From sequence record ON528742: a DNA stretch of 64,000 nucleotides; one strand, written 5' to 3'. Shown one piece after another: positions 1-64,000 of the stretch. Position 1 is the first letter of the stretch. The number at the start of each line of letters is the position of its first letter. The notes beneath the pieces were generated by a model. The model had not been told where the DNA came from and did not search any database. It saw nothing but the letters and a program-made list of their open reading frames with translations. The DNA comes from Shigella phage ESh32. The translations under genes and the position numbers were made by a program.

Positions 1-456
1 TTTATCACTGAAGCAGCTATTAATTCTCAAATTATTGCTGAATCTTTTACTGATCTTTTGAAATTTAAAAAAGGTCAAAAAATTACTGCTGTATTGGATG
101 ATGGTACAGAAGTTGAGATGGATGTACAGGGATATAATTATGCAGTAGATGGAAAATTGTATAATAAATCTCATGCTAAATTTGATTCATTTGACGACTT
201 TGTTAATGCAGTTGAAGATGAAAAAACTCGTCGATCCATTGCAACTGGTGATGCTAAGGTTCTTATGGCACATGGTCATGAACGCATTCGCGCTAAACAG
301 AATAAAATGGGTGAAGATAATTTTGCATTAGTTGGTTATCAATCTGGTAAACAAACCTATGGTTATCAGCGTACTGCTACCATGTATAATAAAAATGGTA
401 AAATTGCCTTTGTGAATAGTAAGGGTTCTATTCAGTACGTTAAATCGTTCAAATAA
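1..456 (+). CDS. hypothetical protein, 5'-truncated by window edge
   Basis: frame open from position 1 to stop at 454-456; track ORF 58..456 starts at a TTG inside the same frame. Confidence 0.45.
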   Translation, partial: FITEAAINSQIIAESFTDLLKFKKGQKITAVLDDGTEVEMDVQGYNYAVDGKLYNKSHAKFDSFDDFVNAVEDEKTRRSIATGDAKVLMAHGHERIRAKQNKMGEDNFALVGYQSGKQTYGYQRTATMYNKNGKIAFVNSKGSIQYVKSFK

Positions 457-597
457 TATGGGAACAACCTGGACCTCATGATTCTGTGAGGGATTCCCGC
501 CAACCTGTAATAAGGTCGAGCCCAAGTGCGGTAATGGGTAAATACAGAAATGGACAATTCATGCGCCACGGAATGGCCCAAACTTAGAGAGAATAAA

Positions 598-1137
598 ATG
601 AGAACATTTTTAACTGGTCCTTATCTATCCCTGATGAATGCTTTTACACACCATTCTGATGCTAGAGTAGAAGAAATTTGTAAAAACGAATATATCCCGC
701 CATTTGAAGAATTACTTAAACAGTATTGCACACTTCGACTAGATGGTGGACGTCAATCCGGTAAATCAATTGCTGTGACTAACTTTGCTGCTAATTGGTT
801 GTATGATGGCGGAACAGTTATCGTTCTTTCTAATACTTCAGCTTACGCTAAAATTTCTGCAAATAACATTAAAAAGGAATTTTCGCGTTATTCTAATGAT
901 GATATACGTTTTCGTTTATTTACTGATTCTGTGCGCAGTTTTATTGGTAATAAAGGAAGCAAGTTCAGAGGTTTATCGCTTTCGCGAATTTTGTATATAA
1001 TTGATGAGCCTGTCAAATCTCCTGATATGGATAAGATTTATAGTGTCCATATTGAGACTGTACACTACTGCTGTAATAGTAAATGTTGTATTGGTGGTAT
1101 TACTCGTCCACAGTTTTTCGTAATCGGAATGCAATGA
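598..1137 (+). CDS. small P-loop NTPase-like protein
   Basis: Walker A-like GGRQSGKS and Walker B-like ILYIIDEP in ORF 550..1137; ATG at 598 (17th codon) chosen for spacing to purine-rich stretch. Confidence 0.5.
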   Translation: MRTFLTGPYLSLMNAFTHHSDARVEEICKNEYIPPFEELLKQYCTLRLDGGRQSGKSIAVTNFAANWLYDGGTVIVLSNTSAYAKISANNIKKEFSRYSNDDIRFRLFTDSVRSFIGNKGSKFRGLSLSRILYIIDEPVKSPDMDKIYSVHIETVHYCCNSKCCIGGITRPQFFVIGMQ

Positions 1138-1463
1138 TGACAGACACTCAGCTTTTCGAATATCTTTATTTTTCGCCAAAAACTATTAAAAATAAATTGG
1201 TGAATCATTTTGAAATTTTGGCAAATAACAACGTCTTGAGCGAATTTTATCCTAAGAAATACAAATTACAAAAAGGCGTATTCAAAGGATGCAGAGTTTT
1301 ATGTACTGCTCCTAATGCAAGATTAATGAATAAAATTCCATATTTTACCATGGAATTTATTGATGGACCTTTTAAAGGACTAATCACCCAAAGTTTAATG
1401 GCATATGATTCTGAGCCATTTTTAATTAAAGAACAATCTTGGATAAATTTATTTTCTAATTGA
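1134..1463 (+). CDS. hypothetical protein
   Basis: ORF 1083..1463; internal ATG at 1134 overlaps upstream stop (ATGATGA junction). Confidence 0.5.
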   Translation: MMTDTQLFEYLYFSPKTIKNKLVNHFEILANNNVLSEFYPKKYKLQKGVFKGCRVLCTAPNARLMNKIPYFTMEFIDGPFKGLITQSLMAYDSEPFLIKEQSWINLFSN

Positions 1464-1469
1464 GGTTAT

Positions 1470-1832
1470 ATGAAAGCATATCAAATTCTTGAAGGCACAC
1501 ATAAAGGTACTATTTATTTTGAAGATGGTATTCAAGCACGAATTATTGTTTCTAAAACCTTTAAAGAGGACTCTTTTGTAGACCCAGAAATTTTCTACGG
1601 TTTGCACACCCGTGAAATTGAAATTGAATCACAGCCTACAGTTAAAATTGAAGGTGGTCAACACCTGAACGTAAACGTTCTGCGTCGTGAAACTCTGGAA
1701 GATGCAGTTAAGCATCCGGAAAAATATCCGCAGCTGACCATCCGTGTATCCGGATATGCAGTTCGCTTTAACTCTCTGACTCCGGAACAGCAGCGCGACG
1801 TTATCGCTCGTACCTTTACTGAGAGTTTGTAA
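1470..1832 (+). CDS. grcA: autonomous glycyl radical cofactor GrcA (YfiD)-like protein
   Basis: C-terminus [60 protein letters not shown] with RVSGY glycyl-radical motif; GAGG RBS upstream. Confidence 0.75.
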
Positions 1833-2053
1833 TGGCAAAGATAATTATTGAAGGTTCTAAAGATGTGCTAAATGCTTTCGCCGAGTGGTTTAGTAATTCA
1901 GGCGAACAGCAATTTAACGAAGCCTGGAATATGGGTGATATTGATGGAATTTATCCTACGACAGAAATTTCTGTTCAAGGATATGGCATTCATGAACCTA
2001 TTCGTTTAGTTGAATATGATTTATGTACTGGTGAGGAAGTCAAATATGATTGA
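1832..2053 (+). CDS. hypothetical protein
   Basis: 73-codon ORF; ATG overlaps upstream stop (TAATG). Confidence 0.5.
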   Translation: MAKIIIEGSKDVLNAFAEWFSNSGEQQFNEAWNMGDIDGIYPTTEISVQGYGIHEPIRLVEYDLCTGEEVKYD

Positions 2054-2312
2054 AGACATTAAAGGTTATAAGCCGCATACTGAAGAGAAAATCGGTAAAG
2101 TGAATGCTATCAAAGACGCTGAAGTTCGTTTAGGACTTATCTTTGATGCTTTATACGATGAATTTTGGGAAGCATTTGATAGCTGTGAAGACTATGAACT
2201 CGCGAAGAATTATGCTGAAAGCCTCGATCAGTTAACTATTGCTAAAACGAAACTCAAAGAAGCCAGTATGTGGGCTTGTCGTGCAGTGTTCCAACCAGAG
2301 GAAAAATACTAA
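2046..2312 (+). CDS. hypothetical protein
   Basis: ORF 2010..2312; ATG at 2046 preceded by GAGG. Confidence 0.5.
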
Positions 2313-2590
2313 TGGCTCAATTAAGTGCAGGGTTTGGTTATGAGTATTATACTGCACCTCGTCGTGTATCTGCCGCTCCTAAGAAAATTCAAAGTCTTGA
2401 TGACTTCCAGGAAGTAGTCCGTAAAGCTTTTCAGGACTATGCACGTTATCTTAAAGAAGATTCACAGGACTGTCTCGAAGAAGATGAAATTGCTTACTAT
2501 GAGCAGCGTCTTGAACAGCTTAAAAACTTACATGAGGTTCGTGCAGAAGTTTCAAAGTCTATGAATAAATTGATTAGATTTAAAGAATAA
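2312..2590 (+). CDS. hypothetical protein
   Basis: ORF 2270..2590; ATG at 2312 overlaps upstream stop. Confidence 0.5.
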
Positions 2591-2592
2591 CT

Positions 2593-2622
2593 GTTTACTT
2601 TTCCTCTTGACTGTGGTATAAT
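2593..2622 (+). promoter_or_regulatory. T4-type early promoter (GTTTAC -35, TATAAT -10, 18-nt spacer)
   Basis: ctgtttac...ctgtggtataat immediately upstream of regB. Confidence 0.6.
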
Positions 2623-2649
2623 TTTTCTATCAGTTAAGAGGAGAACAAC

Positions 2650-3111
2650 ATGACTATCAATACAGAAGTTTTTATCCGTCGAAATAAGCTTCGTCGTCAC
2701 TTTGAGTCGGAGTTTCGTCAAATTAACAATGAGATTCGTGAAGCATCAAAAGCAGCAGGAGTCTCATCGTTTCATCTAAAATATTCTCAACATCTTCTTG
2801 ATCGTGCAATTCAACGGGAGATTGATGAGACATATGTTTTTGAATTATTCCATAAAATAAAAGACCATGTTTTAGAAGTTAATGAATTCCTGAGTATGCC
2901 TCCGCGTCCTGACATTGACGAGGATTTTATTGATGGGGTTGAATATCGTCCTGGACGTTTAGAAATCACAGATGGAAATCTTTGGCTTGGATTTACGGTT
3001 TGTAAACCTAATGAGAAGTTCAAAGACCCGTCACTTCAATGTAGGATGGCAATTATCAACAGTCGTCGTTTACCAGGAAAGGCTTCTAAAGCAGTAATTA
3101 AAACTCAATGA
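2650..3111 (+). CDS. regB: RegB site-specific endoribonuclease
   Basis: 153-aa ORF matches remembered T4 RegB (MTINTEVFIRRNKLRRHFESEFRQ...); AAGAGGAG RBS. Confidence 0.8.
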   Translation: MTINTEVFIRRNKLRRHFESEFRQINNEIREASKAAGVSSFHLKYSQHLLDRAIQREIDETYVFELFHKIKDHVLEVNEFLSMPPRPDIDEDFIDGVEYRPGRLEITDGNLWLGFTVCKPNEKFKDPSLQCRMAIINSRRLPGKASKAVIKTQ

Positions 3112-3118
3112 GGTAAGC

Positions 3119-3664
3119 ATGAGAAAAGCACTACTCGCTGGTCTATTGGCCATTTCAATGATGGCACATAGCTCCGAGCATACTTTCAGTAATGTCCAAC
3201 TCGATAACATGCGTTACGCGTATCAATTCGGGGAACAATTTTCTAAGGATGGAAAATATAAAACACACAAAAATATCCACAAGAGCGGATTAGGTCATAT
3301 AATGGCTGCTATTTTATGGCAAGAAAGCTCTGGCGGAGTTAATTTAAAATCTAAACCAAAGCATCACGCTTATGGAATGTTCCAAAATTATTTGCCTACT
3401 ATGCGAGCAAGAGTTAAGGAACTTGGTTATAATATGACCGATGCTGAAATAAAAAGAATGTTGAATAAACGGTCCAATTCAGCTTCCTGGGCGTACATTG
3501 AACTTTCTTATTGGTTAAATATACATAAGGGCGATATAAGAAAAGCAATATCCTCTTATAATTCGGGATGGAATGTTAAAGCTGGTTCTAAATATGCTTC
3601 TGAAGTCCTAGAAAAGGCTAATTACCTTAAAAATAATAAACTTTTGGAAATAGTAAATGACTAA
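3119..3664 (+). CDS. secreted lytic transglycosylase-like protein (SLT-like)
   Basis: N-terminal signal peptide MRKALLAGLLAISMMAHS; WQESSGG and YGMFQ motifs resembling SLT catalytic region. Confidence 0.55.
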   Translation: MRKALLAGLLAISMMAHSSEHTFSNVQLDNMRYAYQFGEQFSKDGKYKTHKNIHKSGLGHIMAAILWQESSGGVNLKSKPKHHAYGMFQNYLPTMRARVKELGYNMTDAEIKRMLNKRSNSASWAYIELSYWLNIHKGDIRKAISSYNSGWNVKAGSKYASEVLEKANYLKNNKLLEIVND

Positions 3665-3998
3665 AATTTTGGTTTTATGTATAGGATTAATTTCATTTTC
3701 TGCGTTAGCAGATACATCATATACTGAAATTAGAGAGTATGTAAACCGCACTGCGGCAGATTATTGTGGGAAAAATAAAGCATGCCAAGCTGAATTTGCA
3801 CAGAAATTAATATATGCATACAAAGACGGAGAAAGAGATAAATCAAGCAGATACAAAAACGATACATTATTAAAACGATATGCTAAAAAGTGGAATACCT
3901 TAGAATGTTCAGTTGCGGAGGAGAAAGATAAAGCCGCTTGTCATTCAATGGTTGACCGTTTGGTAGATTCTTATAATCGAGGATTGAGTACTAGATGA
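3657..3998 (+). CDS. hypothetical secreted protein
   Basis: 113-aa ORF with signal peptide MTKILVLCIGLISFSALA; ATG overlaps upstream stop. Confidence 0.5.
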   Translation: MTKILVLCIGLISFSALADTSYTEIREYVNRTAADYCGKNKACQAEFAQKLIYAYKDGERDKSSRYKNDTLLKRYAKKWNTLECSVAEEKDKAACHSMVDRLVDSYNRGLSTR

Positions 3999-4462
3999 TT
4001 GTAAAATATATCAAGGGCGATATTGTCGCCCTTTTCGCTGAAGGTAAAAATATTGCGCATGGATGCAATTGTTTTCATACGATGAAAGCAGGAGTCGCAG
4101 GTCAATTAACTAAAGCTTTTCCTAAAATTTTGGAAGCTGATAAATTACAGACTGAATGGGGTGATGTAACTAAACTTGGTTCTTATTCAGTTTATGAAAA
4201 ATACTTTAGGACTCATAAAGCTTACTGCTTTAATCTTTATACTCAATTTCAACCAGGGCCAAATTTTGAGTATTCCGCTTTAATGAATTGTATGTTAGAA
4301 TTAAATGAGTTTGGTGAAAATAAACTGATTAAACCTACAATCTATATGCCTAGGATTGGTGCAGGCATAGGTAAAGGGAACTGGGATATTATTGAGGGGA
4401 TTTTAGATACATATTCTTCTAAATTAGAAATTGTGATTGTTGATTGGGAACCATTATTATGA
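3995..4462 (+). CDS. macro-domain-like protein (possible ADP-ribose binding/hydrolase)
   Basis: IKGDIVALFAEGKNIAHGCNCFHTMKAGVAGQL and PRIGAGIGKGNW resemble macro-domain glycine-rich motifs. Confidence 0.5.
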   Translation: MIVKYIKGDIVALFAEGKNIAHGCNCFHTMKAGVAGQLTKAFPKILEADKLQTEWGDVTKLGSYSVYEKYFRTHKAYCFNLYTQFQPGPNFEYSALMNCMLELNEFGENKLIKPTIYMPRIGAGIGKGNWDIIEGILDTYSSKLEIVIVDWEPLL

Positions 4463-4671
4463 AAGTACATTATCCACATCCATATGACCCAAAGAATAAG
4501 GCAGTAATTATTCGTCAATGGGAACGCATTTGTCGTACTAAATGTCCAATTAATAGTCCACATGATGTAGATAAAGACTACATTGGAACATTCGTTGAAT
4601 ATACCTTTATTGATAAGAAAGGTCGTAAACAGCATGTAGAAGAATACTGCTTAAAGGTTACATGGTTATGA
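4459..4671 (+). CDS. hypothetical protein
   Basis: ORF 4444..4671; ATG at 4459 overlaps upstream TGA. Confidence 0.5.
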   Translation: MKVHYPHPYDPKNKAVIIRQWERICRTKCPINSPHDVDKDYIGTFVEYTFIDKKGRKQHVEEYCLKVTWL

Positions 4672-4874
4672 GCCAAACTAGTATTCTTAAAAATGCCCAC
4701 TGTGAAAAGTGTAAATGGCCGGTTGTTTTTGCTTTATGTAATGATGAAATGGCTTGTGGTTTCGATTATTGGTGCTATTGTTCTAATAAAGGATGCATCA
4801 ATCATAAAGGTGAAGGATTTTATTCGGGATTTTATCCTTATCCTGATTTCGTTAAAGAAGGTAAACCAAAATGA
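4662..4874 (+). CDS. cysteine-rich small protein
   Basis: 70-aa ORF with CxxC...C...CxC...C pattern. Confidence 0.5.
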   Translation: MVMSQTSILKNAHCEKCKWPVVFALCNDEMACGFDYWCYCSNKGCINHKGEGFYSGFYPYPDFVKEGKPK

Positions 4875-5044
4875 ATAGTTTTGAGTTACAATACGAAGTG
4901 TTACGTGAGCTTGATAATTTAATTGAACTCGCTGTTAATAAAGGTTTTGCCATTGGAATCGGTCAAAAAGATACTGGTCATTTAACTATGGAAATATTTA
5001 AGCAAAAGCGAATTATTTTAAAACTCCTGGAAATTAATATATGA
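4871..5044 (+). CDS. hypothetical small protein
   Basis: 57-codon ORF read from sequence (not in track); ATGA overlaps at both ends. Confidence 0.4.
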   Translation: MNSFELQYEVLRELDNLIELAVNKGFAIGIGQKDTGHLTMEIFKQKRIILKLLEINI

Positions 5045-5226
5045 GTCTGAGTAAAGAACAAAAAGATAAATTATTTGAGCTTATCCATGAACTTCTAGAT
5101 GAGCATACAGAAGCAAACACCTTTTATGATGAATACGGCCCGTTATCTCCCGAACAGCAGGAAGAATTTGCTGATCGGTTTGATAAGAAAGAAAATGAAT
5201 TAATAGCTTATGTGAATACGCTTTAA
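5041..5226 (+). CDS. hypothetical acidic small protein
   Basis: 61-aa ORF, ATG overlaps upstream stop. Confidence 0.5.
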   Translation: MSLSKEQKDKLFELIHELLDEHTEANTFYDEYGPLSPEQQEEFADRFDKKENELIAYVNTL

Positions 5227-5235
5227 GAAGGTGAT

Positions 5236-5817
5236 ATGGCGAGTTTAATTTTTACTTATGCAGCAATGAATGCTGGAAAATCTGCTTCTCTTTTGACTGC
5301 TGCGCATAATTATAAAGAGCGTGGAATGAGTGTATTAGTTCTTAAGCCTGCTATTGATACTCGCGATTCTGTCTGCGAAGTCGTTTCTCGCATTGGAATT
5401 AAACAGGAAGCGAATATTATTACAGATGATATGGATATTTTTGAGTTCTATAAATGGGCTGAAGCACAAAAAGATATTCATTGCGTATTTGTAGATGAAG
5501 CTCAGTTTTTAAAAACTGAACAGGTGCATCAATTAAGTCGAATTGTTGATACATATAATGTTCCTGTTATGGCTTATGGATTAAGGACTGATTTCGCTGG
5601 AAAATTATTTGAAGGTTCTAAAGAACTTTTAGCGATTGCAGATAAACTTATTGAACTAAAGGCAGTTTGTCATTGCGGCAAAAAAGCGATCATGACAGCT
5701 CGATTAATGGAAGATGGAACACCAGTTAAAGAAGGTAATCAAATCTGTATAGGTGATGAAATTTATGTTTCTTTGTGTAGAAAACATTGGAATGAATTAA
5801 CTAAAAAGCTCGGTTAG
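5236..5817 (+). CDS. tk: thymidine kinase
   Basis: P-loop MNAGKSASLL, 193 aa, C-terminal Cys cluster typical of type II TK; matches remembered T4 Tk. Confidence 0.9.
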   Translation: MASLIFTYAAMNAGKSASLLTAAHNYKERGMSVLVLKPAIDTRDSVCEVVSRIGIKQEANIITDDMDIFEFYKWAEAQKDIHCVFVDEAQFLKTEQVHQLSRIVDTYNVPVMAYGLRTDFAGKLFEGSKELLAIADKLIELKAVCHCGKKAIMTARLMEDGTPVKEGNQICIGDEIYVSLCRKHWNELTKKLG

Positions 5818-5826
5818 TGCAAAAGT

Positions 5827-5834
5827 TATAAATA
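5827..5834 (+). promoter_or_regulatory. possible late promoter (TATAAATA)
   Basis: exact TATAAATA about 25 nt upstream of ORF 5860. Confidence 0.35.
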
Positions 5835-5859
5835 GGTTTATCTAACTAAAGGGGTATAT

Positions 5860-6072
5860 ATGCTACAATTAACTGAAAAGCAACTTCGCAATCTTACTGT
5901 GCTTCAATTAGATGAAATTCGTAGGGAAGTTGGAAATATCATTTCAGCTTTGCGTCGAGAAGTATCACTCAACCAATCTCCGGCAGACTATACTAGATTG
6001 CGAAATTTTGAAAAATACCTTGATAAAGTTAAGGCCGTGCATCGGCATAAAGTAAATACAGGACAAAAATGA
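5860..6072 (+). CDS. hypothetical protein
   Basis: 70-aa ORF; AAAGGGG RBS. Confidence 0.5.
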
Positions 6073-6084
6073 TAGGAGGCCTTT

Positions 6085-6378
6085 ATGGCCTTAAAAGCAA
6101 CGGCACTATTTGCCATGCTAGGATTGTCATTTGCTTTATCTCCATCGATTGAAGCGAATGTCGATCCTCATTTTGATAAATTTATGGAATCTGGTATTAG
6201 ACATGTTTATATGCTTTTTGAAAATAAAAGCGTAGAATCATCTGAACAGTTCTATAGTTTTATGAGAACGACCTATAAAAATGACCCGTGCTCTTCTGAT
6301 TTTGAATGTATAGAACGAGGCGCGGAGATGGCACAATCATACGCTAGAATTATGAACATTAAATTGGAGACTGAATGA
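6085..6378 (+). CDS. rI: lysis-inhibition regulator RI
   Basis: 97-aa ORF MALKATALFAMLGLSFALSPSIEANVDPHF... with N-terminal signal-anchor; matches remembered T4 RI. Confidence 0.8.
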   Translation: MALKATALFAMLGLSFALSPSIEANVDPHFDKFMESGIRHVYMLFENKSVESSEQFYSFMRTTYKNDPCSSDFECIERGAEMAQSYARIMNIKLETE

Positions 6379-6761
6379 AATTCAGCGACTTTTCACAAAG
6401 TGGAAAACCTTCAAAGGCAGATGAATACTTAGGTTTATTAATGGCTGCACAAGCTTATTTTCATTCTGCACATTTTGAAACTAAAAGTTATGCTAGACAC
6501 AAAGCATACGATTTTATTTTCTCCGAGTTGCCAGATTTGATTGATAAATTTGGTGAGCAATATTTGGGGTATTCTGGTAGAAAATACACGCCTTCAATTC
6601 CAGATGCCAGTAAACTTCCTACCGACACAATTAAAATGATTGATCGCATACTAGACCAATCTAACAGCATTTACAAAGAAATGCCTCCAGCCATTCAAAG
6701 CACGATAGATGATATTACTGGAATGTTTTACCAGAGTAAATATCTTCTTTCCCTCGAATAA
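6375..6761 (+). CDS. hypothetical protein (rI-adjacent)
   Basis: 128-aa ORF; ATGA overlap with rI stop. Confidence 0.55.
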
Positions 6762-6765
6762 CGTT

Positions 6766-6788
6766 AGTCTCCTTCGGGAGACTTTTTT
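6766..6788 (+). terminator. intrinsic terminator (UUCG-loop hairpin + T-tract)
   Basis: agtctccttcgggagact followed by tttttt. Confidence 0.7.
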
Positions 6789-6798
6789 CATTTTACCG

Positions 6799-6829
6799 GT
6801 TTACTTTCCGTTTGAGCTGTGATACTATA
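6799..6829 (+). promoter_or_regulatory. T4-type early promoter
   Basis: ggtttactttcc ... gatactatac; part of a cassette repeated at 47679-47771. Confidence 0.5.
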
Positions 6830-6856
6830 CAACTATCGGATAAAGAGGAGAACATC

Positions 6857-7045
6857 ATGAAAATTGAAGCACTCAATCAAGAAGGAAATATCTACGTTAT
6901 CATTAATGGTGATTTTTTCGTCGACATGGATGAAGTTACTAGTGAAGAACTTGTAGAACTTCTTAAGAAACGTTATAATATGTGTGATGAAGTTGCAACT
7001 CACATGGCGTGTGCAATATTCTCTCTGTCATATGTGGTGGAATAA
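6857..7045 (+). CDS. hypothetical small protein
   Basis: ORF 6812..7045; ATG at 6857 preceded by AAGAGGAG. Confidence 0.5.
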
Positions 7046-7248
7046 TGATTAGTATAGAGCAAGCAGATAAAATCAAGGAATTAGTGGCTTCAATTCGTAA
7101 AGCAGATGAAGAGCTGATTGACTTTGCTTGGTATTCATCGGGTATTTCGAATAAAGGCATTAAAGACTTTGAAACTAAAGTGGATAATGCTTTAGAAGCG
7201 TTAGATATGTTTCTTGATGAAATTATCGATCATAATACGAGAGTTTAA
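7045..7248 (+). CDS. hypothetical small helical protein (tandem family member)
   Basis: ORF 7009..7248; ATG at 7045. Confidence 0.5.
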   Translation: MISIEQADKIKELVASIRKADEELIDFAWYSSGISNKGIKDFETKVDNALEALDMFLDEIIDHNTRV

Positions 7249-7250
7249 GT

Positions 7251-7445
7251 ATGCTAACACGTGAACAGTTTGAAAAAATCATTAAATTAGCACGTGATAT
7301 TGAAATAGATTCATACCAATTAGCAGTTGAGCATTGTGAAGGATATTCATACGACGGTATAGAAGCAGCTAAAAGAGATTTGGATAAATCCAAAGCTAAG
7401 TTAGTTCAATATCTTGAAATGATTAGGTGGAATAATGAAAACTGA
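7251..7445 (+). CDS. hypothetical small helical protein (tandem family member)
   Basis: 64-aa ORF MLTREQFEKIIKLARD... Confidence 0.5.
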   Translation: MLTREQFEKIIKLARDIEIDSYQLAVEHCEGYSYDGIEAAKRDLDKSKAKLVQYLEMIRWNNEN

Positions 7446-7608
7446 AAAGCAGATGTTTTTAATGAAGCTAATTGAAGAATATGCTAATGCAGTTTCTGAC
7501 TATGAGTATTCTGCTCGGGAAAGAGGTACGGCTTTCGCTAAAGAAGAATTGAAAATCATGGTTGATGCTCATACAAAGCTTCAGAATTTTATCGAAAACG
7601 TCATTTAA
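7435..7608 (+). CDS. hypothetical small helical protein (tandem family member)
   Basis: 57-codon ORF read from sequence: MKTEKQMFLMKLIEEYANAV... Confidence 0.4.
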   Translation: MKTEKQMFLMKLIEEYANAVSDYEYSARERGTAFAKEELKIMVDAHTKLQNFIENVI

Positions 7609-7610
7609 TG

Positions 7611-7640
7611 GTTTACAAGTTGGCAAGGTTATGGTATAGT
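7611..7640 (+). promoter_or_regulatory. T4-type early promoter
   Basis: gtttacaagttggcaaggttatggtatagt. Confidence 0.55.
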
Positions 7641-7668
7641 AATCTTGTCGACTGCCAAGGAGAAGAGA

Positions 7669-7773
7669 ATGAAAGTTTTGTTTGTTGTGTATGTGATGAT
7701 TCAATATAATTACCCAATGTTTACTTATAATTTGGTAAACAACATTATTGATATGATTCAGAGGAGTATGTAA
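7669..7773 (+). CDS. possible small hydrophobic peptide
   Basis: 34 codons with AAGGAG RBS after the promoter. Confidence 0.3.
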   Translation: MKVLFVVYVMIQYNYPMFTYNLVNNIIDMIQRSM

Positions 7774-7940
7774 TGACAAGTGAGCAGGCTTTTAAATTAA
7801 GAGAATTAATTGAGACGTATAGTAAAGCTGTTCATACATCAACAATTATTGATGAATCAGCTTTCTCCGGACATGCTAACAAGATTAAATACAAAACTCT
7901 TATGGAAGAAGCTAAAGTAAATCTTGATTCTTATATTTAA
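7773..7940 (+). CDS. hypothetical small helical protein (tandem family member)
   Basis: 55-codon ORF MTSEQAFKLRELIETYSKAV...; TAATG overlap. Confidence 0.4.
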   Translation: MTSEQAFKLRELIETYSKAVHTSTIIDESAFSGHANKIKYKTLMEEAKVNLDSYI

Positions 7941-7959
7941 ACTTTAATTGGTAAATAAT

Positions 7960-8502
7960 ATGAAAGCTGTAATTGAAACAACTGATTTGTTCGGTGACTT
8001 AGTTATCGAAAAACGCGGTAATGTATACGTTCTGACGCAGGAAGACGATAGTATTACTATTCTTCCTATGGAACTGGCTGCGATTTTATCTTATGCTCCC
8101 TCAGGAGTTACCGGTGTAACTAATATTACAGGTGACCTCCAAGTTCGTTTTTATCGTGGCCTTTACGGCGGTAATATTGAAACTGAATTTATGTGTCTTT
8201 CTATCAGCAATTGGGCAACATTCGTTGTCAAGGTGAAAGAATTCTTAGAATCTGAAACAGTCGAAACACCCGAAAAGGCTAAACTTCAATGGGCTAAAGA
8301 TCGCGGTGCTAACATTATTAATCCAGTAGCTGCAAATTATACTACGACTTTGGATGTCAAGACTTCTTATGAAGATGGCGATGTCGTACTTGTTCGCCAA
8401 AATGATGATTCTCGAGCACATATTGTCACATTTACCAAAGACGAAGCTATTGCGCTAAAGACTTATCTTGATTCTGTCATTCCAACTATGATTTCAAAGT
8501 GA
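7960..8502 (+). CDS. hypothetical protein (paralog of 8509..9030)
   Basis: ORF 7948..8502 (TTG at 7948); ATG at 7960; C-terminus ...EAIALKTYLDSVIPTMISK. Confidence 0.55.
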   Translation: MKAVIETTDLFGDLVIEKRGNVYVLTQEDDSITILPMELAAILSYAPSGVTGVTNITGDLQVRFYRGLYGGNIETEFMCLSISNWATFVVKVKEFLESETVETPEKAKLQWAKDRGANIINPVAANYTTTLDVKTSYEDGDVVLVRQNDDSRAHIVTFTKDEAIALKTYLDSVIPTMISK

Positions 8503-8508
8503 GGAAAT

Positions 8509-9030
8509 ATGTTTATTTCAAGTGGAAGTGGTTTAATTCGTGTTGAATTTAAAAATGATATTTTCCTTATTCAAGGAGATGATATTATTAAAATGAGTTA
8601 TGATGAAATCAAGAAAATTTGTCATACTCTTGAAAGCCGTGGAAACGTAAATGCTGTTATTGACATTGGTGATTTATGGGTAACGCTTTATGAAGTATCC
8701 GAAGGATTTAATATTGAAGATGAAAATAACATTTTAGCTATTGATAAAAGAACTGATTTGTTTGATGTATTAAAAGCCTATGAACAGTCAAATGGTGGAA
8801 GAAAAGCTGTATTGATTTATCAAAAACCACATTCATGCGGAACTGCTTCAATCATTTCAAATATTGAAGGCGAAGCTGATACTTATATGTGTGTTTTAAA
8901 AGCTGGTGGTGACCGTCATCCGGATTTTATTTCTATTCGTCAAAACAATGGAGAAATTTCATTATCAAAATCAGAAGCTGAAGCTATGATTAAGTATTTA
9001 ACAACTGTTACGCCTTCAATGAAAGGATAA
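8509..9030 (+). CDS. hypothetical protein (paralog of 7960..8502)
   Basis: 173 aa; C-terminus ...EAEAMIKYLTTVTPSMKG parallels upstream gene. Confidence 0.55.
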   Translation: MFISSGSGLIRVEFKNDIFLIQGDDIIKMSYDEIKKICHTLESRGNVNAVIDIGDLWVTLYEVSEGFNIEDENNILAIDKRTDLFDVLKAYEQSNGGRKAVLIYQKPHSCGTASIISNIEGEADTYMCVLKAGGDRHPDFISIRQNNGEISLSKSEAEAMIKYLTTVTPSMKG

Positions 9031-9032
9031 TT

Positions 9033-9494
9033 ATGATTATTAATGAAAATTCTTGGCATTATAAATTATTCAAATTGTTTAACGATGAATGGCAACGACC
9101 TAAGACACTATGCGCATATTTTTGGTCTATTGCCATTCCTACATTTTTCGTTTCTATTTTTGGATGTACTATACTCGTAGGGCTAACAATTATTTGTGCA
9201 GAAAGCCTACAACGTTGGCTTATTTTCGGTAGTTTATGGACTCTTCTTCCATCGGCATTTATATTTGCGCTTTTGGCTGTTTTACTTATTATTGGTTCAT
9301 TTGTTATTCCTGTACATTTGCGTGAAAAATATAAAGATTATAAATGGAAAAAGGATTATGCTTTACACGTAGAAAACATTGATAGGAAAAATAAAGGTTT
9401 ACCTCCTATTCAACCCAAGAAATCGATTATCGTTGAATTTTTAAAAGCTCGTAAAGCTAAAGTATGTCCTGTTATTGAATATAAGGCTGAATGA
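9033..9494 (+). CDS. integral membrane protein
   Basis: 153 aa with at least three hydrophobic helices. Confidence 0.55.
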   Translation: MIINENSWHYKLFKLFNDEWQRPKTLCAYFWSIAIPTFFVSIFGCTILVGLTIICAESLQRWLIFGSLWTLLPSAFIFALLAVLLIIGSFVIPVHLREKYKDYKWKKDYALHVENIDRKNKGLPPIQPKKSIIVEFLKARKAKVCPVIEYKAE

Positions 9495-10504
9495 TGAAAA
9501 CAGTAATGAAAAGCTATTTTGGTAGTCATCTTTATGGAACTTCTACTCCAGAATCGGATGTAGATTTTAAAGAAATTTTTGTTCCTCCTGCTCGTGATAT
9601 TCTTATCGGAAACGTTAAAGATCATATGAGCAAAAACACTAACAACACATCATCTAAAAACACTAAAGATGATATTGACCATGAACTATACAGTCTTAAA
9701 TATTTCTTTAAATTAGCAGCAGATGGTGAAACCGTAGCATTAGATATGCTCCACACTCCACCTGAACTAGTAGTTAAATCTGATTTGCCTGATGTGTGGA
9801 AGTTTATTCAAGACAACCGTTCTCGTTTTTATACGACTAACATGAAATCATATTTAGGATATGTCCGCAAGCAAGCTTCTAAATACGGTGTCAAAGGTTC
9901 TCGTTTGGCTGCATTACGTGATGTATTGAAAGTAGTTAATCAAATCCCTGAGCAGTGGATTGATTACCAAGAAGATGGTTCTATTAAGCAGCGTCGCACT
10001 AAAGTTGAAGATATTAAGCATCGTCTTCCAGAAAACGAATTCTGTGAATGGGTGTTCCATAATCATGAGAAAACAGGCCCACAAACGTTCTACACTGTGT
10101 TGGGTCGTAAATATCAGACAACGCTTTCTCTTATTGAGCTTAAGCAGTCACTGAACAGATTAGATGCTGAATATGGTGAACGTGCTCGTAAGGCCGAAGC
10201 CAATGAAGGCATTGACTGGAAAGCTTTGAGTCATGCTTGTCGTGGTGGACTTCAATTATTGGAAATTTACAAAACTGGTGACTTAGTATATCCACTCCAA
10301 GATGCTCCCTTTATTCTCGACGTGAAGTTGGGTAAGCATCCATTTAAAACGGTTCAAGAGTTTTTGGAAGATGTGGTCGATCAAGTAGAAGCAGCATCTA
10401 CTGAAGCTTCTAAGAACGGTATGCAGCAAAAAGTAGACATGAGTTTTTGGGATGACTTCCTTGAGAAGGTCTATCTTGAAAACCACCGAAGTTATTATAA
10501 ATGA
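9491..10504 (+). CDS. Pol-beta-superfamily nucleotidyltransferase-like protein
   Basis: FGSHLYGTSTPESDVDF fits the GS-x9-13-DxD nucleotidyltransferase motif; 337 aa. Confidence 0.55.
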   Translation: MMKTVMKSYFGSHLYGTSTPESDVDFKEIFVPPARDILIGNVKDHMSKNTNNTSSKNTKDDIDHELYSLKYFFKLAADGETVALDMLHTPPELVVKSDLPDVWKFIQDNRSRFYTTNMKSYLGYVRKQASKYGVKGSRLAALRDVLKVVNQIPEQWIDYQEDGSIKQRRTKVEDIKHRLPENEFCEWVFHNHEKTGPQTFYTVLGRKYQTTLSLIELKQSLNRLDAEYGERARKAEANEGIDWKALSHACRGGLQLLEIYKTGDLVYPLQDAPFILDVKLGKHPFKTVQEFLEDVVDQVEAASTEASKNGMQQKVDMSFWDDFLEKVYLENHRSYYK

Positions 10505-10505
10505 T

Positions 10506-10531
10506 AGGGAGCCTTCGGGCTCCCTTTTTTA
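10506..10531 (+). terminator. intrinsic terminator
   Basis: agggagccttcgggctccct + tttttt. Confidence 0.8.
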
Positions 10532-10554
10532 TTTCAAAAATTTTTCACAAAGTT

Positions 10555-10584
10555 GTTTACAAGCATAAAGCTTTATGGTACTAT
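10555..10584 (+). promoter_or_regulatory. T4-type early promoter with A/T-rich upstream element (cassette copy A)
   Basis: aaaaatttttcacaaagttgtttacaag ... atggtactat. Confidence 0.6.
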
Positions 10585-10618
10585 ACAACTATCAACTGAT
10601 ACGGATTTGGAGAATAAA

Positions 10619-11587
10619 ATGAAAACTGTAACTATCAATAAGGGTATCTACTTCGGTAAAGAAATCTCTGGAACTTTTGAGCTCTTAGGCGAATGGTTCC
10701 CAGATAATGCTCCGGTAGATGCACAAGGAGATGGTAAAGTTTTTGTTGAAATTGACGGTAAACGTCGCGGTGTTTGGGTTTACAAATCAGACATTTCATA
10801 TGATGGTGTAAAAGTTGAAGAAGTTAAAGAATCATATGAAGATATGAAAACCCGCATTAATAAAAGATTTAATGTTATGGGAATGATGACGAATGGTATT
10901 ATTAACGGAAACATTCGTTCATTAATTATCTCTGGTGCGGCGGGTATTGGTAAAACGTATTCTTTAGATAAAGCTTTAAATAAAGCAAATGATATTGGAT
11001 ACATTGAATATAAAAGCATTAACGGTAAAATCTCCGGTATCGGTCTTTATGAGCAGCTTTGGAATAATCGTGAAGAGAATTCTGTCCTTTTGATTGATGA
11101 TGTGGATGTTTTCTCTGATATGGACATTCTTAATCTTCTGAAAGCTGCTCTGGACACCGGAGAGACCCGTAAAGTCTGCTGGAGCACCGCATCTTCTTAC
11201 TTAGAAGAAAAAGGCATTGAGCGTGAGTTTGAATTTAAAGGAACGATTGTTTTTATCACAAACGTTGACATTGACCGCGAATTAGACCGTGGTACTAAAC
11301 TTGCTCCACATTTACAAGCATTAGTGTCCCGCTCAGTTTATTTGGATTTGGGTGTTCACACTAATGAAGAAATTATGGTCAGGGTTGAAGATGTTATTCT
11401 TTCAACTGACATGATGCAAAAGCGCGGTCTTTCTGATGAAGAAACTTATAAAGCATTATCATGGATGAAAGTCAATGTTAATCGTTTACGCAATGTTTCA
11501 CTGCGTACTGCTCTTTATCTTGCTGACTTTATTATGACCGACAAAAACGGTTGGGAAGAAATTGCTGAAACGGTATTATTAAAATGA
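10619..11587 (+). CDS. AAA+/P-loop ATPase
   Basis: Walker A GAAGIGKTY, Walker B VLLIDDVD; ATG at 10619 after GGAG in the conserved leader. Confidence 0.65.
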   Translation: MKTVTINKGIYFGKEISGTFELLGEWFPDNAPVDAQGDGKVFVEIDGKRRGVWVYKSDISYDGVKVEEVKESYEDMKTRINKRFNVMGMMTNGIINGNIRSLIISGAAGIGKTYSLDKALNKANDIGYIEYKSINGKISGIGLYEQLWNNREENSVLLIDDVDVFSDMDILNLLKAALDTGETRKVCWSTASSYLEEKGIEREFEFKGTIVFITNVDIDRELDRGTKLAPHLQALVSRSVYLDLGVHTNEEIMVRVEDVILSTDMMQKRGLSDEETYKALSWMKVNVNRLRNVSLRTALYLADFIMTDKNGWEEIAETVLLK

Positions 11588-12303
11588 AAAAATATTTTAC
11601 TATCTATAAAACTGAAATATTAAATTTAAAGACAGGTATTAAGAAATACTATTATGGTCGACATATAACTAATAACATCAATGATTCGTATGTTGGTAGT
11701 GGAAATTATATAGAACGTGTAAAAGTGTCAAATGACCATATATTATCAAAAACGGTTTTAGAAGTTTTTGATAATTATGATAAAATGGTACAAGCCGAAA
11801 TATTATATATCATGGCAGGTAAATTGAAATATGGAAAAAACTGCGTTAACCTGTCATATGGGGGTGAAGGAGGAAAGGTTGCAGATGAAACTAGGATAAA
11901 ATGTAAAAAGCATTCTATAAATTTATGGAAAAATCCTAATCATATAGAGCATATGAAGAAAAAGATGAAAGAGGTCACATCCACGCCGGAAGCTAAATTA
12001 AACACTTCAATAAAAACTTCACAACGATATAAGGACCCAGCTTTTGTTAGAAAAGTTAGTAATATTATTAAAAAGACACTAAGCAATCCTACAGTAAAAG
12101 AAAAGCACATTAATGGAATTAAAGCTGCAAAGCGTTCTCATTTAACTATATGGCAGTATGAAGATGAATTATTCGAGCTTTGGAAAGAAACTAAATACGG
12201 ATGGAGAAAATTTACAAAGGAAGCTATAAAACACGGTTATCCAAATGAACCTTATCGTAGTATGGTATCAACTTTTCAGAAAAGACATTTAGAAGAATCG
12301 TAA
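11584..12303 (+). CDS. GIY-YIG family homing endonuclease-like protein (seg-like)
   Basis: N-terminal FTIYKTEILNLKTGIKKYYYGRH (GIY..YIG-like spacing, following Arg); basic C-terminal region. Confidence 0.6.
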   Translation: MKKYFTIYKTEILNLKTGIKKYYYGRHITNNINDSYVGSGNYIERVKVSNDHILSKTVLEVFDNYDKMVQAEILYIMAGKLKYGKNCVNLSYGGEGGKVADETRIKCKKHSINLWKNPNHIEHMKKKMKEVTSTPEAKLNTSIKTSQRYKDPAFVRKVSNIIKKTLSNPTVKEKHINGIKAAKRSHLTIWQYEDELFELWKETKYGWRKFTKEAIKHGYPNEPYRSMVSTFQKRHLEES

Positions 12304-12385
12304 GACAAAAAGGCAGTTCAGAAATAGATTATATGGACTGCCATCAAAAAGATGACTAGAATTAAACTGGTAAATGGAGGTAATG

Positions 12386-12688
12386 ATGTTATACTCAAAG
12401 GCTCGTGAAATTTACGAAACTAAAATTAAAGAAGCAGTATTTCAGTTCGCAACAACAATGCGATGGACCAATGATTGGGAATATTCAAAAAATCATAAGA
12501 AGCCCCTGGTGACAAGAAAGGCTCATATGTTAGTGTTAATAGACCGTGAGCAGATTAAAGCCCGAGAAGCTCTCCAGAATCATAAAAAGGCTGCCTTTGA
12601 ATGGTTTATGGATAACACTGCTCCTGAGACTAAGAAAGCAGTGAGCGCGTGGTTCAGTGGAAAAAATTGTGAAAGAAGTTTCTTTTAG
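12386..12688 (+). CDS. hypothetical protein
   Basis: ORF 12374..12688; start at 12386 preferred for spacing from GGAGG, 12374 possible. Confidence 0.45.
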   Translation: MLYSKAREIYETKIKEAVFQFATTMRWTNDWEYSKNHKKPLVTRKAHMLVLIDREQIKAREALQNHKKAAFEWFMDNTAPETKKAVSAWFSGKNCERSFF

Positions 12689-12690
12689 TT

Positions 12691-12720
12691 GTTTACAAGA
12701 CCGTTCCTCTGTGGTACTAT
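12691..12720 (+). promoter_or_regulatory. T4-type early promoter (cassette copy B)
   Basis: gtttacaagaccgttcctctgtggtactat. Confidence 0.6.
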
Positions 12721-12748
12721 ACAACTATCAACTACGGAGGAACAGAAA

Positions 12749-13276
12749 ATGAATGCTAAAGATATTTTCAACCTGGTAAATTACAACGATGGTAAATTTA
12801 AATCAGAAGCACAAAGCAAGTTCTTTAATGACATCTCAATCGGAGGTGAAATCACGGTTGACGGAGGACAAATTTACAAATCCCGTTGGAATTGGATCGT
12901 TATTATTGACGAGATCGGTATTGTAGAAATTTACAAAAATACGAATAAAAATCGTACATTACACTGGTCTCGTGATACTAACGAACAGTACAAAAAGGAT
13001 AAAGCATCTAAATTATCTCGTGTAACTCAAGAAGATATTGAGTTCATCAAGAAAGATATTTTGATGTATGATAACTTAATTGCTGAAGAGCAAGCTGTTA
13101 TTGATAAATTTGACGAGATTAAAGCTTCTCGTGAAATTCCTGATTTTATGAAAGAATCAGTAAATGAACGATACACTCTCATTTCAGAGCGTATTGAAAC
13201 TTACAAAAAGCAAAGAGCTGAACGCCAGAATACTCTTCGGAAGTTTGAAGAACGGTTAAAGACGGTACTCGCATAA
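12749..13276 (+). CDS. hypothetical protein with C-terminal coiled coil
   Basis: ORF 12689..13276; ATG at 12749 after GGAGG; C-terminal heptad-like helix. Confidence 0.55.
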   Translation: MNAKDIFNLVNYNDGKFKSEAQSKFFNDISIGGEITVDGGQIYKSRWNWIVIIDEIGIVEIYKNTNKNRTLHWSRDTNEQYKKDKASKLSRVTQEDIEFIKKDILMYDNLIAEEQAVIDKFDEIKASREIPDFMKESVNERYTLISERIETYKKQRAERQNTLRKFEERLKTVLA

Positions 13277-13331
13277 CCGCTTTATACCAAGGATGGTATA
13301 ATGGTTCTAAGCCCTTTTAATTGAGATTATT

Positions 13332-13739
13332 ATGAAACAGTTGATAATTAAAAGATTGAATTTATTGATATGTTGTTTATGCGTAGTAGTTGCATATGGT
13401 TATTACGCAATTAATGATTATATGCATTATAAAGATTATGATGTTACTGTAGTTAATACCCTTACAGGAACTCAAGGAAAGGGGTCTAGTTTATCGTTTA
13501 TTGCCGTATATGAACTCAAAGACGGTTATAGATTTAGTGAATATATTTCACCGGAGATGTATTCTTCAATAGAAAAAGGTGATAATATTACTGTAAGTTT
13601 ACGTCCTTTCGACGTAAAACAGACATTGTTTGATAATATCGTTTGGTTCTTTGGAATGGTATTAGTTCAATCTGTGTGTGGTGCTTATATAGTCTGTTCC
13701 ATCATATTCTGCGTATTTAGTAAAATTGAAATTGAGTGA
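13332..13739 (+). CDS. membrane protein
   Basis: 135 aa, N- and C-terminal hydrophobic helices. Confidence 0.5.
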   Translation: MKQLIIKRLNLLICCLCVVVAYGYYAINDYMHYKDYDVTVVNTLTGTQGKGSSLSFIAVYELKDGYRFSEYISPEMYSSIEKGDNITVSLRPFDVKQTLFDNIVWFFGMVLVQSVCGAYIVCSIIFCVFSKIEIE

Positions 13740-13746
13740 GGAAAAT

Positions 13747-14634
13747 ATGTCAGTAGTAATTAATAATGTCAATGCAGTAATTAAATCTTTAGTTAATAAA
13801 AAATTGAATGAATGGACTGTACTTCGTCGTGGAGAGCCAGATAAATTTTTTCATAGATTTAACCCAACTTTGGATTTGAATGTTATTGACAGAGATGTTC
13901 ATGCTGAAATTTTAGATAAATTTAAAGTTGATATTGGGTTTGGATTAGATAAACATTTACAACGAACAAACGGGTCTGGAATGGGTTTATCTAATCGCAT
14001 CATGAAAGCCCTTAATAAAATTGGAGCGTTGTCTCGTATTAATGCAAGTGAAATTCTTCGCAATTATAATAAAGGCTATGATCTTTACGGTCGACTAATG
14101 CCGAAATTATCATTTGACCAAATGATCGCAGATTTGTGGGAAAATCAACGACGATTATTAGCATTAGGCGCTCGATTAGCTAAAGGTCTAGATAAACAAA
14201 TGATTTTTAAGACCAATAATACAGAAGACCTTAAATGCTTTAAATTTAGTATTCGCGGCGATGATTATTACGTCAGAGCTCGCTCTACAGATTATGTTAA
14301 TATGGGGCATCATCTCTGTTTAGCTTTTGAAGTTTTAAAAGAAGCCGGAACGTTAGAATATTCATCTGGTGCTAAATGCCCGATTGGTTCAAATTGCATT
14401 TTAATTTATCGCCCGGATGAATCCAGTTTAACTAAATTTCCTACAAAACCTGTACCAGTTCGTAGTAACGAAAAACATTCTGAACAAATTGATTATTTTA
14501 ATAAGCAAATTGAAGAGCTGAATATTTCTATTCAACAATATGACGATGAAATCTTTAGACTATCTGGATTGAGTAGTAAAGCTAAATCTGAGCGTGAAAA
14601 GTTAATTAAAATTGTTGATTTACTTAAATCTTAA
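13747..14634 (+). CDS. hypothetical protein with C-terminal coiled coil
   Basis: ORF 13726..14634 (TTG at 13726); ATG at 13747 after GAGGA. Confidence 0.55.
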   Translation: MSVVINNVNAVIKSLVNKKLNEWTVLRRGEPDKFFHRFNPTLDLNVIDRDVHAEILDKFKVDIGFGLDKHLQRTNGSGMGLSNRIMKALNKIGALSRINASEILRNYNKGYDLYGRLMPKLSFDQMIADLWENQRRLLALGARLAKGLDKQMIFKTNNTEDLKCFKFSIRGDDYYVRARSTDYVNMGHHLCLAFEVLKEAGTLEYSSGAKCPIGSNCILIYRPDESSLTKFPTKPVPVRSNEKHSEQIDYFNKQIEELNISIQQYDDEIFRLSGLSSKAKSEREKLIKIVDLLKS

Positions 14635-14642
14635 GGAACACT

Positions 14643-15662
14643 ATGAAAACTCGTTCTCAAATTGAAGATATGGTTCGTAATGCCAGCTATACTCGTGATG
14701 TTATGACATTTTTGTGCCAAAATAATTTAGACCCTGATAGAGTTAATAGTTCCATTCACTTTAAGTATATGAATAGCAGTGAATGGTTACGTCATTTTAG
14801 TAAAGCGGGATATATTACACAAATGACTGCTCGTGAGCAGCTCACCGATTTCTGTAAAACTATTGATTATAAAAATCCTCTATTTGTTCAAGGTGTTGGT
14901 CAGAGTAAGGTTGATTTATCATCTGGATTTTTCAATCCCAATCATTATCGTATTGAATGGAGATTTATTGCTCTATTCCGTAAACAGTTAAAGCAAATTT
15001 TGTCGACAGCTAGTCGATTAAAAGGTTCTGACATTAACTTAAAGAACCTGAAATTTGATGGTTATACTCTTCAGATGGAAGTAAGACCATTAAAAGAAAA
15101 TAATAGAACTGCACGAATTAGCTTTAAACCTAATACAAAAAATTCTCTTTCAATTTGTGAATGCCTTAAATCACAGTTGACAGAAGCATTTAAGTATATG
15201 GATGTTGTTGCCGCTGTTCAGTCTAAGATTTTACCTCGTTTTGAACGATTTAAGTTAGATACAACAACGTATGAACTTGATATGATCGTTTCATTTAAAT
15301 ACGATTTTTTGAGAAAGGACGAAGTCCCGCAAGAGAAAAAGCAGGAAGTACAAGATAACTTAAATTTATCCAATTACTTATCAAACGATCCTAAATTTTG
15401 GATGTATAGTTCAGGTAATAATGATGCATGGAAATTCAATAAAGTGAATTTTCTTCCTGTTGAAAATCCGAGTCTTAAACCTGTTGAAAAATGGCACGCG
15501 GATGCGATTGAGAAGTCTATCAAGGCAGTAGATGATGAACTCGTTAAAGCGACCAATGAAGTGCTAGAAGCTGAAAAGGCGTTAGAACAAGCTCAGTCAA
15601 GGGTTCAAAATCTGACAAAGCAACGTTCTAAACTGAACAATGCATTAAATGCACTGAACTAG
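14643..15662 (+). CDS. hypothetical protein with C-terminal coiled coil
   Basis: 339 aa; AAGGAA RBS. Confidence 0.6.
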   Translation: MKTRSQIEDMVRNASYTRDVMTFLCQNNLDPDRVNSSIHFKYMNSSEWLRHFSKAGYITQMTAREQLTDFCKTIDYKNPLFVQGVGQSKVDLSSGFFNPNHYRIEWRFIALFRKQLKQILSTASRLKGSDINLKNLKFDGYTLQMEVRPLKENNRTARISFKPNTKNSLSICECLKSQLTEAFKYMDVVAAVQSKILPRFERFKLDTTTYELDMIVSFKYDFLRKDEVPQEKKQEVQDNLNLSNYLSNDPKFWMYSSGNNDAWKFNKVNFLPVENPSLKPVEKWHADAIEKSIKAVDDELVKATNEVLEAEKALEQAQSRVQNLTKQRSKLNNALNALN

Positions 15663-15691
15663 TTTACTTTGCCACAAGGATGTGGTATAAT
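15662..15691 (+). promoter_or_regulatory. T4-type early promoter
   Basis: agtttactttgccacaaggatgtggtataat; near-duplicate of promoter at 60182. Confidence 0.6.
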
Positions 15692-15719
15692 GTTCTTACT
15701 TTCTACTGAGGAGATTAAT

Positions 15720-16721
15720 ATGACTCGTAACGAATATATCAAATCATTCAATAGGGTTATTGATGATAAAGTTAAACCCATGTCTAGTCAGAATGCTGTT
15801 CTTTCTATTATCAATCAATGGCTCAGCAGTATTGATGCAAGTATTGTTTCTTCCAGTAAATTTATTCATGAAGTTCGTGAAATTTCTAGCCGTGTAGATA
15901 AAGATGATATTAAGATAATCTTTAAAGGGTCTCGTCTTCTTTCATATTTAGTTAATCGGGATATTCTTGGTAATTTTGGGAAAGAAATTAAACGAACTAA
16001 AGGTGTAATAGGATACAATTGGTTCGGTGATGTTAATTCTTATCATCTTAATATCAAAGAAGACCCTAAGAATATTTTTACTCGTCGTTGGATTAGTAAT
16101 TTCAGACTTTTTAAAGGACAAATTCTAAAATCAGCTTCTAAATTATGTTATGGCGATTATCGTCAAATTCATCCTTTGGCTTCTGATATGATTATCGTAA
16201 AAGAATATGAGCTTGATAAAAATAAAGTAGCTATTTTTGTGAATTATGAATTTTTTACACCAGAAGCTAACCAAAAGAATATTAATAAATTTTTCTCAAT
16301 TGCTAGCACTATAACTCATCAATTAGAGACGGCTTTGGATTGTATGGAAACTGTAAAAAGTATTCATACATATCCTTTCAAAAATATTGGTGGTTGGGAA
16401 GGATATAAAATTGTAATTAGTCTTCGTGAAGTGAAATGTGCTTATTCACTAACTGATAAAGAAATTTACCAACAAAAATGCGAAGAAATTGTGAATACTC
16501 CTAAAGAAGAAACTACCCTTGAGGAACTAATGGATAATCTTGACGATTCACTTGAACCGGTAGAAATTCGTCCAGAAGTTGTTGCATTAGAAAAAGCTTA
16601 TAAAGAAGTTCTAGAAATTTCTAATAAAGCGCAGAAAGAATATGAGAAGGCTAAAAAGATTTGGGAAGAATCTGTTAATCGCTTGGATCGTCTTGAACAA
16701 GCTTTACAGTTAATTAAGTAA
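15720..16721 (+). CDS. hypothetical protein with C-terminal coiled coil
   Basis: ORF 15669..16721; ATG at 15720 after GAGGAG. Confidence 0.6.
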   Translation: MTRNEYIKSFNRVIDDKVKPMSSQNAVLSIINQWLSSIDASIVSSSKFIHEVREISSRVDKDDIKIIFKGSRLLSYLVNRDILGNFGKEIKRTKGVIGYNWFGDVNSYHLNIKEDPKNIFTRRWISNFRLFKGQILKSASKLCYGDYRQIHPLASDMIIVKEYELDKNKVAIFVNYEFFTPEANQKNINKFFSIASTITHQLETALDCMETVKSIHTYPFKNIGGWEGYKIVISLREVKCAYSLTDKEIYQQKCEEIVNTPKEETTLEELMDNLDDSLEPVEIRPEVVALEKAYKEVLEISNKAQKEYEKAKKIWEESVNRLDRLEQALQLIK

Positions 16722-16772
16722 TTTAAAGCCAAGGATGGCTCGGAGTATAAATCATTAACAAGTGAGAAGAAC

Positions 16773-17702
16773 ATGAAAACTCGTAAACATTATATTGATT
16801 ATTTTGACAGTCTTATTACTAAACATCGTAATTATCAGATCGGACACAGAGCAGTAATCAATAATATTCTTCGTGATTTCCTTCAATATGTTGGCCAGGA
16901 AAATCATATCTGTAAAGATACTCAAAACGCTTATTCTCATTCGTTAGGCAATTTGCTTGAATGGTTTAAACGTTCTCGTATGTTATCTTCTACTATAGCT
17001 CGTGATAACATTAAAAACTTTATGAAGCCGAGCTTCATTAAATCTGAGACATCTATAACCGATTTGGTTCAATTTACTATTGTTAACGATGTTAAAAAGA
17101 CCCATTTGGCTGATTGGTTATCTACCATTCCTGAAACTAAATTTGCTGATAAATTTGCTTGTCAATTCAATACCCAAGTGAATATGCTTTTTAAGCATGC
17201 TCGCAAACTGTTTACCGCGGGCGATGATCGTACAAATACAGTTCATGTTAAGGACTGGGTTATTGCTGATGAAGTAACACACAAGCCAGGTGGTTCATCA
17301 GTATTAATTAATATCCAGGTTCCTTATTATTACTCACGTAATCTCGGCACCATGACAGCTAAAGAAATTAATAAGCACAACAAAACTATTCGTTCGTTGT
17401 CTTATAAACTCCGCATGATGTTAAAAATTATGGACGTAGTGGAAATGTATGACGAAACCGAAGATAATGGTTCAATGTTATACAGTTCACGCATTCTAAT
17501 TAAACTGAAGAACCCTAATACATATAAGACAGTTGTAAAAGAGCCTAAAGTAGAAAAGGTTGATAATCTGGGTGAAGAACGTGAATATCTCAATGCCCGT
17601 TTGACTGAAGTTGAAAAACAAATTGAAGAGCATACTAAAGTTCTTAAGGCTTTAACCGCCAAAGCAAATGGTTTACGTAATGCTATTGAGGTATTGAAAT
17701 GA
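16773..17702 (+). CDS. hypothetical protein with C-terminal coiled coil
   Basis: 309 aa. Confidence 0.6.
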   Translation: MKTRKHYIDYFDSLITKHRNYQIGHRAVINNILRDFLQYVGQENHICKDTQNAYSHSLGNLLEWFKRSRMLSSTIARDNIKNFMKPSFIKSETSITDLVQFTIVNDVKKTHLADWLSTIPETKFADKFACQFNTQVNMLFKHARKLFTAGDDRTNTVHVKDWVIADEVTHKPGGSSVLINIQVPYYYSRNLGTMTAKEINKHNKTIRSLSYKLRMMLKIMDVVEMYDETEDNGSMLYSSRILIKLKNPNTYKTVVKEPKVEKVDNLGEEREYLNARLTEVEKQIEEHTKVLKALTAKANGLRNAIEVLK

Positions 17703-18088
17703 AAAAGCGTTTATTAGAAGACATTGCAGCTTCAAGTAATTCCAGTTTAATTAAAATTATTATGGCTGGTGAGGAAGATGATATGGAAATGCGTGGAAAG
17801 ATTCACGGCTGCGACGATTTAGATTTTAAACCTCCAGCATGGGATGCTATTATGGCTATGGTTGAACGACGTGAAAGAGCTTCTAAAAACGTTCCTAATT
17901 GCCCTGAATGCGGTACTGAACAAGTTCAGTTGATTAACTGGCGTAAACCAGAGCTTGAATATAAATGCCGTCAATGTAAACATAAATTCAGTAAGCATGC
18001 TCCGGAAATGGTTAAATTGCCTGACTCTACTGAGTTCTTTAAAGAACTTGTGAGTGTTCAACCAATGCCTAATAATATTTTGGATTAA
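17699..18088 (+). CDS. zinc-ribbon protein
   Basis: CPECGTEQ...CRQCKHKF four-Cys motif; ATGA overlap upstream. Confidence 0.55.
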
Positions 18089-18090
18089 AA

Positions 18091-18333
18091 ATGACCAAGC
18101 GTAAAGAATATATGGAGGCTGCTGAAAAGGCAGTCCGTGAATTAGCAATAGCTTATTATAATGAACATGGTAAATTTCCTGATAGATACAGCGTGCTTAA
18201 ATCTGCTTTAACTCGTTCATATAAAAATATGCTATCAGAAGTAAGTGATATTATATACAAACATAAAGAACAAACGGGCCAAAGTCTTGATTACGACGAG
18301 ACTTTTAAACAAGTACTAGGAATTAAGGAATAA
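18091..18333 (+). CDS. hypothetical protein
   Basis: 80-aa ORF. Confidence 0.5.
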
Positions 18334-18334
18334 T

Positions 18335-18598
18335 ATGTTTAAAGTATATGGTTATGATAGCAGCATCCATAAATGTGTGTATTGCGATAATGCAAAACGT
18401 CTTTTGACTGTAAAGAAACAGCCGTTTGAATTTATCAATATTATGCCGGAAAAAGGTGTTTTTGATGATGAGAAAATCGCTGAGCTTCTGACGAAACTAG
18501 GTCGTGATACTCAAATCGGCTTGACAATGCCACAAGTATTTGCTCCTGATGGAAGTCATATTGGTGGATTTGACCAACTGCGAGAATATTTTAAATGA
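18335..18598 (+). CDS. nrdC: glutaredoxin-type thioredoxin NrdC
   Basis: 87 aa, CVYC active site; matches remembered T4 NrdC. Confidence 0.9.
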   Translation: MFKVYGYDSSIHKCVYCDNAKRLLTVKKQPFEFINIMPEKGVFDDEKIAELLTKLGRDTQIGLTMPQVFAPDGSHIGGFDQLREYFK

Positions 18599-18810
18599 TG
18601 CTCGAAGGAACTGACTATATTCACGATTACCGCGGAAGCGCGGTATATGTAGGTGATGAAGTTGCAGTTTATTATGGGTATGGAACTTTGATGACAGCCA
18701 AGGTTATTCAAATTAAAAATAATCGTGCTAAACTCGAAGTTTATTATTCTAATGGCGAAAAGTCTATTTCTAAGTGGAAATACGGCGATTGCATGGTCAA
18801 ACTGGGGTAA
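18595..18810 (+). CDS. hypothetical protein
   Basis: 71-aa ORF, ATGA overlap. Confidence 0.5.
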   Translation: MMLEGTDYIHDYRGSAVYVGDEVAVYYGYGTLMTAKVIQIKNNRAKLEVYYSNGEKSISKWKYGDCMVKLG

Positions 18811-18812
18811 AT

Positions 18813-18983
18813 ATGATTTACGATATTAATGTAGCAAGAGCTCCGTCAATGGTTACTATTCCTGCTGAAGAACTAGATCGTCTTCAGAAAATTGAAGAAC
18901 TTCTTTGGGAAATTGAATGTGACCTGCCATCAGGACTAGAATCCTGGATTGATGATGAAGAACTTAATAAATTGCGAAATTAA
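18813..18983 (+). CDS. hypothetical acidic small protein
   Basis: ORF 18774..18983; ATG at 18813 just after upstream stop. Confidence 0.45.
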   Translation: MIYDINVARAPSMVTIPAEELDRLQKIEELLWEIECDLPSGLESWIDDEELNKLRN

Positions 18984-18993
18984 TTGGTGAAAA

Positions 18994-19314
18994 ATGACTA
19001 TTAAAAATAAATTAGATGTTGATGCAGTTCTGAGCGAAATCATTGAAGACCATGATGCATTTTCGGAAAACTATGATTTCGATTTTTCCGACTATCTTAA
19101 ACCTATCGAAATAGAAGACTGGGTGCAAGATGGTAAATGTCAATATCGTCAGTGTGTTTACTTTAGTCCAAAACATAATGTACATGTAGCGGTAAATGAA
19201 TCTCGGTCAGGTTCTTATCATTCTGACTGGTATTATGCAGTTCCGACTGTTGAACTAGTCGAGCCCCATGAACGTGTAGTAACTCAGACAGTACGAGAAT
19301 GGATTACGCTATAA
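18994..19314 (+). CDS. hypothetical protein
   Basis: 106-aa ORF. Confidence 0.5.
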   Translation: MTIKNKLDVDAVLSEIIEDHDAFSENYDFDFSDYLKPIEIEDWVQDGKCQYRQCVYFSPKHNVHVAVNESRSGSYHSDWYYAVPTVELVEPHERVVTQTVREWITL

Positions 19315-19437
19315 AACCTTGGTGGGCGGCTAGATGGGAAACTGTAGAGCCAGAGCCGGAAGAACCGGTTTACACTGATGAAGAAACAATATATAATGAA
19401 CCAACGATAAATGACTTAATTGATATGGAGATGGGAC

Positions 19438-19923
19438 ATGATTACAGTAGATAAGTGGTTTAGAATTAATCGTGCTGATACAGGGCTGTGTAATTACTGG
19501 CCGGAACTTAGTGCAGGTACTGTCTTTAAAGTTCGTGAACTTGCAAAAGAATGTGAAGATGATATAGAGCCTGATACTGGAATTATTGAAATTGAACTTT
19601 CTGATGGAAAGATTATTAACATCTACGATAAGCCAATTACGTATTGGTGCTTGTGGAATACTGAATCAGTCGAAAATGGCGAAATTGAAGAAGTTGTAGA
19701 GCGAACTAATCAAGTTGTTCAGAAGCCTAAAGCCGATTTTCAAGGTGAACGTATTTCATACGCATTAGCTAAATTAGCTGCACAAGAAAATAACGATGGT
19801 TATGAAGGAAATTTGATGCAAGCTGCGGCAGAATATATTGAATGGCTTGAAACCCAAATTTCTTTTTCTGACCAAAAGATTCGGCAATATAAGCGATTGA
19901 ATCAAATGTTTTACAATACTTGA
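19438..19923 (+). CDS. hypothetical protein (position and 161-aa length consistent with T4 pin, unverified)
   Basis: ORF 19420..19923; ATG at 19438. Confidence 0.45.
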   Translation: MITVDKWFRINRADTGLCNYWPELSAGTVFKVRELAKECEDDIEPDTGIIEIELSDGKIINIYDKPITYWCLWNTESVENGEIEEVVERTNQVVQKPKADFQGERISYALAKLAAQENNDGYEGNLMQAAAEYIEWLETQISFSDQKIRQYKRLNQMFYNT

Positions 19924-19934
19924 AAATAATAAAT

Positions 19935-19959
19935 ACCCTTATCTATTTAAGGTAAGGGT
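19935..19959 (+). promoter_or_regulatory. stem-loop sequestering the gene 49 ribosome-binding site
   Basis: accctta / taagggt 7-bp inverted repeat, 11-nt loop; 3' arm contains the AGGG Shine-Dalgarno 6 nt from the ATG. Confidence 0.55.
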
Positions 19960-19964
19960 TTATT

Positions 19965-20438
19965 ATGTTATTGACTGGCAAATTATATAAAGAAGAAAAA
20001 CAGAAATTTTATGATGCACAAAATGGTAAATGCTTAATTTGCCAACGAGAACTAAATCCTGATGTTCAAGCTAATCACCTCGACCATGACCATGAATTAA
20101 ATGGACCAAAAGCAGGAAAGGTACGTGGATTGCTTTGTAATCTCTGCAATGCCGCAGAAGGTCAAATGAAGCATAAATTTAATCGTTCTGGCTTAAAGGG
20201 ACAAGGTGTTGATTATCTTGAATGGTTAGAAAATTTACTTACTTATTTAAAATCCGATTACACCCAAAATAATATTCACCCTAACTTTGTTGGAGATAAA
20301 TCAAAGGAATTTTCTCGTTTAGGAAAAGAGGAAATGATGGCTGAGATGCTTCAAAGAGGATTTGAATATAATGAATCTGACACCAAAACACAATTAATAG
20401 CTTCATTCAAGAAGCAGCTTAGAAAGAGTTTAAAATGA
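19965..20438 (+). CDS. 49: endonuclease VII (Holliday-junction resolvase)
   Basis: 157 aa; matches remembered T4 gp49 (MLLTGKLYKEEKQKFYDAQNGKCLICQREL...). Confidence 0.9.
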   Translation: MLLTGKLYKEEKQKFYDAQNGKCLICQRELNPDVQANHLDHDHELNGPKAGKVRGLLCNLCNAAEGQMKHKFNRSGLKGQGVDYLEWLENLLTYLKSDYTQNNIHPNFVGDKSKEFSRLGKEEMMAEMLQRGFEYNESDTKTQLIASFKKQLRKSLK

Positions 20439-22252
20439 CAATTGAAAAAGAAATTGAAGGATTGATTCATAAAACTAATAAAGACCTTTTAAACGAGAAT
20501 GCTAATAAAGATTCTCGTGTTTTTCCAACTCAACGGGACCTTATGGCTGGTATTGTGTCTAAACACATTGCCAAAAATATGGTCCCGTCTTTTATTATGA
20601 AAGCGCATGAAAGCGGAATTATCCATTTCCATGATATTGATTATTCCCCTGCTCTTCCATTTACTAATTGCTGTTTAGTAGATTTAAAAGGAATGCTTGA
20701 AAACGGATTTAAGCTAGGTAATGCGCAGATTGAAACTCCTAAATCAATTGGCGTTGCTACTGCAATTATGGCACAAATTACTGCGCAAGTTGCTTCCCAT
20801 CAATATGGCGGAACGACTTTTGCGAATGTAGATAAAGTACTTTCTCCTTATGTTAAACGCACCTATGCAAAACATATTGAGGATGCAGAAAAATGGCAAA
20901 TCGCTGATGCGTTAAATTATGCTCAATCTAAAACAGAAAAAGATGTATACGATGCATTCCAAGCTTATGAATATGAAGTAAATACTCTCTTTAGTTCAAA
21001 CGGACAAACGCCTTTTGTAACAATTACATTTGGTACGGGAACTGACTGGACTGAACGAATGATTCAGAAAGCAATTCTGAAAAATCGTATTAAAGGTCTT
21101 GGTCGTGATGGGATAACTCCTATTTTCCCTAAGCTTGTTATGTTTGTTGAAGAAGGTGTTAATCTTTATAAAGATGATCCGAACTATGATATTAAACAGC
21201 TTGCTCTAGAGTGCGCAAGCAAAAGGATGTATCCTGATATTATTTCAGCTAAGAACAATAAAGCTATCACTGGTTCATCTGTTCCTGTTTCTCCGATGGG
21301 TTGCCGTAGTTTCTTGAGCGTATGGAAAGATTCGACTGGCAATGAAATTCTTGATGGACGTAATAATCTTGGTGTTGTAACACTGAATCTTCCTCGTATC
21401 GCATTAGATTCTTATATTGGAACACAGTTCAATGAACAGAAATTTATCGAATTGTTCAATGAACGAATGGATTTATGTTTTGAAGCTTTGATGTGTAGAA
21501 TTAGTTCCTTAAAAGGAGTTAAAGCGACTGTTGCTCCTATTCTTTACCAAGAAGGTGCATTCGGGGTTCGTCTTAAACCTGATGACGACATAATTGAGTT
21601 ATTTAAAAACGGTAGAAGTTCAGTGTCTTTAGGATACATTGGTATTCATGAATTGAATATTCTTGTCGGTCGTGATATTGGACAAGAAATTTTAACTAAA
21701 ATGAATGCTCGTCTTAAGCAGTGGACCGAAAGAACCGGTTTTGCTTTTAGCTTGTATTCTACTCCTGCTGAAAACCTTTGCTATCGCTTCTGTAAACTTG
21801 ATACTGAAAAATATGGAAGTGTAAAAGATGTTACTGATAAAGGCTGGTACACTAACAGTTTCCACGTTTCAGTAGAAGAAAATGTTACTCCGTTTGAAAA
21901 GATTTCTCGTGAAGCGCCATATCATTTCATTGCGACAGGTGGTCACATTTCTTATGTTGAACTTCCTGATATGAAAAATAACTTAAAAGGTCTTGAGGCT
22001 GTATGGGATTATGCCGCACAACATTTAGATTATTTTGGTGTTAATATGCCAGTGGATAAATGTTTTACATGTGGAAGTACCCATGAAATGACTCCTACTG
22101 AAAACGGATTTGTTTGTTCTATTTGTGGAGAAACTGATCCTAAAAAGATGAACACAATAAGAAGAACATGTGGTTATTTGGGAAATCCGAACGAACGCGG
22201 ATTTAATCTCGGTAAAAATAAAGAAATCATGCATAGGGTTAAACACCAATGA
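20435..22252 (+). CDS. nrdD: anaerobic ribonucleoside-triphosphate reductase, intronless
   Basis: 605 aa; C-terminal Zn ribbon CxxC...CxxC and glycyl-radical motif RRTCGY. Confidence 0.95.
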   Translation: MTIEKEIEGLIHKTNKDLLNENANKDSRVFPTQRDLMAGIVSKHIAKNMVPSFIMKAHESGIIHFHDIDYSPALPFTNCCLVDLKGMLENGFKLGNAQIETPKSIGVATAIMAQITAQVASHQYGGTTFANVDKVLSPYVKRTYAKHIEDAEKWQIADALNYAQSKTEKDVYDAFQAYEYEVNTLFSSNGQTPFVTITFGTGTDWTERMIQKAILKNRIKGLGRDGITPIFPKLVMFVEEGVNLYKDDPNYDIKQLALECASKRMYPDIISAKNNKAITGSSVPVSPMGCRSFLSVWKDSTGNEILDGRNNLGVVTLNLPRIALDSYIGTQFNEQKFIELFNERMDLCFEALMCRISSLKGVKATVAPILYQEGAFGVRLKPDDDIIELFKNGRSSVSLGYIGIHELNILVGRDIGQEILTKMNARLKQWTERTGFAFSLYSTPAENLCYRFCKLDTEKYGSVKDVTDKGWYTNSFHVSVEENVTPFEKISREAPYHFIATGGHISYVELPDMKNNLKGLEAVWDYAAQHLDYFGVNMPVDKCFTCGSTHEMTPTENGFVCSICGETDPKKMNTIRRTCGYLGNPNERGFNLGKNKEIMHRVKHQ

Positions 22253-22719
22253 ATTACGATAGATTTTATCCTTGCGATTTTGTTAATGGCCCTGGTTGCA
22301 GGGTCGTTCTTTTCGTTACAGGTTGTTTGCATAAATGCGAAGGGTGTTATAATAAATCAACATGGAATGCTAGAAATGGTATTCCATTCACTGGTGAAAC
22401 ACTAGAACAATTAATTGAATGTTTGAATAATGATTATATGGAAGGATTGACTATAACCGGAGGAGACCCTCTCTATCCTGATAACCGAGATGTTATTCAC
22501 TCTGTAGTTCAAACTATTAAAAATCTTTATCCCAATAAAAGCATTTGGTTGTGGACAGGATATAAGTTTGAAGATATTAAACAGCTAGAAATGCTTAAAT
22601 ATGTTGATGTTATTATTGATGGGAAGTATGAGAAAAATCTTCCGACCAAAAAGCTGTGGCGAGGATCAGATAATCAGCGACTTTGGTCAAATACCGATGG
22701 GGTGTGGACACATGATTAA
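22249..22719 (+). CDS. nrdG: anaerobic RNR activating enzyme (radical SAM)
   Basis: CLHKCEGC radical-SAM-type Cys cluster; ATGA overlap with nrdD. Confidence 0.9.
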   Translation: MNYDRFYPCDFVNGPGCRVVLFVTGCLHKCEGCYNKSTWNARNGIPFTGETLEQLIECLNNDYMEGLTITGGDPLYPDNRDVIHSVVQTIKNLYPNKSIWLWTGYKFEDIKQLEMLKYVDVIIDGKYEKNLPTKKLWRGSDNQRLWSNTDGVWTHD

Positions 22720-22833
22720 ATTGAATTACATTATGGATACTATAAATGATATGATTTTTCATTTTGGTCCAGAATTTTATTCGCAATATAGTTTAGTGCT
22801 TATCAATGCTTGGTTAATTAATTAAGGGTAAAT

Positions 22834-23049
22834 ATGTATAAATTTCGTAAAGGTTTAGCTGATTTTCTTACAACTGTAACATTCTTTCTGTTTATGGCAG
22901 TTGGAGCTATTTTCCTTATTCCTTTTATTGCTGTATTTTTTGTGATTAGTTTAATTTCTCCAGAAAAGGGCTTATCTTCTAGTGAGTTCAATGAGCGTCT
23001 GGATAAAATTACTAACAAGCTGAATGCGGTTCTTGATAAAAAGGATTAA
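22834..23049 (+). CDS. small membrane protein
   Basis: 71 aa with one long hydrophobic segment. Confidence 0.5.
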   Translation: MYKFRKGLADFLTTVTFFLFMAVGAIFLIPFIAVFFVISLISPEKGLSSSEFNERLDKITNKLNAVLDKKD

Positions 23050-23051
23050 TT

Positions 23052-23363
23052 ATGATTAGTTTTGAGCGGTATGTAGTAGAGAGTTGGAATGGTTTTGATA
23101 TGTTCGGTAATGACTATTATTTCTATGAATGTAGTCTGAACCCAAGCTTCTGGGCTGGACGTGAACAAGACCTCGAAGAAATCAACGCTCGTGCCGATTT
23201 GTTAGGTGAACTGCCTACGGTTTATTTTACCTTTGATGAATCCGGCTTCGTTATCCAGGTTTATTTTCCTGAAGAAAACTCTGGTGAGGATTCTGTTAAT
23301 CCTCCTTATTGGGCTTACCAAGGAATTATTTCTCGTGGAACAAAACTCGAACTTAAAGAATAA
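23052..23363 (+). CDS. hypothetical acidic protein
   Basis: 103-aa ORF. Confidence 0.55.
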   Translation: MISFERYVVESWNGFDMFGNDYYFYECSLNPSFWAGREQDLEEINARADLLGELPTVYFTFDESGFVIQVYFPEENSGEDSVNPPYWAYQGIISRGTKLELKE

Positions 23364-23364
23364 G

Positions 23365-23658
23365 ATTGAAGTCTATGGAATTCCAGATGAAGTAGGTCGT
23401 TGTCCTGGATGTCAATCAGTTACAAAACTTCTAAAGGAGCTCAATGCTCCTTTTACTTTTTATAAAGTTCTTACTAATAATGGTAAGATTGAGTATGATC
23501 GTCCACTGATTGTATCTCTTGCCAAACGCGCCGGATTCACATCTCTTAATATTCGGTATCCTGTCATTTTCATTAATGATTCTAGACAAAAGAACATTAA
23601 ACACTTCAAAGAAACTCTCATTTCACTTGGATATGATAGAGATATCATAGAAGATTAA
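23365..23658 (+). CDS. nrdH: glutaredoxin-like protein (NrdH-like); start codon uncertain (no in-frame ATG near domain start)
   Basis: KIEVYGIPDEVGRCPGCQSV with CPGC redox motif; frame from track ORF 23206..23658. Confidence 0.5.
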   Translation: MEVYGIPDEVGRCPGCQSVTKLLKELNAPFTFYKVLTNNGKIEYDRPLIVSLAKRAGFTSLNIRYPVIFINDSRQKNIKHFKETLISLGYDRDIIED

Positions 23659-23661
23659 GAC

Positions 23662-23684
23662 GGGCCCTCTGGGCCTTTCTTTCT
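23662..23684 (+). terminator. probable intrinsic terminator
   Basis: ggccc-tct-gggcc hairpin + T-rich tract. Confidence 0.5.
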
Positions 23685-23756
23685 CGCATTCTGTATATTA
23701 CCATTCTAAGCTATCGTTCCCTTCTTGTCATTCCCTAAAATATTTTTCACAAAGTT

Positions 23757-23786
23757 GTTTACAACAAGTTCAAACCGTGGTATTAT
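23757..23786 (+). promoter_or_regulatory. T4-type early promoter with upstream A/T element
   Basis: tatttttcacaaagttgtttacaac ... ccgtggtattat. Confidence 0.6.
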
Positions 23787-23816
23787 TAACATATGAATTG
23801 CCTTTGAGGATTTGAT

Positions 23817-23999
23817 ATGGTTGTGGTTGATAAAGAAATTAAAAAGGGACAGTATTATCTCATTAATGGTAATGCTGTTCGTGTTACTCATGTAAATAGT
23901 TTTGAAGTTTGCTATATTATACTCAAGTTACATAAACGCATGATTTGCGATCGTGCTGCATTTAGTTCAGTTGCTAAGGAAATTAAACTCCATGGGTAA
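23817..23999 (+). CDS. hypothetical protein
   Basis: 60-aa ORF with GAGGA RBS. Confidence 0.45.
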   Translation: MVVVDKEIKKGQYYLINGNAVRVTHVNSFEVCYIILKLHKRMICDRAAFSSVAKEIKLHG

Positions 24000-24285
24000 A
24001 ACGTATCGTCGTAAAGACTTAAAAGTGCGTGATTATGACTATTTTGGAAAGCGTAAAGCTCCAGACGGTGTAAGTCATAAAGATATGGTTGAAAACATTT
24101 TTCGCTCAGATAAATGGCGTAGAATGAAAGGTATTGATTCAGAAGTTAAAGATGAGCTAAATCGCCAATTACGTGGTGAAGTAAGAAAGTTGAAAAAATC
24201 AGTTTACATTGACGATGATTTTGATTATAATACTTCTCAACTAGTTGCTAAGCGTAAATCAAACGAGTGCTATCGTTACAGCTGA
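23992..24285 (+). CDS. hypothetical basic protein
   Basis: ORF 23953..24285; ATG at 23992. Confidence 0.5.
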   Translation: MGKTYRRKDLKVRDYDYFGKRKAPDGVSHKDMVENIFRSDKWRRMKGIDSEVKDELNRQLRGEVRKLKKSVYIDDDFDYNTSQLVAKRKSNECYRYS

Positions 24286-24292
24286 GGAAAAT

Positions 24293-24424
24293 ATGAATAT
24301 CAAACGAATGCTTTTTAAGCAAGGGCTATATACTTTAAATGTTACTCCAAAAGGCGATACAACTAAGTGGTCAGTAAATGACTGGATTAAATTTATTGAT
24401 GAAAACGGTAACTGGAAAATTTAA
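24293..24424 (+). CDS. possible small protein
   Basis: 43 codons read from sequence; GAGGAAAA RBS. Confidence 0.35.
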   Translation: MNIKRMLFKQGLYTLNVTPKGDTTKWSVNDWIKFIDENGNWKI

Positions 24425-24625
24425 ATGAATCCTGAATCTATGTTATCGCAAAAGCTTCGTGAAGAACGCGCCAAATTTTTCCAGAACATGAAACACAATG
24501 GTATTGAGGATGAAGTTTTTCTAAATTGGTTCTGGAATAATAAGTATGCAGCATGCGAAGGAGCTTTGTCATTGTCAGTCGCAATGATGTACGAAGGCTG
24601 GAAGGGTGCCAAACAGTTTAGCTAA
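24425..24625 (+). CDS. hypothetical protein
   Basis: 66-aa ORF. Confidence 0.5.
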   Translation: MNPESMLSQKLREERAKFFQNMKHNGIEDEVFLNWFWNNKYAACEGALSLSVAMMYEGWKGAKQFS

Positions 24626-24642
24626 GGGCTTCGGCCCTTTTT
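24624..24642 (+). terminator. intrinsic terminator (AAGGGCUUCGGCCCUU hairpin)
   Basis: aagggcttcggccctt + ttt. Confidence 0.7.
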
Positions 24643-24677
24643 GGATAATAAAATTTTAACGTAATTGAGGATAATGT

Positions 24678-25004
24678 ATGACTATTCAAATTAAAAACGC
24701 CATCAATTCTTACGCATATGATAAAGTAGTTTCTTTGCTAGAAAAAGGCGATATTGTAACTCCTCAAATTTTGGATAAATGGGAAAAAGAGCTTCATCAG
24801 ACGATGAAACAGAATGATCAGAAAATTGGACGCAATACTGTCCGTGAATTGTTGGTTCAATATATCTTGTCAGAATTTGATGTTAAAGCTTTTGGTGTAG
24901 AATCTAAAGCTTATCAAAAGCATGAAATTTCCGATAAAACTATTCGTCGTATGAAAAATCAACGCAAGAAAAAATTTGCAGACCTGAAAATTACTAAGGT
25001 ATAA
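24678..25004 (+). CDS. hypothetical protein
   Basis: 108 aa; GAGGA RBS. Confidence 0.55.
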   Translation: MTIQIKNAINSYAYDKVVSLLEKGDIVTPQILDKWEKELHQTMKQNDQKIGRNTVRELLVQYILSEFDVKAFGVESKAYQKHEISDKTIRRMKNQRKKKFADLKITKV

Positions 25005-25006
25005 TT

Positions 25007-25222
25007 ATGAACGAAGCTCTTATTAACGATTTACGTCTTGCTGGGTATGAAGTAAATACAAATGGCATTGGTTTAACTCAAATTGAAGGAAATGGATTTA
25101 TCCTTGAGTATGAATTTAGCCAATGGTGGTTATACGCTAATTACGGCAAACTGATTGAATATGTCGATCAATTTGATTCACTAGATGCAGCTCTCGAAGC
25201 GGCTAAGTTGATGAATGTATGA
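25007..25222 (+). CDS. hypothetical protein
   Basis: 71-aa ORF. Confidence 0.5.
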   Translation: MNEALINDLRLAGYEVNTNGIGLTQIEGNGFILEYEFSQWWLYANYGKLIEYVDQFDSLDAALEAAKLMNV

Positions 25223-25488
25223 AATTTATTAATATTTCTATTACTATTGAAAATTATGGCATTTTCTATGTTGACCAATACATGAAAATTTCATTTTTCC
25301 CAAATAAGACTGGTGTTGGATATTGGGAAAGCCATGTTTCTGAATTAAATGAAAGTGAATATGTTAGTACACATGAAAAGTTTTTAGACTTTTTATATCA
25401 TGCTGATCTAACTAGTCATTATATAGATATTCATGAATTTAAAAAGATGATGGAGAAAGTATTCCAAGCATACTGTTTACTTAGATAA
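25219..25488 (+). CDS. hypothetical protein
   Basis: 89-aa ORF. Confidence 0.5.
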   Translation: MKFINISITIENYGIFYVDQYMKISFFPNKTGVGYWESHVSELNESEYVSTHEKFLDFLYHADLTSHYIDIHEFKKMMEKVFQAYCLLR

Positions 25489-25566
25489 CTGATATCCTCT
25501 ATGCTTTAAGATAGATCTTCAAATATTATGATATAATAGATCTATGAATTGAGCTAAGAGGTGAAA

Positions 25567-26124
25567 ATGTCAGAAACTAAGCCTAAATATAATTACGTAA
25601 ACAATAAAGAGCTTTTACAAGCTATTATTGATTGGAAAACAGAATTAGCAAATAATAAAGACCCAAATAAAGTAGTTCGTCAGAATGATACTATCGGATT
25701 AGCCATTATGCTTATTGCAGAAGGCTTATCTAAACGTTTCAACTTTTCAGGATACACCCAGTCTTGGAAACAAGAAATGATTGCAGATGGTATAGAAGCT
25801 TCTATTAAGGGGCTTCATAATTTTGATGAAACGAAATATAAAAACCCACATGCATATATAACTCAAGCTTGTTTTAATGCATTCGTCCAACGTATTAAAA
25901 AAGAACGTAAGGAAGTTGCAAAGAAATATAGTTACTTCGTTCACAATGTCTATGACAGTCGTGACGACGATATGGTTGCGTTAGTAGATGAAACTTTTAT
26001 TCAAGACATCTACGATAAAATGACGCATTACGAAGAATCAACTTATAGAACACCGGGGGCTGAAAAGAAAAGTGTTGTAGACGATTCTCCTAGTTTGGAT
26101 TTTTTATATGAGGCTAACGATTAA
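25567..26124 (+). CDS. 55: late-transcription sigma factor gp55
   Basis: 185 aa from ATG at 25567 (track ORF starts at GTG 25561); matches remembered T4 gp55 [24 protein letters not shown]... Confidence 0.9.
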
Positions 26125-26326
26125 CCTCTCCGGATTCTTGGAAGAAATACCTGAAGTTGAAGCTATTCCCTATTTACTTAAAATGTATCTCAGGGAAGTT
26201 TTAGCTCTTGACATTGATATTGATCCAGAAAATCCGTATGATACCGCTTTTAAATCTAATGGTGTAGAATTAAACTATCGGTATCATTTAACAGATGATG
26301 ATTTTTATTTTATATTAGAGAAATAA
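26108..26326 (+). CDS. hypothetical protein
   Basis: 72-aa ORF overlapping the 3' end of gene 55 by 17 nt. Confidence 0.45.
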
Positions 26327-26327
26327 T

Positions 26328-26645
26328 ATGACTGATAAACCCGAAATTAATGATGAAGTGGAAAAGCTTATTTCTTCTATTGAAGAAAAGAACCGTCTTG
26401 AAGCAGAAAGAAAAGCAAATAAGTTATTGTCTAAAAACAAACGCGAACTGAATCGTCTTTATAAGCATGCTCAGATTGCGGCTGAAAATAATAATTTTGC
26501 TCAATACGAATATGCTATCAAGAAAAGTCGGGATATTCTAAAACAGCCATATAACGATGAACTTATCAGTATTCTTTGGAAGACTACTAGATCGCAGATT
26601 GAGGATATGATTGATGCTTACACACGTAAAATTCAAGCGTCTTAA
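26328..26645 (+). CDS. hypothetical coiled-coil protein
   Basis: 105-aa ORF. Confidence 0.55.
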   Translation: MTDKPEINDEVEKLISSIEEKNRLEAERKANKLLSKNKRELNRLYKHAQIAAENNNFAQYEYAIKKSRDILKQPYNDELISILWKTTRSQIEDMIDAYTRKIQAS

Positions 26646-26817
26646 AATTAATGCAGGATTTACTGAATCTTTGAATGGTCATCTTTGTGTGAAAATTTCT
26701 GAAAAAGAATACCATGATAGTTCAATTAAAGAAGTTAATCCTCCTATTGTAAGAGCAGACCCTAATATGAAAGTGTGGGTTGATTCCTATCAAGTCAAAA
26801 AATGGTGGCAACTATGA
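26611..26817 (+). CDS. possible protein overlapping upstream gene by about 35 nt
   Basis: 68-aa ORF; no alternative downstream start. Confidence 0.35.
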   Translation: MMLTHVKFKRLKINAGFTESLNGHLCVKISEKEYHDSSIKEVNPPIVRADPNMKVWVDSYQVKKWWQL

Positions 26818-27012
26818 AAGATGAACACCCAGACTTCTGAAATAGATTATAATAAAATTCGTTCCTCTAAAGAGGAAATGATGAGACGCTTTAAAGAGTC
26901 TCATGATAAAGCTAAAGCAGAAGGAACTATAACATATAAGCGTATAAAATTTAGAAGCTCTAATGAGCCTCTATACGGTGTATTATGCGGATAGGAGCTT
27001 CAGCTCCTATAT

Positions 27013-27036
27013 TGCTTTATAAATTTTTGGTAAAAT
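27013..27036 (+). promoter_or_regulatory. candidate MotA-dependent middle promoter
   Basis: TGCTTTA box, 11 nt, then TAAAAT, upstream of alpha-gt. Confidence 0.4.
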
Positions 27037-27060
27037 AAACCAAAACAAAGAGGATATTAA

Positions 27061-28263
27061 ATGAAAGTATGTATTTTTATGGCTCGAGGTCTTGAAGGTT
27101 GTGGTGTAACAAAATTCTCACTCGAGCAACGTGATTGGTTTATTAAAAATGGTCATGAAGTGACTTTGGTTTATGCTAAAGATAAATCATTTACTCGTAA
27201 TTGCGCGCATGATTATAAATCATTTTCAATTCCGGTTTTATTGGCAAAAGAATACGATAAAACACTTAAGCTGGTAAATGATTGTGATATTCTAATTATC
27301 AATTCAGTTCCTGCTACTTCGGTTGAAGAAGACACTATTAATAACTATAAAAAAATTATTGATAACATTAAACCTTCTGTTCGTGTTGTAGTTTATCAGC
27401 ATGACCATTCTTCTCTTTCTTTGCGTCGAAATTTGGGATTAGAAGAAACTGTTCGTCGAGCTGATGTTATTTTTAGCCATTCTGATAATGGTGATTTTAA
27501 TAAAGTTCTGATGAAAGAATGGTATCCTGAAACAGTTTCTCTGTTTGATGATATTGAAGAAGCACCGACCGTATATAACTTTCAGCCTCCTATGGATATT
27601 GCGAAAGTTCGATCAACCTATTGGAAAGATGTTTCTGAAATTAATATGAATATCAACCGTTGGATTGGTCGTACGACTACATGGAAAGGTTTTTATCAGA
27701 TGTTTGATTTTCACGAAAAACATCTTAAACCTGCAGGACTAAGTACTATTATGGAAGGTCTGGAACGTTCTCCAGCGTTCATTCCTATTAAAGAAAAAGG
27801 AATTCCATACGAGTATTATCGTCTTCATCAAGTAGACCAAATTAAAATTGCTCCTAATTTGCCAACGCAAATTCTTGACCGTTATGTAAATAGCGAAATG
27901 CTTGAACGTATGAGTAAATCCGGTTTTGGTTATCAGTTGAGTAAGTTGGATAAAAAATATCTACAGCGCTCTTTAGAATATACTCATCTCGAGCTTGGTG
28001 CATGTGGAACAATTCCGGTATTTTGGAAATCTACTGGCGAAAATTTAAAATTCCGTGTTGATAATACTCCTTTGACCTCGCATGATAGCGGTATCATTTG
28101 GTTTGATGAAAATGATATGGAATCAACATTTGAACGTATTAAAGAACTGTCATCTGACCGAGCTCTTTATGACCGTGAGCGAGAAAAAGCATATGAATTT
28201 TTGTATCAGCACCAAGATTCAAGCTTCTGCTTTAAAGAACAGTTTGACATTATTACAAAATAA
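27061..28263 (+). CDS. a-gt: DNA alpha-glucosyltransferase
   Basis: 400 aa; matches remembered T4 alpha-gt (CIFMARGLEGCGVTKFSLEQRDWFIKNGHEVTLVYAKDKSF...). Confidence 0.9.
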   Translation: MKVCIFMARGLEGCGVTKFSLEQRDWFIKNGHEVTLVYAKDKSFTRNCAHDYKSFSIPVLLAKEYDKTLKLVNDCDILIINSVPATSVEEDTINNYKKIIDNIKPSVRVVVYQHDHSSLSLRRNLGLEETVRRADVIFSHSDNGDFNKVLMKEWYPETVSLFDDIEEAPTVYNFQPPMDIAKVRSTYWKDVSEINMNINRWIGRTTTWKGFYQMFDFHEKHLKPAGLSTIMEGLERSPAFIPIKEKGIPYEYYRLHQVDQIKIAPNLPTQILDRYVNSEMLERMSKSGFGYQLSKLDKKYLQRSLEYTHLELGACGTIPVFWKSTGENLKFRVDNTPLTSHDSGIIWFDENDMESTFERIKELSSDRALYDREREKAYEFLYQHQDSSFCFKEQFDIITK

Positions 28264-28280
28264 AGGGCTTCGGCCCTTTA
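28263..28280 (+). terminator. UUCG-loop hairpin terminator
   Basis: aagggcttcggccctt directly after alpha-gt stop. Confidence 0.6.
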
Positions 28281-28302
28281 GCTTTATACGGAGTTTGATA
28301 TA

Positions 28303-28443
28303 ATGATATTTCTTGGATATGTGATACTTTTTCTTGCATTTTATCTATTCACTAGAGCATGTTGGATTGGGTTCTTTAGCACACCAGATGGGTTTATTTC
28401 AATAATTTTATTTTGCATTTCAATGACGGTTCTTGATATATGA
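28303..28443 (+). CDS. possible small membrane peptide
   Basis: 46 codons read from sequence, hydrophobic; ATGA overlap with gene 47 start. Confidence 0.35.
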   Translation: MIFLGYVILFLAFYLFTRACWIGFFSTPDGFISIILFCISMTVLDI

Positions 28444-29459
28444 AAATTTTAAATTTAGGTGATTGGCATTTAGGCGTTAAAGCTGATGATGAGTGGGTTC
28501 AATCCATTCAGTTGGATGGAATTAAACAAGCGATAGAATATTCTAAGAAAAATGGAATTACTACATGGATTCAATATGGTGATATTTTTGATGTGCGAAA
28601 AGCAATCACACATAAAACTATGGAGTTCGCTCGTGAAATAGTTCAAATGCTTGATGATGCTGGTATTACACTGCATACTGTTGTAGGAAACCATGATATG
28701 CACTTTAAAAATACTTTAACTCCAAATGCCTCTACTGAGCTTTTGGCTAAATATCCTAATGTTAAAGTATATGATAAGCCTACTACAGTAGATTTTGACG
28801 GATGTTTAATTGATTTGATTCCTTGGATGTGTGAAGAAAATACTGGTGAAATTCTCGAGCACATAAAAACTTCTTCTGCTTCTTTTTGTGTTGGTCACTG
28901 GGAACTGAATGGATTTTATTTTTATAAAGGAATGAAATCTCACGGTCTTGAACCCGATTTCCTTAAGACTTATAAAGAAGTGTGGTCTGGTCACTTCCAT
29001 ACTATTTCTGAGGCTGCAAACGTCAGATATATTGGGACACCATGGACACTAACTGCAGGTGACGAGAATGACCCTCGTGGGTTCTGGATGTTTGATACAG
29101 AAACAGAACGAATGGAATTTATTCCAAACAATACTACCTGGCATCGTAGAATTCATTATCCATTTAAAGGAAAAATTGACTATAAAGATTTTACAAATCT
29201 ATCAGTACGTGTTATAGTAACTGAAGTAGACAAAAATCTGACGAAGTTCGAATCTGAACTAGAAAAAGTTGTGCATTCATTACGAGTTGTGTCAAAAATT
29301 GATAACTCTGTCGAGTCAGATGACAGTGAAGAAGTTGAAGTTCAATCTCTTCAGACGTTAATGGAAGAATACATTAATGCAATTCCAGACATCACTGATT
29401 CTGACCGTGAAGCACTTATTCAATATGCGAATCAGCTATATGTAGAGGCAACACAATGA
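28440..29459 (+). CDS. 47: recombination endonuclease subunit gp47 (Mre11-like)
   Basis: N-terminal phosphoesterase motifs LNLGDWHLG, GDIFD, GNHD; 339 aa. Confidence 0.9.
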   Translation: MKILNLGDWHLGVKADDEWVQSIQLDGIKQAIEYSKKNGITTWIQYGDIFDVRKAITHKTMEFAREIVQMLDDAGITLHTVVGNHDMHFKNTLTPNASTELLAKYPNVKVYDKPTTVDFDGCLIDLIPWMCEENTGEILEHIKTSSASFCVGHWELNGFYFYKGMKSHGLEPDFLKTYKEVWSGHFHTISEAANVRYIGTPWTLTAGDENDPRGFWMFDTETERMEFIPNNTTWHRRIHYPFKGKIDYKDFTNLSVRVIVTEVDKNLTKFESELEKVVHSLRVVSKIDNSVESDDSEEVEVQSLQTLMEEYINAIPDITDSDREALIQYANQLYVEATQ

Positions 29460-29719
29460 CTTTTGATGAATTTAAAAATGTTATGATGAGTCAGCATTTT
29501 GAATGCGAAGTAAAAGATGATATTGGGCATAAAGAAATTATTGAATATTGGTTTGAACCACTAGAAGTTGAAGATAATTGTATTAAAAAAGTTACGGTCT
29601 GCACTGATTGGGCTGTATCTTTTAACTTCAACATTTTAGATAATGACACACCTAAATCATTACAAGATATGGCTGTATCTTGTATTAAGGATGCATACTG
29701 TGAAGTTTTCGACATTTGA
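29456..29719 (+). CDS. hypothetical protein
   Basis: 87-aa ORF, ATGA overlap. Confidence 0.5.
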   Translation: MTFDEFKNVMMSQHFECEVKDDIGHKEIIEYWFEPLEVEDNCIKKVTVCTDWAVSFNFNILDNDTPKSLQDMAVSCIKDAYCEVFDI

Positions 29720-29906
29720 CATTAATGATGAATTCATAGCAAATATTGATTATACCGAAGAAGATTCTAGATATGTTGGAATAATTTATATCACATCAAA
29801 AGCAGCACAAGGTGTTGTTTGCATGGCTGAATTTGATGAATACTTTTTAGATTATGATGATATGATAGAATGGTCTAAAAGATACATTAAAAGGAATCTT
29901 TTGTGA
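29691..29906 (+). CDS. hypothetical protein (start uncertain)
   Basis: ORF 29643..29906; ATG 29691 or GTG 29700. Confidence 0.4.
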   Translation: MHTVKFSTFDINDEFIANIDYTEEDSRYVGIIYITSKAAQGVVCMAEFDEYFLDYDDMIEWSKRYIKRNLL

Positions 29907-31585
29907 AGAATTTTAAACTAAACCGAGTTAGGTATCAAAATATAATGTCAGTAGGTGGAAATCCTATTGACATTCAACTAGATAAGGTTCAAAAAACTCT
30001 TATTACCGGGCGAAATGGTGGTGGTAAGTCTACTATGTTAGAAGCCATCACATTTGGGCTTTTTGGCAAGCCATTTCGTGATGTAAAGAAAGGTCAATTA
30101 ATAAACAGCACAAATAAGAAAGAACTTTTAGTTGAACTGTGGATGGAATATGATGAGAAAAAGTACTATATCAAAAGAGGACAAAAACCAAACGTTTTCG
30201 AAATCACCGTTAACGGTACACGTCTTAATGAATCTGCCAGCAGTAAAGATTTCCAAGCAGAATTTGAACAGCTTATCGGAATGTCATATGCCAGTTTCAA
30301 GCAGATTGTTGTCCTTGGTACAGCAGGGTATACCCCTTTCATGGGTTTGTCGACCCCTGCACGAAGAAAGCTTGTGGAAGACCTGCTTGAGGTAGGAACA
30401 TTAGCTGAAATGGATAAGCTTAATAAAGCGCTAATACGTGAATTAAATTCACAAAACCAAGTGCTTGATGTTAAAAAAGATAGTATTATCCAACAAATTA
30501 AAATATATAATGATAACGTTGAACGCCAGAAAAAATTGTCTGGTGACAATCTTACTCGTCTGCAGAATATGTACGATGATTTGGCAAAAGAAGCTAGAAC
30601 GCTAAAATCGGAAATAGAAGAAGCTAATGAAAGATTAGTTAATATTGTTTTAGACGAAGACCCGACTGATGCATTTAATAAAATCGGTCAAGAAGCAGTT
30701 TTAATTAAATCAAAAATTGACTCGTATAATAAAGTCATTAATATGTATCACGAAGGTGGATTATGTCCAACCTGCTTGTCACAATTAAGTTCCGGTGATA
30801 AAGTTGTTTCTAAAATTAAAGATAAAGTTTCTGAATGTACGCATTCGTTTGAACAGCTTTCAACGCACCGTGATAATTTAAAAGTTCTTGTTGATGAATA
30901 CCGAGATAATATTAAAACACAGCAGTCGTTGGCAAATGATATTCGCAATAAAAAGCAATCTCTAATCACGACGGTAGATAAAGCTAAAAAGGTTAAAGCA
31001 GCTATAGAAAAAGCATCTTCTGAGTTTATTGACCATGCTGATGAAATAGCACTGCTTCAAGAAGAACTTGATAAAATTGTTAAGACAAAAACTAATTTAG
31101 TAATGGAAAAATACCACCGAGGAATTTTGACTGATATGCTCAAAGATTCTGGTATTAAAGGTGCTATTATTAAAAAGTACATTCCATTATTTAATAAGCA
31201 GATTAACCATTATCTTAAAATAATGGAAGCGGATTATGTGTTTACATTAGATGAAGAATTTAATGAGACAATTAAATCCCGTGGTCGCGAAGATTTTAGT
31301 TATGCTTCATTTAGTGAAGGTGAAAAAGCAAGAATTGATATTGCTCTTTTATTTACTTGGCGTGATATTGCTTCTATTGTATCTGGTGTTAGTATTAGTA
31401 CATTAATACTCGATGAAGTGTTTGATGGGTCATTTGATGCCGAAGGTATTAAAGGTGTAGCTAATATTATAAATTCAATGAAAAACACTAATGTTTTTAT
31501 AATTTCGCATAAAGACCATGACCCGCAAGAATATGGTCAGCATCTTCAAATGAAGAAAGTTGGTCGATTTACTGTAATGGTTTAA
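29903..31585 (+). CDS. 46: recombination endonuclease subunit gp46 (Rad50/SbcC-like ATPase), GTG start
   Basis: Walker A GRNGGGKST; coiled-coil middle with CPTC zinc hook; 560 aa. Confidence 0.9.
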   Translation: MKNFKLNRVRYQNIMSVGGNPIDIQLDKVQKTLITGRNGGGKSTMLEAITFGLFGKPFRDVKKGQLINSTNKKELLVELWMEYDEKKYYIKRGQKPNVFEITVNGTRLNESASSKDFQAEFEQLIGMSYASFKQIVVLGTAGYTPFMGLSTPARRKLVEDLLEVGTLAEMDKLNKALIRELNSQNQVLDVKKDSIIQQIKIYNDNVERQKKLSGDNLTRLQNMYDDLAKEARTLKSEIEEANERLVNIVLDEDPTDAFNKIGQEAVLIKSKIDSYNKVINMYHEGGLCPTCLSQLSSGDKVVSKIKDKVSECTHSFEQLSTHRDNLKVLVDEYRDNIKTQQSLANDIRNKKQSLITTVDKAKKVKAAIEKASSEFIDHADEIALLQEELDKIVKTKTNLVMEKYHRGILTDMLKDSGIKGAIIKKYIPLFNKQINHYLKIMEADYVFTLDEEFNETIKSRGREDFSYASFSEGEKARIDIALLFTWRDIASIVSGVSISTLILDEVFDGSFDAEGIKGVANIINSMKNTNVFIISHKDHDPQEYGQHLQMKKVGRFTVMV

Positions 31586-31599
31586 TTTATAAGAGATTA

Positions 31600-31623
31600 T
31601 GCTTTAATTTATTAGAGTATAAT
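31600..31623 (+). promoter_or_regulatory. candidate MotA-dependent middle promoter inside a 9-bp inverted repeat
   Basis: TGCTTTA, 11 nt, TATAAT; flanked by agagattat / ataatctct. Confidence 0.5.
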
Positions 31624-31640
31624 CTCTATGGAGGAAAAAC

Positions 31641-31829
31641 ATGGAATATTCAACTGGACAGCATCTATTAACTATTCCTGAAATAAAACGATATATTCTG
31701 AGAAATAATTTTTCTAATGAAGAGCATATAGTTACTGAATCTATGCTTAGGAATGCATTTAAAGCAGAATATACAAAAATAATGTCCAATAGAAATGAAG
31801 CTTGGACTGTTACTGATTATTATGACTAA
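31641..31829 (+). CDS. hypothetical protein
   Basis: 62-aa ORF; GGAGGA RBS. Confidence 0.5.
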   Translation: MEYSTGQHLLTIPEIKRYILRNNFSNEEHIVTESMLRNAFKAEYTKIMSNRNEAWTVTDYYD

Positions 31830-31838
31830 AGGTGTATT

Positions 31839-32228
31839 ATGACTAAAATTACTGTGAATTATACTGTTGATGTAAAAGATATTCAGCCAAAACACGTGCG
31901 TTCTGAATCAAATCCACAAAACCAAAATAAAATTCGTCGAGCATGGGTTTTGTCTCTTTCTGATAACGCAATGGAAGTTATTCAGAACAAAATTAAATCT
32001 GCACCTGCTCGTCATGCGTATTATGAAGCTATCGATCGTGAAGTAAGTAATAAATGGATTGAACTAATGCGCAAACATACTGCAGAATCCCTAAACGCCG
32101 GTGCTAAATTTATTATGACTTCATGTGGTGAACGCCTTGAAGATGATTATTGCGGTAATGCAGATGAACGCCTAATTGTTGCTGCTCAAATTGTTGCGGA
32201 AACAATTGCGGCTGATTTTAATCGTTAA
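31839..32228 (+). CDS. rpbA: RNA polymerase-binding protein RpbA
   Basis: 129 aa; position between 46 and 45; matches remembered T4 RpbA. Confidence 0.75.
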
Positions 32229-32229
32229 T

Positions 32230-32254
32230 TGCTTTATTAAATTAGTTATAAAAT
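32230..32254 (+). promoter_or_regulatory. candidate MotA-dependent middle promoter for gene 45
   Basis: TGCTTTA box about 10 nt upstream of TATAAAAT. Confidence 0.45.
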
Positions 32255-32283
32255 TAAATCTCATTTGAATTGAAGGAAATTAC

Positions 32284-32970
32284 ATGAAACTGTCTAAAGA
32301 TACACTGAATATTTTGAAAAATTTCGCTACTATTAACTCCGGTATTATGCTTAAATCCGGTCAATTTATTATGACTCGCGCAGTTAATGGTACAACTTAT
32401 GCGGAAGCAAATATTTCTGACGTTATTGATTTTGATGTAGCAATTTACGATTTGAACGGTTTTCTCGGTATTCTGTCTCTAGTTAATGATGATGCAGAAA
32501 TTTCCCAGTCAGAAGATGGAAATATTAAAATTGCTGATGCTCGCTCAACAATTTTTTGGCCAGCAGCCGATCCGAGTACAGTAGTTGCTCCTAATAAACC
32601 AATTCCATTCCCGGTAGCATCTGTTGTTACTGAAATTAAAGCTGAAGACCTTCAACAGCTGTTGCGTGTATCTCGTGGTCTGCAAATTGATACAATTGCT
32701 ATCACGGTAAAAGAAGGTAAAATCGTAATTAACGGTTTTAATAAAGTAGAAGATTCTGCTTTGACTCGTGTTAAATATTCTTTGACTCTTGGTGATTATG
32801 ATGGTGAAAATACATTTAATTTCATTATCAATATGGCAAATATGAAAATGCAACCAGGAAATTATAAACTTCTGCTCTGGGCAAAAGGTAAACAAGGTGC
32901 TGCTAAATTTGAAGGTGAACACGCGAATTATGTAGTAGCTCTTGAAGCTGATTCTACCCACGATTTTTAA
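32284..32970 (+). CDS. 45: sliding clamp gp45
   Basis: 228 aa; matches remembered T4 gp45. Confidence 0.9.
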   Translation: MKLSKDTLNILKNFATINSGIMLKSGQFIMTRAVNGTTYAEANISDVIDFDVAIYDLNGFLGILSLVNDDAEISQSEDGNIKIADARSTIFWPAADPSTVVAPNKPIPFPVASVVTEIKAEDLQQLLRVSRGLQIDTIAITVKEGKIVINGFNKVEDSALTRVKYSLTLGDYDGENTFNFIINMANMKMQPGNYKLLLWAKGKQGAAKFEGEHANYVVALEADSTHDF

Positions 32971-32973
32971 TAG

Positions 32974-32990
32974 AGGGCTTCGGCCCTTTA
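32974..32990 (+). terminator. UUCG-loop hairpin (terminator or attenuator)
   Basis: agggcttcggccct followed by ttataattt. Confidence 0.5.
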
Positions 32991-33021
32991 TAATTTACAC
33001 TAAAACTTGAATGAGGAAATT

Positions 33022-33981
33022 ATGATTACCGTAAATGAAAAAGAACACATTCTTGAACAGAAATATCGTCCATCTACTATCGATGAATGTATTCTTCCCG
33101 CCTTTGATAAAGAAACCTTTAAATCTATTACAAGTAAAGGTAAGATTCCACATATTATTCTTCATTCTCCTTCTCCAGGAACAGGTAAAACAACTGTAGC
33201 AAAAGCATTGTGTCATGATGTAAATGCTGATATGATGTTTGTGAATGGATCAGATTGTAAAATTGATTTCGTTCGTGGTCCTTTGACTAATTTTGCCAGT
33301 GCAGCTTCATTTGATGGTCGTCAAAAAGTAATCGTTATTGATGAATTTGACCGCTCAGGTTTAGCAGAATCTCAGCGACATCTTCGTTCCTTTATGGAAG
33401 CTTATAGTTCAAACTGTAGTATTATTATTACTGCTAACAATATTGATGGTATTATTAAACCGCTTCAGTCACGCTGCCGAGTTATTACATTCGGTCAACC
33501 GACCGATGAAGATAAAATTGAAATGATGAAGCAGATGATTCGTCGATTGACTGAAATCTGCAAGCATGAAGGAATTGCTATAGCTGATATGAAAGTTGTA
33601 GCAGCTTTGGTTAAAAAGAATTTTCCTGATTTTCGTAAAACTATTGGCGAGCTCGATAGTTATTCATCTAAAGGTGTTTTGGATGCTGGTATTTTATCAC
33701 TGGTTACTAACGATCGTGGTGCTATTGATGATGTTCTTGAGTCTCTCAAAAATAAAGATGTTAAACAACTCAGAGCTTTAGCACCAAAATATGCAGCTGA
33801 TTATTCGTGGTTCGTGGGTAAACTTGCCGAAGAAATCTATTCACGTGTAACTCCACAAAGTATTATTCGTATGTACGAAATTGTTGGTGAAAATAATCAG
33901 TATCATGGTATTGCAGCTAACACTGAATTACATTTAGCTTATCTTTTCATTCAATTAGCATGTGAAATGCAGTGGAAGTGA
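33022..33981 (+). CDS. 44: clamp loader large subunit gp44 (AAA+)
   Basis: Walker A SPGTGKTT; 319 aa from ATG at 33022 (track ORF 33007..33981). Confidence 0.9.
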
Positions 33982-33982
33982 T

Positions 33983-34546
33983 ATGAGCTTATTTGAAGAT
34001 GATATTCAATTAAACGAGCATCAAATTGCTTGGTATTCAAAAGATTGGACAGCTGTCCAATCCGCTGCTGATTCTTTTAAAGAAAAAGCTGAAAATGAGT
34101 TTTTTGAAATAATTGGAGCTATTAATAATAAAACTAAATGCTCTATTGCTCAAAAAGATTATTCAAAATTCATGGTTGAAAATGCATTATCACAATTTCC
34201 AGAGTGCATGCCAGCTGTATATGCTATGAATTTAATTGGATCAGGCTTAAGTGATGAAGCTCATTTTAATTATCTAATGGCTGCAGTTCCTCGTGGTAAA
34301 AGATATGGTAAATGGGCAAAACTAGTTGAAGATTCCACCGAAGTATTGATTATTAAGTTACTTGCTAAGCGGTATCAAGTTAATACAAATGATGCAATTA
34401 ACTATAAATCAATTCTTACTAAAAATGGAAAACTACCTTTAGTATTAAAAGAACTTAAAGGATTAGTCACGGATGATTTTTTGAAAGAAGTGACTAAGAA
34501 CGTAAAAGAACAGAAACAACTCAAAAAACTAGCATTGGAATGGTAA
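33983..34546 (+). CDS. 62: clamp loader small subunit gp62
   Basis: ORF 33962..34546; ATG at 33983 right after gp44 stop. Confidence 0.85.
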
Positions 34547-34547
34547 A

Positions 34548-34916
34548 ATGATTGAAATTACTCTTAAAAAACCTGAAGATTTTCTGAAAGTAAAAGAAAC
34601 TTTGACTCGTATGGGAATTGCTAATAATAAAGATAAAGTTCTGTATCAGTCCTGTCATATTCTTCAGAAAAAAGGACTATACTATATCGTTCATTTTAAA
34701 GAAATGCTTCGTATGGATGGCCGTCAAGTTGAAATGACAGAAGAAGATGAAGTTCGTCGTGATTCAATTGCATGGCTATTAGAAGATTGGGGACTGATTG
34801 AAATCGTCCCTGGTCAAAGAACTTTTATGAAAGATTTAACTAATAACTTCCGAGTTATTTCTTTTAAACAAAAACATGAATGGAAACTCGTTCCTAAATA
34901 TACGATTGGTAATTAA
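34548..34916 (+). CDS. regA: translational repressor RegA
   Basis: 122 aa; matches remembered T4 RegA. Confidence 0.9.
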   Translation: MIEITLKKPEDFLKVKETLTRMGIANNKDKVLYQSCHILQKKGLYYIVHFKEMLRMDGRQVEMTEEDEVRRDSIAWLLEDWGLIEIVPGQRTFMKDLTNNFRVISFKQKHEWKLVPKYTIGN

Positions 34917-34926
34917 GGTAAATTAT

Positions 34927-35163
34927 ATGACACAATCAGAGATTCAGTTTACCGAAGCTTTTCTAATATTCGAAAATCTAAAACAAGCATATGGTCTGTC
35001 TTCTACTCAACTGGTTTTTGACCTCCCGGAAGATAAACAAATAGAATTCCAAAAAGAATTCCAACGATTAGTTTACCCACGCCAACGCGCATTTCATGCG
35101 ATTATCAAAACCACAAATAAAGATGGCAAGTCCGTTATATCGCGTCGTACAATAGAAATTTAA
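34927..35163 (+). CDS. hypothetical protein
   Basis: ORF 34876..35163; ATG at 34927. Confidence 0.5.
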   Translation: MTQSEIQFTEAFLIFENLKQAYGLSSTQLVFDLPEDKQIEFQKEFQRLVYPRQRAFHAIIKTTNKDGKSVISRRTIEI

Positions 35164-35168
35164 AGCAA

Positions 35169-35187
35169 AGGGGCTTCGGCCCCTTAT
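35169..35187 (+). terminator. UUCG-loop hairpin
   Basis: aggggcttcggcccct. Confidence 0.5.
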
Positions 35188-35204
35188 TTGGAGTATAATA
35201 TATC

Positions 35205-35243
35205 AAGAGCCTAATAACTCGGGCTATAAACTAAGGAATATCT
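35205..35243 (+). promoter_or_regulatory. gene 43 translational operator (hairpin + RBS)
   Basis: agccu-aauaacuc-gggcu hairpin (5-bp stem, 8-nt loop) then AAGGA RBS and ATG at 35244. Confidence 0.6.
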
Positions 35244-37940
35244 ATGAAAGAATTTTATATCTCTATCGAAACAGTCGGAAATAATATTGTTGAACGTTAT
35301 ATTGACGAAAATGGAAAGGAACGTACTCGCGAAGTAGAATATCTTCCGACTATGTTTAGACATTGTAAGGAAGAATCAAAATACAAAGACATTTACGGTA
35401 AAAACTGCGCTCCTCAAAAATTTCCATCAATGAAAGATGCACGAGATTGGATGAAGCGAATGGAAGACATCGGTCTCGAAGCCCTCGGTATGAACGATTT
35501 TAAACTCGCTTATATCAGTGATACATATGGTTCAGAAATTGTTTATGACCGAAAATTTGTTCGTGTAGCTAACTGTGACATTGAGGTTACTGGTGATAAA
35601 TTTCCTGACCCAATGAAAGCTGAATATGAAATTGATGCTATCACTCATTACGATTCAATTGATGATCGTTTTTATGTTTTCGACCTTTTGAATTCAATGT
35701 ATGGTTCAGTATCAAAATGGGATGCAAAGTTAGCTGCTAAGCTTGACTGTGAAGGTGGTGATGAAGTTCCTCAAGAAATTCTTGACCGAGTAATTTATAT
35801 GCCATTCGATAATGAGCGTGATATGCTCATGGAATATATCAATCTCTGGGAACAGAAACGACCTGCTATTTTTACTGGTTGGAATATTGAGGGATTTGAC
35901 GTTCCGTATATCATGAATCGCGTTAAAATGGTTCTCGGTGAACGTAGTATGAAACGCTTCTCTCCAATCGGTCGAGTAAAATCTAAACTTATCCAAAATA
36001 TGTACGGTAGCAAAGAAATTTATTCTATTGATGGCGTATCTATTCTTGATTATTTAGATTTGTATAAGAAATTCGCATTTACTAATTTGCCGTCATTCTC
36101 TTTGGAATCAGTTGCTCAGCATGAAACCAAAAAAGGTAAATTACCATACGACGGTCCTATTAATAAACTTCGTGAGACTAATCATCAACGATACATTAGT
36201 TATAACATCATTGACGTAGAATCAGTTCAAGCAATTGATAAAATTCGCGGGTTTATCGATCTAGTTTTAAGTATGTCTTATTACGCTAAAATGCCTTTTT
36301 CTGGTGTAATGAGTCCTATTAAAACCTGGGATGCTATTATTTTTAACTCATTGAAAGGTGAACACAAGGTTATTCCTCAACAAGGTTCGCATGTTAAACA
36401 GAGTTTTCCGGGTGCATTTGTATTTGAACCTAAACCAATTGCTCGTCGATATATTATGAGTTTTGACTTGACGTCTCTGTATCCGAGCATTATTCGTCAG
36501 GTTAACATTAGTCCTGAGACTATTCGTGGTCAGTTTAAAGTTCATCCAATTCATGAATATATCGCAGGAACAGCTCCTAAACCGAGTGATGAATATTCTT
36601 GTTCTCCGAATGGATGGATGTACGATAAGCATCAAGAAGGTATCATTCCAAAGGAAATCGCTAAAGTATTTTTCCAGCGTAAAGATTGGAAAAAGAAAAT
36701 GTTCGCTGAAGAAATGAATGCCGAAGCTATTAAAAAGATTATTATGAAAGGCTCAGGGTCTTGTTCAACTAAACCTGAAGTTGAACGATATGTTAAGTTC
36801 AGTGATGATTTCTTAAATGAACTATCGAATTATACTGAATCTGTTCTCAATAGTTTGATTGAAGAATGTGAAAAAGCGGCTACACTTGCTAATACAAATC
36901 AGCTGAACCGTAAAATTCTTATTAACAGTCTTTATGGTGCTCTTGGTAATATTCATTTCCGTTACTATGATTTGCGAAATGCTACTGCTATCACAATTTT
37001 CGGCCAAGTTGGTATTCAGTGGATTGCTCGTAAAATTAATGAATATCTGAATAAAGTATGCGGAACTAATGGCGAAGATTTCATTGCAGCAGGTGATACT
37101 GATTCGGTATATGTTTGTGTAGATAAAGTTATTGAAAAAGTTGGTCTTGACCGATTCAAAGAGCAGAACGATTTAGTTGAATTCATGAATCAGTTCGGTA
37201 AGAAAAAGATGGAACCTATGATTGATGTTGCATATCGTGAGTTATGTGATTATATGAATAACCGCGAGCATCTGATGCATATGGACCGTGAAGCTATTTC
37301 TTGCCCTCCACTTGGTTCAAAGGGCGTTGGTGGATTTTGGAAAGCGAAAAAGCGTTATGCTCTGAACGTATATGATATGGAAGATAAGCGTTTTGCTGAA
37401 CCGCATCTAAAAATCATGGGTATGGAAACTCAGCAAAGTTCAACGCCTAAAGCAGTTCAAGAAGCTCTTGAAGAAAGTATTCGTCGTATTCTTCAAGAAG
37501 GCGAAGAGTCTGTTCAAGAATATTATAAGAACTTTGAGAAAGAATATCGTCAACTTGACTATAAAGTTATTGCTGAAGTAAAAACTGCGAACGATATAGC
37601 GAAATATGATGATAAAGGTTGGCCAGGATTTAAATGCCCGTTCCATATTCGTGGGGTGCTAACTTATCGTCGAGCTGTTAACGGTTTAGGTGTAGCTCCA
37701 ATTTTGGATGGAAATAAGGTAATGGTTCTTCCATTACGTGAGGGAAATCCATTTGGTGACAAATGCATTGCTTGGCCGTCGGGTACAGAACTTCCAAAAG
37801 AAATTCGTTCTGACGTACTGTCTTGGATTGACTACTCAACTTTGTTCCAAAAATCGTTTGTTAAACCGCTTGCAGGCATGTGTGAATCGGCTGGTATGGA
37901 CTATGAAGAAAAAGCTTCGTTAGACTTCCTGTTTGGCTGA
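35244..37940 (+). CDS. 43: DNA polymerase gp43 (family B, with 3'-5' exonuclease)
   Basis: 898 aa; exo motif DIEV, polymerase motifs SLYPS and DTDS. Confidence 0.95.
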   Translation: MKEFYISIETVGNNIVERYIDENGKERTREVEYLPTMFRHCKEESKYKDIYGKNCAPQKFPSMKDARDWMKRMEDIGLEALGMNDFKLAYISDTYGSEIVYDRKFVRVANCDIEVTGDKFPDPMKAEYEIDAITHYDSIDDRFYVFDLLNSMYGSVSKWDAKLAAKLDCEGGDEVPQEILDRVIYMPFDNERDMLMEYINLWEQKRPAIFTGWNIEGFDVPYIMNRVKMVLGERSMKRFSPIGRVKSKLIQNMYGSKEIYSIDGVSILDYLDLYKKFAFTNLPSFSLESVAQHETKKGKLPYDGPINKLRETNHQRYISYNIIDVESVQAIDKIRGFIDLVLSMSYYAKMPFSGVMSPIKTWDAIIFNSLKGEHKVIPQQGSHVKQSFPGAFVFEPKPIARRYIMSFDLTSLYPSIIRQVNISPETIRGQFKVHPIHEYIAGTAPKPSDEYSCSPNGWMYDKHQEGIIPKEIAKVFFQRKDWKKKMFAEEMNAEAIKKIIMKGSGSCSTKPEVERYVKFSDDFLNELSNYTESVLNSLIEECEKAATLANTNQLNRKILINSLYGALGNIHFRYYDLRNATAITIFGQVGIQWIARKINEYLNKVCGTNGEDFIAAGDTDSVYVCVDKVIEKVGLDRFKEQNDLVEFMNQFGKKKMEPMIDVAYRELCDYMNNREHLMHMDREAISCPPLGSKGVGGFWKAKKRYALNVYDMEDKRFAEPHLKIMGMETQQSSTPKAVQEALEESIRRILQEGEESVQEYYKNFEKEYRQLDYKVIAEVKTANDIAKYDDKGWPGFKCPFHIRGVLTYRRAVNGLGVAPILDGNKVMVLPLREGNPFGDKCIAWPSGTELPKEIRSDVLSWIDYSTLFQKSFVKPLAGMCESAGMDYEEKASLDFLFG

Positions 37941-37952
37941 TAGAATAAATCT

Positions 37953-37975
37953 AGGGACCTCCGGGTCCCTTTTTC
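37953..37975 (+). terminator. intrinsic terminator
   Basis: agggacctccgggtccct + tttt. Confidence 0.75.
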
Positions 37976-38057
37976 ATACAAGTAATATAAATCTATACTT
38001 ATGAAAAACAGATGATTCTGGACCTTTAGAATTCATTAAAAATTTTTTCACAAAACT

Positions 38058-38088
38058 GTTTACAAGACTGTTCTTCCATGGTACTATA
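38058..38088 (+). promoter_or_regulatory. T4-type early promoter (cassette copy C)
   Basis: aattttttcacaaaactgtttacaag ... atggtactat. Confidence 0.6.
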
Positions 38089-38124
38089 TCAATATCAACT
38101 ACTGATACGGATTTGGAGAATGAA

Positions 38125-38505
38125 ATGAAAATCGCTATTTTGGTTATTGCATTAGGTCTTACTGGTTGTGTGGCTCAAGGACCGGTAGTAAATCAGTCTG
38201 ATGTAGGAAAAATTGTAAACTGTTCAAGCAAATTTTATAATCCTAATGTCAAGTGTTATAAAGAAGCTCCAAATCAAACAGTCGAACAAATGCAGGCGAA
38301 TTTTGACGAAGCTATTCGTCCAGATGAATCTGCTCAAGCATATCGTAATTCTGATGTAATTACACGCGAAGAAAAAATTGAAAACTACTGCGCCGAGCTT
38401 TGGGCTAATTGGGCTAATAATTACCAATGGCGTACTGGTAAAAATGCTCCGATGGAGTATGTAGTGAATTCTTATAATTCATGTGTAAAAAATTTGACTA
38501 AGTGA
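38125..38505 (+). CDS. lipoprotein
   Basis: signal peptide with lipobox LTGC; ATG at 38125 (track ORF starts at TTG 38113). Confidence 0.55.
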   Translation: MKIAILVIALGLTGCVAQGPVVNQSDVGKIVNCSSKFYNPNVKCYKEAPNQTVEQMQANFDEAIRPDESAQAYRNSDVITREEKIENYCAELWANWANNYQWRTGKNAPMEYVVNSYNSCVKNLTK

Positions 38506-38512
38506 GGAAAAC

Positions 38513-38764
38513 ATGGAAACTTTAGTAGCAGGTTCAATTTTTATGGTTTTAGTTTCAGGTGTGTTGGCTATTATTATATACATGCTTCCATGGTTCATTG
38601 CCTTGATGCGTGGGTCAAAATCGACAGTAGGAATCTTTTTCACATCTTTACTGTTTAACTGGTCAATTATTGGTTGGTTTATTACATTTATTTGGTCAAT
38701 TGCGGGTGAAACTAAAAAGTCTGCACAACCAAATCAGGTAATTATCATCAGAGAGAAGGAATGA
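38513..38764 (+). CDS. imm: superinfection immunity membrane protein Imm
   Basis: 83 aa, two TM segments, position between 43 and 42. Confidence 0.75.
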   Translation: METLVAGSIFMVLVSGVLAIIIYMLPWFIALMRGSKSTVGIFFTSLLFNWSIIGWFITFIWSIAGETKKSAQPNQVIIIREKE

Positions 38765-38910
38765 AAAGCAAAATTATAGCAGTGTTGCTTTTAATCTTGA
38801 TGATTATAATAAGTATATACTATAGTGTAACGGTTCCTCTTATGATTCCAACTATTATTTTAGGTTGGGGTTTATTACTGTTACAAGTTAAATATGAATG
38901 TATCAATTGA
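38761..38910 (+). CDS. possible small membrane protein
   Basis: 49 codons read from sequence; ATGA overlap with imm stop. Confidence 0.35.
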   Translation: MKSKIIAVLLLILMIIISIYYSVTVPLMIPTIILGWGLLLLQVKYECIN

Positions 38911-38917
38911 GGTTTAA

Positions 38918-39658
38918 ATGATTAGTGACTCTATGACAGTTGAAGAAATCCGTCTTCATTTGGGGCTTGCATTAAAAGAAAAAGATTTCGTAGTTGATAA
39001 AACTGGTGTTAAAACTATTGAAATTATTGGCGCATCATTTGTAGCAGATGAACCGTTTATTTTTGGCGCTCTTAATGATGAATACATTCAGCGTGAACTT
39101 GAATGGTATAAATCTAAGAGCTTGTTTGTTAAAGATATTCCAGGTGAAACACCAAAGATTTGGCAGCAGGTCGCATCTTCTAAAGGCGAAATTAATTCGA
39201 ATTACGGTTGGGCTATTTGGTCAGAAGATAACTACGCCCAGTATGATATGTGTTTAGCTGAACTTGGTCAAAACCCTGATTCTCGACGTGGTATTATGAT
39301 TTATACTCGTCCATCCATGCAATTTGACTACAATAAAGATGGTATGTCAGATTTCATGTGTACTAATACAGTACAGTACCTGATTCGTGATAAGAAAGTC
39401 AATGCAGTAGTAAGCATGCGCTCAAATGACGTGGTCTTCGGATTCCGTAATGATTATGCATGGCAAAAATACGTATTAGATAAATTAGTATTTGATTTGA
39501 ATGCCGGCGATTCAACTCGTCAGTATAAAGCAGGTTCTATTATATGGAATGTCGGAAGTCTTCATGTATATTCTCGTCATTTTTACTTGGTTGATCATTG
39601 GTGGAATACTGGCGAAACTCATATTGTGAAAAAAGACTATAAAGGTGAGTGGAAATGA
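38918..39658 (+). CDS. 42: dCMP hydroxymethylase gp42
   Basis: 246 aa; thymidylate-synthase-like fold; matches remembered T4 gp42. Confidence 0.9.
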   Translation: MISDSMTVEEIRLHLGLALKEKDFVVDKTGVKTIEIIGASFVADEPFIFGALNDEYIQRELEWYKSKSLFVKDIPGETPKIWQQVASSKGEINSNYGWAIWSEDNYAQYDMCLAELGQNPDSRRGIMIYTRPSMQFDYNKDGMSDFMCTNTVQYLIRDKKVNAVVSMRSNDVVFGFRNDYAWQKYVLDKLVFDLNAGDSTRQYKAGSIIWNVGSLHVYSRHFYLVDHWWNTGETHIVKKDYKGEWK

Positions 39659-40497
39659 TTCAATTCGTAATTCCAAGTTATCAGCGTGTCGGGGCAGTTT
39701 CTGCCCTTGATATGTTTCCGACTGATTATGAACCCCATATTGTAGTGCGTGAACATGAAGAAAAAGCTTATTATGATGCCTATGGGTCTAGAGCTAAAAT
39801 TATAACTATTCCTGATGATGTAAACGGAATTGCCGGTACTCGTAAAGCAATTACTGATATGTATGCAGGTCAACGAATCTGGATGATTGACGATGATACT
39901 ACTATTCGTATGAGTTCAATGCGAAAAAGAGATGACCGTCGTTGTGTGGATAAAGTCAATCAATTAACCCGTGAACAGTTCTATGAATTGATTCAATACG
40001 TCGAAGATGCCATGGATTGTGGGTATTATCACGGTCATGCTCGTCTACCTATTTTTAAAATTACTTCATCTTGGGGTAATTATCGTGAAAATTCATATGG
40101 ATTCACGAATACATGGTATGACCTCGGAAAACTTACTACAGAACAAATTGGGTATGGAAAAATTGATTTGTGCGAAGATATGTATGCATTTCTCAATTTA
40201 ATTAATCAAGGTTATCCGCATTTGGCCTTGTTCAAATATCTGGTTGTATCTGGAAAAGCACAAGCTCCTGGCGGGTGCAGTTCAATTCGTAGTAATTCTA
40301 AACATAATAGAGCGCTTGAGCAAATCAATAGAGAGTTTCCAGAGCAAGCTCGTTGGAAAACTTCTAATATTGAAAAACGAAAATCGTTGGGTGAAGAAGA
40401 CGAGCCATTAAAGGTTCTTCGCATGTGTGTTTCGCGCAAAGAAAAATCAGAAGCATTTCATAAGTTTAATGCTATTCATCCGATAGCAGTTGATTAA
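39649..40497 (+). CDS. GT-A fold glycosyltransferase at the beta-gt locus
   Basis: DxD motif WMIDDDT; unrelated to remembered T4 beta-gt sequence. Confidence 0.6.
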   Translation: MEMIQFVIPSYQRVGAVSALDMFPTDYEPHIVVREHEEKAYYDAYGSRAKIITIPDDVNGIAGTRKAITDMYAGQRIWMIDDDTTIRMSSMRKRDDRRCVDKVNQLTREQFYELIQYVEDAMDCGYYHGHARLPIFKITSSWGNYRENSYGFTNTWYDLGKLTTEQIGYGKIDLCEDMYAFLNLINQGYPHLALFKYLVVSGKAQAPGGCSSIRSNSKHNRALEQINREFPEQARWKTSNIEKRKSLGEEDEPLKVLRMCVSRKEKSEAFHKFNAIHPIAVD

Positions 40498-40521
40498 TGC
40501 CTAAATTTATTGTGTTATAAT
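40497..40521 (+). promoter_or_regulatory. weak candidate middle promoter upstream of uvsX
   Basis: TGCCTAA (imperfect MotA box), 12 nt, TATAAT. Confidence 0.3.
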
Positions 40522-40574
40522 TACTCTATCTTTAACCAGTGAGGAAAATATAATGATGCCTATGGAAAAAATGA

Positions 40575-41756
40575 ATGTCTATTGCAGATTTAAAATCCCG
40601 TTTGATTAAAGCTTCAACTTCTAAAATGACTGCTGAACTGACTACATCTAAATTCTTTAATGAAAAGGATGTAATCCGTACAAAAATCCCAATGCTTAAT
40701 ATTGCTATTTCTGGTGCGATTGATGGCGGCATGCAGTCTGGTTTAACTATTTTCGCAGGGCCTTCTAAACACTTTAAATCAAATATGTCTTTGACTATGG
40801 TTGCGGCATATTTGAACAAATATCCTGACGCGGTTTGTCTATTCTATGATAGCGAATTTGGTATCACTCCAGCTTATTTGCGATCTATGGGAGTTGACCC
40901 GGAACGAGTAATTCATACACCAATCCAGTCAGTTGAACAGCTGAAAATTGATATGGTGAACCAGCTTGAAGCTATTGAGCGTGGTGAAAAGGTTATTGTA
41001 TTCATCGACTCAATTGGTAATATGGCTTCTAAGAAAGAAACGGAAGATGCCTTGAATGAAAAATCTGTGGCAGATATGACTCGTGCTAAATCACTGAAGT
41101 CATTATTCCGTATTGTTACTCCTTACTTTAGCATTAAAAATATTCCATGTGTTGCGGTTAACCATACAATTGAAACAATTGAAATGTTTAGTAAAACCGT
41201 GATGACAGGCGGTACAGGCGTAATGTATTCGGCTGATACTGTATTCATTATCGGTAAACGTCAGATTAAAGATGGTTCTGATCTTCAGGGATATCAATTT
41301 GTTCTAAATGTAGAAAAATCTCGTACCGTTAAAGAAAAAAGTAAATTCTTTATTGATGTTAAATTTGACGGTGGTATCGATCCTTATTCTGGATTGTTAG
41401 ATATGGCTCTAGAATTAGGATTTGTAGTAAAACCTAAAAATGGCTGGTATGCTCGTGAATTTCTTGACGAAGAAACCGGTGAGATGATTCGCGAAGAAAA
41501 ATCTTGGCGTGCAAAAGATACCAACTGCACTACATTCTGGGGTCCTTTATTTAAGCATCAACCATTCCGAGATGCTATTAAACGTGCTTATCAGTTAGGT
41601 GCTATTGATAGTAATGAAATTGTTGAAGCTGAAGTTGATGAATTGATTAACTCAAAGGTTGAAAAATTTAAATCTCCAGAAAGTAAAAGTAAATCAGCAG
41701 CTGATTTAGAAACTGACCTCGAGCAGTTAAGTGATATGGAAGAATTTAATGAATAA
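40575..41756 (+). CDS. uvsX: RecA-like recombinase UvsX
   Basis: 393 aa; Walker A GPSKHFKS; matches remembered T4 UvsX. Confidence 0.95.
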   Translation: MSIADLKSRLIKASTSKMTAELTTSKFFNEKDVIRTKIPMLNIAISGAIDGGMQSGLTIFAGPSKHFKSNMSLTMVAAYLNKYPDAVCLFYDSEFGITPAYLRSMGVDPERVIHTPIQSVEQLKIDMVNQLEAIERGEKVIVFIDSIGNMASKKETEDALNEKSVADMTRAKSLKSLFRIVTPYFSIKNIPCVAVNHTIETIEMFSKTVMTGGTGVMYSADTVFIIGKRQIKDGSDLQGYQFVLNVEKSRTVKEKSKFFIDVKFDGGIDPYSGLLDMALELGFVVKPKNGWYAREFLDEETGEMIREEKSWRAKDTNCTTFWGPLFKHQPFRDAIKRAYQLGAIDSNEIVEAEVDELINSKVEKFKSPESKSKSAADLETDLEQLSDMEEFNE

Positions 41757-42093
41757 AGATGATTTAGACTTAGATCTAGAAATTATCGATGAATCCCCCT
41801 CTTCGGAGGGGGAAGAAGAAAGAAAAGAACGTCTTTTTAATGAGTCTCTTAAGATAATTAAATCCGCTATGGAAAATGTTATCCAGGAGATTGTCATTAA
41901 ACTAGAAGATGGTTCTACACACATTGTGTATGTGACAAAATTAGATTGGGTTAATGGAAAAGTCGTAATGGACTTTGCTGTTCTTGACCAAGAAAGAAAA
42001 GCTGAGTTAGCTCCTCATGTAGAAAAATGTATTACAATGCAACTACAAGATGCATTTAATAAAAGGTCAAAGAAAAAGTTTAAATTCTTTTAA
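41749..42093 (+). CDS. 40: head assembly protein gp40-like
   Basis: ORF 41731..42093; ATG at 41749; position between uvsX and 41. Confidence 0.65.
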   Translation: MNKDDLDLDLEIIDESPSSEGEEERKERLFNESLKIIKSAMENVIQEIVIKLEDGSTHIVYVTKLDWVNGKVVMDFAVLDQERKAELAPHVEKCITMQLQDAFNKRSKKKFKFF

Positions 42094-42102
42094 GGAGTAA
42101 GT

Positions 42103-43530
42103 GTGGTAGAAATTATTCTTTCTCATCTCATATTTGATCAAGCTTATTTTTCAAAAGTTTGGCCATATATGGATTCAGAATATTTTGAAAGTGGTCCAGC
42201 TAAAAATACATTCAAATTAATTAAATCTCATGTTAATGAGTACCATAGCGTTCCATCTATTAATGCGTTAAATGTTGCATTAGAAAATAGTTCATTTACT
42301 GAAACAGAATATTCTGGTGTAAAAACACTTATTTCAAAACTAGTTGATTCTCCAGAAGATCACAGTTGGTTAGTAAAAGAAACTGAAAAATATGTTCAGC
42401 AACGAGCAATGTTTAATGCTACGTCTAAAATAATCGAAATTCAAACTAATGCTGAGCTTCCTCCGGAAAAACGAAATAAGAAAATGCCGGATGTTGGTGC
42501 TATTCCTGACATCATGCGTCAAGCATTATCAATTTCATTTGATAGCTACGTTGGTCATGATTGGATGGATGACTACGAAGCACGTTGGCTATCTTATATG
42601 AATAAAGCTCGTAAGGTTCCATTTAAACTCAGAATTCTAAACAAAATTACTAAAGGCGGAGCTGAGACTGGAACACTGAACGTTTTAATGGCTGGTGTTA
42701 ACGTTGGTAAATCATTAGGACTTTGTTCATTAGCAGCAGATTATTTGCAGCTTGGTCATAACGTTCTTTATATCTCCATGGAAATGGCAGAAGAAGTCTG
42801 TGCTAAGCGTATTGATGCTAATATGCTTGATGTTTCTCTTGATGACATTGATGATGGGCATATTTCTTACGCTGAGTATAAAGGAAAAATGGAAAAATGG
42901 CGTGAGAAATCTACTCTCGGTCGTTTAATCGTTAAACAATATCCTACTGGTGGAGCAGACGCTAATACATTCAGGTCTCTCTTGAATGAATTGAAGCTCA
43001 AAAAGAATTTTGTTCCAACAATCATTATTGTCGACTATCTAGGTATTTGTAAATCTTGCCGCATTAGAGTTTATTCAGAAAATAGTTACACAACTGTTAA
43101 AGCTATTGCAGAGGAATTACGTGCTCTGGCTGTTGAAACCGAAACCGTTCTTTGGACTGCAGCACAGGTTGGTAAACAAGCTTGGGACTCTTCCGATGTT
43201 AACATGAGCGATATTGCAGAATCTGCTGGTCTTCCAGCAACAGCTGATTTTATGCTTGCGGTCATTGAAACCGAGGAGCTAGCAGCTGCTGAACAACAAC
43301 TCATTAAGCAAATCAAATCACGATATGGCGATAAGAATAAGTGGAATAAGTTTTTGATGGGTGTTCAAAAAGGAAATCAGAAATGGGTAGAAATTGAACA
43401 AGATTCTACTCCAACCGAAGTGAACGAAGTAGCAGGTTCACAACAGATTCAGGCTGAGCAGAATCGCTATCAAAGAAATGAATCAGCTCGAGCTCAGTTA
43501 GATGCTTTGGCGAATGAATTAAAATTTTAG
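42103..43530 (+). CDS. 41: replicative helicase gp41 (DnaB-like), GTG start
   Basis: 475 aa; Walker A GVNVGKS; no in-frame ATG near N-terminus. Confidence 0.9.
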   Translation: MVEIILSHLIFDQAYFSKVWPYMDSEYFESGPAKNTFKLIKSHVNEYHSVPSINALNVALENSSFTETEYSGVKTLISKLVDSPEDHSWLVKETEKYVQQRAMFNATSKIIEIQTNAELPPEKRNKKMPDVGAIPDIMRQALSISFDSYVGHDWMDDYEARWLSYMNKARKVPFKLRILNKITKGGAETGTLNVLMAGVNVGKSLGLCSLAADYLQLGHNVLYISMEMAEEVCAKRIDANMLDVSLDDIDDGHISYAEYKGKMEKWREKSTLGRLIVKQYPTGGADANTFRSLLNELKLKKNFVPTIIIVDYLGICKSCRIRVYSENSYTTVKAIAEELRALAVETETVLWTAAQVGKQAWDSSDVNMSDIAESAGLPATADFMLAVIETEELAAAEQQLIKQIKSRYGDKNKWNKFLMGVQKGNQKWVEIEQDSTPTEVNEVAGSQQIQAEQNRYQRNESARAQLDALANELKF

Positions 43531-43559
43531 TTTACAAGCTGACAAGACTATGGTATAGT
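43530..43559 (+). promoter_or_regulatory. T4-type early promoter
   Basis: gtttacaagctgacaagactatggtatagt. Confidence 0.6.
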
Positions 43560-43587
43560 AGTCTTGTTGGTTAATGAGGAGATTGTT

Positions 43588-43770
43588 ATGGAATTGGTAA
43601 AGGTAGTTTTTATGGGGTGGTTTAAGAATGAAAGCATGTTTACTAAAGAAACCACAATGATGAAAGATGACGTTCAATGGGCTACTACTCAGTATGCTGA
43701 AGTTAATAAAGCATTAGTTAAAGCTTTCATTGATGACAAGAAAGTATGTGAAGTGGATTGCCGAGGATAA
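43588..43770 (+). CDS. dmd: Dmd antitoxin (discriminator of mRNA degradation)
   Basis: 60 aa MELVKVVFMGWFKNESMF...; GAGGAG RBS; position next to gene 41. Confidence 0.7.
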   Translation: MELVKVVFMGWFKNESMFTKETTMMKDDVQWATTQYAEVNKALVKAFIDDKKVCEVDCRG

Positions 43771-43771
43771 T

Positions 43772-44029
43772 ATGCATATTGTTTTATTTAAACCTACTCC
43801 GTATAACGTCAGGAAAAATACACAATTTAAGGCACTTATTGCGGATACGTGGGAATTGGTGTTAGATATTCCAGCAGAAGAAAGTCCTCCATTTGGTCGA
43901 GTGGAATTTATTAAGTTTGCTGTACGTCCTACGAAGCGACAGATTCGTCAATGCAAAAGATACTTTCGTAAAATCGTCAAGTTAGAGAAACAGTTTGTAA
44001 CATGTGATTATGCAGAAGTTTTAAAATAA
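43772..44029 (+). CDS. hypothetical protein
   Basis: ORF 43730..44029; ATG at 43772. Confidence 0.5.
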   Translation: MHIVLFKPTPYNVRKNTQFKALIADTWELVLDIPAEESPPFGRVEFIKFAVRPTKRQIRQCKRYFRKIVKLEKQFVTCDYAEVLK

Positions 44030-44059
44030 CTGTTTACTTTTGTTGGAAATTGAGATACT
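44030..44059 (+). promoter_or_regulatory. T4-type early promoter
   Basis: gtttacttttgttggaaattgagatactat. Confidence 0.55.
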
Positions 44060-44089
44060 ATATAAACATAAACTACTGAGGAGATTATC

Positions 44090-44383
44090 ATGAAAAAATT
44101 TGTTTTTGCTGCAATTTTTGCTTTAGCTTCTTGTGCTGCTCAGCCTGCTATGGCAGGTTATGATAAAGATTTGTGTGAATGGTCTATGACTGCGGATCAG
44201 ACTGAAGTTGAAACTCAGATTGAAGCAGATATTATGAATATCGTTGAGCGTGATCGCCCTGAAATGAAAGCTGAAGTACAAAAACAGCTTAAGTCTGGTG
44301 GTGTAATGCAGTATAATTATGTTTTGTATTGCGATAAAAACTTTAATAACAAAAATATCGTAACTGAAATCACAGGTGAATAA
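44090..44383 (+). CDS. sp: spackle periplasmic protein Sp
   Basis: 97 aa with signal peptide; position between 41 and 61. Confidence 0.7.
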   Translation: MKKFVFAAIFALASCAAQPAMAGYDKDLCEWSMTADQTEVETQIEADIMNIVERDRPEMKAEVQKQLKSGGVMQYNYVLYCDKNFNNKNIVTEITGE

Positions 44384-44384
44384 T

Positions 44385-45017
44385 ATGATTTATTATATGC
44401 ACAAAAATCCACCGTTTAAATACGGTAAATTTCCTGATGCACAATGTTATAATATAACGCCTGATGAAAATAACCGTGGATATCTTATTGGCACAATTTT
44501 TGTAATTGTTAAAGATAACGAAATCGTTGCCTGGGCAGATTTTAAAGGTACAACACATGATGTTAATCCGGTGCCTTTCACATATTACAATATAATGGAT
44601 TTGGCATATGATTATAATTGGTTTAATCATGACACGTTGGCTCATATTGAAGGTGTAGGATTTGACATCTCTTATTCTAGCTACTCGTTGTGTCCTATGA
44701 GTCGGGCTCATAAAGAACCTGAATATTTTTCATTTAGGAAACGTGTAAACTTTAAACGCAACACAGAGTATGTCGGTGGAATCTTTGTTAAAGATAATCG
44801 AATTATTCGTATTAATTATCCTTTGAGCGTTAGTCAAAAAGATATTGATGTTGATTTAGATTTCACTGAAAATAATATTAATCATATTGCTTCTGTGTAT
44901 TTTGGTATCGATCACAAAATTGTAATATGTGGATATGAATTACCGTTTGAAGAACAGTCTAAAGTAAATGTTTCTATTGACGATCAAATTTTTAATGCTT
45001 TTATGAATAAAGGTTAA
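44385..45017 (+). CDS. hypothetical protein (shares C-terminal motif with next gene)
   Basis: ORF 44376..45017 (GTG 44376); ends ...SIDDQIFNAFMNKG. Confidence 0.55.
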   Translation: MIYYMHKNPPFKYGKFPDAQCYNITPDENNRGYLIGTIFVIVKDNEIVAWADFKGTTHDVNPVPFTYYNIMDLAYDYNWFNHDTLAHIEGVGFDISYSSYSLCPMSRAHKEPEYFSFRKRVNFKRNTEYVGGIFVKDNRIIRINYPLSVSQKDIDVDLDFTENNINHIASVYFGIDHKIVICGYELPFEEQSKVNVSIDDQIFNAFMNKG

Positions 45018-45018
45018 T

Positions 45019-45375
45019 ATGTATAGTTCTGAATTTTCATATTTAAAAATGGAAAAAATTTCATACGATTTTATAGATGAAAAGGTTTATTATAGTTTCC
45101 ATGAACCACGTTTTAATAGTGAGGTTGGGTTTATTGTAGTAAAAGACAATTTCATTTTAAAGATATATTCGGCATTAAAGGATTTTCACTACGAAAATAT
45201 TAACCTAAAATTTGATAAAGAAAACGTTCGTAATTGTGCAGTAACAATTACAGGAAATAAAGGTACGTGTGTTATGTTATCTGATGAAATTAATGATTTG
45301 CTAAATGATGCCGAAAAGGTTGCTATTCCATCTATTGATGACCAAATTTTTAATGCTTTTATGAATAGAGGTTAA
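45019..45375 (+). CDS. hypothetical protein (shares C-terminal motif with previous gene)
   Basis: 118 aa ending ...SIDDQIFNAFMNRG. Confidence 0.55.
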   Translation: MYSSEFSYLKMEKISYDFIDEKVYYSFHEPRFNSEVGFIVVKDNFILKIYSALKDFHYENINLKFDKENVRNCAVTITGNKGTCVMLSDEINDLLNDAEKVAIPSIDDQIFNAFMNRG

Positions 45376-45376
45376 T

Positions 45377-45541
45377 ATGAAAACATATAAAGAATTTATT
45401 AAAGAAGATATGGTAGCTGGAGATTCAGGTGGTAATCCTGAAAATATCTCTACTGGAACAACATCAGGTGCTGTAGTAAATAAAGGTCCTGAACAGATTC
45501 CTAAAAAGAAAAAAGAGGAATCTAAAGAAAAAGAAGAGTAA
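45377..45541 (+). CDS. possible lysine-rich small protein
   Basis: 54 codons read from sequence. Confidence 0.4.
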   Translation: MKTYKEFIKEDMVAGDSGGNPENISTGTTSGAVVNKGPEQIPKKKKEESKEKEE

Positions 45542-45543
45542 AA

Positions 45544-46572
45544 ATGTCATCAATACCTTGGATTGATAATGAGTTTGCATATCGTGCATTAGCTCATTTA
45601 CCTAAATTCACACAAGTAAATAATAGTTCAACTTTTAAATTACGGTTTAGATGCCCTGTTTGTGGAGATTCAAAAACCGATCAGAATAAAGCTCGTGGAT
45701 GGTATTATGGTGATAATAATGAAGGAAATATTCATTGTTATAACTGTAACTATCATGCACCAATCGGAATATATTTAAAGGAGTTTGAACCCGATTTATA
45801 TCGTGAGTATATCTTTGAAATAAGAAAAGAAAAAGGTAAAAGTCGTCCAGTAGAAAAACCTAAAGAACTTCCTAAACAACCTGAGAAGAAAATAATTAAA
45901 TCTCTTCCGTCATGTGTTAGATTAGATAAACTGGCGGAAGACCATCCAATTATAAAATATGTAAAAGCTCGTTGTATTCCAAAGGATAAATGGAAATATC
46001 TTTGGTTTACAACCGAATGGCCTAAATTAGTTAATAGCATAGCACCGGGAACATACAAAAAGGAAATTTCTGAGCCTCGTCTTGTTATTCCAATTTATAA
46101 TGCTAACGGAAAAGCTGAGTCTTTTCAAGGACGTGCATTAAAGAAAGATGCTCCTCAAAAATATATCACCATTAAAGCTTATCCTGAGGCAACAAAAATT
46201 TACGGTGTTGAACGAGTTAAAGATGGTGATGTATATGTTCTAGAAGGACCTATAGATTCACTTTTTATTGAAAATGGTATAGCTATTACAGGTGGTCAAT
46301 TAGACCTAGAAGTTGTTCCATTTAAAGATAGACGAGTGTGGGTTTTAGATAATGAACCTCGTCACCCTGACACTATCAAACGAATGACTAAATTAGTTGA
46401 TGCAGGAGAAAGGGTTATGTTTTGGGATAAATCTCCCTGGAAATCAAAAGATGTCAATGATATGATTAGAAAGGAAGGTGCAACCCCTGAACAAATTATG
46501 GAATATATGAAAAATAATATTGCCCAGGGGTTAATGGCTAAAATGCGGTTATCTAAATATGCTAAGATTTAA
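45544..46572 (+). CDS. 61: DNA primase gp61
   Basis: 342 aa; zinc ribbon CPVCGDS...HCYNC; TOPRIM-like acidic residues. Confidence 0.9.
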   Translation: MSSIPWIDNEFAYRALAHLPKFTQVNNSSTFKLRFRCPVCGDSKTDQNKARGWYYGDNNEGNIHCYNCNYHAPIGIYLKEFEPDLYREYIFEIRKEKGKSRPVEKPKELPKQPEKKIIKSLPSCVRLDKLAEDHPIIKYVKARCIPKDKWKYLWFTTEWPKLVNSIAPGTYKKEISEPRLVIPIYNANGKAESFQGRALKKDAPQKYITIKAYPEATKIYGVERVKDGDVYVLEGPIDSLFIENGIAITGGQLDLEVVPFKDRRVWVLDNEPRHPDTIKRMTKLVDAGERVMFWDKSPWKSKDVNDMIRKEGATPEQIMEYMKNNIAQGLMAKMRLSKYAKI

Positions 46573-46769
46573 ATCAACCCAACTAAAGCAAATGCTAAAT
46601 CTACAAATGTATCAAGAGTAACTACTGGAATATTAACACCATGCGCAATTGCAATTGGTGATAAAATAAAGTTCCAGAGTAAAATTCCTACCATAGCAGA
46701 AATAGTAAAAGCTATACGTTTCTTATTACCTTTTATGGCATTAACAAGTGCCATTAATTTTTGTACCAT
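46569..46769 (-). CDS. candidate small membrane protein on the opposite strand
   Basis: 66-aa ORF, two hydrophobic helices; AAGGAGG 4 nt upstream of ATG on the minus strand. Confidence 0.4.
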   Translation of the reverse strand: MVQKLMALVNAIKGNKKRIAFTISAMVGILLWNFILSPIAIAHGVNIPVVTLDTFVDLAFALVGLI

Positions 46770-46782
46770 ATGTCCTCCTTAT

Positions 46783-46806
46783 TGCTTTATATATTTATTG
46801 TATAAT
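46783..46806 (+). promoter_or_regulatory. candidate MotA-dependent middle promoter for gene 56
   Basis: TGCTTTA, 11 nt, TATAAT. Confidence 0.5.
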
Positions 46807-46840
46807 TAATCTACTAACCCATGAATTGAAAGGAAAAATA

Positions 46841-47359
46841 ATGGCTTACTTTAACGAATGTTCACAACTGATTGAAGGCGCTGATAAAGCTCAAAATGAA
46901 TATTGGGATATTCTCGGTGATGAAAAAGACCCGCTGCAGGTAATGCTCGATATGCAGAAATCTCTGCAAGTTCGTTTAGCTAAAGATAAACCTGAATATA
47001 ATCGTCATCCTGATGACTTGGCTACTGCAGGTGAAGTTGTTGATTGGTTGCGTAATCAGAAAGATTATATTGACGATGAATTCCGTGAACTTCTGACTTC
47101 TCTTGGTGGTATGAGCAATGGTGAAAAAGATGCATCTGCTGTATGGAAACCTTGGAAGTCGCAGCATGGTGAACGTCGTGAAACTCTGATTACTGATTTG
47201 TCTCCACAAGACCAATTGGAAATTAAATTTGAAATGATTGATATTCTCCATTTCGTTCTGAACATGTTCCAAGGTCTTGGTCTTACAGCAGAAGAAATCT
47301 TTAAACTTTATTATCTAAAAAATGCCGAAAACTTTGCTCGTCAAGACCGAGGTTATTAA
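46841..47359 (+). CDS. 56: dCTPase/dCDPase gp56 (MazG-like)
   Basis: ORF 46748..47359; ATG at 46841 gives 172 aa MAYFNECSQLIEGADKAQNEYWDILGDEKDPLQ... Confidence 0.85.
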   Translation: MAYFNECSQLIEGADKAQNEYWDILGDEKDPLQVMLDMQKSLQVRLAKDKPEYNRHPDDLATAGEVVDWLRNQKDYIDDEFRELLTSLGGMSNGEKDASAVWKPWKSQHGERRETLITDLSPQDQLEIKFEMIDILHFVLNMFQGLGLTAEEIFKLYYLKNAENFARQDRGY

Positions 47360-47389
47360 CAGCTCGTCTTAAAAGCCGCGAGAATTTAT

Positions 47390-47397
47390 TATAAATA
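47390..47397 (+). promoter_or_regulatory. late promoter TATAAATA upstream of soc
   Basis: exact TATAAATA about 30 nt upstream of soc ATG. Confidence 0.6.
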
Positions 47398-47427
47398 ATC
47401 ATGTAATTTAAATAAAAGGAGAATTAC

Positions 47428-47673
47428 ATGGCTAGTACTCGCGGTTATGTTAATATCAAAACATTTGAGCAGAAATTAGATGGAAATAAGAAAATTGAAG
47501 GAAAGGAAATTTCAGTAGCTTTCCCTCTTTATTCTGACGTTCACAAAATTTCTGGCGCTCATTACCAGACATTCCCTTCAGAAAAAGCAGCATATACTAC
47601 TGTATATGAAGAAAATCAACGTGCTGCATGGATTGCTGCAAATGAAGATTTGTGGAAAGTAACTGGTGAATAA
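47428..47673 (+). CDS. soc: small outer capsid protein Soc
   Basis: 81 codons MASTRGYVNIKTFEQKLDGNKKIEGKEISVAF...; matches remembered T4 Soc. Confidence 0.85.
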   Translation: MASTRGYVNIKTFEQKLDGNKKIEGKEISVAFPLYSDVHKISGAHYQTFPSEKAAYTTVYEENQRAAWIAANEDLWKVTGE

Positions 47674-47678
47674 ATTCA

Positions 47679-47704
47679 AGGACTCCTTCGGGAGTCCTTT
47701 TTTC
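47679..47704 (+). terminator. intrinsic terminator
   Basis: aggactccttcgggagtcct + tttttt. Confidence 0.8.
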
Positions 47705-47712
47705 ATTTTATG

Positions 47713-47742
47713 GTTTACTTTCCAAAATGAGTATGGTATAAT
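47713..47742 (+). promoter_or_regulatory. T4-type early promoter
   Basis: gtttactttccaaaatgagtatggtataat. Confidence 0.6.
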
Positions 47743-47768
47743 AAAAATATCTTATAGAGGAGAACACC

Positions 47769-47981
47769 ATGTTAAATCGTTGGATTAAACCAAATGAAGA
47801 CCTCCAGAAGGTTCTTGATAAAGCTATCTCTGATAAATGGGGTATGAAAAGCTGGGATTGTGATATCGTCACGCATTCATTCATGATGCATGCAGATGGT
47901 TCAGTCGAGTTCAATGCTGAAATGCGATACACTGACTGGGGTGGATTTCAAAGAGTCGAATTTCAAAGAGGCTTTTTGTAA
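47769..47981 (+). CDS. hypothetical protein
   Basis: 70 aa; AGAGGAG RBS. Confidence 0.5.
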   Translation: MLNRWIKPNEDLQKVLDKAISDKWGMKSWDCDIVTHSFMMHADGSVEFNAEMRYTDWGGFQRVEFQRGFL

Positions 47982-48313
47982 TGTTTATCTTTAATTGGTT
48001 TAAAAGTTTCTTTACGGATTTTTTCTCTACGACTCCTGGAGAAGGTGTAGTTCCTATTTCAAATGACTATCTTCCTTTAACTGTAGTTGAATATGTTTAT
48101 ATGGGAGATGGAACAGTAGAAGCAGTTACTATGACTTATGAAGAAGCCCAAGAATATTATAAAAATCCTTGGCGCTGGTCAGTACCTACTACATCATCTA
48201 ACGCGCAGTCTAGTTCTGATTCATATGACACTAATGTTCCTGTTCATGTATGGGCGGGTGATTCATGTGGAAGTTCTTGTGATTCTAGTTGTTCATCTAC
48301 ATCTTGCGATTGA
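47981..48313 (+). CDS. hypothetical protein with Cys/Ser-rich acidic C-terminal tail
   Basis: 110 aa ending [18 protein letters not shown]. Confidence 0.5.
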
Positions 48314-48321
48314 GGAAAATT

Positions 48322-48807
48322 ATGGAAGCAATTTTGTTTGAAATGTATATTAGCAGTAATAGTATGTCGTTTGCTAAAGACGTTCCAATTACCGTAGCAG
48401 TAATGATTGATAAGGGTTATTGTGACCCAATGTATCTCGTAGAAAATTTCGTTTCAATGCCAGTTCCAGAAGATGCTGAAATAAAACTTAAAAAGATCGG
48501 AATTATTGAAACTGTACCAAATATTCCATTTAGAGCAATTGAAGCATTTACTAAATCCGAATACATTAATGTTAGCGCAGAACAATATAATGATAAACCC
48601 TTATCTTTTTATTCGTACGATTCAATATATAACTGGAAAATAGATAAAGGAAACAAATTTATAATTGCGAGTGAAGATGCGTTATCATACTTTATTTCTT
48701 CTGTATGGAATAGTTTACATCCAAATTTGCTAAAAATTCATGAATTTGACGGTGTCCATACTATTGTTTTAGGTAAAATAAATGAAAGCTCTCAAGAAGA
48801 TTCTTGA
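48322..48807 (+). CDS. hypothetical protein (position and 161-aa length consistent with T4 mrh, unverified)
   Basis: ORF 48289..48807; ATG at 48322 after GAGGAAAA. Confidence 0.5.
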
Positions 48808-48985
48808 ATGGTTCAATAGACCAAACTCAATGTATATTGATGATGGTTGGGTTGAACAAGCAAATAAAGAAATGCAGAACGAGTCAGAAGAATGGATGAA
48901 ATCAATGATTAGTGCTGAGAAAGAAAAGAAATTAGAACGCTCAGTGCTTAAATTGATGAGAGACATCTATGGTGATAAATCATGA
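48782..48985 (+). CDS. hypothetical protein
   Basis: 67-aa ORF overlapping upstream gene by 26 nt. Confidence 0.4.
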
Positions 48986-49146
48986 CCAAAGATATGACGT
49001 TAGAAGAGGCAAAGGCTAAAGCAAATGAAGCTTTGGATTTGCTTCTTAAAATTGGTAGTAAAATGATGGAAGAAAATGAGAAATATATCCAGGAAAACAA
49101 AATTCCTGATGGTCCATTAGTAGGCAAGAGGAAATCACATGATTGA
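48982..49146 (+). CDS. possible small protein
   Basis: 54 codons read from sequence; ATGA overlap. Confidence 0.35.
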
Positions 49147-49609
49147 AGTAGCAAAACTGTATTCAATAGGATTTATGTCTAAAGAAGGTAAATCAGTAAA
49201 TACACTTGATAAAAAATGCTCGTTAATTATTCCTTTAGCAGAAAATCCGGATATTTTAATTAAAGATATAAAAGAAAGAAAATATCCAGAAAATGTTATT
49301 CTAATTATAAAGCATACTGAAGATATTTTGCAGAATACTGATTCACCGTTTTCTTCTTCCGAAGCTTTAACTATTAAAGGCTATAAAAGAGCTCATGAAT
49401 ATGGTCTTTTTGACATGTTTGAAGACGATAAAGTTAAATTAGCGAGTCAACCTTCTAAAAGTAAAACATTCATTATTGAAGATATTAAAGATATAAATGC
49501 ATTTGTTAAGATGGTCTGGGCTCATTTTGATGTTGGACTACGCTGGAGAATGTCCGAAGAAGAAAGAAAGATTATTGAAGCTAATCGTCAATTTGGTTTT
49601 TATCGCTAG
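49139..49609 (+). CDS. hypothetical protein
   Basis: 156 aa; AAGAGGAAA RBS. Confidence 0.5.
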
Positions 49610-49617
49610 GAATTAGT

Positions 49618-49800
49618 ATGGATTTATTTGAGATGTTAGAAGATAATCATTCTACGAATATCCAGAATGATTCTAGTGATTATAAGAAAGAATACCGTAT
49701 AGTATTACAGAATTATGGAATTGAAGCCCCAGATGCTCTTCTAGAAGAACTAGCTTCATACCATCTTGACCCTCCGCCTTGGGCTCCCTGGGCAAAATAA
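49618..49800 (+). CDS. hypothetical acidic small protein
   Basis: 60-aa ORF. Confidence 0.45.
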   Translation: MDLFEMLEDNHSTNIQNDSSDYKKEYRIVLQNYGIEAPDALLEELASYHLDPPPWAPWAK

Positions 49801-49811
49801 TTCAAAAAGTT

Positions 49812-49841
49812 GTTTACTTTCCTTTCTAACGATGATATGAT
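49812..49841 (+). promoter_or_regulatory. T4-type early promoter
   Basis: aaaaagttgtttactttcctttctaacgatgatatgat. Confidence 0.55.
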
Positions 49842-49867
49842 AGCTTCTGAAGTATACGGAGGCTATC

Positions 49868-50491
49868 ATGATTATTAATCCTGCAGATGTTGAACAGTTA
49901 TCTATAAAAGCTGAAAGCGTTGATTTTCAATATGATATGTATAAAAAAGTCTGTGAAAAATTTACTGACTTTGAGCAGTCTGTTCTTTGGCAATGTATGG
50001 AAGCCAAAAAGAATGAAGCTCTTCATCGGCAATTGAATAAAATCATTAAAAAGCATTTAACTAAATCACCTTATCAGTTATATCGCGGTATATCAAAATC
50101 GACAAAAGAACTTATTAAAGATTTACAAGTTGGAGAAGTGTTTTCAACGAACAGGGTAGATTCATTTACTACTAGTTTGCACACAGCATGTTCTTTTTCT
50201 TATGCTGAATATTTCACTGAAACAATACTTCGTTTAAAAACTGATAAAGCTTTTAATTACTCTGACCATATCAGCGATATTATACTTTCTTCTCCTAATA
50301 CTGAGTTTAAGTATACATATGAAGATACTGATGGGCTAGATTCAGAGCGTACTGATAACTTAATGATGATTGTGCATGAACAAGAATGGATGATTCCAAT
50401 TGGAAAGTATAGAATAACTTCTATTTCAAAAGAAAAATTACACGATTCATTTGGAACATTTAAAGTTTATGATATTGAGGTAGTTGAATGA
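49868..50491 (+). CDS. modB: ADP-ribosyltransferase ModB-like
   Basis: R-S-ExE ART triad (LYRG, TTS, EQEWMIP); 207 aa. Confidence 0.65.
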   Translation: MIINPADVEQLSIKAESVDFQYDMYKKVCEKFTDFEQSVLWQCMEAKKNEALHRQLNKIIKKHLTKSPYQLYRGISKSTKELIKDLQVGEVFSTNRVDSFTTSLHTACSFSYAEYFTETILRLKTDKAFNYSDHISDIILSSPNTEFKYTYEDTDGLDSERTDNLMMIVHEQEWMIPIGKYRITSISKEKLHDSFGTFKVYDIEVVE

Positions 50492-51090
50492 AATACTCAG
50501 TAATGCAACTAAAAGATTTTAAAATAAAATCAATGGATGCATCGGTGCGTGCTTCTATTCGTGAAGAATTACTTTTTGAAGGGTTTAATTTATCTGAAAT
50601 TGAACTTTTAATTCATTGTATTACTAATAAGCCAGATGACCATACTTGGTTAAATGAAATAATCAAATCTCGTTTGGTTCCAAACGATAAACCTCTTTGG
50701 AGAGGTGTTCCAGCTGAGACTAAGCAAGCGTTAAATCAAGGAATTGATATTATTACATTTGATAAAGTCGTATCAGCTTCATATGATAAAAATATAGCTC
50801 TACATTTTGCTTCCGGTTTAGAGTATAACACACAGGTTATTTTTGAATTCAAAGCTCCTATAATATTCAATTTCCAGGAGTATGCTATAAAAGCTCTACG
50901 CTGTAAAGAATACAATCCAAACTTTAAGTTTCCGGATAGCCATCGTTATCGTAATATGGAATTAGTTTCAGATGAACAAGAAGTAATGATACCAGCTGGA
51001 AGTGTATTTAGAATTGCAGATAGATATGAGTACAAAAAGTATTCAACATACACTATCTATACTCTTGATTTTGAAGGATTTAATCTATAA
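50488..51090 (+). CDS. modA: ADP-ribosyltransferase ModA-like
   Basis: LWRG, SAS, EQEVMIP; 200 aa; tandem paralog of upstream gene. Confidence 0.65.
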   Translation: MKYSVMQLKDFKIKSMDASVRASIREELLFEGFNLSEIELLIHCITNKPDDHTWLNEIIKSRLVPNDKPLWRGVPAETKQALNQGIDIITFDKVVSASYDKNIALHFASGLEYNTQVIFEFKAPIIFNFQEYAIKALRCKEYNPNFKFPDSHRYRNMELVSDEQEVMIPAGSVFRIADRYEYKKYSTYTIYTLDFEGFNL

Positions 51091-51146
51091 TGGAAGGACT
51101 TAGATTCATTATACCATGAAAGTTTTAAAGCATTTTTCATAAAGTT

Positions 51147-51176
51147 GTTTACAAGTTAAAGTAAAAATGTTATAGT
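51147..51176 (+). promoter_or_regulatory. T4-type early promoter with upstream A/T element
   Basis: catttttcataaagttgtttacaag ... gttatagtat. Confidence 0.6.
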
Positions 51177-51212
51177 ATAGTAGTCAAACCGTCCGTAAGA
51201 TGTGAGAAAAAT

Positions 51213-51959
51213 ATGAAACTGTCTAATAATCAAATTCGTAAAATTAAACGTCGTTTAGAGCATACTCAGGCATCTGCAAAAAGACGTTCTAAAGATTTTA
51301 ACTTAGACTTCAATTACATTAAGAACATTTTAGATCAGAAAGTTTGTGCTTACTCGGGAGAACCTTTTGATAATCGTATTGAAGGAGAGAAATTATCATT
51401 AGAACGTTTTGATAATAACGTTGGATACATTAAAGGGAATGTTATTGCAGTAAAGAAAAAGTATAATACATTTCGTTCTGATTATACTTTAGAGGAGTTA
51501 ATTGAAAAACGTGATTTGTTTGCTTTGCGAATTGGTCGTTCATCTGCGAAAAAAGTTCATAAACTAAATTTAGATGAAAAGAAATGGGCTAAAATCAAAA
51601 AGACTTATAATCAAATTAAAGCTATACAGAAAAAACGTGAAAACCGAATTGAACACATTTCTCAGCTTTCTAAATCAAAACAGACCTCTGACGTTAAGCT
51701 AACGATTATAGCGCTTAAAGCTCGTATTGATGGTTCTCGCATAGCAGAAGGCGCTGAAGTTGTTAAACTGAACGTTCTTCTTAAAGGCTCGGATTGGAAA
51801 ATTGTGAAAAAGTTATCAGAAGCAGAAATGCAATATGATATGTGTGATAAAATTATTCAAGGTGTAGAGCGGTATCAAAACTTGTCTTTTATTGATAAAC
51901 TTAAACTGAAAAGAGGATACCCGCTAAATTGTTCAATTTTTAAACTTATCCGAGGATAA
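51213..51959 (+). CDS. srd: Srd-like protein (position/length consistent with T4 srd)
   Basis: 248 aa basic protein between modA and dda. Confidence 0.55.
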   Translation: MKLSNNQIRKIKRRLEHTQASAKRRSKDFNLDFNYIKNILDQKVCAYSGEPFDNRIEGEKLSLERFDNNVGYIKGNVIAVKKKYNTFRSDYTLEELIEKRDLFALRIGRSSAKKVHKLNLDEKKWAKIKKTYNQIKAIQKKRENRIEHISQLSKSKQTSDVKLTIIALKARIDGSRIAEGAEVVKLNVLLKGSDWKIVKKLSEAEMQYDMCDKIIQGVERYQNLSFIDKLKLKRGYPLNCSIFKLIRG

Positions 51960-51960
51960 T

Positions 51961-52272
51961 ATGGTTTATGTATATGCGATAGTTTACCGAGACAAAGACG
52001 GATTTACTGCGCCAGTTCCGCTTGATGAACATCGTCCTGCTGTATTTTTTGAATGGAAGATTGCTGATAAAGTATTTACCACTCTTAAAGAGCAGTATCA
52101 ACTAGCTTTAGGTAAGGGAATTCCAAGATTAGTTGAGACTCCACGTAAATTTTGGTTTAATAAAATAGAAGTTAAACATGTTAAGCCTGACGTAGACACA
52201 CAAAGATTATATCAGCGAATTTTAGATACTGGGCGTATTGTTAGTATACCAATTGCAGGGAATTTACGATGA
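51961..52272 (+). CDS. hypothetical protein
   Basis: 103-aa ORF. Confidence 0.5.
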   Translation: MVYVYAIVYRDKDGFTAPVPLDEHRPAVFFEWKIADKVFTTLKEQYQLALGKGIPRLVETPRKFWFNKIEVKHVKPDVDTQRLYQRILDTGRIVSIPIAGNLR

Positions 52273-53588
52273 CATTTGATGATTTGACCGAAGGCCAGAA
52301 AAATGCCTTTAACATTGTTATGAGGGCTATTAAAGAAAAGAAACATCATGTAACTATTAATGGACCTGCTGGTACCGGTAAGACTACTCTTACTAAGTTC
52401 ATCATTGAAGCTTTAATATCTACGGGTGAAACTGGTATTATTTTAGCAGCTCCTACACATGCGGCTAAAAAGATTCTTTCAAAACTATCAGGGAAAGAAG
52501 CGAGTACTATTCATAGTATTCTTAAAATTAACCCGGTAACATATGAAGAAAATGTTCTTTTTGAACAAAAAGAAGTACCAGATTTAGCTAAATGCAGGGT
52601 ATTAATCTGCGACGAAGTGTCAATGTATGATAGAAAGCTATTTAAAATTCTGCTTTCAACTATTCCACCTTGGTGTACTATAATTGGAATAGGGGATAAT
52701 AAGCAAATCAGACCTGTTGACCCAGGAGAAAACACTGCTTATATCAGTCCATTCTTTACACATAAAGATTTTTATCAGTGTGAACTCACTGAAGTTAAAC
52801 GCAGTAATGCTCCTATTATTGATGTAGCTACTGACGTTCGTAACGGTAAGTGGATTTATGATAAAGTTGTTGACGGGCATGGAGTACGTGGATTTACTGG
52901 TGATACAGCTTTACGCGATTTTATGGTAAATTATTTTTCAATCGTCAAATCTCTAGATGATTTGTTTGAAAATCGCGTAATGGCATTTACGAATAAATCT
53001 GTTGACAAGTTAAATAGCATTATTCGTAAAAAGATTTTTGAAACTGATAAAGATTTTATTGTCGGTGAAATTATTGTAATGCAGGAACCATTAATTAAAA
53101 CATATAAAATTGATGGAAAGCCTGTGTCAGAAATTATTTTTAATAACGGACAATTAGTTCGTATTATAGAAGCAGAGTATACATCAACCTTTGTTAAAGC
53201 TCGTGGTGTTTCTGGGGAATATCTAATTCGTCATTGGGATTTAACAGTAGAAACTTACGGTGATGATGAATATTATCGTGAAAAGATTAAAATAATTTCA
53301 TCCGATGAAGAGCTATATAAGTTTAACCTATTTTTAGGTAAAACGGCAGAAACTTATAAAAATTGGAATAAAGGCGGAAAAGCTCCGTGGAGTGATTTTT
53401 GGGATGCTAAATCACAGTTTAGTAAAGTGAAAGCGCTTCCTGCATCAACATTCCATAAAGCTCAGGGTATGTCTGTAGACCGTGCTTTCATTTATACGCC
53501 TTGTATTCATTATGCAGATGCTGAACTAGCTCAGCAGCTTCTTTATGTTGGTGTAACACGTGGTCGTTATGATGTGTTTTATGTGTGA
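52269..53588 (+). CDS. dda: Dda DNA helicase (SF1)
   Basis: 439 aa; Walker A GPAGTGKTT, Walker B ICDEVSM; matches remembered T4 Dda. Confidence 0.9.
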   Translation: MTFDDLTEGQKNAFNIVMRAIKEKKHHVTINGPAGTGKTTLTKFIIEALISTGETGIILAAPTHAAKKILSKLSGKEASTIHSILKINPVTYEENVLFEQKEVPDLAKCRVLICDEVSMYDRKLFKILLSTIPPWCTIIGIGDNKQIRPVDPGENTAYISPFFTHKDFYQCELTEVKRSNAPIIDVATDVRNGKWIYDKVVDGHGVRGFTGDTALRDFMVNYFSIVKSLDDLFENRVMAFTNKSVDKLNSIIRKKIFETDKDFIVGEIIVMQEPLIKTYKIDGKPVSEIIFNNGQLVRIIEAEYTSTFVKARGVSGEYLIRHWDLTVETYGDDEYYREKIKIISSDEELYKFNLFLGKTAETYKNWNKGGKAPWSDFWDAKSQFSKVKALPASTFHKAQGMSVDRAFIYTPCIHYADAELAQQLLYVGVTRGRYDVFYV

Positions 53589-53594
53589 GGCTAT

Positions 53595-53855
53595 ATGATT
53601 AACATCAATTCAAAATATTTAAATCGTCTAATAGATGGTATAAGGAAGCATACTAATAAGCAAGATAATCTCGATGTTATGGTAACAGGAGCTGAGCTCC
53701 TTCATAAGCTTTATCTTATAAGTGATACTATATTAGCAATTAAACGAATTGAAAAACAATCATATCACAGTAATACAGATACGGTAATTACACTAGATGA
53801 AAGTGTCTGTAAATTACTAATTAAATTTGAGGAAGCTATTCGTGGAAATAACTAA
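53595..53855 (+). CDS. hypothetical protein (tandem family, divergent member)
   Basis: 86-aa ORF. Confidence 0.5.
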   Translation: MININSKYLNRLIDGIRKHTNKQDNLDVMVTGAELLHKLYLISDTILAIKRIEKQSYHSNTDTVITLDESVCKLLIKFEEAIRGNN

Positions 53856-54087
53856 AGATCAGTTTTATCTGCTTCAAGATAAAGTGAGCGAAATTTATGA
53901 AATAGCTTATAGTAAAAATCGTAGAAATGTAAAAATTGAATCTGGCAAGTTAATGCTTCAATTAGAAGAAATTGAACGAGATTTAATTGCGTTAGAATTC
54001 TTTTGTGGTGAAGTGAAAACTGTCACAATCAGTGATTATGTTTTAGGTGAAATTAGCCATCTTTATAAGGCGGTTATTAATGATTGA
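53842..54087 (+). CDS. hypothetical protein (tandem paralog), probable GTG start
   Basis: ORF 53827..54087 (TTG); GTG at 53842 is 5 nt after GAGGAAG. Confidence 0.45.
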   Translation: MEITKDQFYLLQDKVSEIYEIAYSKNRRNVKIESGKLMLQLEEIERDLIALEFFCGEVKTVTISDYVLGEISHLYKAVIND

Positions 54088-54322
54088 ATTAAGTTTGCAT
54101 CAGTTTAAATCTCTTATGACAAATGTTAAAGCTGTCATTGAGGAAAATTCTAGTCCTGAAAATATTACTATTCGCGAAAAAGCTTTAAAGATAGTATACA
54201 GTCTTGAAGAGATACAAAAAGATATTGAATCTATGGCAAAATTTATTGATGAGCCTATTAATAAAGTTTATATCCAAGATTATACTGTAGGTCAAATTCG
54301 CGATTTAGCAAGGAAAATTTAA
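54080..54322 (+). CDS. hypothetical protein (tandem paralog)
   Basis: ORF 54047..54322; ATG at 54080; ...VYIQDYTVGQIRDLARKI parallels ...VTISDYVLGEISHLYKAV upstream. Confidence 0.45.
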   Translation: MIELSLHQFKSLMTNVKAVIEENSSPENITIREKALKIVYSLEEIQKDIESMAKFIDEPINKVYIQDYTVGQIRDLARKI

Positions 54323-55005
54323 TGTTTGATTTTATTATAGATTTTGAAACAATGGGAAGCGGTGAAAAAGCAGCTGTTATTGATTTGGCTGTAATTGCTT
54401 TTGACCCTAATCCAGAAGTCGTTGAAACATTTGATGAATTAGTTTCACGTGGCATTAAAATCAAATTTGATTTAAAAAGCCAAAAAGGACATCGTCTTTT
54501 TACTAAAAGCACTATCGAATGGTGGAAGAATCAATCTCCTGAAGCTCGAAAAAATATTGCACCATCCGATGAAGATGTAAGCACTATCGATGGTATTGCA
54601 AAATTTAATGATTACATCAATGCACATAATATCGATCCTTGGAAATCTCAAGGCTGGTGCCGTGGAATGTCGTTTGATTTTCCAATTTTAGTCGATCTCA
54701 TTCGTGATATTCAACGTCTTAATGGTGTTTCTGAGAATGAGCTTGACACATTTAAGTTAGAACCATGTAAATTCTGGAATCAGCGTGATATTCGTACCAG
54801 AATTGAAGCACTTCTGCTTGTTCGTGATATGACAACATGTCCTCTTCCAAAGGGAACCTTAGATGGATTCGTTGCGCATGATTCTATTCATGACTGTGCG
54901 AAAGACATCCTGATGATGAAGTATGCTTTGCGATATGCTATGGGTCTTGAAGATGCTCCGTCAGAGGAAGAATGCGATCCTCTATCTCTTCCAACAAAAC
55001 GATAA
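54322..55005 (+). CDS. dexA: exonuclease A (DEDDh 3'-5' exonuclease)
   Basis: 227 aa; IIDFETMG exo motif; matches remembered T4 DexA. Confidence 0.85.
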   Translation: MFDFIIDFETMGSGEKAAVIDLAVIAFDPNPEVVETFDELVSRGIKIKFDLKSQKGHRLFTKSTIEWWKNQSPEARKNIAPSDEDVSTIDGIAKFNDYINAHNIDPWKSQGWCRGMSFDFPILVDLIRDIQRLNGVSENELDTFKLEPCKFWNQRDIRTRIEALLLVRDMTTCPLPKGTLDGFVAHDSIHDCAKDILMMKYALRYAMGLEDAPSEEECDPLSLPTKR

Positions 55006-55011
55006 AAAGTT

Positions 55012-55041
55012 GTTTACTTCCTCGGTTAGTTGTGGTATTAT
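55012..55041 (+). promoter_or_regulatory. T4-type early promoter
   Basis: aaaagttgtttacttcctcggttagttgtggtattat. Confidence 0.6.
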
Positions 55042-55068
55042 AACACCATAGCTACTGAGGATAATAAA

Positions 55069-55581
55069 ATGAAAATTTATCGTGTTGAATCATCGTTTAG
55101 CGCATTAAATGATGATAGTGGTATAATGAAAATTAGGCAAGAGTTATGCGTCCAATCGACTCCTTATCGTGGATTTGATTCTATGAAAACTCGAACTTGG
55201 TTAAAATTTTGTGGTATTAATTCATCATCATTTCATCATCATAGCGATAATTATGAAAGCCATGAAAGTATTCCTATTCCACACGATGATAAGTTATTAG
55301 TTGAAAATGCTAATGATGTTATTAAAACTAAATGGAATAAAGATTATTCACGAATTGAAAATTATATTCCATTGTGGTTTATTGCATTATATCATTTTGC
55401 TTTCGCTAGTGAATATGATATGATGAGATGGTTCACTCGAGAAGAGCGTGAAGACTTAAAAGAACGTGGAATGTACATTGCGATTTATGAAGTGCCAGAT
55501 GACCAAGTTATCATTGGCGGACATCAAGTAATGTTCCGCAAATCGCATGCCGAATTAAAAGGCTTTATTACCTTAGATTAA
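55069..55581 (+). CDS. hypothetical protein
   Basis: ORF 55030..55581; ATG at 55069 after GAGGA. Confidence 0.5.
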   Translation: MKIYRVESSFSALNDDSGIMKIRQELCVQSTPYRGFDSMKTRTWLKFCGINSSSFHHHSDNYESHESIPIPHDDKLLVENANDVIKTKWNKDYSRIENYIPLWFIALYHFAFASEYDMMRWFTREEREDLKERGMYIAIYEVPDDQVIIGGHQVMFRKSHAELKGFITLD

Positions 55582-55591
55582 AGAGAAAATT

Positions 55592-56095
55592 ATGATTAAA
55601 AATAATGCTGTTTATCAATTGAAAAAATTTGATGAAATTAAGAATTTTCCGGTACTGTCTAATACAGCTCATAATAAGTTTTGTGAACTTCTTGCTTTAA
55701 CTGGCGGATATCCTTTTACTGTTATTAGTGTTAATAGCGGAATTCTTATCGGCATGATGTATATTGAAATTAGAAACTATTATGGAATGGTGTCATCGCT
55801 TATTATTTATGAAAAAGATTTTAGTCTATTGACAGAAATTGAAAAAGAAGAACAGGAAAAATCCCATATTGATATGGATTTAGTTTCTATGTATGTGGCA
55901 CCAGTTGAAAAAATTGAAGACCCGACTGATTTGTTGTGTAAGGCAGTTTACATTCGTCGTCCATTCGCGAATCCGGTCGGCGGTTGGGTAACTGACCAGT
56001 GGATTGAAGATGGCGTTGAACTTCTTAATGTAGTTCATGCTGGAGAGTATTCTGTCGTTCCTCGCAGCGCAGTGATTAATGTTCGTGTAAGCTAG
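55592..56095 (+). CDS. hypothetical protein (paralog of 56169..56660)
   Basis: C-terminal ...GGWVTDQWIEDGVELLNVVHAGEYSVVPRS. Confidence 0.5.
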   Translation: MIKNNAVYQLKKFDEIKNFPVLSNTAHNKFCELLALTGGYPFTVISVNSGILIGMMYIEIRNYYGMVSSLIIYEKDFSLLTEIEKEEQEKSHIDMDLVSMYVAPVEKIEDPTDLLCKAVYIRRPFANPVGGWVTDQWIEDGVELLNVVHAGEYSVVPRSAVINVRVS

Positions 56096-56124
56096 TTTAC
56101 AAACTCTTGGGATCAGAGTATAAT
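56095..56124 (+). promoter_or_regulatory. T4-type early promoter
   Basis: gtttacaaactcttgggatcagagtataat. Confidence 0.6.
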
Positions 56125-56168
56125 GGTCCTGTGGAGTATAAAACCTTTTTAACAAGTGAGAGATAATT

Positions 56169-56660
56169 ATGAATATTAATATCGGCGAAATTGCTCGTGT
56201 ATCTGATAAATCCCGTTCTAAAGCAGCAGGAAAATTGGTCGAAGTTGTAAGCATTCAGCTTAAACACGGTGTTAAAGATGAAGATTCTGAAGTAAAAGTA
56301 CGTATCATTGCTAAAGATGGAATGTCTAAGCCCCAGTTTGGTTATGTTCGATGGAAATTTCTTGAGCCTGCGTTTTTGAAAGCTGTTCCTGCTAAAGGAA
56401 TTGAAACGATTGATACTTCGCATGTAGGTGTAGACTTTAAGTGGAAACTTGGTCAAGCTATCAAGTTCATTGCTCCTTATGAGTTTGAATTTACCGAAGG
56501 TGGACAACCACTTCCTCGGCGTACTCGCGCTATGTGTGCATACATTACTGATCAATGGGTAGAAGATGGCGTTAAGTTATACAACGCGGTATTTTTAGGA
56601 ACATACAAAGTCATTCCTGAAAGTTGGATTAAACACTATAGCAAAGCTCGCTATGCATAA
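56169..56660 (+). CDS. hypothetical protein (paralog of 55592..56095)
   Basis: C-terminal ...AYITDQWVEDGVKLYNAVFLGTYKVIPES. Confidence 0.5.
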   Translation: MNINIGEIARVSDKSRSKAAGKLVEVVSIQLKHGVKDEDSEVKVRIIAKDGMSKPQFGYVRWKFLEPAFLKAVPAKGIETIDTSHVGVDFKWKLGQAIKFIAPYEFEFTEGGQPLPRRTRAMCAYITDQWVEDGVKLYNAVFLGTYKVIPESWIKHYSKARYA

Positions 56661-56684
56661 AGTTTAAAATTTTTTCATAAAACT

Positions 56685-56714
56685 ATATACATCAGTAGTT
56701 GATTATGGTACTAT
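56685..56714 (+). promoter_or_regulatory. degenerate copy of the early promoter/leader cassette (copy D)
   Basis: ttttttcataaaactatatacatcag ... atggtactat, with -35 degenerated relative to copies A and C. Confidence 0.4.
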
Positions 56715-56832
56715 ATCAATATCAACTACTGATATAGAAAATAATTTGGAGAATAAAATGGAAAATTTGCCAAAGGTGCTGCTACTCTTCTGAAATGCAT
56801 CGCTCCAATGTTCAATTAACGAGGAAATTGTA

Positions 56833-57048
56833 ATGAAACGTAAAATTGTTCAGAACTGCACTAATGACGAATTTGAAGATGTGTTATTCGATCCAGATTT
56901 GGTAGTAGTTCAAAAGGAACACACTGCTAAGTTTACTCACTTGACTTCGGTTTATGTGTATGAAAAGGTTGGGGATAAACAACCAATTTACGGTGTATTT
57001 CGTGAAATCACTGAAGATGGTACAACTTACTGGAAGGAAATTTATTAA
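56833..57048 (+). CDS. hypothetical protein
   Basis: 71 aa; GAGGAAA RBS. Confidence 0.5.
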
Positions 57049-57473
57049 TGGCTATTAAATTTGAAGTTAATAAATGGTATCAATTTAAAAATAAACAAGC
57101 TCAAGAAGATTTTATCAAGGACCATACTGAAAACGGAATTTATGCACGACGTCTTGGTATGGAACCTTTTAGAGTTACAGATATTGACTATCTTGGTCGT
57201 CCTACTAAACTTGTGACATCTAGTGGAAAATTGGCGTTATCTTCTGGTAAAGATATTTTGGATGAAGATTTTATCTGGCTTTCAACGAGTGAAGCCGTGT
57301 TCTTTGATGAAGTGGAAAATCCATACCAGGCAGCTGAAGAGCAAGAGCAGGAAGAGAAAGAGCAAGAACAAATAGAAGATTTCACAGAATTCCCGGTCAT
57401 GAAAGTTACTATTGAAAATAATGAACAGGCATGGTCTTTGTATCAGATGTTGAAAGCACACTTTAAGGAATAA
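57048..57473 (+). CDS. hypothetical protein with acidic C-terminal segment
   Basis: 141 aa, [12 protein letters not shown] tract. Confidence 0.5.
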
Positions 57474-57475
57474 TT

Positions 57476-57652
57476 ATGCCAATGTATGATTATAAATGCC
57501 AATCCGAAGATTGCGGGCATGAATATGAAAAAATTAAAAAGATTTCTGAACGAGAAAATGATGTTTGCCCTAAATGTCATCGTTTGTCTACTCGTCGGCC
57601 TTCTGCTCCTAAGCATGTGAATGGCGGTTTTTACGATTTACTTAAAGGGTGA
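57476..57652 (+). CDS. small zinc-ribbon protein (FmdB-like)
   Basis: 58 codons read from sequence: YKCQSEDCGH...CPKCH (CxxC-x~20-CxxC). Confidence 0.45.
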   Translation: MPMYDYKCQSEDCGHEYEKIKKISERENDVCPKCHRLSTRRPSAPKHVNGGFYDLLKG

Positions 57653-57654
57653 TT

Positions 57655-58029
57655 ATGTTTAAAATCGGTAAGAAATATCGTGTTCGCGAAGGTGAAGAAA
57701 AGAAATATCTACTTTCTACTAGTAATAGGAGTGGTTCTATTAATGCCGTAATATCTACAAGCGAATTTATCGTTGAAGATATGAAAGGTCATAATGTTAC
57801 AATGATTAGTACAGCAACTAGCAGAAATGCTGGAAAAATTCTTCACAGTTTTCAGAGTAATGTTCTAATTTATGATGAAGAATTTGACTTCTTCGAAGAA
57901 GTTCCTGAAGATTTTGATTTTGAATGCACTATTACTATGAAATCTGGTGACCCTCTTTCTTTTACAGTTAAAGATGAAAGAAGCCGTTTGAGAATTATTA
58001 GTCTCCTTCAAGCCATTAAATTTAAGTGA
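57655..58029 (+). CDS. hypothetical protein
   Basis: ORF 57649..58029 (GTG); ATG at 57655. Confidence 0.5.
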   Translation: MFKIGKKYRVREGEEKKYLLSTSNRSGSINAVISTSEFIVEDMKGHNVTMISTATSRNAGKILHSFQSNVLIYDEEFDFFEEVPEDFDFECTITMKSGDPLSFTVKDERSRLRIISLLQAIKFK

Positions 58030-58034
58030 AAATT

Positions 58035-58295
58035 ATGAAATATGTTAATCGTTCTATCGCAGCATTAGTATTAGCAGTATCTTTAGTAGGATGTACTGAT
58101 GCTGATAATGCAACCAAAGTTTTATCTTCAAGTGGTTTTACTAATATTGAAATCACTGGATATAATTGGTTTGGTTGTTCTGAAAATGATTTCCAACATA
58201 CTGGATTTCGTGCTATTGGACCTACTGGGCAGAAAGTAGAAGGAACCGTGTGTTCTGGTCTATTCTTCAAGGATTCGACTATCCGTTTTAAATAA
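58035..58295 (+). CDS. lipoprotein
   Basis: ORF 58026..58295 (GTG); ATG at 58035; lipobox LVGC. Confidence 0.5.
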   Translation: MKYVNRSIAALVLAVSLVGCTDADNATKVLSSSGFTNIEITGYNWFGCSENDFQHTGFRAIGPTGQKVEGTVCSGLFFKDSTIRFK

Positions 58296-58296
58296 A

Positions 58297-58313
58297 AGGC
58301 CTTCGGGCCTTTA
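58297..58313 (+). terminator. UUCG-loop hairpin
   Basis: aggccttcgggcct followed by ttagcttta. Confidence 0.55.
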
Positions 58314-58364
58314 GCTTTATGATTGCCGGAGTATAATATTCCCGAAACCAAACGAGGATAAGTG

Positions 58365-60182
58365 ATGATTAAGAATGAAATTAAAATTCTGAGCGATATT
58401 GAACATATCAAAAAGCGTAGTGGCATGTATATTGGCTCTTCTGCTAATGAAATGCATGAGCGCTTTCTGTTTGGTAAATGGGAAAGTGTTCAGTATGTAC
58501 CTGGTCTTGTTAAGCTTATTGATGAAATTATCGATAACTCAGTAGATGAAGGTATTCGTACTAAGTTTAAATTCGCAAATAAAATTAATGTTACTATTAA
58601 AAACAATCAAGTAACAGTTGAAGATAACGGTCGCGGTATTCCACAGGCGATGGTTAAAACACCTACCGGTGAAGAAATTCCTGGTCCTGTTGCTGCATGG
58701 ACTATTCCAAAAGCAGGTGGTAACTTTGGTGATGATAAAGAACGTGTCACCGGTGGTATGAATGGTGTTGGTTCTAGTTTAACTAACATTTTTTCTGTGA
58801 TGTTTGTCGGTGAAACTGGCGATGGTCAAAATAATATTGTAGTTCGTTGTTCAAATGGCATGGAAAATAAATCCTGGGAAACTATTCCAGGAAAATGGAA
58901 AGGAACCCGTGTTACTTTCATTCCTGATTTTATGTCATTTGAAACTAATGAGCTGTCCCAAGTTTATCTTGACATTACACTAGATCGTCTCCAGACACTT
59001 GCTGTTGTTTATCCTGATATTCAATTTACTTTTAATGGTAAAAAGGTTCAGGGCAATTTTAAGAAATATGCACGACAGTATGATGAACATGCTATTGTTC
59101 AAGAACAAGAAAATTGTTCTATTGCGGTTGGTCGTTCACCGGATGGTTTTCGTCAATTAACTTACGTGAATAACATTCATACTAAGAATGGTGGCCATCA
59201 CATTGACTGTGTTATGGATGATATTTGCGAAGACCTTATTCCACAAATCAAACGTAAATTCAAAATTGATGTAACTAAAGCACGCGTTAAAGAATGTTTG
59301 ACTATCGTTATGTTTGTTCGTGATATGAAAAACATGCGATTTGATTCTCAAACTAAAGAGCGTTTGACTTCTCCATTTGGCGAAATTCGTAGTCATATTC
59401 AGCTTGATGCTAAAAAGATTTCACGCGCTATTCTAAATAATGAAGCAATTTTAATGCCGATTATTGAAGCTGCTTTAGCACGTAAATTGGCGGCAGAAAA
59501 AGCAGCAGAAACTAAAGCAGCTAAAAAGGCTTCTAAAGCTAAGGTTCATAAACATATCAAAGCGAATCTTTGTGGTAAAGATGCTGACACTACTCTTTTC
59601 TTGACTGAGGGTGATTCTGCTATCGGATATCTTATTGATGTTCGTGATAAAGAACTTCATGGTGGTTATCCATTGCGCGGTAAAGTTCTTAATAGTTGGG
59701 GTATGTCATATGCTGATATGCTTAAAAACAAAGAACTATTTGATATTTGCGCAATCACTGGATTAGTTCTTGGTGAAAAAGCTGAAAACTTGAATTATCA
59801 TAATATTGCTATTATGACCGATGCTGACCATGATGGTTTAGGAAGCATTTATCCTTCTCTGCTCGGATTTTTTAGTAATTGGCCAGAACTGTTTGAACAA
59901 GGAAGAATTCGCTTTGTCAAAACTCCTGTAATCATCGCTCAGGTCGGTAAAAAACAAGAATGGTTTTATACAGTCGCTGAATATGAGAGTGCCAAAGATG
60001 CTCTACCTAAACATAGCATCCGTTATATTAAGGGACTTGGCTCTTTGGAAAAATCTGAATATCGTGAGATGATTCAAAACCCAGTATATGATGTTGTTAA
60101 ACTTCCTGAGAACTGGAAAGAGCTTTTTGAAATGCTCATGGGAGATAATGCTGACCTTCGTAAAGAATGGATGAGCCAGTAG
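58365..60182 (+). CDS. 39: DNA topoisomerase II ATPase subunit gp39, unsplit (T4 gp39 + gp60 equivalent in one ORF)
   Basis: 605 aa from ATG at 58365 (track ORF starts GTG 58362); GHKL ATPase N-terminus; C-terminus continuous through MTDADHDGLGSI...RKEWMSQ. Confidence 0.9.
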   Translation: MIKNEIKILSDIEHIKKRSGMYIGSSANEMHERFLFGKWESVQYVPGLVKLIDEIIDNSVDEGIRTKFKFANKINVTIKNNQVTVEDNGRGIPQAMVKTPTGEEIPGPVAAWTIPKAGGNFGDDKERVTGGMNGVGSSLTNIFSVMFVGETGDGQNNIVVRCSNGMENKSWETIPGKWKGTRVTFIPDFMSFETNELSQVYLDITLDRLQTLAVVYPDIQFTFNGKKVQGNFKKYARQYDEHAIVQEQENCSIAVGRSPDGFRQLTYVNNIHTKNGGHHIDCVMDDICEDLIPQIKRKFKIDVTKARVKECLTIVMFVRDMKNMRFDSQTKERLTSPFGEIRSHIQLDAKKISRAILNNEAILMPIIEAALARKLAAEKAAETKAAKKASKAKVHKHIKANLCGKDADTTLFLTEGDSAIGYLIDVRDKELHGGYPLRGKVLNSWGMSYADMLKNKELFDICAITGLVLGEKAENLNYHNIAIMTDADHDGLGSIYPSLLGFFSNWPELFEQGRIRFVKTPVIIAQVGKKQEWFYTVAEYESAKDALPKHSIRYIKGLGSLEKSEYREMIQNPVYDVVKLPENWKELFEMLMGDNADLRKEWMSQ

Positions 60183-60211
60183 TTTACTTTACCACAAGGA
60201 TGTGGTATAAT
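60182..60211 (+). promoter_or_regulatory. T4-type early promoter
   Basis: agtttactttaccacaaggatgtggtataat. Confidence 0.6.
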
Positions 60212-60236
60212 TAATTGGGCAAATGAGGATATTGGA

Positions 60237-60440
60237 ATGAAATCATATAGAGTAAATTTAGAACTTTTTGATAAAGCAGTTCATCGAGAATATAGAATCA
60301 TTCAACGCTTTTTCGATATGGGAGAAGCCGAAGAATTTAAAAACCGCTTTAAAGATATTAGAGATAAAATTCAATCCGACACCGCAACTAAAGATGAACT
60401 ACTAGAAGTTGCTGAAGTTATTAAGCGTAATATGAATTAA
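60237..60440 (+). CDS. hypothetical protein
   Basis: 67-aa ORF upstream of rIIA. Confidence 0.5.
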
Positions 60441-60450
60441 TGAGGAAATT

Positions 60451-62628
60451 ATGATTATCACCACTGAAAAAGAAACAATTCTTGGTAATGGTTCTAAATC
60501 AAAAGCATTTAGCATCACAGCATCTCCTAAAGTATTTAAAATTCTGTCATCTGATTTGTATACAAACAAGATTCGTGCAGTAGTCCGTGAATTGATTACC
60601 AACATGATTGATGCCCATGCACTCAATGGAAATCCTGAAAAATTTATCATTCAAGTTCCTGGACGTTTAGATCCACGATTTGTTTGCCGAGATTTTGGTC
60701 CGGGTATGAGTGATTTTGATATTCAGGGTGATGATAATTCTCCTGGTCTGTATAATTCATACTTCAGTTCATCTAAGGCTGAATCTAACGATTTCATTGG
60801 CGGATTTGGTTTAGGTTCTAAATCTCCGTTTAGTTATACTGATACATTTAGTATTACTTCGTGTCATAAAGGTGAAATTCGTGGTTATGTAGCTTACATG
60901 GATGGCGATGGTCCACAAATTAAACCTACATTCGTGAAAGAAATGGGTCCAGATGATAAAACTGGTATTGAAATCGTAGTTCCAGTTGAAGAAAAAGACT
61001 TTAGAAACTTTGCTTATGAAGTTTCTTATATCATGCGACCGTTCAAAGATATGGCTATTATTAATGGTCTTGACCGTGAAATTGATTATTTTCCGGATTT
61101 TGATGATTATTACGGTGTAAATCCAGAAAGATACTGGCCTGATCGTGGTGGATTATATGCTATCTATGGCGGTATTGTTTATCCTATCGATGGTGTTATT
61201 AGAGACCGTAACTGGCTAAGCATTCGCAATGAAGTGAATTACATTAAGTTTCCAATGGGTTCACTTGATATTGCTCCATCACGTGAAGCTCTTTCATTGG
61301 ATGATCGTACTCGTAAAAATATTATTGAACGAGTTAAAGAGCTTAGTGAGAAAGCATTTAATGAAGATGTAAAACGATTTAAAGAATCTACATCTCCCCG
61401 TCACACATATCGTGAATTGATGAAGATGGGGTATTCTGCTCGAGATTATATGATTAGTAATTCAGTCAAATTCACGACTAAAAATCTGTCATATAAAAAG
61501 ATGCAGAGCATGTTTGAACCTGACAGTAAGTTATGTAATGCAGGCGTGGTGTATGAAGTAAATCTTGACCCTCGACTGAAACGCATTAAGCAAAGCCATG
61601 AAACTTCAGCCGTTGCATCAAGTTATCGTCTGTTTGGTATTAATACAACAAAAATTAATATCGTTATTGATAATATTAAAAATCGTGTTAATATTGTCCG
61701 TGGATTAGCACATGCGTTAGATGATAGTGAATTTAATAACACTTTAAATATTCATCACAATGAGCGTCTTCTGTTTATTAATCCGGAAGTAGAATCGCAG
61801 ATTGATTTACTACCTGATATTATGGCAATGTTTGAAAGTGATGAAGTTAACATTCATTATTTGTCAGAAATTGAAGCTTTAGTTAAAAGCTATATTCCAA
61901 AGGTAGTTAAAAGTAAAGCTCCTCGTCCTAAAGCTGCTACAGCATTTAAATTTGAAATTAAAGATGGACGATGGGAAAAAGAGGAACTATTTACGCTCAC
62001 ATCAGAAGCAGATGAAATTACTGGTTATGTAGCGTATATGCATCGTTCTGATATTTTCTCTATGGATGGTACTACATCGCTTTGTCATCCATCTATGAAT
62101 ATTTTGATTCGTATGGCTAATCTTATTGGCATTAATGAATTTTATGTTATTCGTCCGCTTTTACAGAAAAAGGTAAAAGAACTCGGTCAGTGCCAATGTA
62201 TTTTTGAAGCTTTGCGTGATTTATATGTAGATGCTTTTGATGATGTAGATTATGATAAGTATGTAGGTTATTCAAGTTCAGCTCAACGATATATTGATAA
62301 AATTATCAAGTATCCTGAGCTAGATTTTATGATGAAGTACTTCAGTACAGATGAAGTTTCTGAAGAATATACACGACTCGCTAATATAGTTAGTTCATTG
62401 CGCGGTGTATATTTTAATGGTGGAAAAGATACCATCGGTCATGATATCTGGACAGTAACTAATCTTTTTGATGTATTATCAAATAATGCTTCAAAAAACA
62501 GTGATAAAATGGTTGCTGAGTTTACCAAGAAATTCCGTATTGTTTCCGACTTCATCGGATATCGCAACTCTTTAAGTGATGATGAAGTTTCCCAAATCGC
62601 TAAAACTATGAAGGCCCTTGCGGCCTAA
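60451..62628 (+). CDS. rIIA: rIIA protein
   Basis: 725 aa; N-terminal GHKL-like ATPase motifs ([19 protein letters not shown]). Confidence 0.9.
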
Positions 62629-62639
62629 TAAGGAAAATT

Positions 62640-63578
62640 ATGTACAATATTAAATGCCTGACCAAAAACGAACAAGCTGAAATTGTTAAACTGTATTCAA
62701 GCGGTAATTATACTCAGCAGGAATTGGCTGATTGGCAAGGTGTATCGGTTGATACAATCCGTCGTGTTTTGAAAAATGCTGAAGAAGCTAAACGCTCTAA
62801 AGTTACTATTAGCGGTGATATTACAGTTAAAGTTAATAGCGATGCAGTTATTGCTCCAGTTACTAAATCTGACATTATTTGGAATGCATCTAAAAAATTC
62901 ATTTCGATTACTGTCGATGGTGTAACTTATAATGCAACACCTAATACTCATTCAAACTTCCAGGAAATTCTCAATCTGCTTGTAGCGGATAAGCTGGAAG
63001 AAGCGGCACAAAAAATTAATGTTCGTCGCGCTGTTGAAAAATATATTTCCGGCGATGTTCGAATTGAAGGTGGAAGCTTATTCTATCAAAATATTGAATT
63101 GCGGTCTGGTTTGGTTGATCGTATTCTTGATTCGATGGAAAAAGGCGAAAACTTTGAATTTTATTTTCCGTTCTTGGAAAATCTGCTGGAAAACCCAAGC
63201 CAGAAAGCGGTATCTCGACTTTTTGATTTCTTGGTAGCAAACGATATTGAAATTACAGAAGATGGTTACTTCTATGCTTGGAAAGTAGTTCGCAATAATT
63301 ACTTTGACTGTCACTCAAATACCTTTGATAACAGTCCTGGTAAAGTAGTTAAAATGCCGCGTACTCGTGTGAATGACGATGATACACAAACTTGTTCTCG
63401 TGGTCTGCATGTGTGTTCTAAATCTTATATTCGTCACTTCGGTGGTTCAACCAGCCGAGTTGTAAAAGTTAAAGTTCATCCTCGTGATGTAGTATCAATT
63501 CCGATTGATTACAACGACGCTAAAATGCGTACCTGCCAATACGAAGTAATTGAAGACGTTACTGAACAATTTAAATAA
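62640..63578 (+). CDS. rIIB: rIIB protein
   Basis: 312 aa immediately downstream of rIIA; matches remembered T4 rIIB. Confidence 0.9.
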   Translation: MYNIKCLTKNEQAEIVKLYSSGNYTQQELADWQGVSVDTIRRVLKNAEEAKRSKVTISGDITVKVNSDAVIAPVTKSDIIWNASKKFISITVDGVTYNATPNTHSNFQEILNLLVADKLEEAAQKINVRRAVEKYISGDVRIEGGSLFYQNIELRSGLVDRILDSMEKGENFEFYFPFLENLLENPSQKAVSRLFDFLVANDIEITEDGYFYAWKVVRNNYFDCHSNTFDNSPGKVVKMPRTRVNDDDTQTCSRGLHVCSKSYIRHFGGSTSRVVKVKVHPRDVVSIPIDYNDAKMRTCQYEVIEDVTEQFK

Positions 63579-63592
63579 GGGCTTCGGCCCTT
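63577..63592 (+). terminator. UUCG-loop hairpin (no clear T-tract)
   Basis: aagggcttcggccctt overlapping rIIB stop. Confidence 0.4.
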
Positions 63593-63606
63593 AACTAAGG
63601 AAAATT

Positions 63607-63801
63607 ATGTTAGGTTATCAAGCACGAGTAAAAGAAGAATACGATCAATTAATGCTCAAAATTAATGCACTGAGCAAATTTTTAGAAAGCGCAAAGTTTC
63701 TAACGGTTAGTGCAGTTGAGCAAGAACTGCTGCTTTCACAGTTCATCTCAATGAAATCTTATGCTGAGTGTCTAGAGAAAAGAATCGCACAATTCAAATA
63801 A
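63607..63801 (+). CDS. hypothetical protein
   Basis: 64-aa ORF. Confidence 0.5.
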   Translation: MLGYQARVKEEYDQLMLKINALSKFLESAKFLTVSAVEQELLLSQFISMKSYAECLEKRIAQFK

Positions 63802-63804
63802 AAT

Positions 63805-63827
63805 AAGGGCTTCGGCCCTTTTGTTTT
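63805..63827 (+). terminator. intrinsic terminator
   Basis: aagggcttcggccctt + ttgtttt. Confidence 0.7.
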
Positions 63828-63864
63828 AAGAGAAATTATGATTCCGACATAAAGGAAAGTCTAA

Positions 63865-64000
63865 ATGCAGAAAACGAATCCAGGTTTACAGAGACTATTT
63901 CAGATTCCGTCATTTACCCTATCGAACGGTGACTTGACCAATGAAATGAAGGTCAAAATTGCTGATACTGCAAGATACTCTTTAAAACAAAACCCGAACC
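63865..64000 (+). CDS. hypothetical protein, 3'-truncated by window edge
   Basis: ATG at 63865 after AAGGAAA; frame open to window end. Confidence 0.45.
   Translation, partial: MQKTNPGLQRLFQIPSFTLSNGDLTNEMKVKIADTARYSLKQNPN

Follow-up and report, generated by a model that had tools for sequence, protein, structure and literature searches.

A probable Seg-type GIY-YIG homing endonuclease gene and its recoded cassette between nrdC.10 and nrdC.9 of Shigella phage ESh32

The characterised free-standing endonucleases of bacteriophage T4 that belong to the Seg type usually cleave DNA at distances of hundreds to thousands of base pairs from their own genes (PMC2988022). In T4, segE sits between inh and uvsW, and mobD, the HNH-type mob gene that the first-pass annotation correctly places in this neighbourhood, lies between nrdC.11 and mobD.1 (PMC2988022, Table 1). 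According to a 2026 study (PMC13096335), SegB of phage T6 drives the amplification of anti-defence loci, both in cis and in trans.

The locus described here belongs to Shigella phage ESh32 (ON528742), of which a stretch of 64,000 nt, hereafter the window, was analysed. Matched to 684 phage records, positions 10553-13276 affiliated with T6/RB32-like members of Tequatrovirus. The best match was Shigella phage ESh34 (99.2%), followed by T6, AR1, RB32, RB14 and RB51 (about 98%), and the genes flanking the endonuclease ORF in the matched records were nrdC.11, nrdC.10, nrdC.9 and nrdC.8. The gene and its two immediate neighbours are:

10619..11587, plus strand: nrdC.10, encoding an AAA/STAND-like ATPase of 322 aa (PHROG 1250, E 7e-166; weak AAA matches); upstream host gene and putative target gene
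11584..12303, plus strand: Seg-like free-standing homing endonuclease gene, an ORF of 239 aa corresponding to RB32ORF093c and T6 AXN58132
12374..12688, plus strand: nrdC.9 (Pfam DUF7203, E 2.8e-15); downstream neighbour, unaltered by the insertion

The endonuclease ORF consists of 239 codons between an ATG at 11584 and a TAA ending at 12303 on the plus strand, and its ATG overlaps the TGA of nrdC.10 in the tetranucleotide ATGA. The upstream gene is annotated as nrdC.10 in AR1, T6 and RB32, and the annotated endonuclease genes of T6, RB32 and RB51 are 98% identical to that of ESh32. A chance reading frame is excluded by the 96-100% identity across 66 phage records, by an orthologue with 46% identity, which shares the N-terminus MKKY, and by a pN/pS of 0.16. 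PHROG 314 ('homing endonuclease', E 4e-30) was the sole family model matched directly by the protein. In GenBank, RB32ORF093c and its orthologues are labelled 'putative site-specific intron-like DNA endonuclease, similar to seg', a public annotation dating from the RB32 record DQ904452 of 2006; automated annotation has also produced the labels "hypothetical", "segE" and "HNH". Orthology with T4 segE was considered and rejected, as the position differs and the best T4 match is segB; the label 'segE' on some records is a misnomer. Literature searches with nrdC.10, nrdC.9 and RB32ORF093c retrieved no paper characterising the gene, and it is absent from the reviews consulted. It is a real and intact gene, already annotated as Seg-type and an ordinary member of that class, so that as a kind it is nothing new, and beyond correct annotation its importance is small. 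New here are the exact limits of the inserted cassette, the recoded tail of nrdC.10, the insertion at the same site in another genus and the target prediction that results from them.

The protein is predicted to combine an N-terminal GIY-YIG nuclease (aa 1-99), an extended linker in which five NUMOD3-like helices of 17 residues follow one another and, at the C-terminus, a module of three helices that would bind DNA:

11584..11880, plus strand: GIY-YIG catalytic domain, aa 1-99 (Y8, Y23, G25, H27, E72, N89)
11884..12138, plus strand: five tandem 17-residue helical repeats, aa 101-185, a degenerate NUMOD3-like DNA-binding linker (from model helices and repeat listing)
12139..12300, plus strand: C-terminal three-helix (HTH/homeodomain-like) module, also C-terminal in the HNH endonuclease MobD

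The GIY and YIG motifs that the first-pass annotation had read at the N-terminus are present as T6-I7-Y8 and Y23-Y24-G25-R26-H27. Direct domain searches with the protein were negative: in Pfam at E ≤ 1 only noise was returned, with PF01541 and PF19835 both unmatched, NCBIfam gave no match at E ≤ 10, phmmer against the PDB (E ≤ 10) gave nothing relevant, and Foldseek of the structural model against the PDB gave no match. A word-indexed homologue search found only two proteins, neither with a Pfam annotation. Such results would suit a protein outside the GIY-YIG superfamily whose motif had arisen by chance in an AT-rich ORF, but the family-level evidence effectively refutes that explanation and leaves it a negligible probability. 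An exhaustive HMMER search recovered 1488 relatives at E ≤ 1e-3, and a family alignment was made from 81 of them (homologues at E up to about 2e-7). PF19835 (SegE_GIY-YIG) is matched by 36 of these 81 homologues and PF01541 (GIY-YIG) by 27, and the 81-sequence family profile matches the catalytic domain of I-TevI (1LN0) with an E value of 0.004. Moreover, the motif is not fortuitous: in the 81 sequences Y8 and G25 do not vary at all, and Y23 is conserved at 98%. Among phage genomes searched by tblastn, the protein matched SegH (32% identity, aa 1-151, E 6e-7), T4 SegB (27.5% identity, aa 21-186, E 5e-6) and a "GIY-YIG homing endonuclease" of an Aeromonas phage (E 2e-12). The proposed check by a GIY-YIG HMM thus failed with the protein itself and succeeded through its homologues and the family profile; because the direct search was negative, taking the refuting condition of the first-pass annotation literally would have led to a wrong rejection of the GIY-YIG assignment. 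Membership in GIY-YIG is established at the family and structural levels only, and the domain of this subfamily escapes standard domain searches.

In the profile alignment with 1LN0, the GIY and YIG motifs align, the invariant Glu falls on I-TevI E75, and the invariant Asn lies at, or at most one residue from, I-TevI N90. Besides Y8 and G25, E72 and N89 are conserved at 100%. The family has 14 invariant or near-invariant positions (Y8, Y23, G25, H27, T29, D34, Y36, G38, S39, G40, E72, N89, G93 and G94), all of which are kept in the ESh32 protein. The 81-sequence alignment contains no invariant Arg equivalent to I-TevI R27, and the profile leaves the helix-1 region of I-TevI unaligned; position 26 is variable in the family (K 35%, M 25%, R 9%), next to a His27 conserved at 95%. 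H27 and K/R44-45 are candidate functional equivalents of I-TevI R27. The spacer between the two motifs exceeds that of I-TevI, with residues 13-14 and 18-19 inserted relative to most family members. AlphaFold with the family alignment gave a model with a pLDDT of 95.4 (a single-sequence prediction, at 41.5, was unusable), and this predicted structure contains the GIY-YIG fold, a three-stranded antiparallel sheet with flanking helices. A search among predicted viral protein structures returned the T6, AR1 and RB3 copies along with dozens of Seg-like proteins. One of these, T4 P04523, is entered in the search table as a DNA replication protein; we take it to be the old gene 69 product, now SegF.

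In the C-terminal half, the model places the repeat helices at residues 101-116, 118-132, 135-150, 152-166 and 169-190, and Pro opens the last four of the five repeats. NUMOD3 is matched at the same place by 27 of the 81 homologues, which together with their SegE_GIY-YIG and GIY-YIG matches bears out the earlier reading of a Seg-like GIY-YIG protein. The ESh32 protein itself has no NUMOD3 match in Pfam at E ≤ 1; its repeats resemble those of NUMOD3 proteins and do not make it a member at the level of the model. The last 50 residues form three helices in the model. MobD has this module, along with the last repeats, at its own C-terminus (E 4e-6), an example of the shuffling of DNA-binding modules between nuclease classes. 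The basic C-terminus noted earlier is real (31 K+R against 16 D+E in residues 101-239, pI 9.9), yet it does not set this half apart, the full protein being basic throughout with a pI of 9.7.

For expression, two features upstream of nrdC.10 are relevant:

10506-10525: terminator hairpin upstream of nrdC.10
10556..10584, plus strand: early-promoter-like site upstream of nrdC.10 (TTTACA-17-TACTAT with TG), likely source of the endonuclease transcript

In a sigma-70-like scan of the region, no promoter of the endonuclease gene's own stood out: weak matches (9 of 12) occur at 11551-11579 and inside the ORF, and the scan did not rise above its shuffled control. The T4 late-promoter sequence TATAAATA does not occur near the gene, no Shine-Dalgarno sequence is evident upstream of its ATG, and RNA folding at the start revealed no structure hiding a ribosome-binding site (z = +0.5). 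The gene probably shares the transcript of nrdC.10, and its ATGA overlap with the nrdC.10 stop makes translation by coupling probable.

The gene is free-standing between intact nrdC.10 and nrdC.9, and in T4 and other phages the empty site is contiguous. The 720-nt gene was found in 66 phage records, always as a single copy and with 96.4-100% identity, and every inspected copy adjoins nrdC.10; a 151-nt probe across the junction found the empty site contiguous in 435 records. Carriers thus make up about 13% of the close relatives, with 87% lacking the gene, and in IMG/VR one of 37 dereplicated Tevenvirinae loci with a nrdC.10 homologue carries it. The gene is therefore sporadic among close relatives at a fixed site, in accordance with the first-pass view of a free-standing gene that is not universally conserved. 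Within the window, tblastn at E ≤ 1 found no other Seg paralogue.

Pooled pairwise pS is 0.037 in the endonuclease gene and 0.08-0.12 in nrdC.10, nrdC.9 and nrdC.8. This value, two to three times lower than in the neighbours, fits a more recent common ancestor of the gene than of its flanks and lends indirect support to its preferential inheritance in mixed infections. The pooled pN/pS of 0.16, compared with 0.04-0.07 in the same three neighbours, indicates a real though somewhat relaxed purifying selection. Some copies are broken, by frameshift or splitting: those of AR1 and G157lw measure 719 nt, and those of RB3 and RB10 (727 nt) are split into two ORFs. Together with the raised pN/pS, these copies could be taken to mean that the gene is degenerating or already inactive, a relic from the late phase of a homing life cycle that is kept by linkage and no longer cuts DNA. 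We regard this as quite improbable for the gene at hand, because the ESh32 copy and seven of the eight other sampled copies are full length, the invariant residues Y8, G25, Y36, G38, G40, E72 and N89 are all kept, and a pN/pS of 0.16 still denotes purifying selection. The broken copies represent the decay stage expected of a homing cycle.

The earlier suggestion that the gene accounts for local differences from T4 holds for the nrdC.10/nrdC.9 junction only. ESh32 differs from T4 also about 2 kb upstream of the endonuclease gene, where mobD is missing and RB32ORF096c (9033-9494) takes its position. Since RB5 carries both mobD and the endonuclease gene, the two are independent polymorphisms, and the idea that they are alternative occupants of one site was rejected on the grounds that the sites differ and that RB5 has both. 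The interval between nrdC.11 and nrdC.10 is a third variable spot: ACG-C40 has ModB-like and DUF4031 genes and a small ORF there, and ESh33 has two small ORFs.

Alignment of the flanks with phages lacking the gene, as the first-pass annotation had proposed, located the limits of the insertion:

11569..12300, no strand assigned: inserted cassette, 732 nt in carriers against 35 nt replaced in phages without the gene (empty-site alignments)
11569..11587, plus strand: recoded last codons of nrdC.10, borne by the cassette (alignment of carriers with non-carriers, translations)

Homology with ten empty-site loci stops at 11566-11568 and restarts at 12301, that is, at the endonuclease stop codon, and the spacer 12301-12373 in front of nrdC.9 is common to carriers and non-carriers. 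The cassette has a GC content of 29.7%, compared with 36-37% in the flanks; its AT-richness and low diversity are signs of a foreign, recently spread element. Its left 18 nt re-encode the final residues of NrdC.10. In ESh32 the tail reads GAA ACG GTA TTA TTA AAA TGA (E-T-V-L-L-K-stop), and in empty-site phages GAG GTT ACT CTT CTG AAA TAA (E-V-T-L-L-K-stop). Between nine carriers and ten non-carriers, 12 fixed differences fall within 11569-11586, and all fixed differences are confined to the two cassette ends, 11569-11586 and 12284-12299. In the same small sample, no carrier-linked polymorphism was found over about 3 kb on each side, the allele-frequency difference being at most 0.62 for every SNP. 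As fixed differences occur only in the cassette ends, the replaced junction is the sole distinction between carrier and recipient over about 3 kb on each side in these 19 genomes.

The same geometry recurs in another genus. Klebsiella phage Wolf_ER13 encodes the 46%-identical orthologue directly 3' of its nrdC.10 (74% identical). Aligned with its empty-site relatives L015 and L026, it loses homology 16 nt ahead of the nrdC.10 stop and regains it at the endonuclease stop codon, as in ESh32. In both genera the break points lie within the conserved string GAAATTGCTGA(A/G)GT(T/A)AC. The NrdC.10 tail W-x-E-I-A-E-V-T-(L/M/Q)-L-(K/R)-stop, as well as its DNA, is conserved across 37 Tevenvirinae loci, and constrained sequences of this type are the kind targeted by homing endonucleases. 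The Klebsiella cassette carries the tail Q-L-R-G in a lineage whose native tail is M-L-K, which suggests that it may have been imported from phages with Q-L-R tails.

Taken together, it is very likely that 11584..12303 encodes a T-even Seg (GIY-YIG) homing endonuclease that homes into the empty nrdC.10/nrdC.9 junction by means of a recoded cassette. In a cell infected by both a carrier and a related phage lacking the gene, the enzyme would cut the empty allele, and recombination from the carrier genome would repair the cut allele and thereby copy in the 732-nt cassette. The recoded nrdC.10 codons of the cassette would leave the host gene intact while removing the empty-site sequence from the carrier, and may in this way confer immunity. 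Because none of the flanking SNPs within 3 kb follows the presence of the gene, we infer the 3' end of nrdC.10 to be the target. Judged from the alignments, the recognition and cleavage site would lie in this conserved end, at or near the insertion point, around GAAATTGCTGA(A/G)GT(T/A)AC...CTGAAATAA. A cut at the junction would depart from the usual behaviour of the characterised T4 Seg enzymes, whose cleavage sites are mostly remote from their genes. The DNA of the carrier is itself cleaved by some Seg enzymes, so that homing does not require an immunity polymorphism.

The usual Seg geometry ('intronless homing') therefore has to be weighed. It would place a distal cut hundreds to thousands of base pairs away, in nrdC.10, nrdC.11, nrdC.8 or beyond, and make the recoded tail a scar of the original illegitimate insertion. 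The activity of some Seg enzymes on carrier DNA agrees with this view, as do the far cleavage sites of free-standing endonucleases (PMC2988022). We nevertheless find a distal site rather unlikely, given that no polymorphism within about 3 kb on either side is linked to the carriers and that, in two genera with endonucleases of only 46% identity, the insertion falls at the same point and replaces the same tail. Such a coincidence is to be expected if the site itself is recognised. With somewhat less than even confidence, we tentatively place the lineage apart from the characterised T4 Seg enzymes: it would act like an intron endonuclease without an intron, recognising and cutting the conserved terminal codons of nrdC.10 where it is itself inserted and carrying a recoded immunity and repair tail. 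In this way it would have entered one and the same site in two or more genera of Tevenvirinae. Should the cut truly lie at the junction, the enzyme would contradict the rule by which free-standing endonucleases of phages cleave at a distance from their genes. The exact cassette yields a testable target prediction for this uncharacterised T6/RB32 endonuclease, supported by the insertion point common to both genera and by the recoded tail.

A benefit to the phage is also conceivable, in that the endonuclease may have been co-opted either to make breaks that drive segmental amplification or exchange of accessory or anti-defence genes in the vicinity or to exclude competitor markers. The location within the hyper-variable nrdC-tk accessory region is compatible with such a role, and T6 SegB, which drives the amplification of anti-defence loci, offers a precedent (PMC13096335). 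The same study does not mention the present gene, its sequence bears no pointer to such a function, and 87% of the close relatives do without it; co-option consequently appears highly unlikely to us.

Among known systems, the same gene as in ESh32 occurs at the nrdC.10/nrdC.9 position of T6, RB32, RB14, RB51, RB3, RB5, RB6, RB7, RB9, RB10, AR1 and ZN18 with 96-100% nucleotide identity. The ESh32 copy differs from the frameshifted or split copies of AR1, G157lw, RB3 and RB10 in being intact and otherwise in nothing of substance. SegH (RB3, LZ2) and SegB (T4) are likewise free-standing T-even endonucleases with an N-terminal Seg-type GIY-YIG domain, inserted between conserved genes; unlike them, the present endonuclease has another insertion site and another C-terminal DNA-binding module. 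In contrast to I-TevI, the endonuclease of the T4 td intron (1LN0/1MK0), it is not intron-encoded and has no evident zinc finger, and a conserved H-x-T-x4-D-x-Y-x-G-S-G loop stands in place of helix 1 of I-TevI, the helix that bears R27. MobD has the same NUMOD3-like repeat and three-helix module at its C-terminus and, in T4 and RB5, lies in the same neighbourhood; its catalytic domain, however, is HNH, its insertion site is a different one, and it assorts independently.

The endonuclease gene is degenerate in several relatives. The copies of AR1 and G157lw carry a 1-nt deletion, and in RB3 and RB10 a 7-nt insertion has resulted in two ORFs of 159 and 96 aa. In the Klebsiella phage Wolf_ER13, the cassette brought its own end of nrdC.10. 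This tail reads Q-L-R-G, in contrast to the M-L-K of the empty-site relatives of this phage, and a different Tevenvirinae group (L034-L040, further nrdC.10 loci) has Q-L-R as its native ending. The mismatch with the native ending and the occurrence of Q-L-R in that group suggest that the Klebsiella-phage cassette was imported across genera along with a piece of the donor nrdC.10. In related genera, paralogues with 29% identity and the same full-length architecture lie elsewhere in the genome: that of the Dhakavirus IME281 follows uvsY, and those of VR5 and Roth78 adjoin tk. The endonuclease subfamily has spread to several conserved genes.

AR1 locus (L001), 5032-5529: degenerate endonuclease copy, annotated as a 165-aa 'segE'
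Wolf_ER13 locus (L005), 3477-3492: nrdC.10 tail brought by the cassette
IME281 locus (L006), 2492-3181: endonuclease paralogue

The neighbouring genes and two further variable positions comprise the following features.

9033..9494, +: ORF of 154 aa in the mobD position, upstream of nrdC.11
9491..10504: nrdC.11, with a match to PF10127 (RlaP, a family of RNA-repair-type nucleotidyltransferases; E 1.8e-11)
10553..10600: early-promoter-like site 5' of nrdC.10, TTTACA-17-TACTAT with TG
10619..11587: nrdC.10, with sub-threshold AAA/STAND NTPase matches
12689..12740: early-promoter-like site 5' of nrdC.8, TTTACA-17-TACTAT with TG
ACG-C40 locus (L003), 959-1978: spacer insert with a ModB-like ADP-ribosylase, a small ORF and a DUF4031 protein
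ESh33 locus (L004), 1448-1770: spacer insert with two small ORFs

The two promoter-like sites are near-identical, and because of them the called ORFs of nrdC.10 and nrdC.8 are both extended by one spurious N-terminal stretch, MFT...GTIQLST. The genes truly begin at approximately 10619 and 12749, respectively. In many GenBank records, the name 'thioredoxin' is wrongly given to the whole nrdC.x series. A second variable spot is the spacer between nrdC.11 and nrdC.10 (window 10505..10618), in which other Tequatroviruses, namely ACG-C40 and ESh33, carry additional genes.

The window lacks mobD, the HNH homing endonuclease gene of T4. The ORF in its position is 96% identical to RB32ORF096c, annotated in RB32 and T6 as 'replaces mobD'. 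RB5 possesses both mobD and the Seg-like gene, and thus the two polymorphisms assort independently. The endonuclease of the window and MobD differ in their nuclease domains, GIY-YIG in the former and HNH in the latter, and have a C-terminal module in common (BLASTP E 4e-6).

11980..12276: endonuclease residues 133-231, the C-terminal repeat together with the three-helix DNA-binding module, also present at the MobD C-terminus

Among phage endonucleases, shuffling of DNA-binding modules takes place between the GIY-YIG and HNH classes.

Follow-up and report, generated by a model that had tools for sequence, protein, structure and literature searches.

Profile comparison and predicted structure point to a family of diverged tandem paralogs with conserved C-terminal helices in the nrdC region of a T4-like phage

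The window analysed here is a stretch of 64,000 nucleotides from Shigella phage ESh32 (sequence record ON528742), the whole of which is genome of a Tequatrovirus (T4-like). An earlier note on this DNA had singled out five ORFs between positions 12,749 and 17,702 as tandem proteins with no obvious N-terminal similarity but with similar C-terminal coiled-coil tails, and took the tail for a docking or oligomerisation module fused to variable effector domains. The locus raises the question whether a mobile helix has been joined to unrelated proteins, or whether the helix was passed on together with the rest of the protein by gene duplication. On recheck, the coordinates, the lengths (175–339 aa) and the quoted tails all proved correct, and so did the suspected overlap with the uncharacterised nrdC.x ORFs of T4: by RB3 annotation, the five ORFs are nrdC.8, nrdC.6, nrdC.5, nrdC.4 and nrdC.3.

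The most upstream of them, nrdC.8 (12749–13276, plus strand; 175 aa), named by RB3 annotation, matches phrog_2274 over its full length. Between it and nrdC.6 lies nrdC.7 (13332–13739), specifying a membrane protein; the five ORFs are found at the sites given for them, but they are not strictly adjacent. The divergent paralog nrdC.6 (13747–14634, plus strand; 295 aa) matches phrog_2257 over its full length (E 2.1e-152), and its homologs carry precomputed PF26899. The ORF at 14643–15662 (plus strand; 339 aa) is the ortholog of T4 nrdC.5, to which it is about 96% identical, and belongs to Pfam family DUF7235 (PF23882; E 1.7e-122, 409 bits, with the cut-off at 30); nrdC.3, nrdC.4, nrdC.6 and nrdC.8 gave no match to the DUF7235 model. 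Finally, nrdC.4 (15720–16721, plus strand; 333 aa) and nrdC.3 (16773–17702, plus strand; 309 aa; a mosaic allele) have phrog_1435 in common, matched over the full length by both (E 4.9e-164 and 9.9e-115, respectively), and PF26897 is precomputed on every nrdC.4 homolog. The window proteins are full-length members of PF26897/phrog_1435 (NrdC.3/NrdC.4) and of PF26899/phrog_2257 (NrdC.6), families of uncharacterised function. A literature search on the mechanism of NrdC.5 and on the PF23882, PF26897 and PF26899 families returned nothing.

Pairwise BLASTP among ten nrdC.x proteins yielded nothing significant, and at that level the asserted lack of N-terminal similarity stands; it does not stand for nrdC.3, nrdC.4, nrdC.5 and nrdC.6 once profiles or structures are compared. 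With hhalign, nrdC.4 and nrdC.3 aligned with 98% probability (E 9.5e-14; residues 1–219 with 2–230), and enriched profiles joined nrdC.3 and nrdC.4 to nrdC.5 (94.8%, E 5e-8) as well as to nrdC.6 (95.4%, E 1.7e-8, residues 7–226). Compared directly, nrdC.5 and nrdC.6 gave a weak signal (P about 0.01), and their kinship therefore follows by transitivity through nrdC.3 and nrdC.4. The protein P0226 bridges two of the paralogs by BLAST (6e-33 to nrdC.4 and 6e-10 to nrdC.3), and three collinear motifs occur in all four proteins of the window.

AlphaFold2 models of nrdC.4 (pLDDT 83, pTM 0.67) and nrdC.6 (pLDDT 77) have their secondary-structure elements in the same order. Foldseek with the nrdC.4 model matches the NrdC.6 of JS10, and the targets common to both models are proteins of roughly 300–335 aa from T4-like phages, associated with Enterobacter, Pectobacterium, Acinetobacter, Klebsiella and Yersinia. 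The architecture consists of a helical N-terminal domain (about 85 residues), an alpha/beta domain (about 150), a disordered linker of 15–45 residues and a C-terminal amphipathic helix of 45–50. As judged from sequence profiles and predicted structures, nrdC.3, nrdC.4, nrdC.5 and nrdC.6 are full-length, strongly diverged tandem paralogs of one Straboviridae family; with respect to T4 NrdC.5, the other three are remote paralogs of the same architecture, their identity being below what pairwise BLAST detects. As the bodies of these four proteins are related over their N-terminal and core regions, the notion of one module joined to unrelated effectors fails, and the tail was inherited by tandem duplication rather than shuffled onto different domains. 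We propose to link the PF26897 and PF26899 families to one another and to DUF7235; the databases keep them separate.

The coiled-coil tails, for their part, were borne out as non-random. At the C-terminus of all five proteins stands an amphipathic helix with a heptad pattern, about 42–50 residues long; the bodies ahead of it are highly variable, as the earlier note had it. The helix spans aa 131–175 of nrdC.8 (13139–13273, plus strand), aa 242–295 of nrdC.6 (14470–14631, plus strand; ending ...KLIKIVDLLKS), aa 290–339 of nrdC.5 (15510–15659, plus strand; ...KLNNALNALN), aa 285–333 of nrdC.4 (16572–16718, plus strand; ...RLEQALQLIK) and aa 265–309 of nrdC.3 (17565–17699, plus strand; ...[10 protein letters not shown]). 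The a/d heptad pattern is continuous over the last 42 residues, with a score reached in 0–8 of 2000 shuffles (nrdC.5, 0; nrdC.8, 8), while the flanking nrdC.2, nrdC.7, nrdC.9, nrdC.10 and nrdC.11, taken as controls, have theirs reached in 1288–1993 of 2000. In each of the five proteins, the tail is the top heptad window of the entire sequence, and the register counted from the C-terminus is identical in all. The window has 87 plus-strand ORFs of 80 aa or more; six of them have such a tail, and five of the six are the ORFs under study. AlphaFold2 predicts a single helix at residues 285–332 of nrdC.4 and two helices (242–271 and 277–294) at the C-terminus of nrdC.6. The defining feature of a coiled coil, continuous a/d heptads over at least 4–5 heptads in a helix, is present in all five tails; judged from sequence, a role of the helix in oligomerisation or docking is plausible. 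Distant members from Acinetobacter and Klebsiella have a weaker heptad regularity by a crude score, which we dropped as evidence because it discriminates poorly (controls reach p 0.016–0.09).

How alike the tails are is another matter. The four paralogs have in common a terminal L-x-x-A-[LI]-x-x-L-K motif, and over the last 16 residues all six pairs among them score above heptad-matched shuffles (z 1.6–3.0). Over 42 columns of ungapped, C-terminus-anchored profiles, the same pairs reach z values of 0.2–1.9, and the pairs including nrdC.8 values of −1.7 to 1.0. Tail-only hhalign found nrdC.3 and nrdC.5 similar in register (P 4.6e-5), a score reached in 2 of 100 heptad-preserving column shuffles; in nine of the ten pairs the tail-only similarity is matched by 2–70 of 100 such shuffles, mostly 18–70 for pairs other than nrdC.3/nrdC.5. 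As these shuffles reach similar scores, we rejected the raw tail-only P-values as coiled-coil bias. The tenth pair, nrdC.6/nrdC.8, has a 12-column “KAxAERQ” match that no shuffle out of 100 equalled; it is out of register, and we take it for chance after multiple testing and not for kinship. The similarity claimed for the tails is thus weakly true: marginal over 42 residues against heptad-preserving shuffles, but visible in the terminal motif of the four paralogs. The earlier note had been prepared to give up its idea should the helices be no more similar than random coiled coils and the proteins fail to co-occur in other phages: the tails barely exceed heptad-matched random coils, yet the genes co-occur in hundreds of phages.

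The odd one out is nrdC.8. Its profile gave no signal against any of the other four (hhalign probability at most 0.7%), its PHROG differs from theirs and its tail, in the C-terminus-anchored comparison, is without their terminal motif. We considered that it might be a truncated member of the NrdC.3–6 family and rejected this on account of the hhalign result and the missing motif: nrdC.8 is a small early protein without kinship to the other four, and that it, too, has a C-terminal coiled coil is a coincidence.

Among the orthologs of any one group, no segment, or hardly any, is better conserved than the tail, while the globular body diverges quickly. In the nrdC.4 family, conservation peaks in the tail (mean identity 0.74 versus 0.52 for the core), and between P0226 and nrdC.4 the identity is 63% in the tail and 21–31% in the body. 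At the codon level, the nrdC.4 tail has a dN/dS of 0.11 with an ordinary dS, and the nrdC.6 tail compared with T4 has a dN of 0 and a dS of 0.11. Purifying selection on the protein sequence maintains the tail. The mosaic nrdC.3, compared with T4, combines a tail dS of 0.09 with a core dS above 1; phage lineages swap the globular body as a cassette. Within one and the same phage pair, bodies of the family are 49–55% identical as against 82% for the neighbouring nrdC.10 and nrdC.11. No codon region has a dN/dS above 1, the single value of 1.0 stemming from a handful of changes, and there is hence no direct sign of positive selection.

Across many T4-like genera, the family occurs in one to four tandem copies, and its position between nrdC.10 and nrdC is conserved in many of them. 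The genes are dispensable, being missing in natural and evolved deletions. A profile search with nrdC.4 against 1.84 billion representatives returned seven matches, all T4-like, and no cellular relatives; PDB sequence searches with nrdC.4, nrdC.5 and nrdC.8 returned nothing. We found no link that would couple the array to the upstream ATPase, nrdC.10, and rejected such a coupling because nrdC.10, present in 1311 records, is far more widespread than the NrdC.3–6 family; the Vibrio and Aeromonas nrdC.10 loci examined had no family member nearby.

One family member, NrdC.5, has a demonstrated counter-defence phenotype: with the T4 gene, hosts that carry Dsr1 can be infected again (Srikant et al. 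2022, eLife, PMC9391042). Of its neighbours, nrdC.1 blocks Septu (bioRxiv 10.1101/2025.11.20.689424) and gp49.2, the product of gene 49.2, inhibits OLD (PMC13096335). We favour, with a probability of about 0.6, the reading that NrdC.3–6 are a duplicated counter-defence family with divergent bodies and a conserved, inherited oligomerising tail, to which nrdC.8 is unrelated. An ancestral protein with a C-terminal helix would have been duplicated in tandem, its copies diverging while the tail was retained. Through the helix, the protein would oligomerise as a coiled coil, most likely with copies of itself, and the divergent bodies may bind different host immune proteins, in which case the array would be a battery of early-expressed counter-defence factors.

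It appears highly improbable that domain shuffling attached a mobile docking or oligomerisation helix to five effector domains of different origin. The bodies do lack pairwise BLASTP similarity, the heptad tail stands in a common C-terminal register on all five proteins, the tails of P0226 and of the nrdC.3 alleles are far better conserved than the bodies, and in nrdC.8 a coiled-coil tail does follow a body that is not related to the others. The profile comparisons and predicted structures that make the nrdC.3–6 bodies homologous nevertheless largely refute shuffling for these four, the tail-only similarity is close to heptad-matched random expectation, and the tail of nrdC.8 lacks the paralogs' terminal motif. 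A rather unlikely alternative is a non-immune early role, for instance as a coiled-coil dimer on DNA, the nucleoid or the transcription machinery, in which the anti-Dsr1 effect of NrdC.5 would be indirect. Residues 30–86 of nrdC.3 do bear a weak likeness to the SAM-like domain at the N-terminus of tyrosine recombinases (Pfam E 0.059, NCBIfam E 0.001), this being, apart from sub-threshold coiled-coil noise, the one weak hint in the Pfam and NCBIfam searches; such a role would also agree with the position kept between nrdC.10 and nrdC and with a dN/dS never above 1. The recombinase-like matches are, however, far below curated cut-offs, and the genes can be dispensed with and are not always present, their bodies diverge much faster than nrdC.10 and nrdC.11, and adjoining genes (nrdC.1 and 49.2) are proven defence inhibitors.

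The helix might also serve something other than oligomerisation, as an intramolecular lid or regulator on its own globular domain or as a surface contacting the target. By our reading of the register, the d positions of nrdC.5 are rich in Ala, a composition less usual in canonical parallel dimers; the AlphaFold2 models of nrdC.4 and nrdC.6 place a flexible linker ahead of the helix, and strong purifying selection is what one expects of a functional interface. An uninterrupted heptad helix of 45–50 residues with charged e/g positions is nonetheless the classic signature of a coiled coil, and we hold this alternative to be unlikely. Very doubtful, in turn, is the idea that the proteins are early oligomeric decoys, whose alpha/beta domain would mimic the conserved shape of a virion protein, with tail terminators as the best fold matches, and whose tail would present at least two copies of it, each paralog saturating or mis-assembling a different structure-recognising receptor (Dsr1/Avs-type) ahead of the late proteins, possibly in mixed complexes.

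The array reveals no new type of system. Should NrdC.3, NrdC.4 and NrdC.6 indeed be structural siblings of the anti-Dsr1 protein NrdC.5, with a tail in common and bodies that diverge fast, they would be three new candidate inhibitors of other defence systems, the tail dependence of NrdC.5 would offer a simple route to its mechanism, and the locus would exemplify how a counter-defence repertoire is widened through tandem duplication and cassette exchange. The nrdC–49 region is emerging as a counter-defence island of T4-like phages, with anti-Dsr1, anti-Septu and anti-OLD functions.

Among known systems, the T4 internal proteins IPI, IPII and IPIII have a short capsid-targeting sequence in common on variable bodies, and within T4 they come closest to what the earlier note envisaged, a small conserved module at one end of variable bodies concerned with defence. 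That module is N-terminal, about 10 residues long and removed by cleavage, whereas the nrdC tails are C-terminal coiled coils, and we saw no similarity between the two. IPIII is a host-range factor (PMC9391042). A working analogy for NrdC.5 is DSAD1 of phage SPbeta, which neutralises the defence-associated sirtuin DSR2 (a SIR2 protein). DSR2 senses the tail tube, whereas Dsr1, the target of NrdC.5, senses the major capsid protein; unlike NrdC.3–6, DSAD1 is not reported from a tandem paralog array, and its likeness to NrdC.5 lies in the type of target.

The best fold matches of the NrdC.3–6 alpha/beta domain point tentatively to tail terminators (lambda gpU-like fold, DUF3168). A structural role of that kind is disfavoured because the genes lie in an early-gene region with early-promoter-like elements. 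By consensus match, a candidate T4 early promoter (GTTTACA-17-TACTAT with an upstream TG; 12692–12720, plus strand) lies ahead of nrdC.8 and another (TTTACT-17-TATAAT with TG; 15663–15691, plus strand) ahead of nrdC.4. The sites found in the promoter scan overall did not exceed shuffled expectation, and we keep the intergenic early-type matches as leads. A near-identical copy of the promoter-like sequence of nrdC.8 precedes nrdC.10.

The five open reading frames (ORFs) singled out in the earlier note, for which the coordinates, the lengths and the quoted tails all proved exact, are T4 nrdC.x genes, as had been guessed; gene names in the window were assigned by the RB3 annotation. They lie on the plus strand, the direction of T4 early transcription: nrdC.8 (12749-13276), nrdC.6 (13747-14634), nrdC.5 (14643-15662), nrdC.4 (15720-16721) and nrdC.3 (16773-17702). 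They are preceded by nrdC.11 (9491-10504; a nucleotidyltransferase of the RlaP type), nrdC.10 (10619-11587; an AAA-type, AAA/STAND-like ATPase), an inserted endonuclease-like ORF (11584-12303) and nrdC.9 (12374-12688), while the membrane protein gene nrdC.7 (13332-13739) separates nrdC.8 from nrdC.6; nrdC.2, nrdC.1, nrdC and then gene 49 are located downstream of nrdC.3. Hundreds of Tequatrovirus genomes match the 6.1 kb around the five ORFs at 93-99% identity.

The inserted ORF (239 aa) overlaps the nrdC.10 stop. It is missing from T4 (in locus L002, there is only a ~100-nt gap at this place) and corresponds to two separate CDSs in RB3; its counterpart in RB3 and T6 is annotated as a “putative site-specific intron-like DNA endonuclease”. 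No Pfam family matches it, and its N-terminus (YYYGRH...YVGSG) looks GIY-YIG-like by eye. The nrdC.2 product (17699-18088) is 129 aa long in the window, but in T4, RB3 and ACG-C40 its length is 104 aa. Identity is 78% over the N-terminal ~99 residues, where a zinc ribbon lies, and the extra C-terminal ~25 residues have a weak match to a PHROG annotated as hydrolase.

Pairwise BLASTP found no similarity between the five proteins, which makes the earlier impression of unrelated N-termini understandable. That impression holds for nrdC.8, for which profile-profile comparison gave no kinship to nrdC.3,.4,.5 or.6, but not for the latter four, which are joined by profiles, motifs and models. Both nrdC.3 and nrdC.4 match phrog_1435 over the full length, and the metagenomic protein P0226 bridges the two by plain BLAST (6e-33 with nrdC.4; 6e-10 with nrdC.3). 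For nrdC.4/nrdC.3, profile-profile comparison of the ortholog alignments yielded a probability of 98% (E 9.5e-14; residues 1-219/2-230), the matched span comprising exactly the N-terminal and core regions, and almost full-length matches were obtained for nrdC.4/nrdC.5 (E 1.6e-5) and nrdC.5/nrdC.3 (E 4.3e-5). Once the profiles had been extended by homologs of further genera, recruited from their loci through iterated HMM searches, the combined nrdC.3+4 profile matched nrdC.5 (94.8%, E 5e-8; 67-327/43-311) and the nrdC.6 family (95.4%, E 1.7e-8; 7-226/17-216).

Three collinear motifs occur in all four proteins of the window. Motif 1, FK.SR.LS....RD.L..F.K, spans residues 65-85 in nrdC.3, 68-88 in nrdC.4, 52-72 in nrdC.5 and 89-109 in nrdC.6; motif 2, ILK.A.KL..GD.R, spans residues 137-153, 133-148, 117-132 and 135-150, respectively; motif 3, QL..A...M..V, lies farther downstream. 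AlphaFold2 models of nrdC.4 and nrdC.6, computed from 24 and 26 aligned homologs, respectively, have the order of core elements in common (H-H-h-E-E-H-E-E, then a linker and a long helix). With Foldseek against BFVD, the nrdC.4 model matched JS10 NrdC.6 (E 2e-4) and the T4-type NrdC.3 of fPS-65 (E 4.5e-7), and the nrdC.4 and nrdC.6 models share targets of ~300-335 aa in Enterobacter phage IME523, Pectobacterium phage PM2, Acinetobacter phage Acj61, Klebsiella phage Mineola and Yersinia phage fHe-Yen9-01. We are highly confident that nrdC.3,.4,.5 and.6 are paralogs of common architecture. Databases already list the genes and the families, and a function is known for one of the genes; new is the union of nrdC.3-6 in one family with a defined architecture.

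The C-terminal coiled-coil-like tails that had drawn attention to these ORFs are real, significant and clustered. In the last 42 residues, the best a/d heptad register was matched by only 0-8 of 2000 same-residue shuffles for all five ORFs; for five flanking proteins, 1288-1993 of 2000 shuffles matched. The C-terminal segment is the top heptad window of the entire protein in each of the five, and the register counted from the C-terminus is identical, allowing one extra end residue in nrdC.6 and nrdC.8. When all 87 plus-strand ORFs with 80 aa or more in the 64-kb window are considered, six end in such a tail, and five of these six are those reported. The sixth (54080-54322; 80 aa; p 0.004 for the last 42 residues) has two Pro/Gly residues within the heptad segment and no Pfam match. 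The AlphaFold2 models predict one helix for the nrdC.4 tail (285-332; pLDDT 83) and two for that of nrdC.6 (242-271 and 277-294; pLDDT 77), with a low-confidence linker ahead of the C-terminal helix in both.

In raw tail-only hhalign comparisons, nrdC.3 and nrdC.5 match in register (P 4.6e-5). Most of the tail-only score is, however, regained when alignment columns are shuffled only inside heptad classes: such shuffles matched the observed score in 2 of 100 cases for nrdC.3/nrdC.5 and in 3 of 100 for nrdC.4/nrdC.5, but in 18-70 of 100 for most other tail pairs. The ungapped, C-terminus-anchored profile score over 42 columns gave z 0.2-1.9 for pairs within nrdC.3-6; only the last 16 columns consistently exceeded the control, in six of six such pairs (z 1.6-3.0), and not consistently so in pairs with nrdC.8. 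These last columns bear the motif L-x-x-A-[LI]-x-x-L-K, also present in orthologs from other genera. As the tail-only likeness is near the heptad control, the shared tail is best explained as part of the common ancestry of four full-length paralogs; across paralogs, it is not a module better conserved than the proteins that carry it. What stands of the earlier interpretation is that variable bodies bear a conserved helix at the C-terminus; this arrangement originated by duplication and divergence, and not through the joining of a helix to unrelated effectors.

Within ortholog groups, mean pairwise identity is 0.74 in the tail versus 0.52 in the alpha/beta core for nrdC.4, 0.80 versus 0.67 for nrdC.3, and 0.70 versus 0.52-0.57 for nrdC.6, in which one core motif block reaches 0.76. 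P0226 shares 63% identity with the nrdC.4 tail and 21-31% with the remainder of that protein. Codon analysis shows that tail conservation reflects constraint at the protein level (dN/dS 0.11 in the nrdC.4 tail; dN 0 and dS 0.11 in that of nrdC.6), and no region had dN/dS > 1. The nrdC.3 gene of the window is a mosaic allele, its protein being 61% identical to that of T4: dS against T4 is saturated (> 1) in the core, while the tail is near-identical at the DNA level (dS 0.09). For residues 61-135, the nearest allele is that of Mosigvirus JS09 (dS 0.14). Lineages have thus exchanged the globular body, with the tail region serving as a flank. The nrdC.3 version is 60-80% identical to that of the window in 289 phage records and at least 90% identical in 357.

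The only experimental datum for nrdC.3-6 and nrdC.8 is that T4 nrdC.5 lets a deletion mutant plate again on hosts with the Dsr1 defence (PMC9391042); NrdC.5 of the window is ~96% identical to the T4 protein. In the neighbourhood, nrdC.1 inhibits Septu (bioRxiv 10.1101/2025.11.20.689424) and gp49.2 inhibits OLD (PMC13096335). The genes are dispensable, and losses have occurred in evolved T4 clones (PMC9391042), in phage ACG-C40 and in a metagenomic nrdC.5::nrdC.3 deletion chimera. Upstream of nrdC.10, nrdC.8 and nrdC.4, there are putative elements resembling T4 early promoters. This neighbourhood supports a role in counter-defence; together with the T4 nrdC.5 datum, it led us to read nrdC.3-6 as a tandemly duplicated counter-defence family (probability roughly 0.6). 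The role of the divergent bodies would be to bind different immune proteins of the host, and that of the conserved helix at the C-terminus to make the protein oligomeric; oligomerisation, as well as a counter-defence role for nrdC.3,.4 and.6, is what we infer. The unification nominates these three as further counter-defence candidates.

An upstream element of ~45 nt (GTTTACA-N17-GGTACTATACAACTATCAACT...) is nearly identical at 10560-10618, ahead of nrdC.10, and at 12690-12748, ahead of nrdC.8, and looks like a T4 early promoter with its leader. Its repetition accounts for the similar N-terminal extensions (“...GTIQLST...”) in the mechanical ORF list.

Phage records include nrdC.3 in 653 cases and nrdC.8 in 741. 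All five genes occur together in Tequatrovirus; the set is nrdC.8,.6,.5 and.3 in Mosigvirus, and nrdC.8,.6 and.4 together with a.5-like gene in Dhakavirus and Gaprivervirus. Between nrdC.10 and nrdC, Jiaodavirus, Karamvirus, Tegunavirus and Acinetobacter phage Acj61 carry one to three members of the family (a tandem pair in Acj61); no member lies near nrdC.10 in the loci examined from Vibrio and Aeromonas phages. The nrdC.4 profile retrieved only 7 proteins from 1.84 billion representatives, and PDB sequence searches gave no relative of nrdC.4,.5 or.8.

Natural rearrangements are extant. In ACG-C40 (NC_019399.1; locus L003, 5805-6216), codons 1-71 of nrdC.5 have been brought together, out of frame, with the last ~72 of nrdC.3 by a deletion taking out most of nrdC.5, the whole of nrdC.4 and most of nrdC.3. 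P0119, encoded on metagenomic or isolate contigs of up to 167 kb, is an in-frame chimera of nrdC.5 145-271 and nrdC.3 ~138-309, joined at non-homologous positions, i.e., a second, independent deletion spanning nrdC.4. NrdC.6 of Shigella phage Sf25 (P0121, 378 aa) carries an internal in-frame tandem duplication of residues ~176-258, so that the linker and the latter half of the alpha/beta domain are present twice. The nrdC.11 and nrdC.10 pair (9491-11587) is far more widely conserved than the NrdC.3-6 paralogs: nrdC.10 occurs in 1311 phage records, among them those of Vibrio, Aeromonas and jumbo phages. In every T4-like genus examined, nrdC.11 and nrdC.10 are neighbours.

Follow-up and report, generated by a model that had tools for sequence, protein, structure and literature searches.

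Translational control of gene 49 of bacteriophage T4, the gene for recombination endonuclease VII, was reportedly described by Barth, Powell, Trupin and Mosig (1988, Genetics 120:329), and the T4 soc leader is said to have been described earlier, by Macdonald, Kutter and Mosig (1984). According to reviews, gene 49 is one of the genes in which a helix on early RNA masks the Shine–Dalgarno (SD) sequence or the AUG, while late RNA leaves it free; they list e, soc and I-TevI with it as genes under such control (PMC3014915; PMC2988022, citing Barth et al. 1988). In T4, the gene 49 initiation region is described as present on early transcripts (PMC3014915). The leaders of T4 e (lysozyme), I-TevI, I-TevII, I-TevIII and segB, and of mobE in phage Aeh1, are like that of gene 49 in two respects: early and middle read-through RNA keeps the ribosome-binding site (RBS) sequestered, and the position of a late promoter is such that late RNA is made without the 5′ strand of the helix (PMC3014915; PMC2988022). 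These are other genes, however, and their hairpin sequences are unrelated to that of gene 49. The translational effect has been shown experimentally for e and I-TevI, and for gene e it was measured as 100-fold (PMC3014915; PMC2988022).

The promoters used late in T4 infection consist of an 8-bp box, TATAAATA, at positions -13 to -6, and have no -35 element (PMC1524935; PMC2988020). Of 50 listed T4 late promoters, 32 have a perfect box and 9 have A for T at -13, which is the commonest deviation (PMC2988020). An A/T-rich segment downstream of the box is a tendency and not a strict requirement (PMC2988020).

Here, we describe the leader of gene 49 in Shigella phage ESh32, within a 64,000-nt stretch of DNA that we refer to as the window. 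We are confident that this leader works as a promoter-dependent translational switch for endonuclease VII. The gene 49 switch is already known—the T4 report dates from 1988, and ESh32 has the same sequence—and the locus therefore carries little weight as a discovery. What we add is a modest extension of the known facts: conservation of the element across the family, with covariation in the stem, and a promoter box that tracks the Aeh1-type consensus.

The gene 49 locus

The window belongs to a T4-type phage of the genus Tequatrovirus, with ~97% identity to RB14, SfPhi01 and similar phages over 24 kb. In the 1.1 kb around the gene 49 leader, identity to many relatives reaches up to 99.4%. Gene 49 (19965..20438, + strand) encodes a recombination endonuclease VII of 157 aa, and the ORFs neighbouring it are all on the + strand. 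The pin ORF ends at 19923, immediately upstream of a 41-nt spacer (19924-19964) that separates it from gene 49. On the other side, nrdD (20435-22252, +) overlaps the gene 49 stop codon with its own start (ATGA), and nrdG comes next.

The match to T4 (NC_000866) is exact at every base of the pin–gene 49 spacer and of the first gene 49 codons, and published T4 findings at the site therefore apply directly. Spacer, hairpin, SD and AATAAATA box are alike in the two phages; this is the same element. Elsewhere in the locus the two differ. Codon 53 of gene 49 is GTG in T4 and GTA here, and the intron of the T4 nrdD region is missing: nrdD here is a single uninterrupted ORF of 605 aa (region 20435-22719 in the comparison with T4, locus L001), without the group I intron or I-TevII. 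Nor is mobC present; nrdG follows nrdD directly, unlike the order in T4.

The hairpin over the ribosome-binding site

From the letters alone, an earlier, sequence-only reading of this DNA had proposed a 7-bp stem, ACCCTTA (19935-19941) paired with TAAGGGT (19953-19959), with the SD in its 3′ arm, 6 nt from the ATG. The positions are correct, and the SD, AAGGG (19954-19958), does lie in the 3′ arm with 6 nt between its end and the ATG at 19965. The size was underestimated, since RNAfold gives 10 + 7 bp. RNA 19926-19966 folds into a bulged hairpin of 17 bp in all, made up of a 10-bp upper stem, a 2-nt bulge (19933-19934) and seven A-U pairs. In the upper stem the 5′ arm, ACCCUUAUCU (19935..19944), pairs with the 3′ arm, AGGUAAGGGU (19950..19959), which holds AAGGG; the loop between them is AUUUA (19945..19949), and the pairing is also seen as covariation between columns 30-38 and 52-60 of our alignment A1. 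The lower helix, present in both the minimum-free-energy (MFE) and centroid structures, joins AUAAUAA (19926..19932) to UUAUUAU (19960..19966), and the latter strand extends over the first two letters of the start codon. All of these elements are on the + strand.

The fold is strong. Around 19920..19970, where the same reading had called for a check of stability, the structure is stable at -15.9 kcal/mol, compared with a mean of -6.0 for shuffled sequences (z = -4.15), and none of 200 shuffles was as stable. Of all 42-nt segments on the + strand of the whole window, 0.19% are as stable as this one. The hairpin is retained in 91-nt and 401-nt contexts, in MFE and centroid structures alike. In early-type RNA the helix engages the SD together with the AU of the AUG, and P(unpaired) over -14..+3 is 0.07. 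No Rfam family reaches its gathering threshold over the gene 49 leader; the sole match, ohsC_RNA (19895-19966, +), scores 26.7 bits against a gathering value of 50 (E = 0.065), and we took it as chance.

The late promoter and the predicted late RNA

A late-promoter box of the gp55 type (-13 to -6), AATAAATA, occupies 19928..19935 on the + strand, with its TAAATA core at 19930-19935. It matches the consensus TATAAATA at 7 of 8 positions and has A at -13; since 9 of the 50 T4 sites also have A there (PMC2988020), AATAAATA is the commonest natural variant of the late promoter. A near-consensus box with one mismatch, lying 5′ of the stem, had been picked out from the letters, and it is there. It had also been placed 'inside' the hairpin. 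This is true of the 5′ strand of the lower helix, in which the box is contained, but not of the 7-bp stem, for box and upper stem overlap by one base: the last A of the box (19935) is the first base of the upper stem.

We place the late start from the position of the box. By the -13 to -6 convention (PMC1524935), +1 would fall at ~19941 (+), six bases past the last A of the box. RNA from this predicted start would be without 19926-19940, which account for 15 nt of the 17-nt 5′ strand, and AUCU alone would be left of the 5′ arm. When RNA starting at 19941 or 19942 is folded, it reaches -2 kcal/mol (z = +1.5), and its centroid is fully unpaired. The folding model thus bears out the suggestion that a late transcript starting in the stem would be unable to form the hairpin.

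The six bases past the box are CCCTTA, three of which are G or C, and the segment downstream of the promoter is therefore not A/T-rich. It contains G/C because the same bases form the stem. The late promoter of gene 49 may be weak for this reason, and the composition suggests a trade-off between the promoter and the stability of the stem.

Late-promoter motifs are scarce in the window as a whole. ATAAATA was found 6 times against 40 expected, AATAAATA 3 times against 15, and TATAAATA twice against 10, and we put the depletion of the motif at six- to seven-fold. The copy at gene 49 is no chance match, because this A/T-rich genome avoids the motif. Avoidance of the late core is what one would expect if selection acted to keep spurious late promoters out of this early region.

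Conservation among relatives

A search of IMG/VR with gp49 yielded 44 loci, ranging from 100% down to 50% protein identity, with 35 distinct leaders. TAAATA is invariant in all 35, while the flanks diverge and -13 may be A, T, G or C. In the four most distant loci, which are Aeh1-like (L041-L044, on contigs of 221-233 kb), the box reads CTAAATA, and CTAAATA is the late-promoter consensus of Aeromonas phage Aeh1 (PMC1524935). The box thus goes with the late-promoter specificity of each lineage, behavior hard to account for were it not a late promoter.

In these relatives, the stem comes directly after the box, and its 3′ arm carries the SD, in the form of AAGGT, GAGGTG or GGGGTG. In all 35 leaders the stem ends no more than 6 nt ahead of the start codon and no further than 3 nt into it; in all 35, too, the predicted late start lies within the 5′ strand, judged by sequence position. 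The sequence of the stem, on the other hand, differs from group to group: ACCCTTATCT / AGGTAAGGGT in one and AGGTTCATCT / AGAGGTGAACCT in another, and further group-specific stems such as ACTCTTATC / GAGGTAAGAGT and AGAGTCAT / ATGACTCT.

RNAalifold recovered only three pairs from the MAFFT alignment because loop lengths vary. We therefore specified the stem pairs by hand and counted them, and checked the result by means that require no alignment. Over nine core pairs, 91.0% of the cells are standard-paired, compared with 71.3% in shuffled data, where none of 500 trials reached 91.0%; once the partner is slid by 1-3 columns, the proportion is 40-54%. (One leader, L045, is out of register in A1 and was counted as unpaired there; it folds on its own.) Six of the nine core pairs have changed on both sides, giving 68 compensatory cells where 21 are expected, and three core positions use four different pair types. 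Our literature search, which was not aimed at such work, found no published comparative analysis of the gene 49 leader, and the covariation appears to be comparative support not shown before.

The alignment-free check agrees. In early-type RNA from all 35 leaders, the initiation region is paired, with a mean dG of -19.8 kcal/mol and a mean P(unpaired) of 0.21 over -14..+3. In the predicted late RNA, taken to start 6 nt past TAAATA, the corresponding means are -3.3 and 0.53. A mean unpaired probability of only ~0.5 for the late initiation region, computed with 30 nt of coding context, is a point against the switch.

The groups also differ in how the stem meets the start codon. In many relatives, namely L012, L013, L016-L021, L024-L030, L032, L033, L039 and L040 (leaders upstream of locus position 1501, or 1489 in L020), the 3′ arm of the hairpin ends on the A of the ATG (e.g. 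GAGGTGAACTATG). The T-even subgroup, which includes the window, has an extra 4-6 nt between the stem and the ATG, mostly TTATT or TTTATT. These bases pair with AATAA of the promoter region to make the lower helix, by which the occluding structure may have been extended in this lineage only.

The probable early/late switch

The course of events that we envisage is as follows. Early in infection, transcripts initiated upstream would read through pin into gene 49. On this RNA, 19926-19966 would be folded and the SD, together with the AU of the AUG, held double-stranded; 30S subunits would bind poorly, and little full-length gp49 would be made. Late in infection, RNA polymerase carrying gp55 would recognize AATAAATA, located just where the 5′ side of the hairpin is encoded, and start at ~19941. 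In the late mRNA, from which 19926-19940 are absent, the RBS would be single-stranded, and gp49 would be translated. Such timing would fit the need to resolve branched DNA for packaging.

Six components of this account were computed directly: the strength of the fold, the identity to T4, the invariance of the core, the covariation, the strand specificity and the loss of structure in late RNA. The exact +1, the source of the early transcript and the size of the translational effect we infer. A consensus scan finds a strong, early-like promoter sequence of the sigma-70 type, TTTACA-17-TATAAT (11 of 12 matches), at 19369..19397 (+), upstream of pin. It is the likely source of early read-through RNA that contains the whole hairpin, and the scan showed no terminator-like sites on the + strand between it and the hairpin. 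Promoters further upstream of 19369 may contribute early read-through RNA as well. In our literature search, we found nothing usable by way of genome-wide maps of T4 transcript starts or terminations. The dual early and late control of T4 endonuclease VII, with which the leader had been said to be consistent, does fit: the spacer is that of T4, and gene 49 is named in the reviews (PMC3014915; PMC2988022).

Alternative explanations

The hairpin might instead be, in the main, an intrinsic (rho-independent) terminator of the early pin unit, gene 49 being silent early for lack of transcription. We consider this unlikely, though less so than the other alternatives. Like an intrinsic terminator, the hairpin is a stem-loop followed by a T-rich run, and both a consensus scan and ARNOLD flag it. 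The scan, which is simple and lax, marks 19935-19959 and the tail TTATTATGTT; ARNOLD is the basis on which the same hairpin was annotated in MK327928 as a 'putative transcriptional terminator', at -10.7 (MK327928.1 43907-43929; positions 837-859 of our locus L047). Termination here need not silence what lies beyond, for nrdD has a middle promoter of its own in the 3′ end of gene 49, and the downstream genes are not strictly dependent on read-through. This promoter-like site (20344-20380, +) comprises a MotA box, TGCTTCA (20347-20353), and a -10 sequence, TATAAT (20367-20372), at 13-bp spacing, with +1 at ~20380. A T4 middle promoter, PnrdD (P49.1), is attributed to Barth et al. in a table that prints its position as '6440', between 43744 and 48465 (PMC2988021); we read this entry as T4 46440, which matches the site in the window.

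The details of the hairpin, however, are not those of an intrinsic terminator. The stem is G+C-poor, only 4 of its 10 pairs being G-C, and the U-tract is interrupted (UUUAUUAU) and unconserved. The tail is coding sequence, AUG UUA UUG, in most relatives (ATGTTATTG; AUGUUAUUG), and the number of Ts in its 8 nt varies from 2 to 6; in distant relatives it is 2-4, and yet the hairpin, the SD in its 3′ arm and the abutment on the AUG all persist there. What is conserved is the placing of the hairpin with respect to RBS and late promoter, which a terminator would not require. Early transcripts that include the gene 49 initiation region, moreover, are described in the reviews (PMC3014915). The annotation in MK327928 is probably a mis-assignment, and for the gene 49 hairpin in general an annotation as terminator is unwarranted, although it stands in at least one GenBank record. 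Partial termination may occur as a secondary effect, a minor attenuation in the T-even subgroup.

Far less probable is that the inverted repeat acts at the level of DNA, as a protein-binding palindrome or as a cruciform, for example a substrate or operator of endonuclease VII itself. The idea has some appeal, for the repeat immediately precedes the gene of an enzyme that cuts cruciforms, and other T4 endonucleases (I-TevI) autoregulate at operators that overlap late promoters (PMC2988022). Against it, the stem contains conserved G·U wobbles—columns 36 and 54 form U-G in 29 of 35 leaders—and these would be A·C mismatches on the opposite strand. The sense fold is more stable than the antisense fold in 34 of 35 leaders (means of -12.4 and -8.1 kcal/mol). 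Because the conserved U·G wobble favours the sense strand, the hairpin acts as sense-strand RNA and not as a DNA palindrome. In addition, the sequence of the stem is free to change so long as pairing persists, whereas one would expect the reverse of a sequence-specific operator, and we reject the palindrome on the wobble and strand-asymmetry data. That a chance hairpin and a chance A/T-rich octamer, functionless both, happen to coincide in an A/T-rich spacer is scarcely credible: short stems and A/T octamers are indeed common in random A/T-rich sequence, and this genome is A/T-rich, but the z-score of -4.15 (0/200 shuffles as stable) and the six- to seven-fold depletion of the motif speak against it, and the comparative data refute it: among relatives down to 50% protein identity, TAAATA does not vary and the stem shows covariation.

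The nested product gp49′

A second product of T4 gene 49, gp49′ (105 aa, 12 kDa), is recorded in AF158101 as starting at an internal GTG: 'internal start demonstrated… specific function is unknown'. The annotated start is codon 53, which in the window (20121..20123, +) is GTA, a synonymous change that yields no start codon. The nested 12-kDa protein, which T4 is able to produce from early transcripts, is therefore without a start codon here. To count the alleles, we compared 31-mers spanning codon 53 with a phage collection, in which GTA occurs in 288 records and GTG in 102, T4, T2 and RB3/5/6 among them; a pattern scan of IMG/VR returned five loci only, all already in our set. More distant relatives mostly have GTT, GTC or ATT at this codon. 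The AF158101 note also states that gp49′ 'has its own promoter'. By eye, the interval from 19965 to 20121 offers only a poor MotA-box-like sequence, AAATGCTTAA (20028-20037), with no properly spaced -10.

The gp49′ start thus seems to be a minority allele and the nested product non-conserved, unlike the hairpin and the late promoter. Loss of the internal GTG from most close relatives argues that gp49′ is inessential to the regulatory design. One can speculate further, and here we are doubtful rather than convinced, that the leader is an ancient module found throughout the family, from T4 to Aeh1-like phages, whose box tracks gp55 specificity and whose sole conserved job is to prevent early synthesis of full-length endonuclease VII. 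Early gp49′ from the internal GUG of T4 would then be a recent, dispensable feature of a minority, and the T-even hairpin might also serve as a partial terminator, or as a stabilizer of the 3′-end of pin mRNA.

Related leaders in the window

The window has three + strand copies of ATAAATA, and each stands 25-30 nt ahead of a start codon (rI.1, gene 49 and soc). The rI.1 copy is a perfect TATAAATA (5827-5834, +), 25 nt upstream of an ATG at 5860 that opens a 70-aa ORF annotated as rI.1 in RB51. Folding predicts no strong hairpin across the RBS of this gene.

The soc leader (47390-47430, +) is closer in design to that of gene 49. A perfect TATAAATA (47390-47397) lies directly 5′ of a hairpin formed by CAUGUAAUU and AAUUACAUG, whose 5′ arm it overlaps. 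As with gene 49, this is a late gene in an early region, its AUG (47428) is buried, and the predicted late +1 (47403) falls within the 5′ arm. The soc hairpin is the weaker of the two (-8.5 kcal/mol, z = -1.8). It differs, too, in layout: the loop holds its SD (AAGGAG), the 3′ arm holds the AUG, and its promoter is a perfect 8-mer.

Six other hairpins on the + strand are very stable, at -18 to -21 kcal/mol: 2601-2642, 7613-7654, 12703-12744, 43533-43574, 55019-55060 and 56691-56732. Most of them have an extended -10-like sequence (TGGTATAAT, TGGTATAGT or TGGTATTAT) in or near the loop, and those at 2601, 12703 and 55019 carry an SD-like purine run (AAGAGGA, GGAGGAA and CTGAGG, respectively) in the 3′ arm. 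These six seem to follow the logic seen at gene 49, a promoter within a hairpin, but with early promoters in place of late ones.

Follow-up and report, generated by a model that had tools for sequence, protein, structure and literature searches.

C(UUCG)G intercistronic hairpins and their association with middle promoters in a T4-like Shigella phage

A hairpin that recurs between genes of Shigella phage ESh32 is very probably the C(UUCG)G tetraloop hairpin that T4-type phages carry between cistrons, acting in RNA, and the '-10' boxes that follow three of its copies are, as comparison with T4 firmly supports, those of the T4 middle promoters P47, P43 and P39. The window analysed here, a stretch of 64,000 nucleotides (nt) of this genome (ON528742), comes from a Tequatrovirus (T4-like phage), has about 96-99% identity with T4 and related phages, and is collinear with T4 from position 64942 down to 1 and then through rIIB; its + strand is the strand transcribed early and in the middle period. 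The finding is real and long known, as both the hairpins and P47, P43 and P39 are in the T4 literature already, and the result rediscovers two textbook features of T4, UUCG tetraloop hairpins and MotA-dependent middle promoters. UUCG tetraloop hairpins, which were first described from these very intercistronic regions, were reportedly the subject of work on T4 mRNA by Tuerk et al. in 1988, and the T4 middle promoter literature that is said to cover these sites includes Guild in 1988 and Hsu & Karam in 1990.

Results

The core sequence GGGCTTCGGCCC was found six times in the window, at 24626, 28265, 32975, 35171, 63579 and 63807, always on the + strand, against 0.01 occurrences expected from 100 dinucleotide shuffles. 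A seventh copy at 58298, GGCCTTCGGGCC, also on the + strand, has one G-C pair swapped compared with the others. Four copies (24624, 28263, 63577 and 63805) match the whole 16-mer AAGGGCTTCGGCCCTT exactly, and the remaining three copies are close variants. The initial annotation had put the hairpin at no fewer than seven occurrences, which these counts bear out at a frequency far above chance, though seven is an undercount of the class: the - strand of the window has no C(UUCG)G hairpin with a stem of at least 6 bp, the + strand has 11, of which the further ones are at 6772, 10513, 41801 and 47686, and to these is added a module at 26991-27043 with a UUCA loop. C-TTCG-G, that is, a UUCG loop closed by a C-G pair, is present in all seven copies, the stems of which have 6-9 bp with 3-5 G-C pairs and a predicted folding energy of -10.7 to -13.2 kcal/mol in 35-nt windows. 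The copies begin 0-5 nt past a stop codon or overlap it. Because a DNA-level palindrome would be indifferent to the strand carrying TTCG, the 11:0 strand bias argues for a function in RNA. An Rfam scan of the whole window at the gathering threshold returned no family, Rfam having no model for these hairpins.

Several hairpins stand without a middle promoter. Between the homologues of T4 55.3 and 55.2, the hairpin AAGGGC-UUCG-GCCCUU (24624..24639, +) has UUUUUGG directly on its 3' side and is hence terminator-like, with no promoter after it, and the hairpin AAGGGC-UUCG-GCCCUU located 3' of the denB.1 homologue (63805..63820, +) is followed by UUUUGUUUU and is likewise terminator-like. Right after the rIIB stop, the hairpin UAAGGGC-UUCG-GCCCUUA (63576..63593, +) has neither a U-tract (UUAACUAAGG) nor a promoter. 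The hairpin AUAGAGGGC-UUCG-GCCCUUUAU between genes 45 and 44 (32970..32991, +) has no promoter after it, and orthologues of this site keep the hairpin and not the U-tract. A hairpin of the same class, UCCCCCUC-UUCG-GAGGGGGA (41794..41813, +), lies just past the uvsX stop, within the start of gene 40, and has no U-tract. Three other hairpins of the + strand form PeSL-type cassettes with early promoters, as described for the PST/T4 pair (Arbiol 2010, PMC2839356; Comeau 2014, PMC4122927). In these, the stem AGUCUCC-UUCG-GGAGACU (6766..6842) is followed by a U-run and an early-promoter-like GTTTAC...TACTAT, AGGGAGCC-UUCG-GGCUCCCU (10506..10592) by a U-run and an early-promoter-like GTTTACA...TGGTACTAT, and AAGGACUCC-UUCG-GGAGUCCUU (47678..47745) by a U-run and the early promoter GTTTACT-N17-TATAAT.

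Other copies are packed against middle promoters. The a-gt stop codon (28261-28263) lies inside the 5' arm of the hairpin UAAAGGGC-UUCG-GCCCUUUA (28261..28280, +), and P47 (28277..28311, +) comprises the MotA box TTTAGCTTTA at 28277-28286, a 12-bp spacer, the -10 element TATAAT at 28299-28304 and the start at 28311. The 3' arm of the hairpin ends with the first 4 nt of this box, TTTA, the spacer contains GGAG (28290-28293), which is the Shine-Dalgarno sequence of 47.1, and the -10 element overlaps the 47.1 ATG (28303). Right after the stop of the 39.1 homologue, the hairpin AAAGGCC-UUCG-GGCCUUU (58295..58312, +) overlaps P39 (58310..58344, +), in which the MotA box TTTAGCTTTA at 58310-58319 is followed by a 12-bp spacer ending in GGAG (58328-58331), the -10 element TATAAT at 58332-58337 and the start at 58344, with the gene 39 ATG at 58365. 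A fourth hairpin-promoter module, the one with the UUCA loop (26991..27043, +), is located upstream of a-gt and consists of the hairpin ATAGGAG-CUUCAG-CUCCUAU at 26991-27010, the MotA box TATTGCTTTA at 27010-27019, 11 bp and the -10 element TAAAAT at 27031-27036; its start at 27043 was transferred from T4 PmobB, the counterpart of which drives a-gt in the window because mobB is absent. The P47 and P39 boxes match 9 of the 10 positions of (a/t)(a/t)(a/t)TGCTTtA at 12 bp from the -10 element, carrying AGCTT instead of TGCTT, and the a-gt promoter box matches all 10 at 11 bp. The sequence AGCTTTAT is thus a MotA box, the TTT of which doubles as the hairpin U-tail; this box had been overlooked in the initial annotation, and the promoters are not plain sigma-70 promoters.

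The third of the initially noted hairpin-promoter copies, AAGGGGC-UUCG-GCCCCUU (35168..35185, +), begins 4 nt past the stop of ORF 43.1 and precedes the P43 core (35190..35204, +), with GGAG at 35190-35193, TATAAT at 35194-35199 and a start at 35204 carried over from T4. The -10 element is TATAAT at 28299, 35194 and 58332 and TAAAAT at 27031. The flank reported as shared by the three copies holds for two of them: TTTAGCTTTAT is present only at 28263 and 58297, which have the 13-mer CCTTTAGCTTTAT in common (the 11-mer is expected 0.045 times), whereas the copy at 35169 has CTTATTTGGAGTATAAT and lacks AGCTTTAT. Similarly, of the GGAGT(T)TATAAT said to be common to the three, 35190 and 58328 have GGAGTATAAT exactly (expected 0.09), whereas 28290 has GGAGTTTGATATAAT instead.

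The proposal that a new promoter stands upstream of genes 47, 43 and 39 agrees with the mapped T4 promoters. The T4 starts of P47 (36576), P43 (29933) and P39 (5349) correspond to 28311, 35204 and 58344 at a sequence identity of 98.5-100%, and lie 4-6 nt past TATAAT; with PmobB included, the flanks of the mapped starts are 94-100% identical to the window. As the T4 GenBank records AF158101 and NC_000866 list neither promoters nor terminators in the regions inspected, the starts were taken from Table 1 of Hinton 2010 (PMC2988021) and carried to the window by homology; literature searches found no genome-wide data set of T4 start sites or termination sites. Of the matches in a MotA-type scan, 19 are on the + strand, 12 of these at mapped T4 starts, and a single one is on the - strand. 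The sites resemble the T4 middle promoters in the sigma-70 -10 element, a MotA box centred near -30 and an identical start-site sequence (Hinton 2010, PMC2988021). By analogy with T4, the literature on which supplies the dependence, P47, P43 and P39 are considered to be MotA/AsiA-dependent middle promoters. Both motA and asiA lie outside the window.

P43 departs from this pattern although it is a mapped middle promoter in the T4 list (Hinton 2010, PMC2988021). The MotA-type scan and inspection of the sequence revealed neither GCTT nor a separate MotA box 12±1 bp upstream of the P43 TATAAT, and the consensus model thus leaves its MotA dependence unexplained. The GCTTCG of the hairpin stands 15 bp from TATAAT and would fit only with GAGTAT (35191-35196), an alternative and weaker -10 element, or relative to the published start; with that start as +1, the hairpin's GCTT would lie at -31 to -28 and GCTTCG at -31 to -26. 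It may be that T4-type P43 lost approximately 11 bp, present in PG7-type phages, relative to other genera and takes the GCTTCG of the hairpin for its MotA box. No assignment of the P43 box was found in the literature searched. This compacted T4-type P43 without a canonical box may be of interest to specialists.

In JS98-like, PG7-like and Cronus-like phages, among others, the hairpin, box and -10 element are retained at the same sites. The stems of orthologous hairpins differ, and their loops are UUCG, UACG, UCCG, GCAA or UUAG. For a set of 30 distinct orthologous hairpins, the share of cells that pair is 95.7%, a percentage biased upward because the hairpins were chosen for folding, and six of the seven pairs have changed on both sides. 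Since the loop substitutions stay within stable RNA tetraloops and the orientation is 11:0, selection on RNA is indicated. Compared with the T4 reference, the a-gt/47.1 and 39.1/39 hairpins show no differences, the regA/43 hairpin is identical across the aligned core, and the other copies differ by one base in one arm only. The window, which belongs to a relative of T4 and not to T4 itself, has in common with the T4 C(UUCG)G hairpins the UUCG loop, the C-G closure, the short G+C-rich stem and the intercistronic position, and no substantive difference was seen. T4 mRNA is where the unusually stable UUCG hairpin was first found (summarised by Hall 2015, PMC4371310).

A further detail concerns GGA(G/U). 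Of 25 distinct promoter variants linked to a hairpin (39, 43 and 47 sites of several genera), 22 have it abutting the -10 element, as against none of 11 variants without a hairpin. By hand reading of the window, it is present at three of the four hairpin-linked mapped promoters and at 0 of the 22 other mapped promoters. On the + strand, a RegB-like pattern in which an A-rich 7-mer follows GGA(G/U) has 6 occurrences, where 0.86 would be expected. The sequence GGAGUAUAAUA at 35190 (P43) and 58328 (P39) keeps A6, Y7, A8, R9 and A11 of the RegB consensus. Compared with RegB/S1 sites (GGAGRAYARAA; Durand 2006, PMC1702504), it thus retains the most conserved A6, A8 and A11, and GGAUGAUAAAA and GGAUGAUAGAA of relatives match the consensus fully. 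The candidate P43 and P39 GGAGs differ from such sites in not being Shine-Dalgarno sequences: that role holds for 47.1 only, as no ATG follows GGAG at P43 and P39. The regB gene is encoded in the window at 2650-3111.

Discussion

Considering these results, we propose the following scenario. At a-gt.2/a-gt, a-gt/47.1, 43.1/43 and 39.1/39, the hairpin directly abuts a probable MotA/AsiA-dependent middle promoter, and its U-tail is the A/T-rich 5' portion of the MotA box (TTTAGCTTTA), with the sigma-70 -10 element (TATAAT) 12 bp downstream. Approximately 1 min into infection, RNA polymerase with AsiA-remodelled sigma-70, together with MotA at -30, would initiate 4-6 nt past the -10 element, and genes 47/46, 43 and 39 would thereby receive middle-mode transcripts independent of read-through. 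Where a U-run is present, the hairpin may partially terminate or attenuate, in the manner of an intrinsic terminator, transcripts from upstream early promoters, and every copy could serve as a stable 3' cap against exonucleases. This explanation draws here on sequence, strand bias, stop-codon position, identity with mapped promoters and cross-genus conservation with stem changes, and takes start sites, MotA dependence and tetraloop stability from the literature.

The conserved unit may even have four parts, namely the hairpin, the MotA box, GGA(G/U) and the -10 element, with the -10 region read twice, although we regard this as unlikely. In DNA the region would be the -10 element of a promoter, and in read-through early RNA the same GGAG followed by UAUAAUA would be a RegB/S1 cleavage site. 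A cut by RegB, 10-15 nt upstream of the middle start, would leave the upstream cistron of the early transcript capped by the UUCG hairpin and a downstream RNA nearly equivalent to the middle transcript. The GGAG of 47.1 is a published RegB site described as 'moderately cleaved' (Durand 2006, PMC1702504), and RegB processing has been reported to stimulate gp43 synthesis. No report of RegB cleavage at the P43 or P39 GGAG was found in the literature searched. Cleavage at these GGAGs may already be published, and the Uzan laboratory is said to have tested all intergenic GGAGs of T4 for RegB cleavage. Judged by sequence, GGA(G/U) upstream of the -10 element at hairpin-linked promoters is possibly an under-described detail that resembles a RegB site; its tight linkage to these promoters, with a RegB site perhaps overlapping the -10 element, is a point of possible specialist interest.

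The initial annotation read the three promoter-linked copies as terminators, a role that is plausible from their sequence and that stands as far as the stable GC hairpin at every copy is concerned. Intergenic T4 stem-loops, often with UUCG, have been described as transcription terminators (Durand 2006, PMC1702504), and the copies resemble intrinsic terminators in having a G+C-rich hairpin followed by U residues. However, most of the seven differ from intrinsic terminators in their U-tract, which is clear at 24624 (UUUUU) and 63805 but interrupted at 28261 and 58295 (UUUAGCUUUAU), 32970 and 35168, and absent at 63576. It is interrupted at all three promoter-linked copies (UUUAGCUUUAU, CUUAUUUGG), which were not called by a terminator scan of the + strand. 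With U-tracts interrupted or absent and the promoter-linked copies not called by the scan, termination may be weak or absent at several copies. They also differ in that a stop codon overlaps the 5' arm, where a terminating ribosome could hinder folding. The hairpins might then be purely post-transcriptional, that is, 3'-exonuclease barriers, processing landmarks or folding insulators that do not terminate, their proximity to promoters reflecting the short spacers of T4. We consider this doubtful but a real possibility. The copies at 63579 and 41801 and the 45/44 orthologues have no usable U-tract, co-expression of flanking genes such as 45-44-62 is known, and the fit of GGA(G/U) at hairpin-linked promoters to the RegB consensus suggests that the RNA is cut and then trimmed as far as the hairpin. 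On the other hand, textbook U-runs are present at 24624, 63805, 6766, 10506 and 47678, in orthologues the U-run is kept, forming the 5' portion of the MotA box (TTTTTGCTTT), and, besides the naming of T4 stem-loops as terminators in the literature, PeSL stem-loops stopped transcription in reporter assays.

It was also suggested initially that the copies are shared regulatory modules or recombination substrates. The former agrees with the PeSL/PmSL descriptions: PmSLs use a Mot box and a -10 element, with a stem-loop directly past the upstream stop (Arbiol 2010, PMC2839356; Comeau 2014, PMC4122927), and the order of stem-loop after the upstream stop, promoter, Shine-Dalgarno and next ATG was confirmed here. 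That the units are chiefly DNA-level recombination cassettes, of the PeSL/PmSL or GGGC/GCCC kind, with regulation secondary, appears rather improbable. The modules would then be short homologies, or a protein target, for the insertion, deletion or swapping of genes between phages. This has a precedent (Mosig 1998) and is weakly supported by the present analysis. PeSL mini-circles and PmSLs have been described (Arbiol 2010, PMC2839356; Comeau 2014, PMC4122927), and in the account of Mosig 1998 given by Arbiol 2010, GGGC took part in half of 13 T4 deletions, in some cases together with GCCC as an inverted repeat; the GGGC...GCCC motif is the same as here. The a-gt gene is bracketed by two hairpin-GCTTTATA modules (26991-27043 and 28261-28311), and in JS98-type genomes without a-gt a single module joins a-gt.2 directly to 47.1. 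ORF 43.1, which adjoins the P43 hairpin on its upstream side, is present in some relatives and absent or variable in others, and T4 homology resumes 1 nt before that hairpin. The modules are set in core replication and recombination gene clusters, with the a-gt cassette and the variable ORF 43.1 adjoining them and most copies away from breakpoints.

Apart from the a-gt cassette, however, there was no clear link between hairpins and breakpoints. Only one of the seven copies lies within 10 nt of a breakpoint between the window and T4, and a hand comparison placed approximately 6 of 39 breakpoints within approximately 35 nt of any stable hairpin, against approximately 2.6 expected, a mild excess that is confounded by the clustering of both at gene boundaries. 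A hairpin-mediated 43.1 indel was rejected, as the ends of the T4 deletion are TTAAG/TTAAAG microrepeats at the two stop codons, outside the hairpin, and no indel seen here has both ends in GGGC/GCCC motifs. The identity common to the copies spans only 12-16 bases (a 13-mer for P47 versus P39), far below the approximately 50 bp cited for efficient homologous recombination in T4, and recombination between the P47 and P39 copies would be lethal, as it would remove 30 kb of essential genes. The three window modules also differ from PeSLs and PmSLs in sitting in conserved replication and recombination clusters and not in hyperplastic regions. A DNA cruciform or recombination as the primary function was down-weighted by the strictly strand-specific loop orientation (11:0) and the confinement of substitutions to stable RNA tetraloops. 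Still less credible, to the point of being negligible, is the idea that chance or composition produced the repeats, or that they are small REP/MITE-like mobile elements, and that they play no part in the expression of phage genes. Only the shortness of the element speaks for such an origin; shuffle-based expectations and the complete strand bias rule out chance, the position is fixed at stop codons, orthologues are conserved across genera with compensatory stem changes, and the hairpin flanks show no terminal repeats or target-site duplications.

The intercistronic hairpin, very probably acting in RNA and next to middle promoters at some sites, is of value for annotation, as the hairpin, MotA box and -10 element are transferable by homology to new T4-like genomes. 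In many Tequatrovirus records, these sites are marked only as 'terminator' or are unannotated.

A recurrent UUCG hairpin at gene ends

The recurrent hairpin reported in the initial annotation is real and far above chance. A motif scan located GGGCTTCGGCCC six times, on the + strand only (24626, 28265, 32975, 35171, 63579 and 63807), against 0.01 expected from shuffles, and the copy at 58298 reads GGCCTTCGGGCC, in which one G-C pair is swapped and pairing is retained. All copies have a UUCG loop and a 6-9 bp stem folding at -10.7 to -13.2 kcal/mol, and every copy starts at a stop codon or at most 5 nt away. By T4 homology, these + strand copies occupy the junctions 55.3/55.2 (24626), a-gt/47.1 (28265), 45/44 (32975), 43.1/43 (35171), 39.1/39 (58298), rIIB/denB.1 (63579) and denB.1/denB (63807). 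The T4 reference is one base short in one hairpin arm at 55.3/55.2 (24624-24639), 45/44 (32970-32991), rIIB/denB.1 (63576-63593) and denB.1/denB (63805-63820), leaving imperfect stems there; a gel-compression error made in the older sequencing, or else a genuine difference, might explain this.

BLAST against T4 showed the window to be collinear with T4 from 64942 down to 1 and then into rIIB, and the + strand is thus the strand transcribed early and in middle mode in T4. Hundreds of Tequatrovirus genomes matched 1-kb and 12-kb queries around the finding at 95-99% identity, with a-gt, 47, 46, 45, 44, 62 and 43 annotated beneath the matches, and G+C is 31-37% across the whole window. CTTCGG is over-represented (34 observed, 12 expected), and C(UUCG)G hairpins with stems of at least 6 bp number 11 on the + strand and none on the - strand. 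Since the reverse complement would carry a CGAA loop, this asymmetry points to the RNA, not a DNA palindrome, as the target of selection. At 6766, 10506 and 47678 the hairpin leads into a long U-run, after which comes an early-promoter-like GTTTAC...TAtaAT, and a UCCG-loop hairpin with a U-run lies 3' of gene 43 (37953). A near-identical pair with 14-bp stems and the loop TGGTATAG was also observed at 7618-7653 (-17.6 kcal/mol) and 43537-43572 (-18.0 kcal/mol), the latter 6 nt past a stop codon.

Orthologous regions upstream of 47, 43, 44 and 39 were taken from IMG/VR, the relatives sampled including JS98/IME281-like (Dhakavirus by organism tally), Enterobacter phage PG7-like and Erwinia phage Cronus-like genomes. 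Most orthologues have a hairpin at the same place with a different stem and a UUCG, UACG, UCCG, GCAA, UUAG, CUAGU or UAAC loop. Among 30 distinct 22-mers, 95.7% of cells were paired, with both-side changes in six of seven pairs and with slid and shuffled controls well below, though the 22-mers had been selected for folding and the informative part is the stem variety at fixed positions rather than the 95.7%. Upstream of 39, 43 and 47, the T-run merging into the MotA box (the activator site of middle promoters) and the -10 are also kept. At 45/44 the orthologues keep the hairpin without a conserved U-tract, which fits a role in RNA stability or processing better than strong termination.

Hairpin-linked middle promoters

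T4 and its relatives were already known to have this hairpin-promoter arrangement as a whole. The 58 mapped T4 middle promoters listed by Hinton (2010, PMC2988021) include P47 (start at 36576), P43 (29933), P39 (5349) and PmobB (38682). The T4 sequences at these four starts are the same hairpin-flank sequences as in the window, where the starts carried over by alignment (28311, 35204, 58344 and 27043, respectively) fall 4-6 nt past the -10. By the published rule, the MotA box, (a/t)(a/t)(a/t)TGCTTtA, stands 12±1 bp upstream of a sigma-70 -10. P47 and P39 read TTTAGCTTTA, 12 bp and TATAAT, and the a-gt promoter reads TATTGCTTTA, 11 bp and TAAAAT; the element first read as AGCTTTAT is therefore a MotA box, its leading T's doubling as hairpin 3' arm and U-tail. 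The proposed terminator-promoter fusion was correct in essence, but it missed that the promoters depend on MotA. Its common flank held in part: CCTTTAGCTTTAT is shared by the copies at 28263 and 58297 but not by that at 35169, and GGAGTATAAT is exact at 35190 and 58328, whereas 28290 reads GGAGTTTGATATAAT.

A scan for MotA-type promoters gave 19 matches on the + strand and one on the - strand, 12 coinciding with mapped T4 starts. Seven + strand matches without a carried-over start (46784, 62488, 32349, 49041, 20348, 24310 and 62233) may be unmapped or diverged middle promoters; that at 46784, TATTGCTTTA-11-TATAAT, is close to the position of T4 P56/69. The P45.2 middle promoter (31592-31627) sits within a 14-bp inverted repeat, with its MotA box TTATGCTTTA in the 5' arm and its -10 TATAAT in the 3' arm, so that read-through RNA would fold a hairpin of -17 kcal/mol.

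At P43, no GCTT was found 11-13 bp from TATAAT. The same site in other genera has the hairpin and a separate box (CTGCTAT, TTACTTTA, ATGCTAT or ATGCTCA) at 11-12 bp, and the distance from hairpin to -10 is about 11 bp shorter in T4-type phages. Measured from the published start, the GCTT within the hairpin itself occupies -31 to -28, the region that the middle-promoter review gives for the box core, and a weaker -10, GAGTAT, would then be 12 bp downstream of it. From this spacing, we infer that MotA may use the hairpin sequence itself at P43. Directly after the P43 start is the gp43 translational operator (35207-35243), a hairpin GAGCC-UAAUAACUC-GGGCU followed by the ribosome-binding site; in relatives the stem has changed in a compensatory way to GAGAC/GGUCU and the loop is kept.

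T4 middle genes are known to be expressed by two routes, read-through from early promoters and initiation at middle promoters. We propose that the hairpins act as RNA 3'-end elements, as attenuators where a U-run follows and as exonuclease barriers in general. On this reading, the three, really four, composite sites compactly fuse such a hairpin with a MotA/AsiA-dependent promoter, from which replication and recombination genes are transcribed anew in middle mode. With a stop codon in or beside the 5' arm, a terminating ribosome would cover that arm, and hairpin formation could be modulated by translation. The terminator scan also gave - strand calls at 28261-28280 and 35166-35186, because the A-rich upstream sequence is a T-run on that side; antisense transcription could also be stopped there.

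GGA(G/U) and putative RegB sites

Of 25 distinct promoter variants linked to a hairpin at the 39, 43 and 47 sites, 22 have GGA(G/U) immediately before the -10, compared with none of 11 variants that lack a hairpin; because the variants are phylogenetically related, the comparison is not a formal probability. The T4 endoribonuclease RegB, with S1, targets GGAG/U plus an A-rich 7-mer in which A6, A8 and A11 are the best conserved, and the 47.1 GGAG is a published moderate site (Durand 2006, PMC1702504). GGAGUAUAAUA keeps these three positions, GGAUGAUAAAA and GGAUGAUAGAA from relatives fit the consensus fully, and the RegB-type pattern occurs six times on the + strand against 0.86 expected. The GGAG at 35190 is the only one between 43.1 and gene 43, and gp43 synthesis is reportedly stimulated by RegB processing. 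The -10 may thus have a second use, contributing to a RegB site once it is copied into read-through RNA. A search of older literature or a small experiment might be worthwhile for two points only, this link of GGA(G/U) to the hairpins and the T4-type P43 without a box.

The window encodes regB (2650-3111; PF10715), and its own Shine-Dalgarno region GGAGAACAACA (feature 2640-3111) matches the target consensus, which fits the published self-cleavage. Another consensus match, GGAGUAUAAAA, follows a stem-loop at 56108-56143 (UGGGAUCA...UGGUCCUG).

Recombination and differences from T4

The copies had been suggested to be regulatory modules or recombination substrates, and both ideas are published. 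PeSLs, stem-loop terminators with early promoters, recombine into mini-circles, and PmSLs use Mot boxes (Arbiol 2010, PMC2839356; Comeau 2014, PMC4122927); in T4 deletions reported by Mosig et al. (1998, as cited by Arbiol 2010), GGGC was involved, at times with GCCC as an inverted repeat. The recombination idea thus has clear precedent, and one locus agrees with it: the window has a hairpin-GCTTTATA module on either side of a-gt, and in JS98-type genomes without a-gt one module joins a-gt.2 to 47.1, which fits cassette gain or loss. However, no more than 12-16 identical bases are common to the copies, a breakpoint relative to T4 is within 10 nt of just one of the seven, and the absence of ORF 43.1 from T4 is bounded by TTAAG/TTAAAG microrepeats at the two stop codons, not by the hairpin. 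A general role of the modules as recombination substrates is improbable.

The small ORF 43.1 (34927-35163, between regA and the P43 hairpin) matches PF25760 (Phage RB18 ORF43.1) and is variable or absent in relatives. T4 has more homing-endonuclease genes than ESh32, in which mobC, mobB, segF and the nrdD intron carrying I-TevII are absent and the b-gt/segA region differs (differences at 20970-20973, 22249-22269, 27045-27070, 47359-47390 and 39640-40587). The T4 segment with mobA, 60.1, the 5' part of gene 60 and the translational bypass is likewise absent, and the topoisomerase large-subunit gene (58362-60182), compared with T4 3911-2806, is unsplit and encodes 606 aa.
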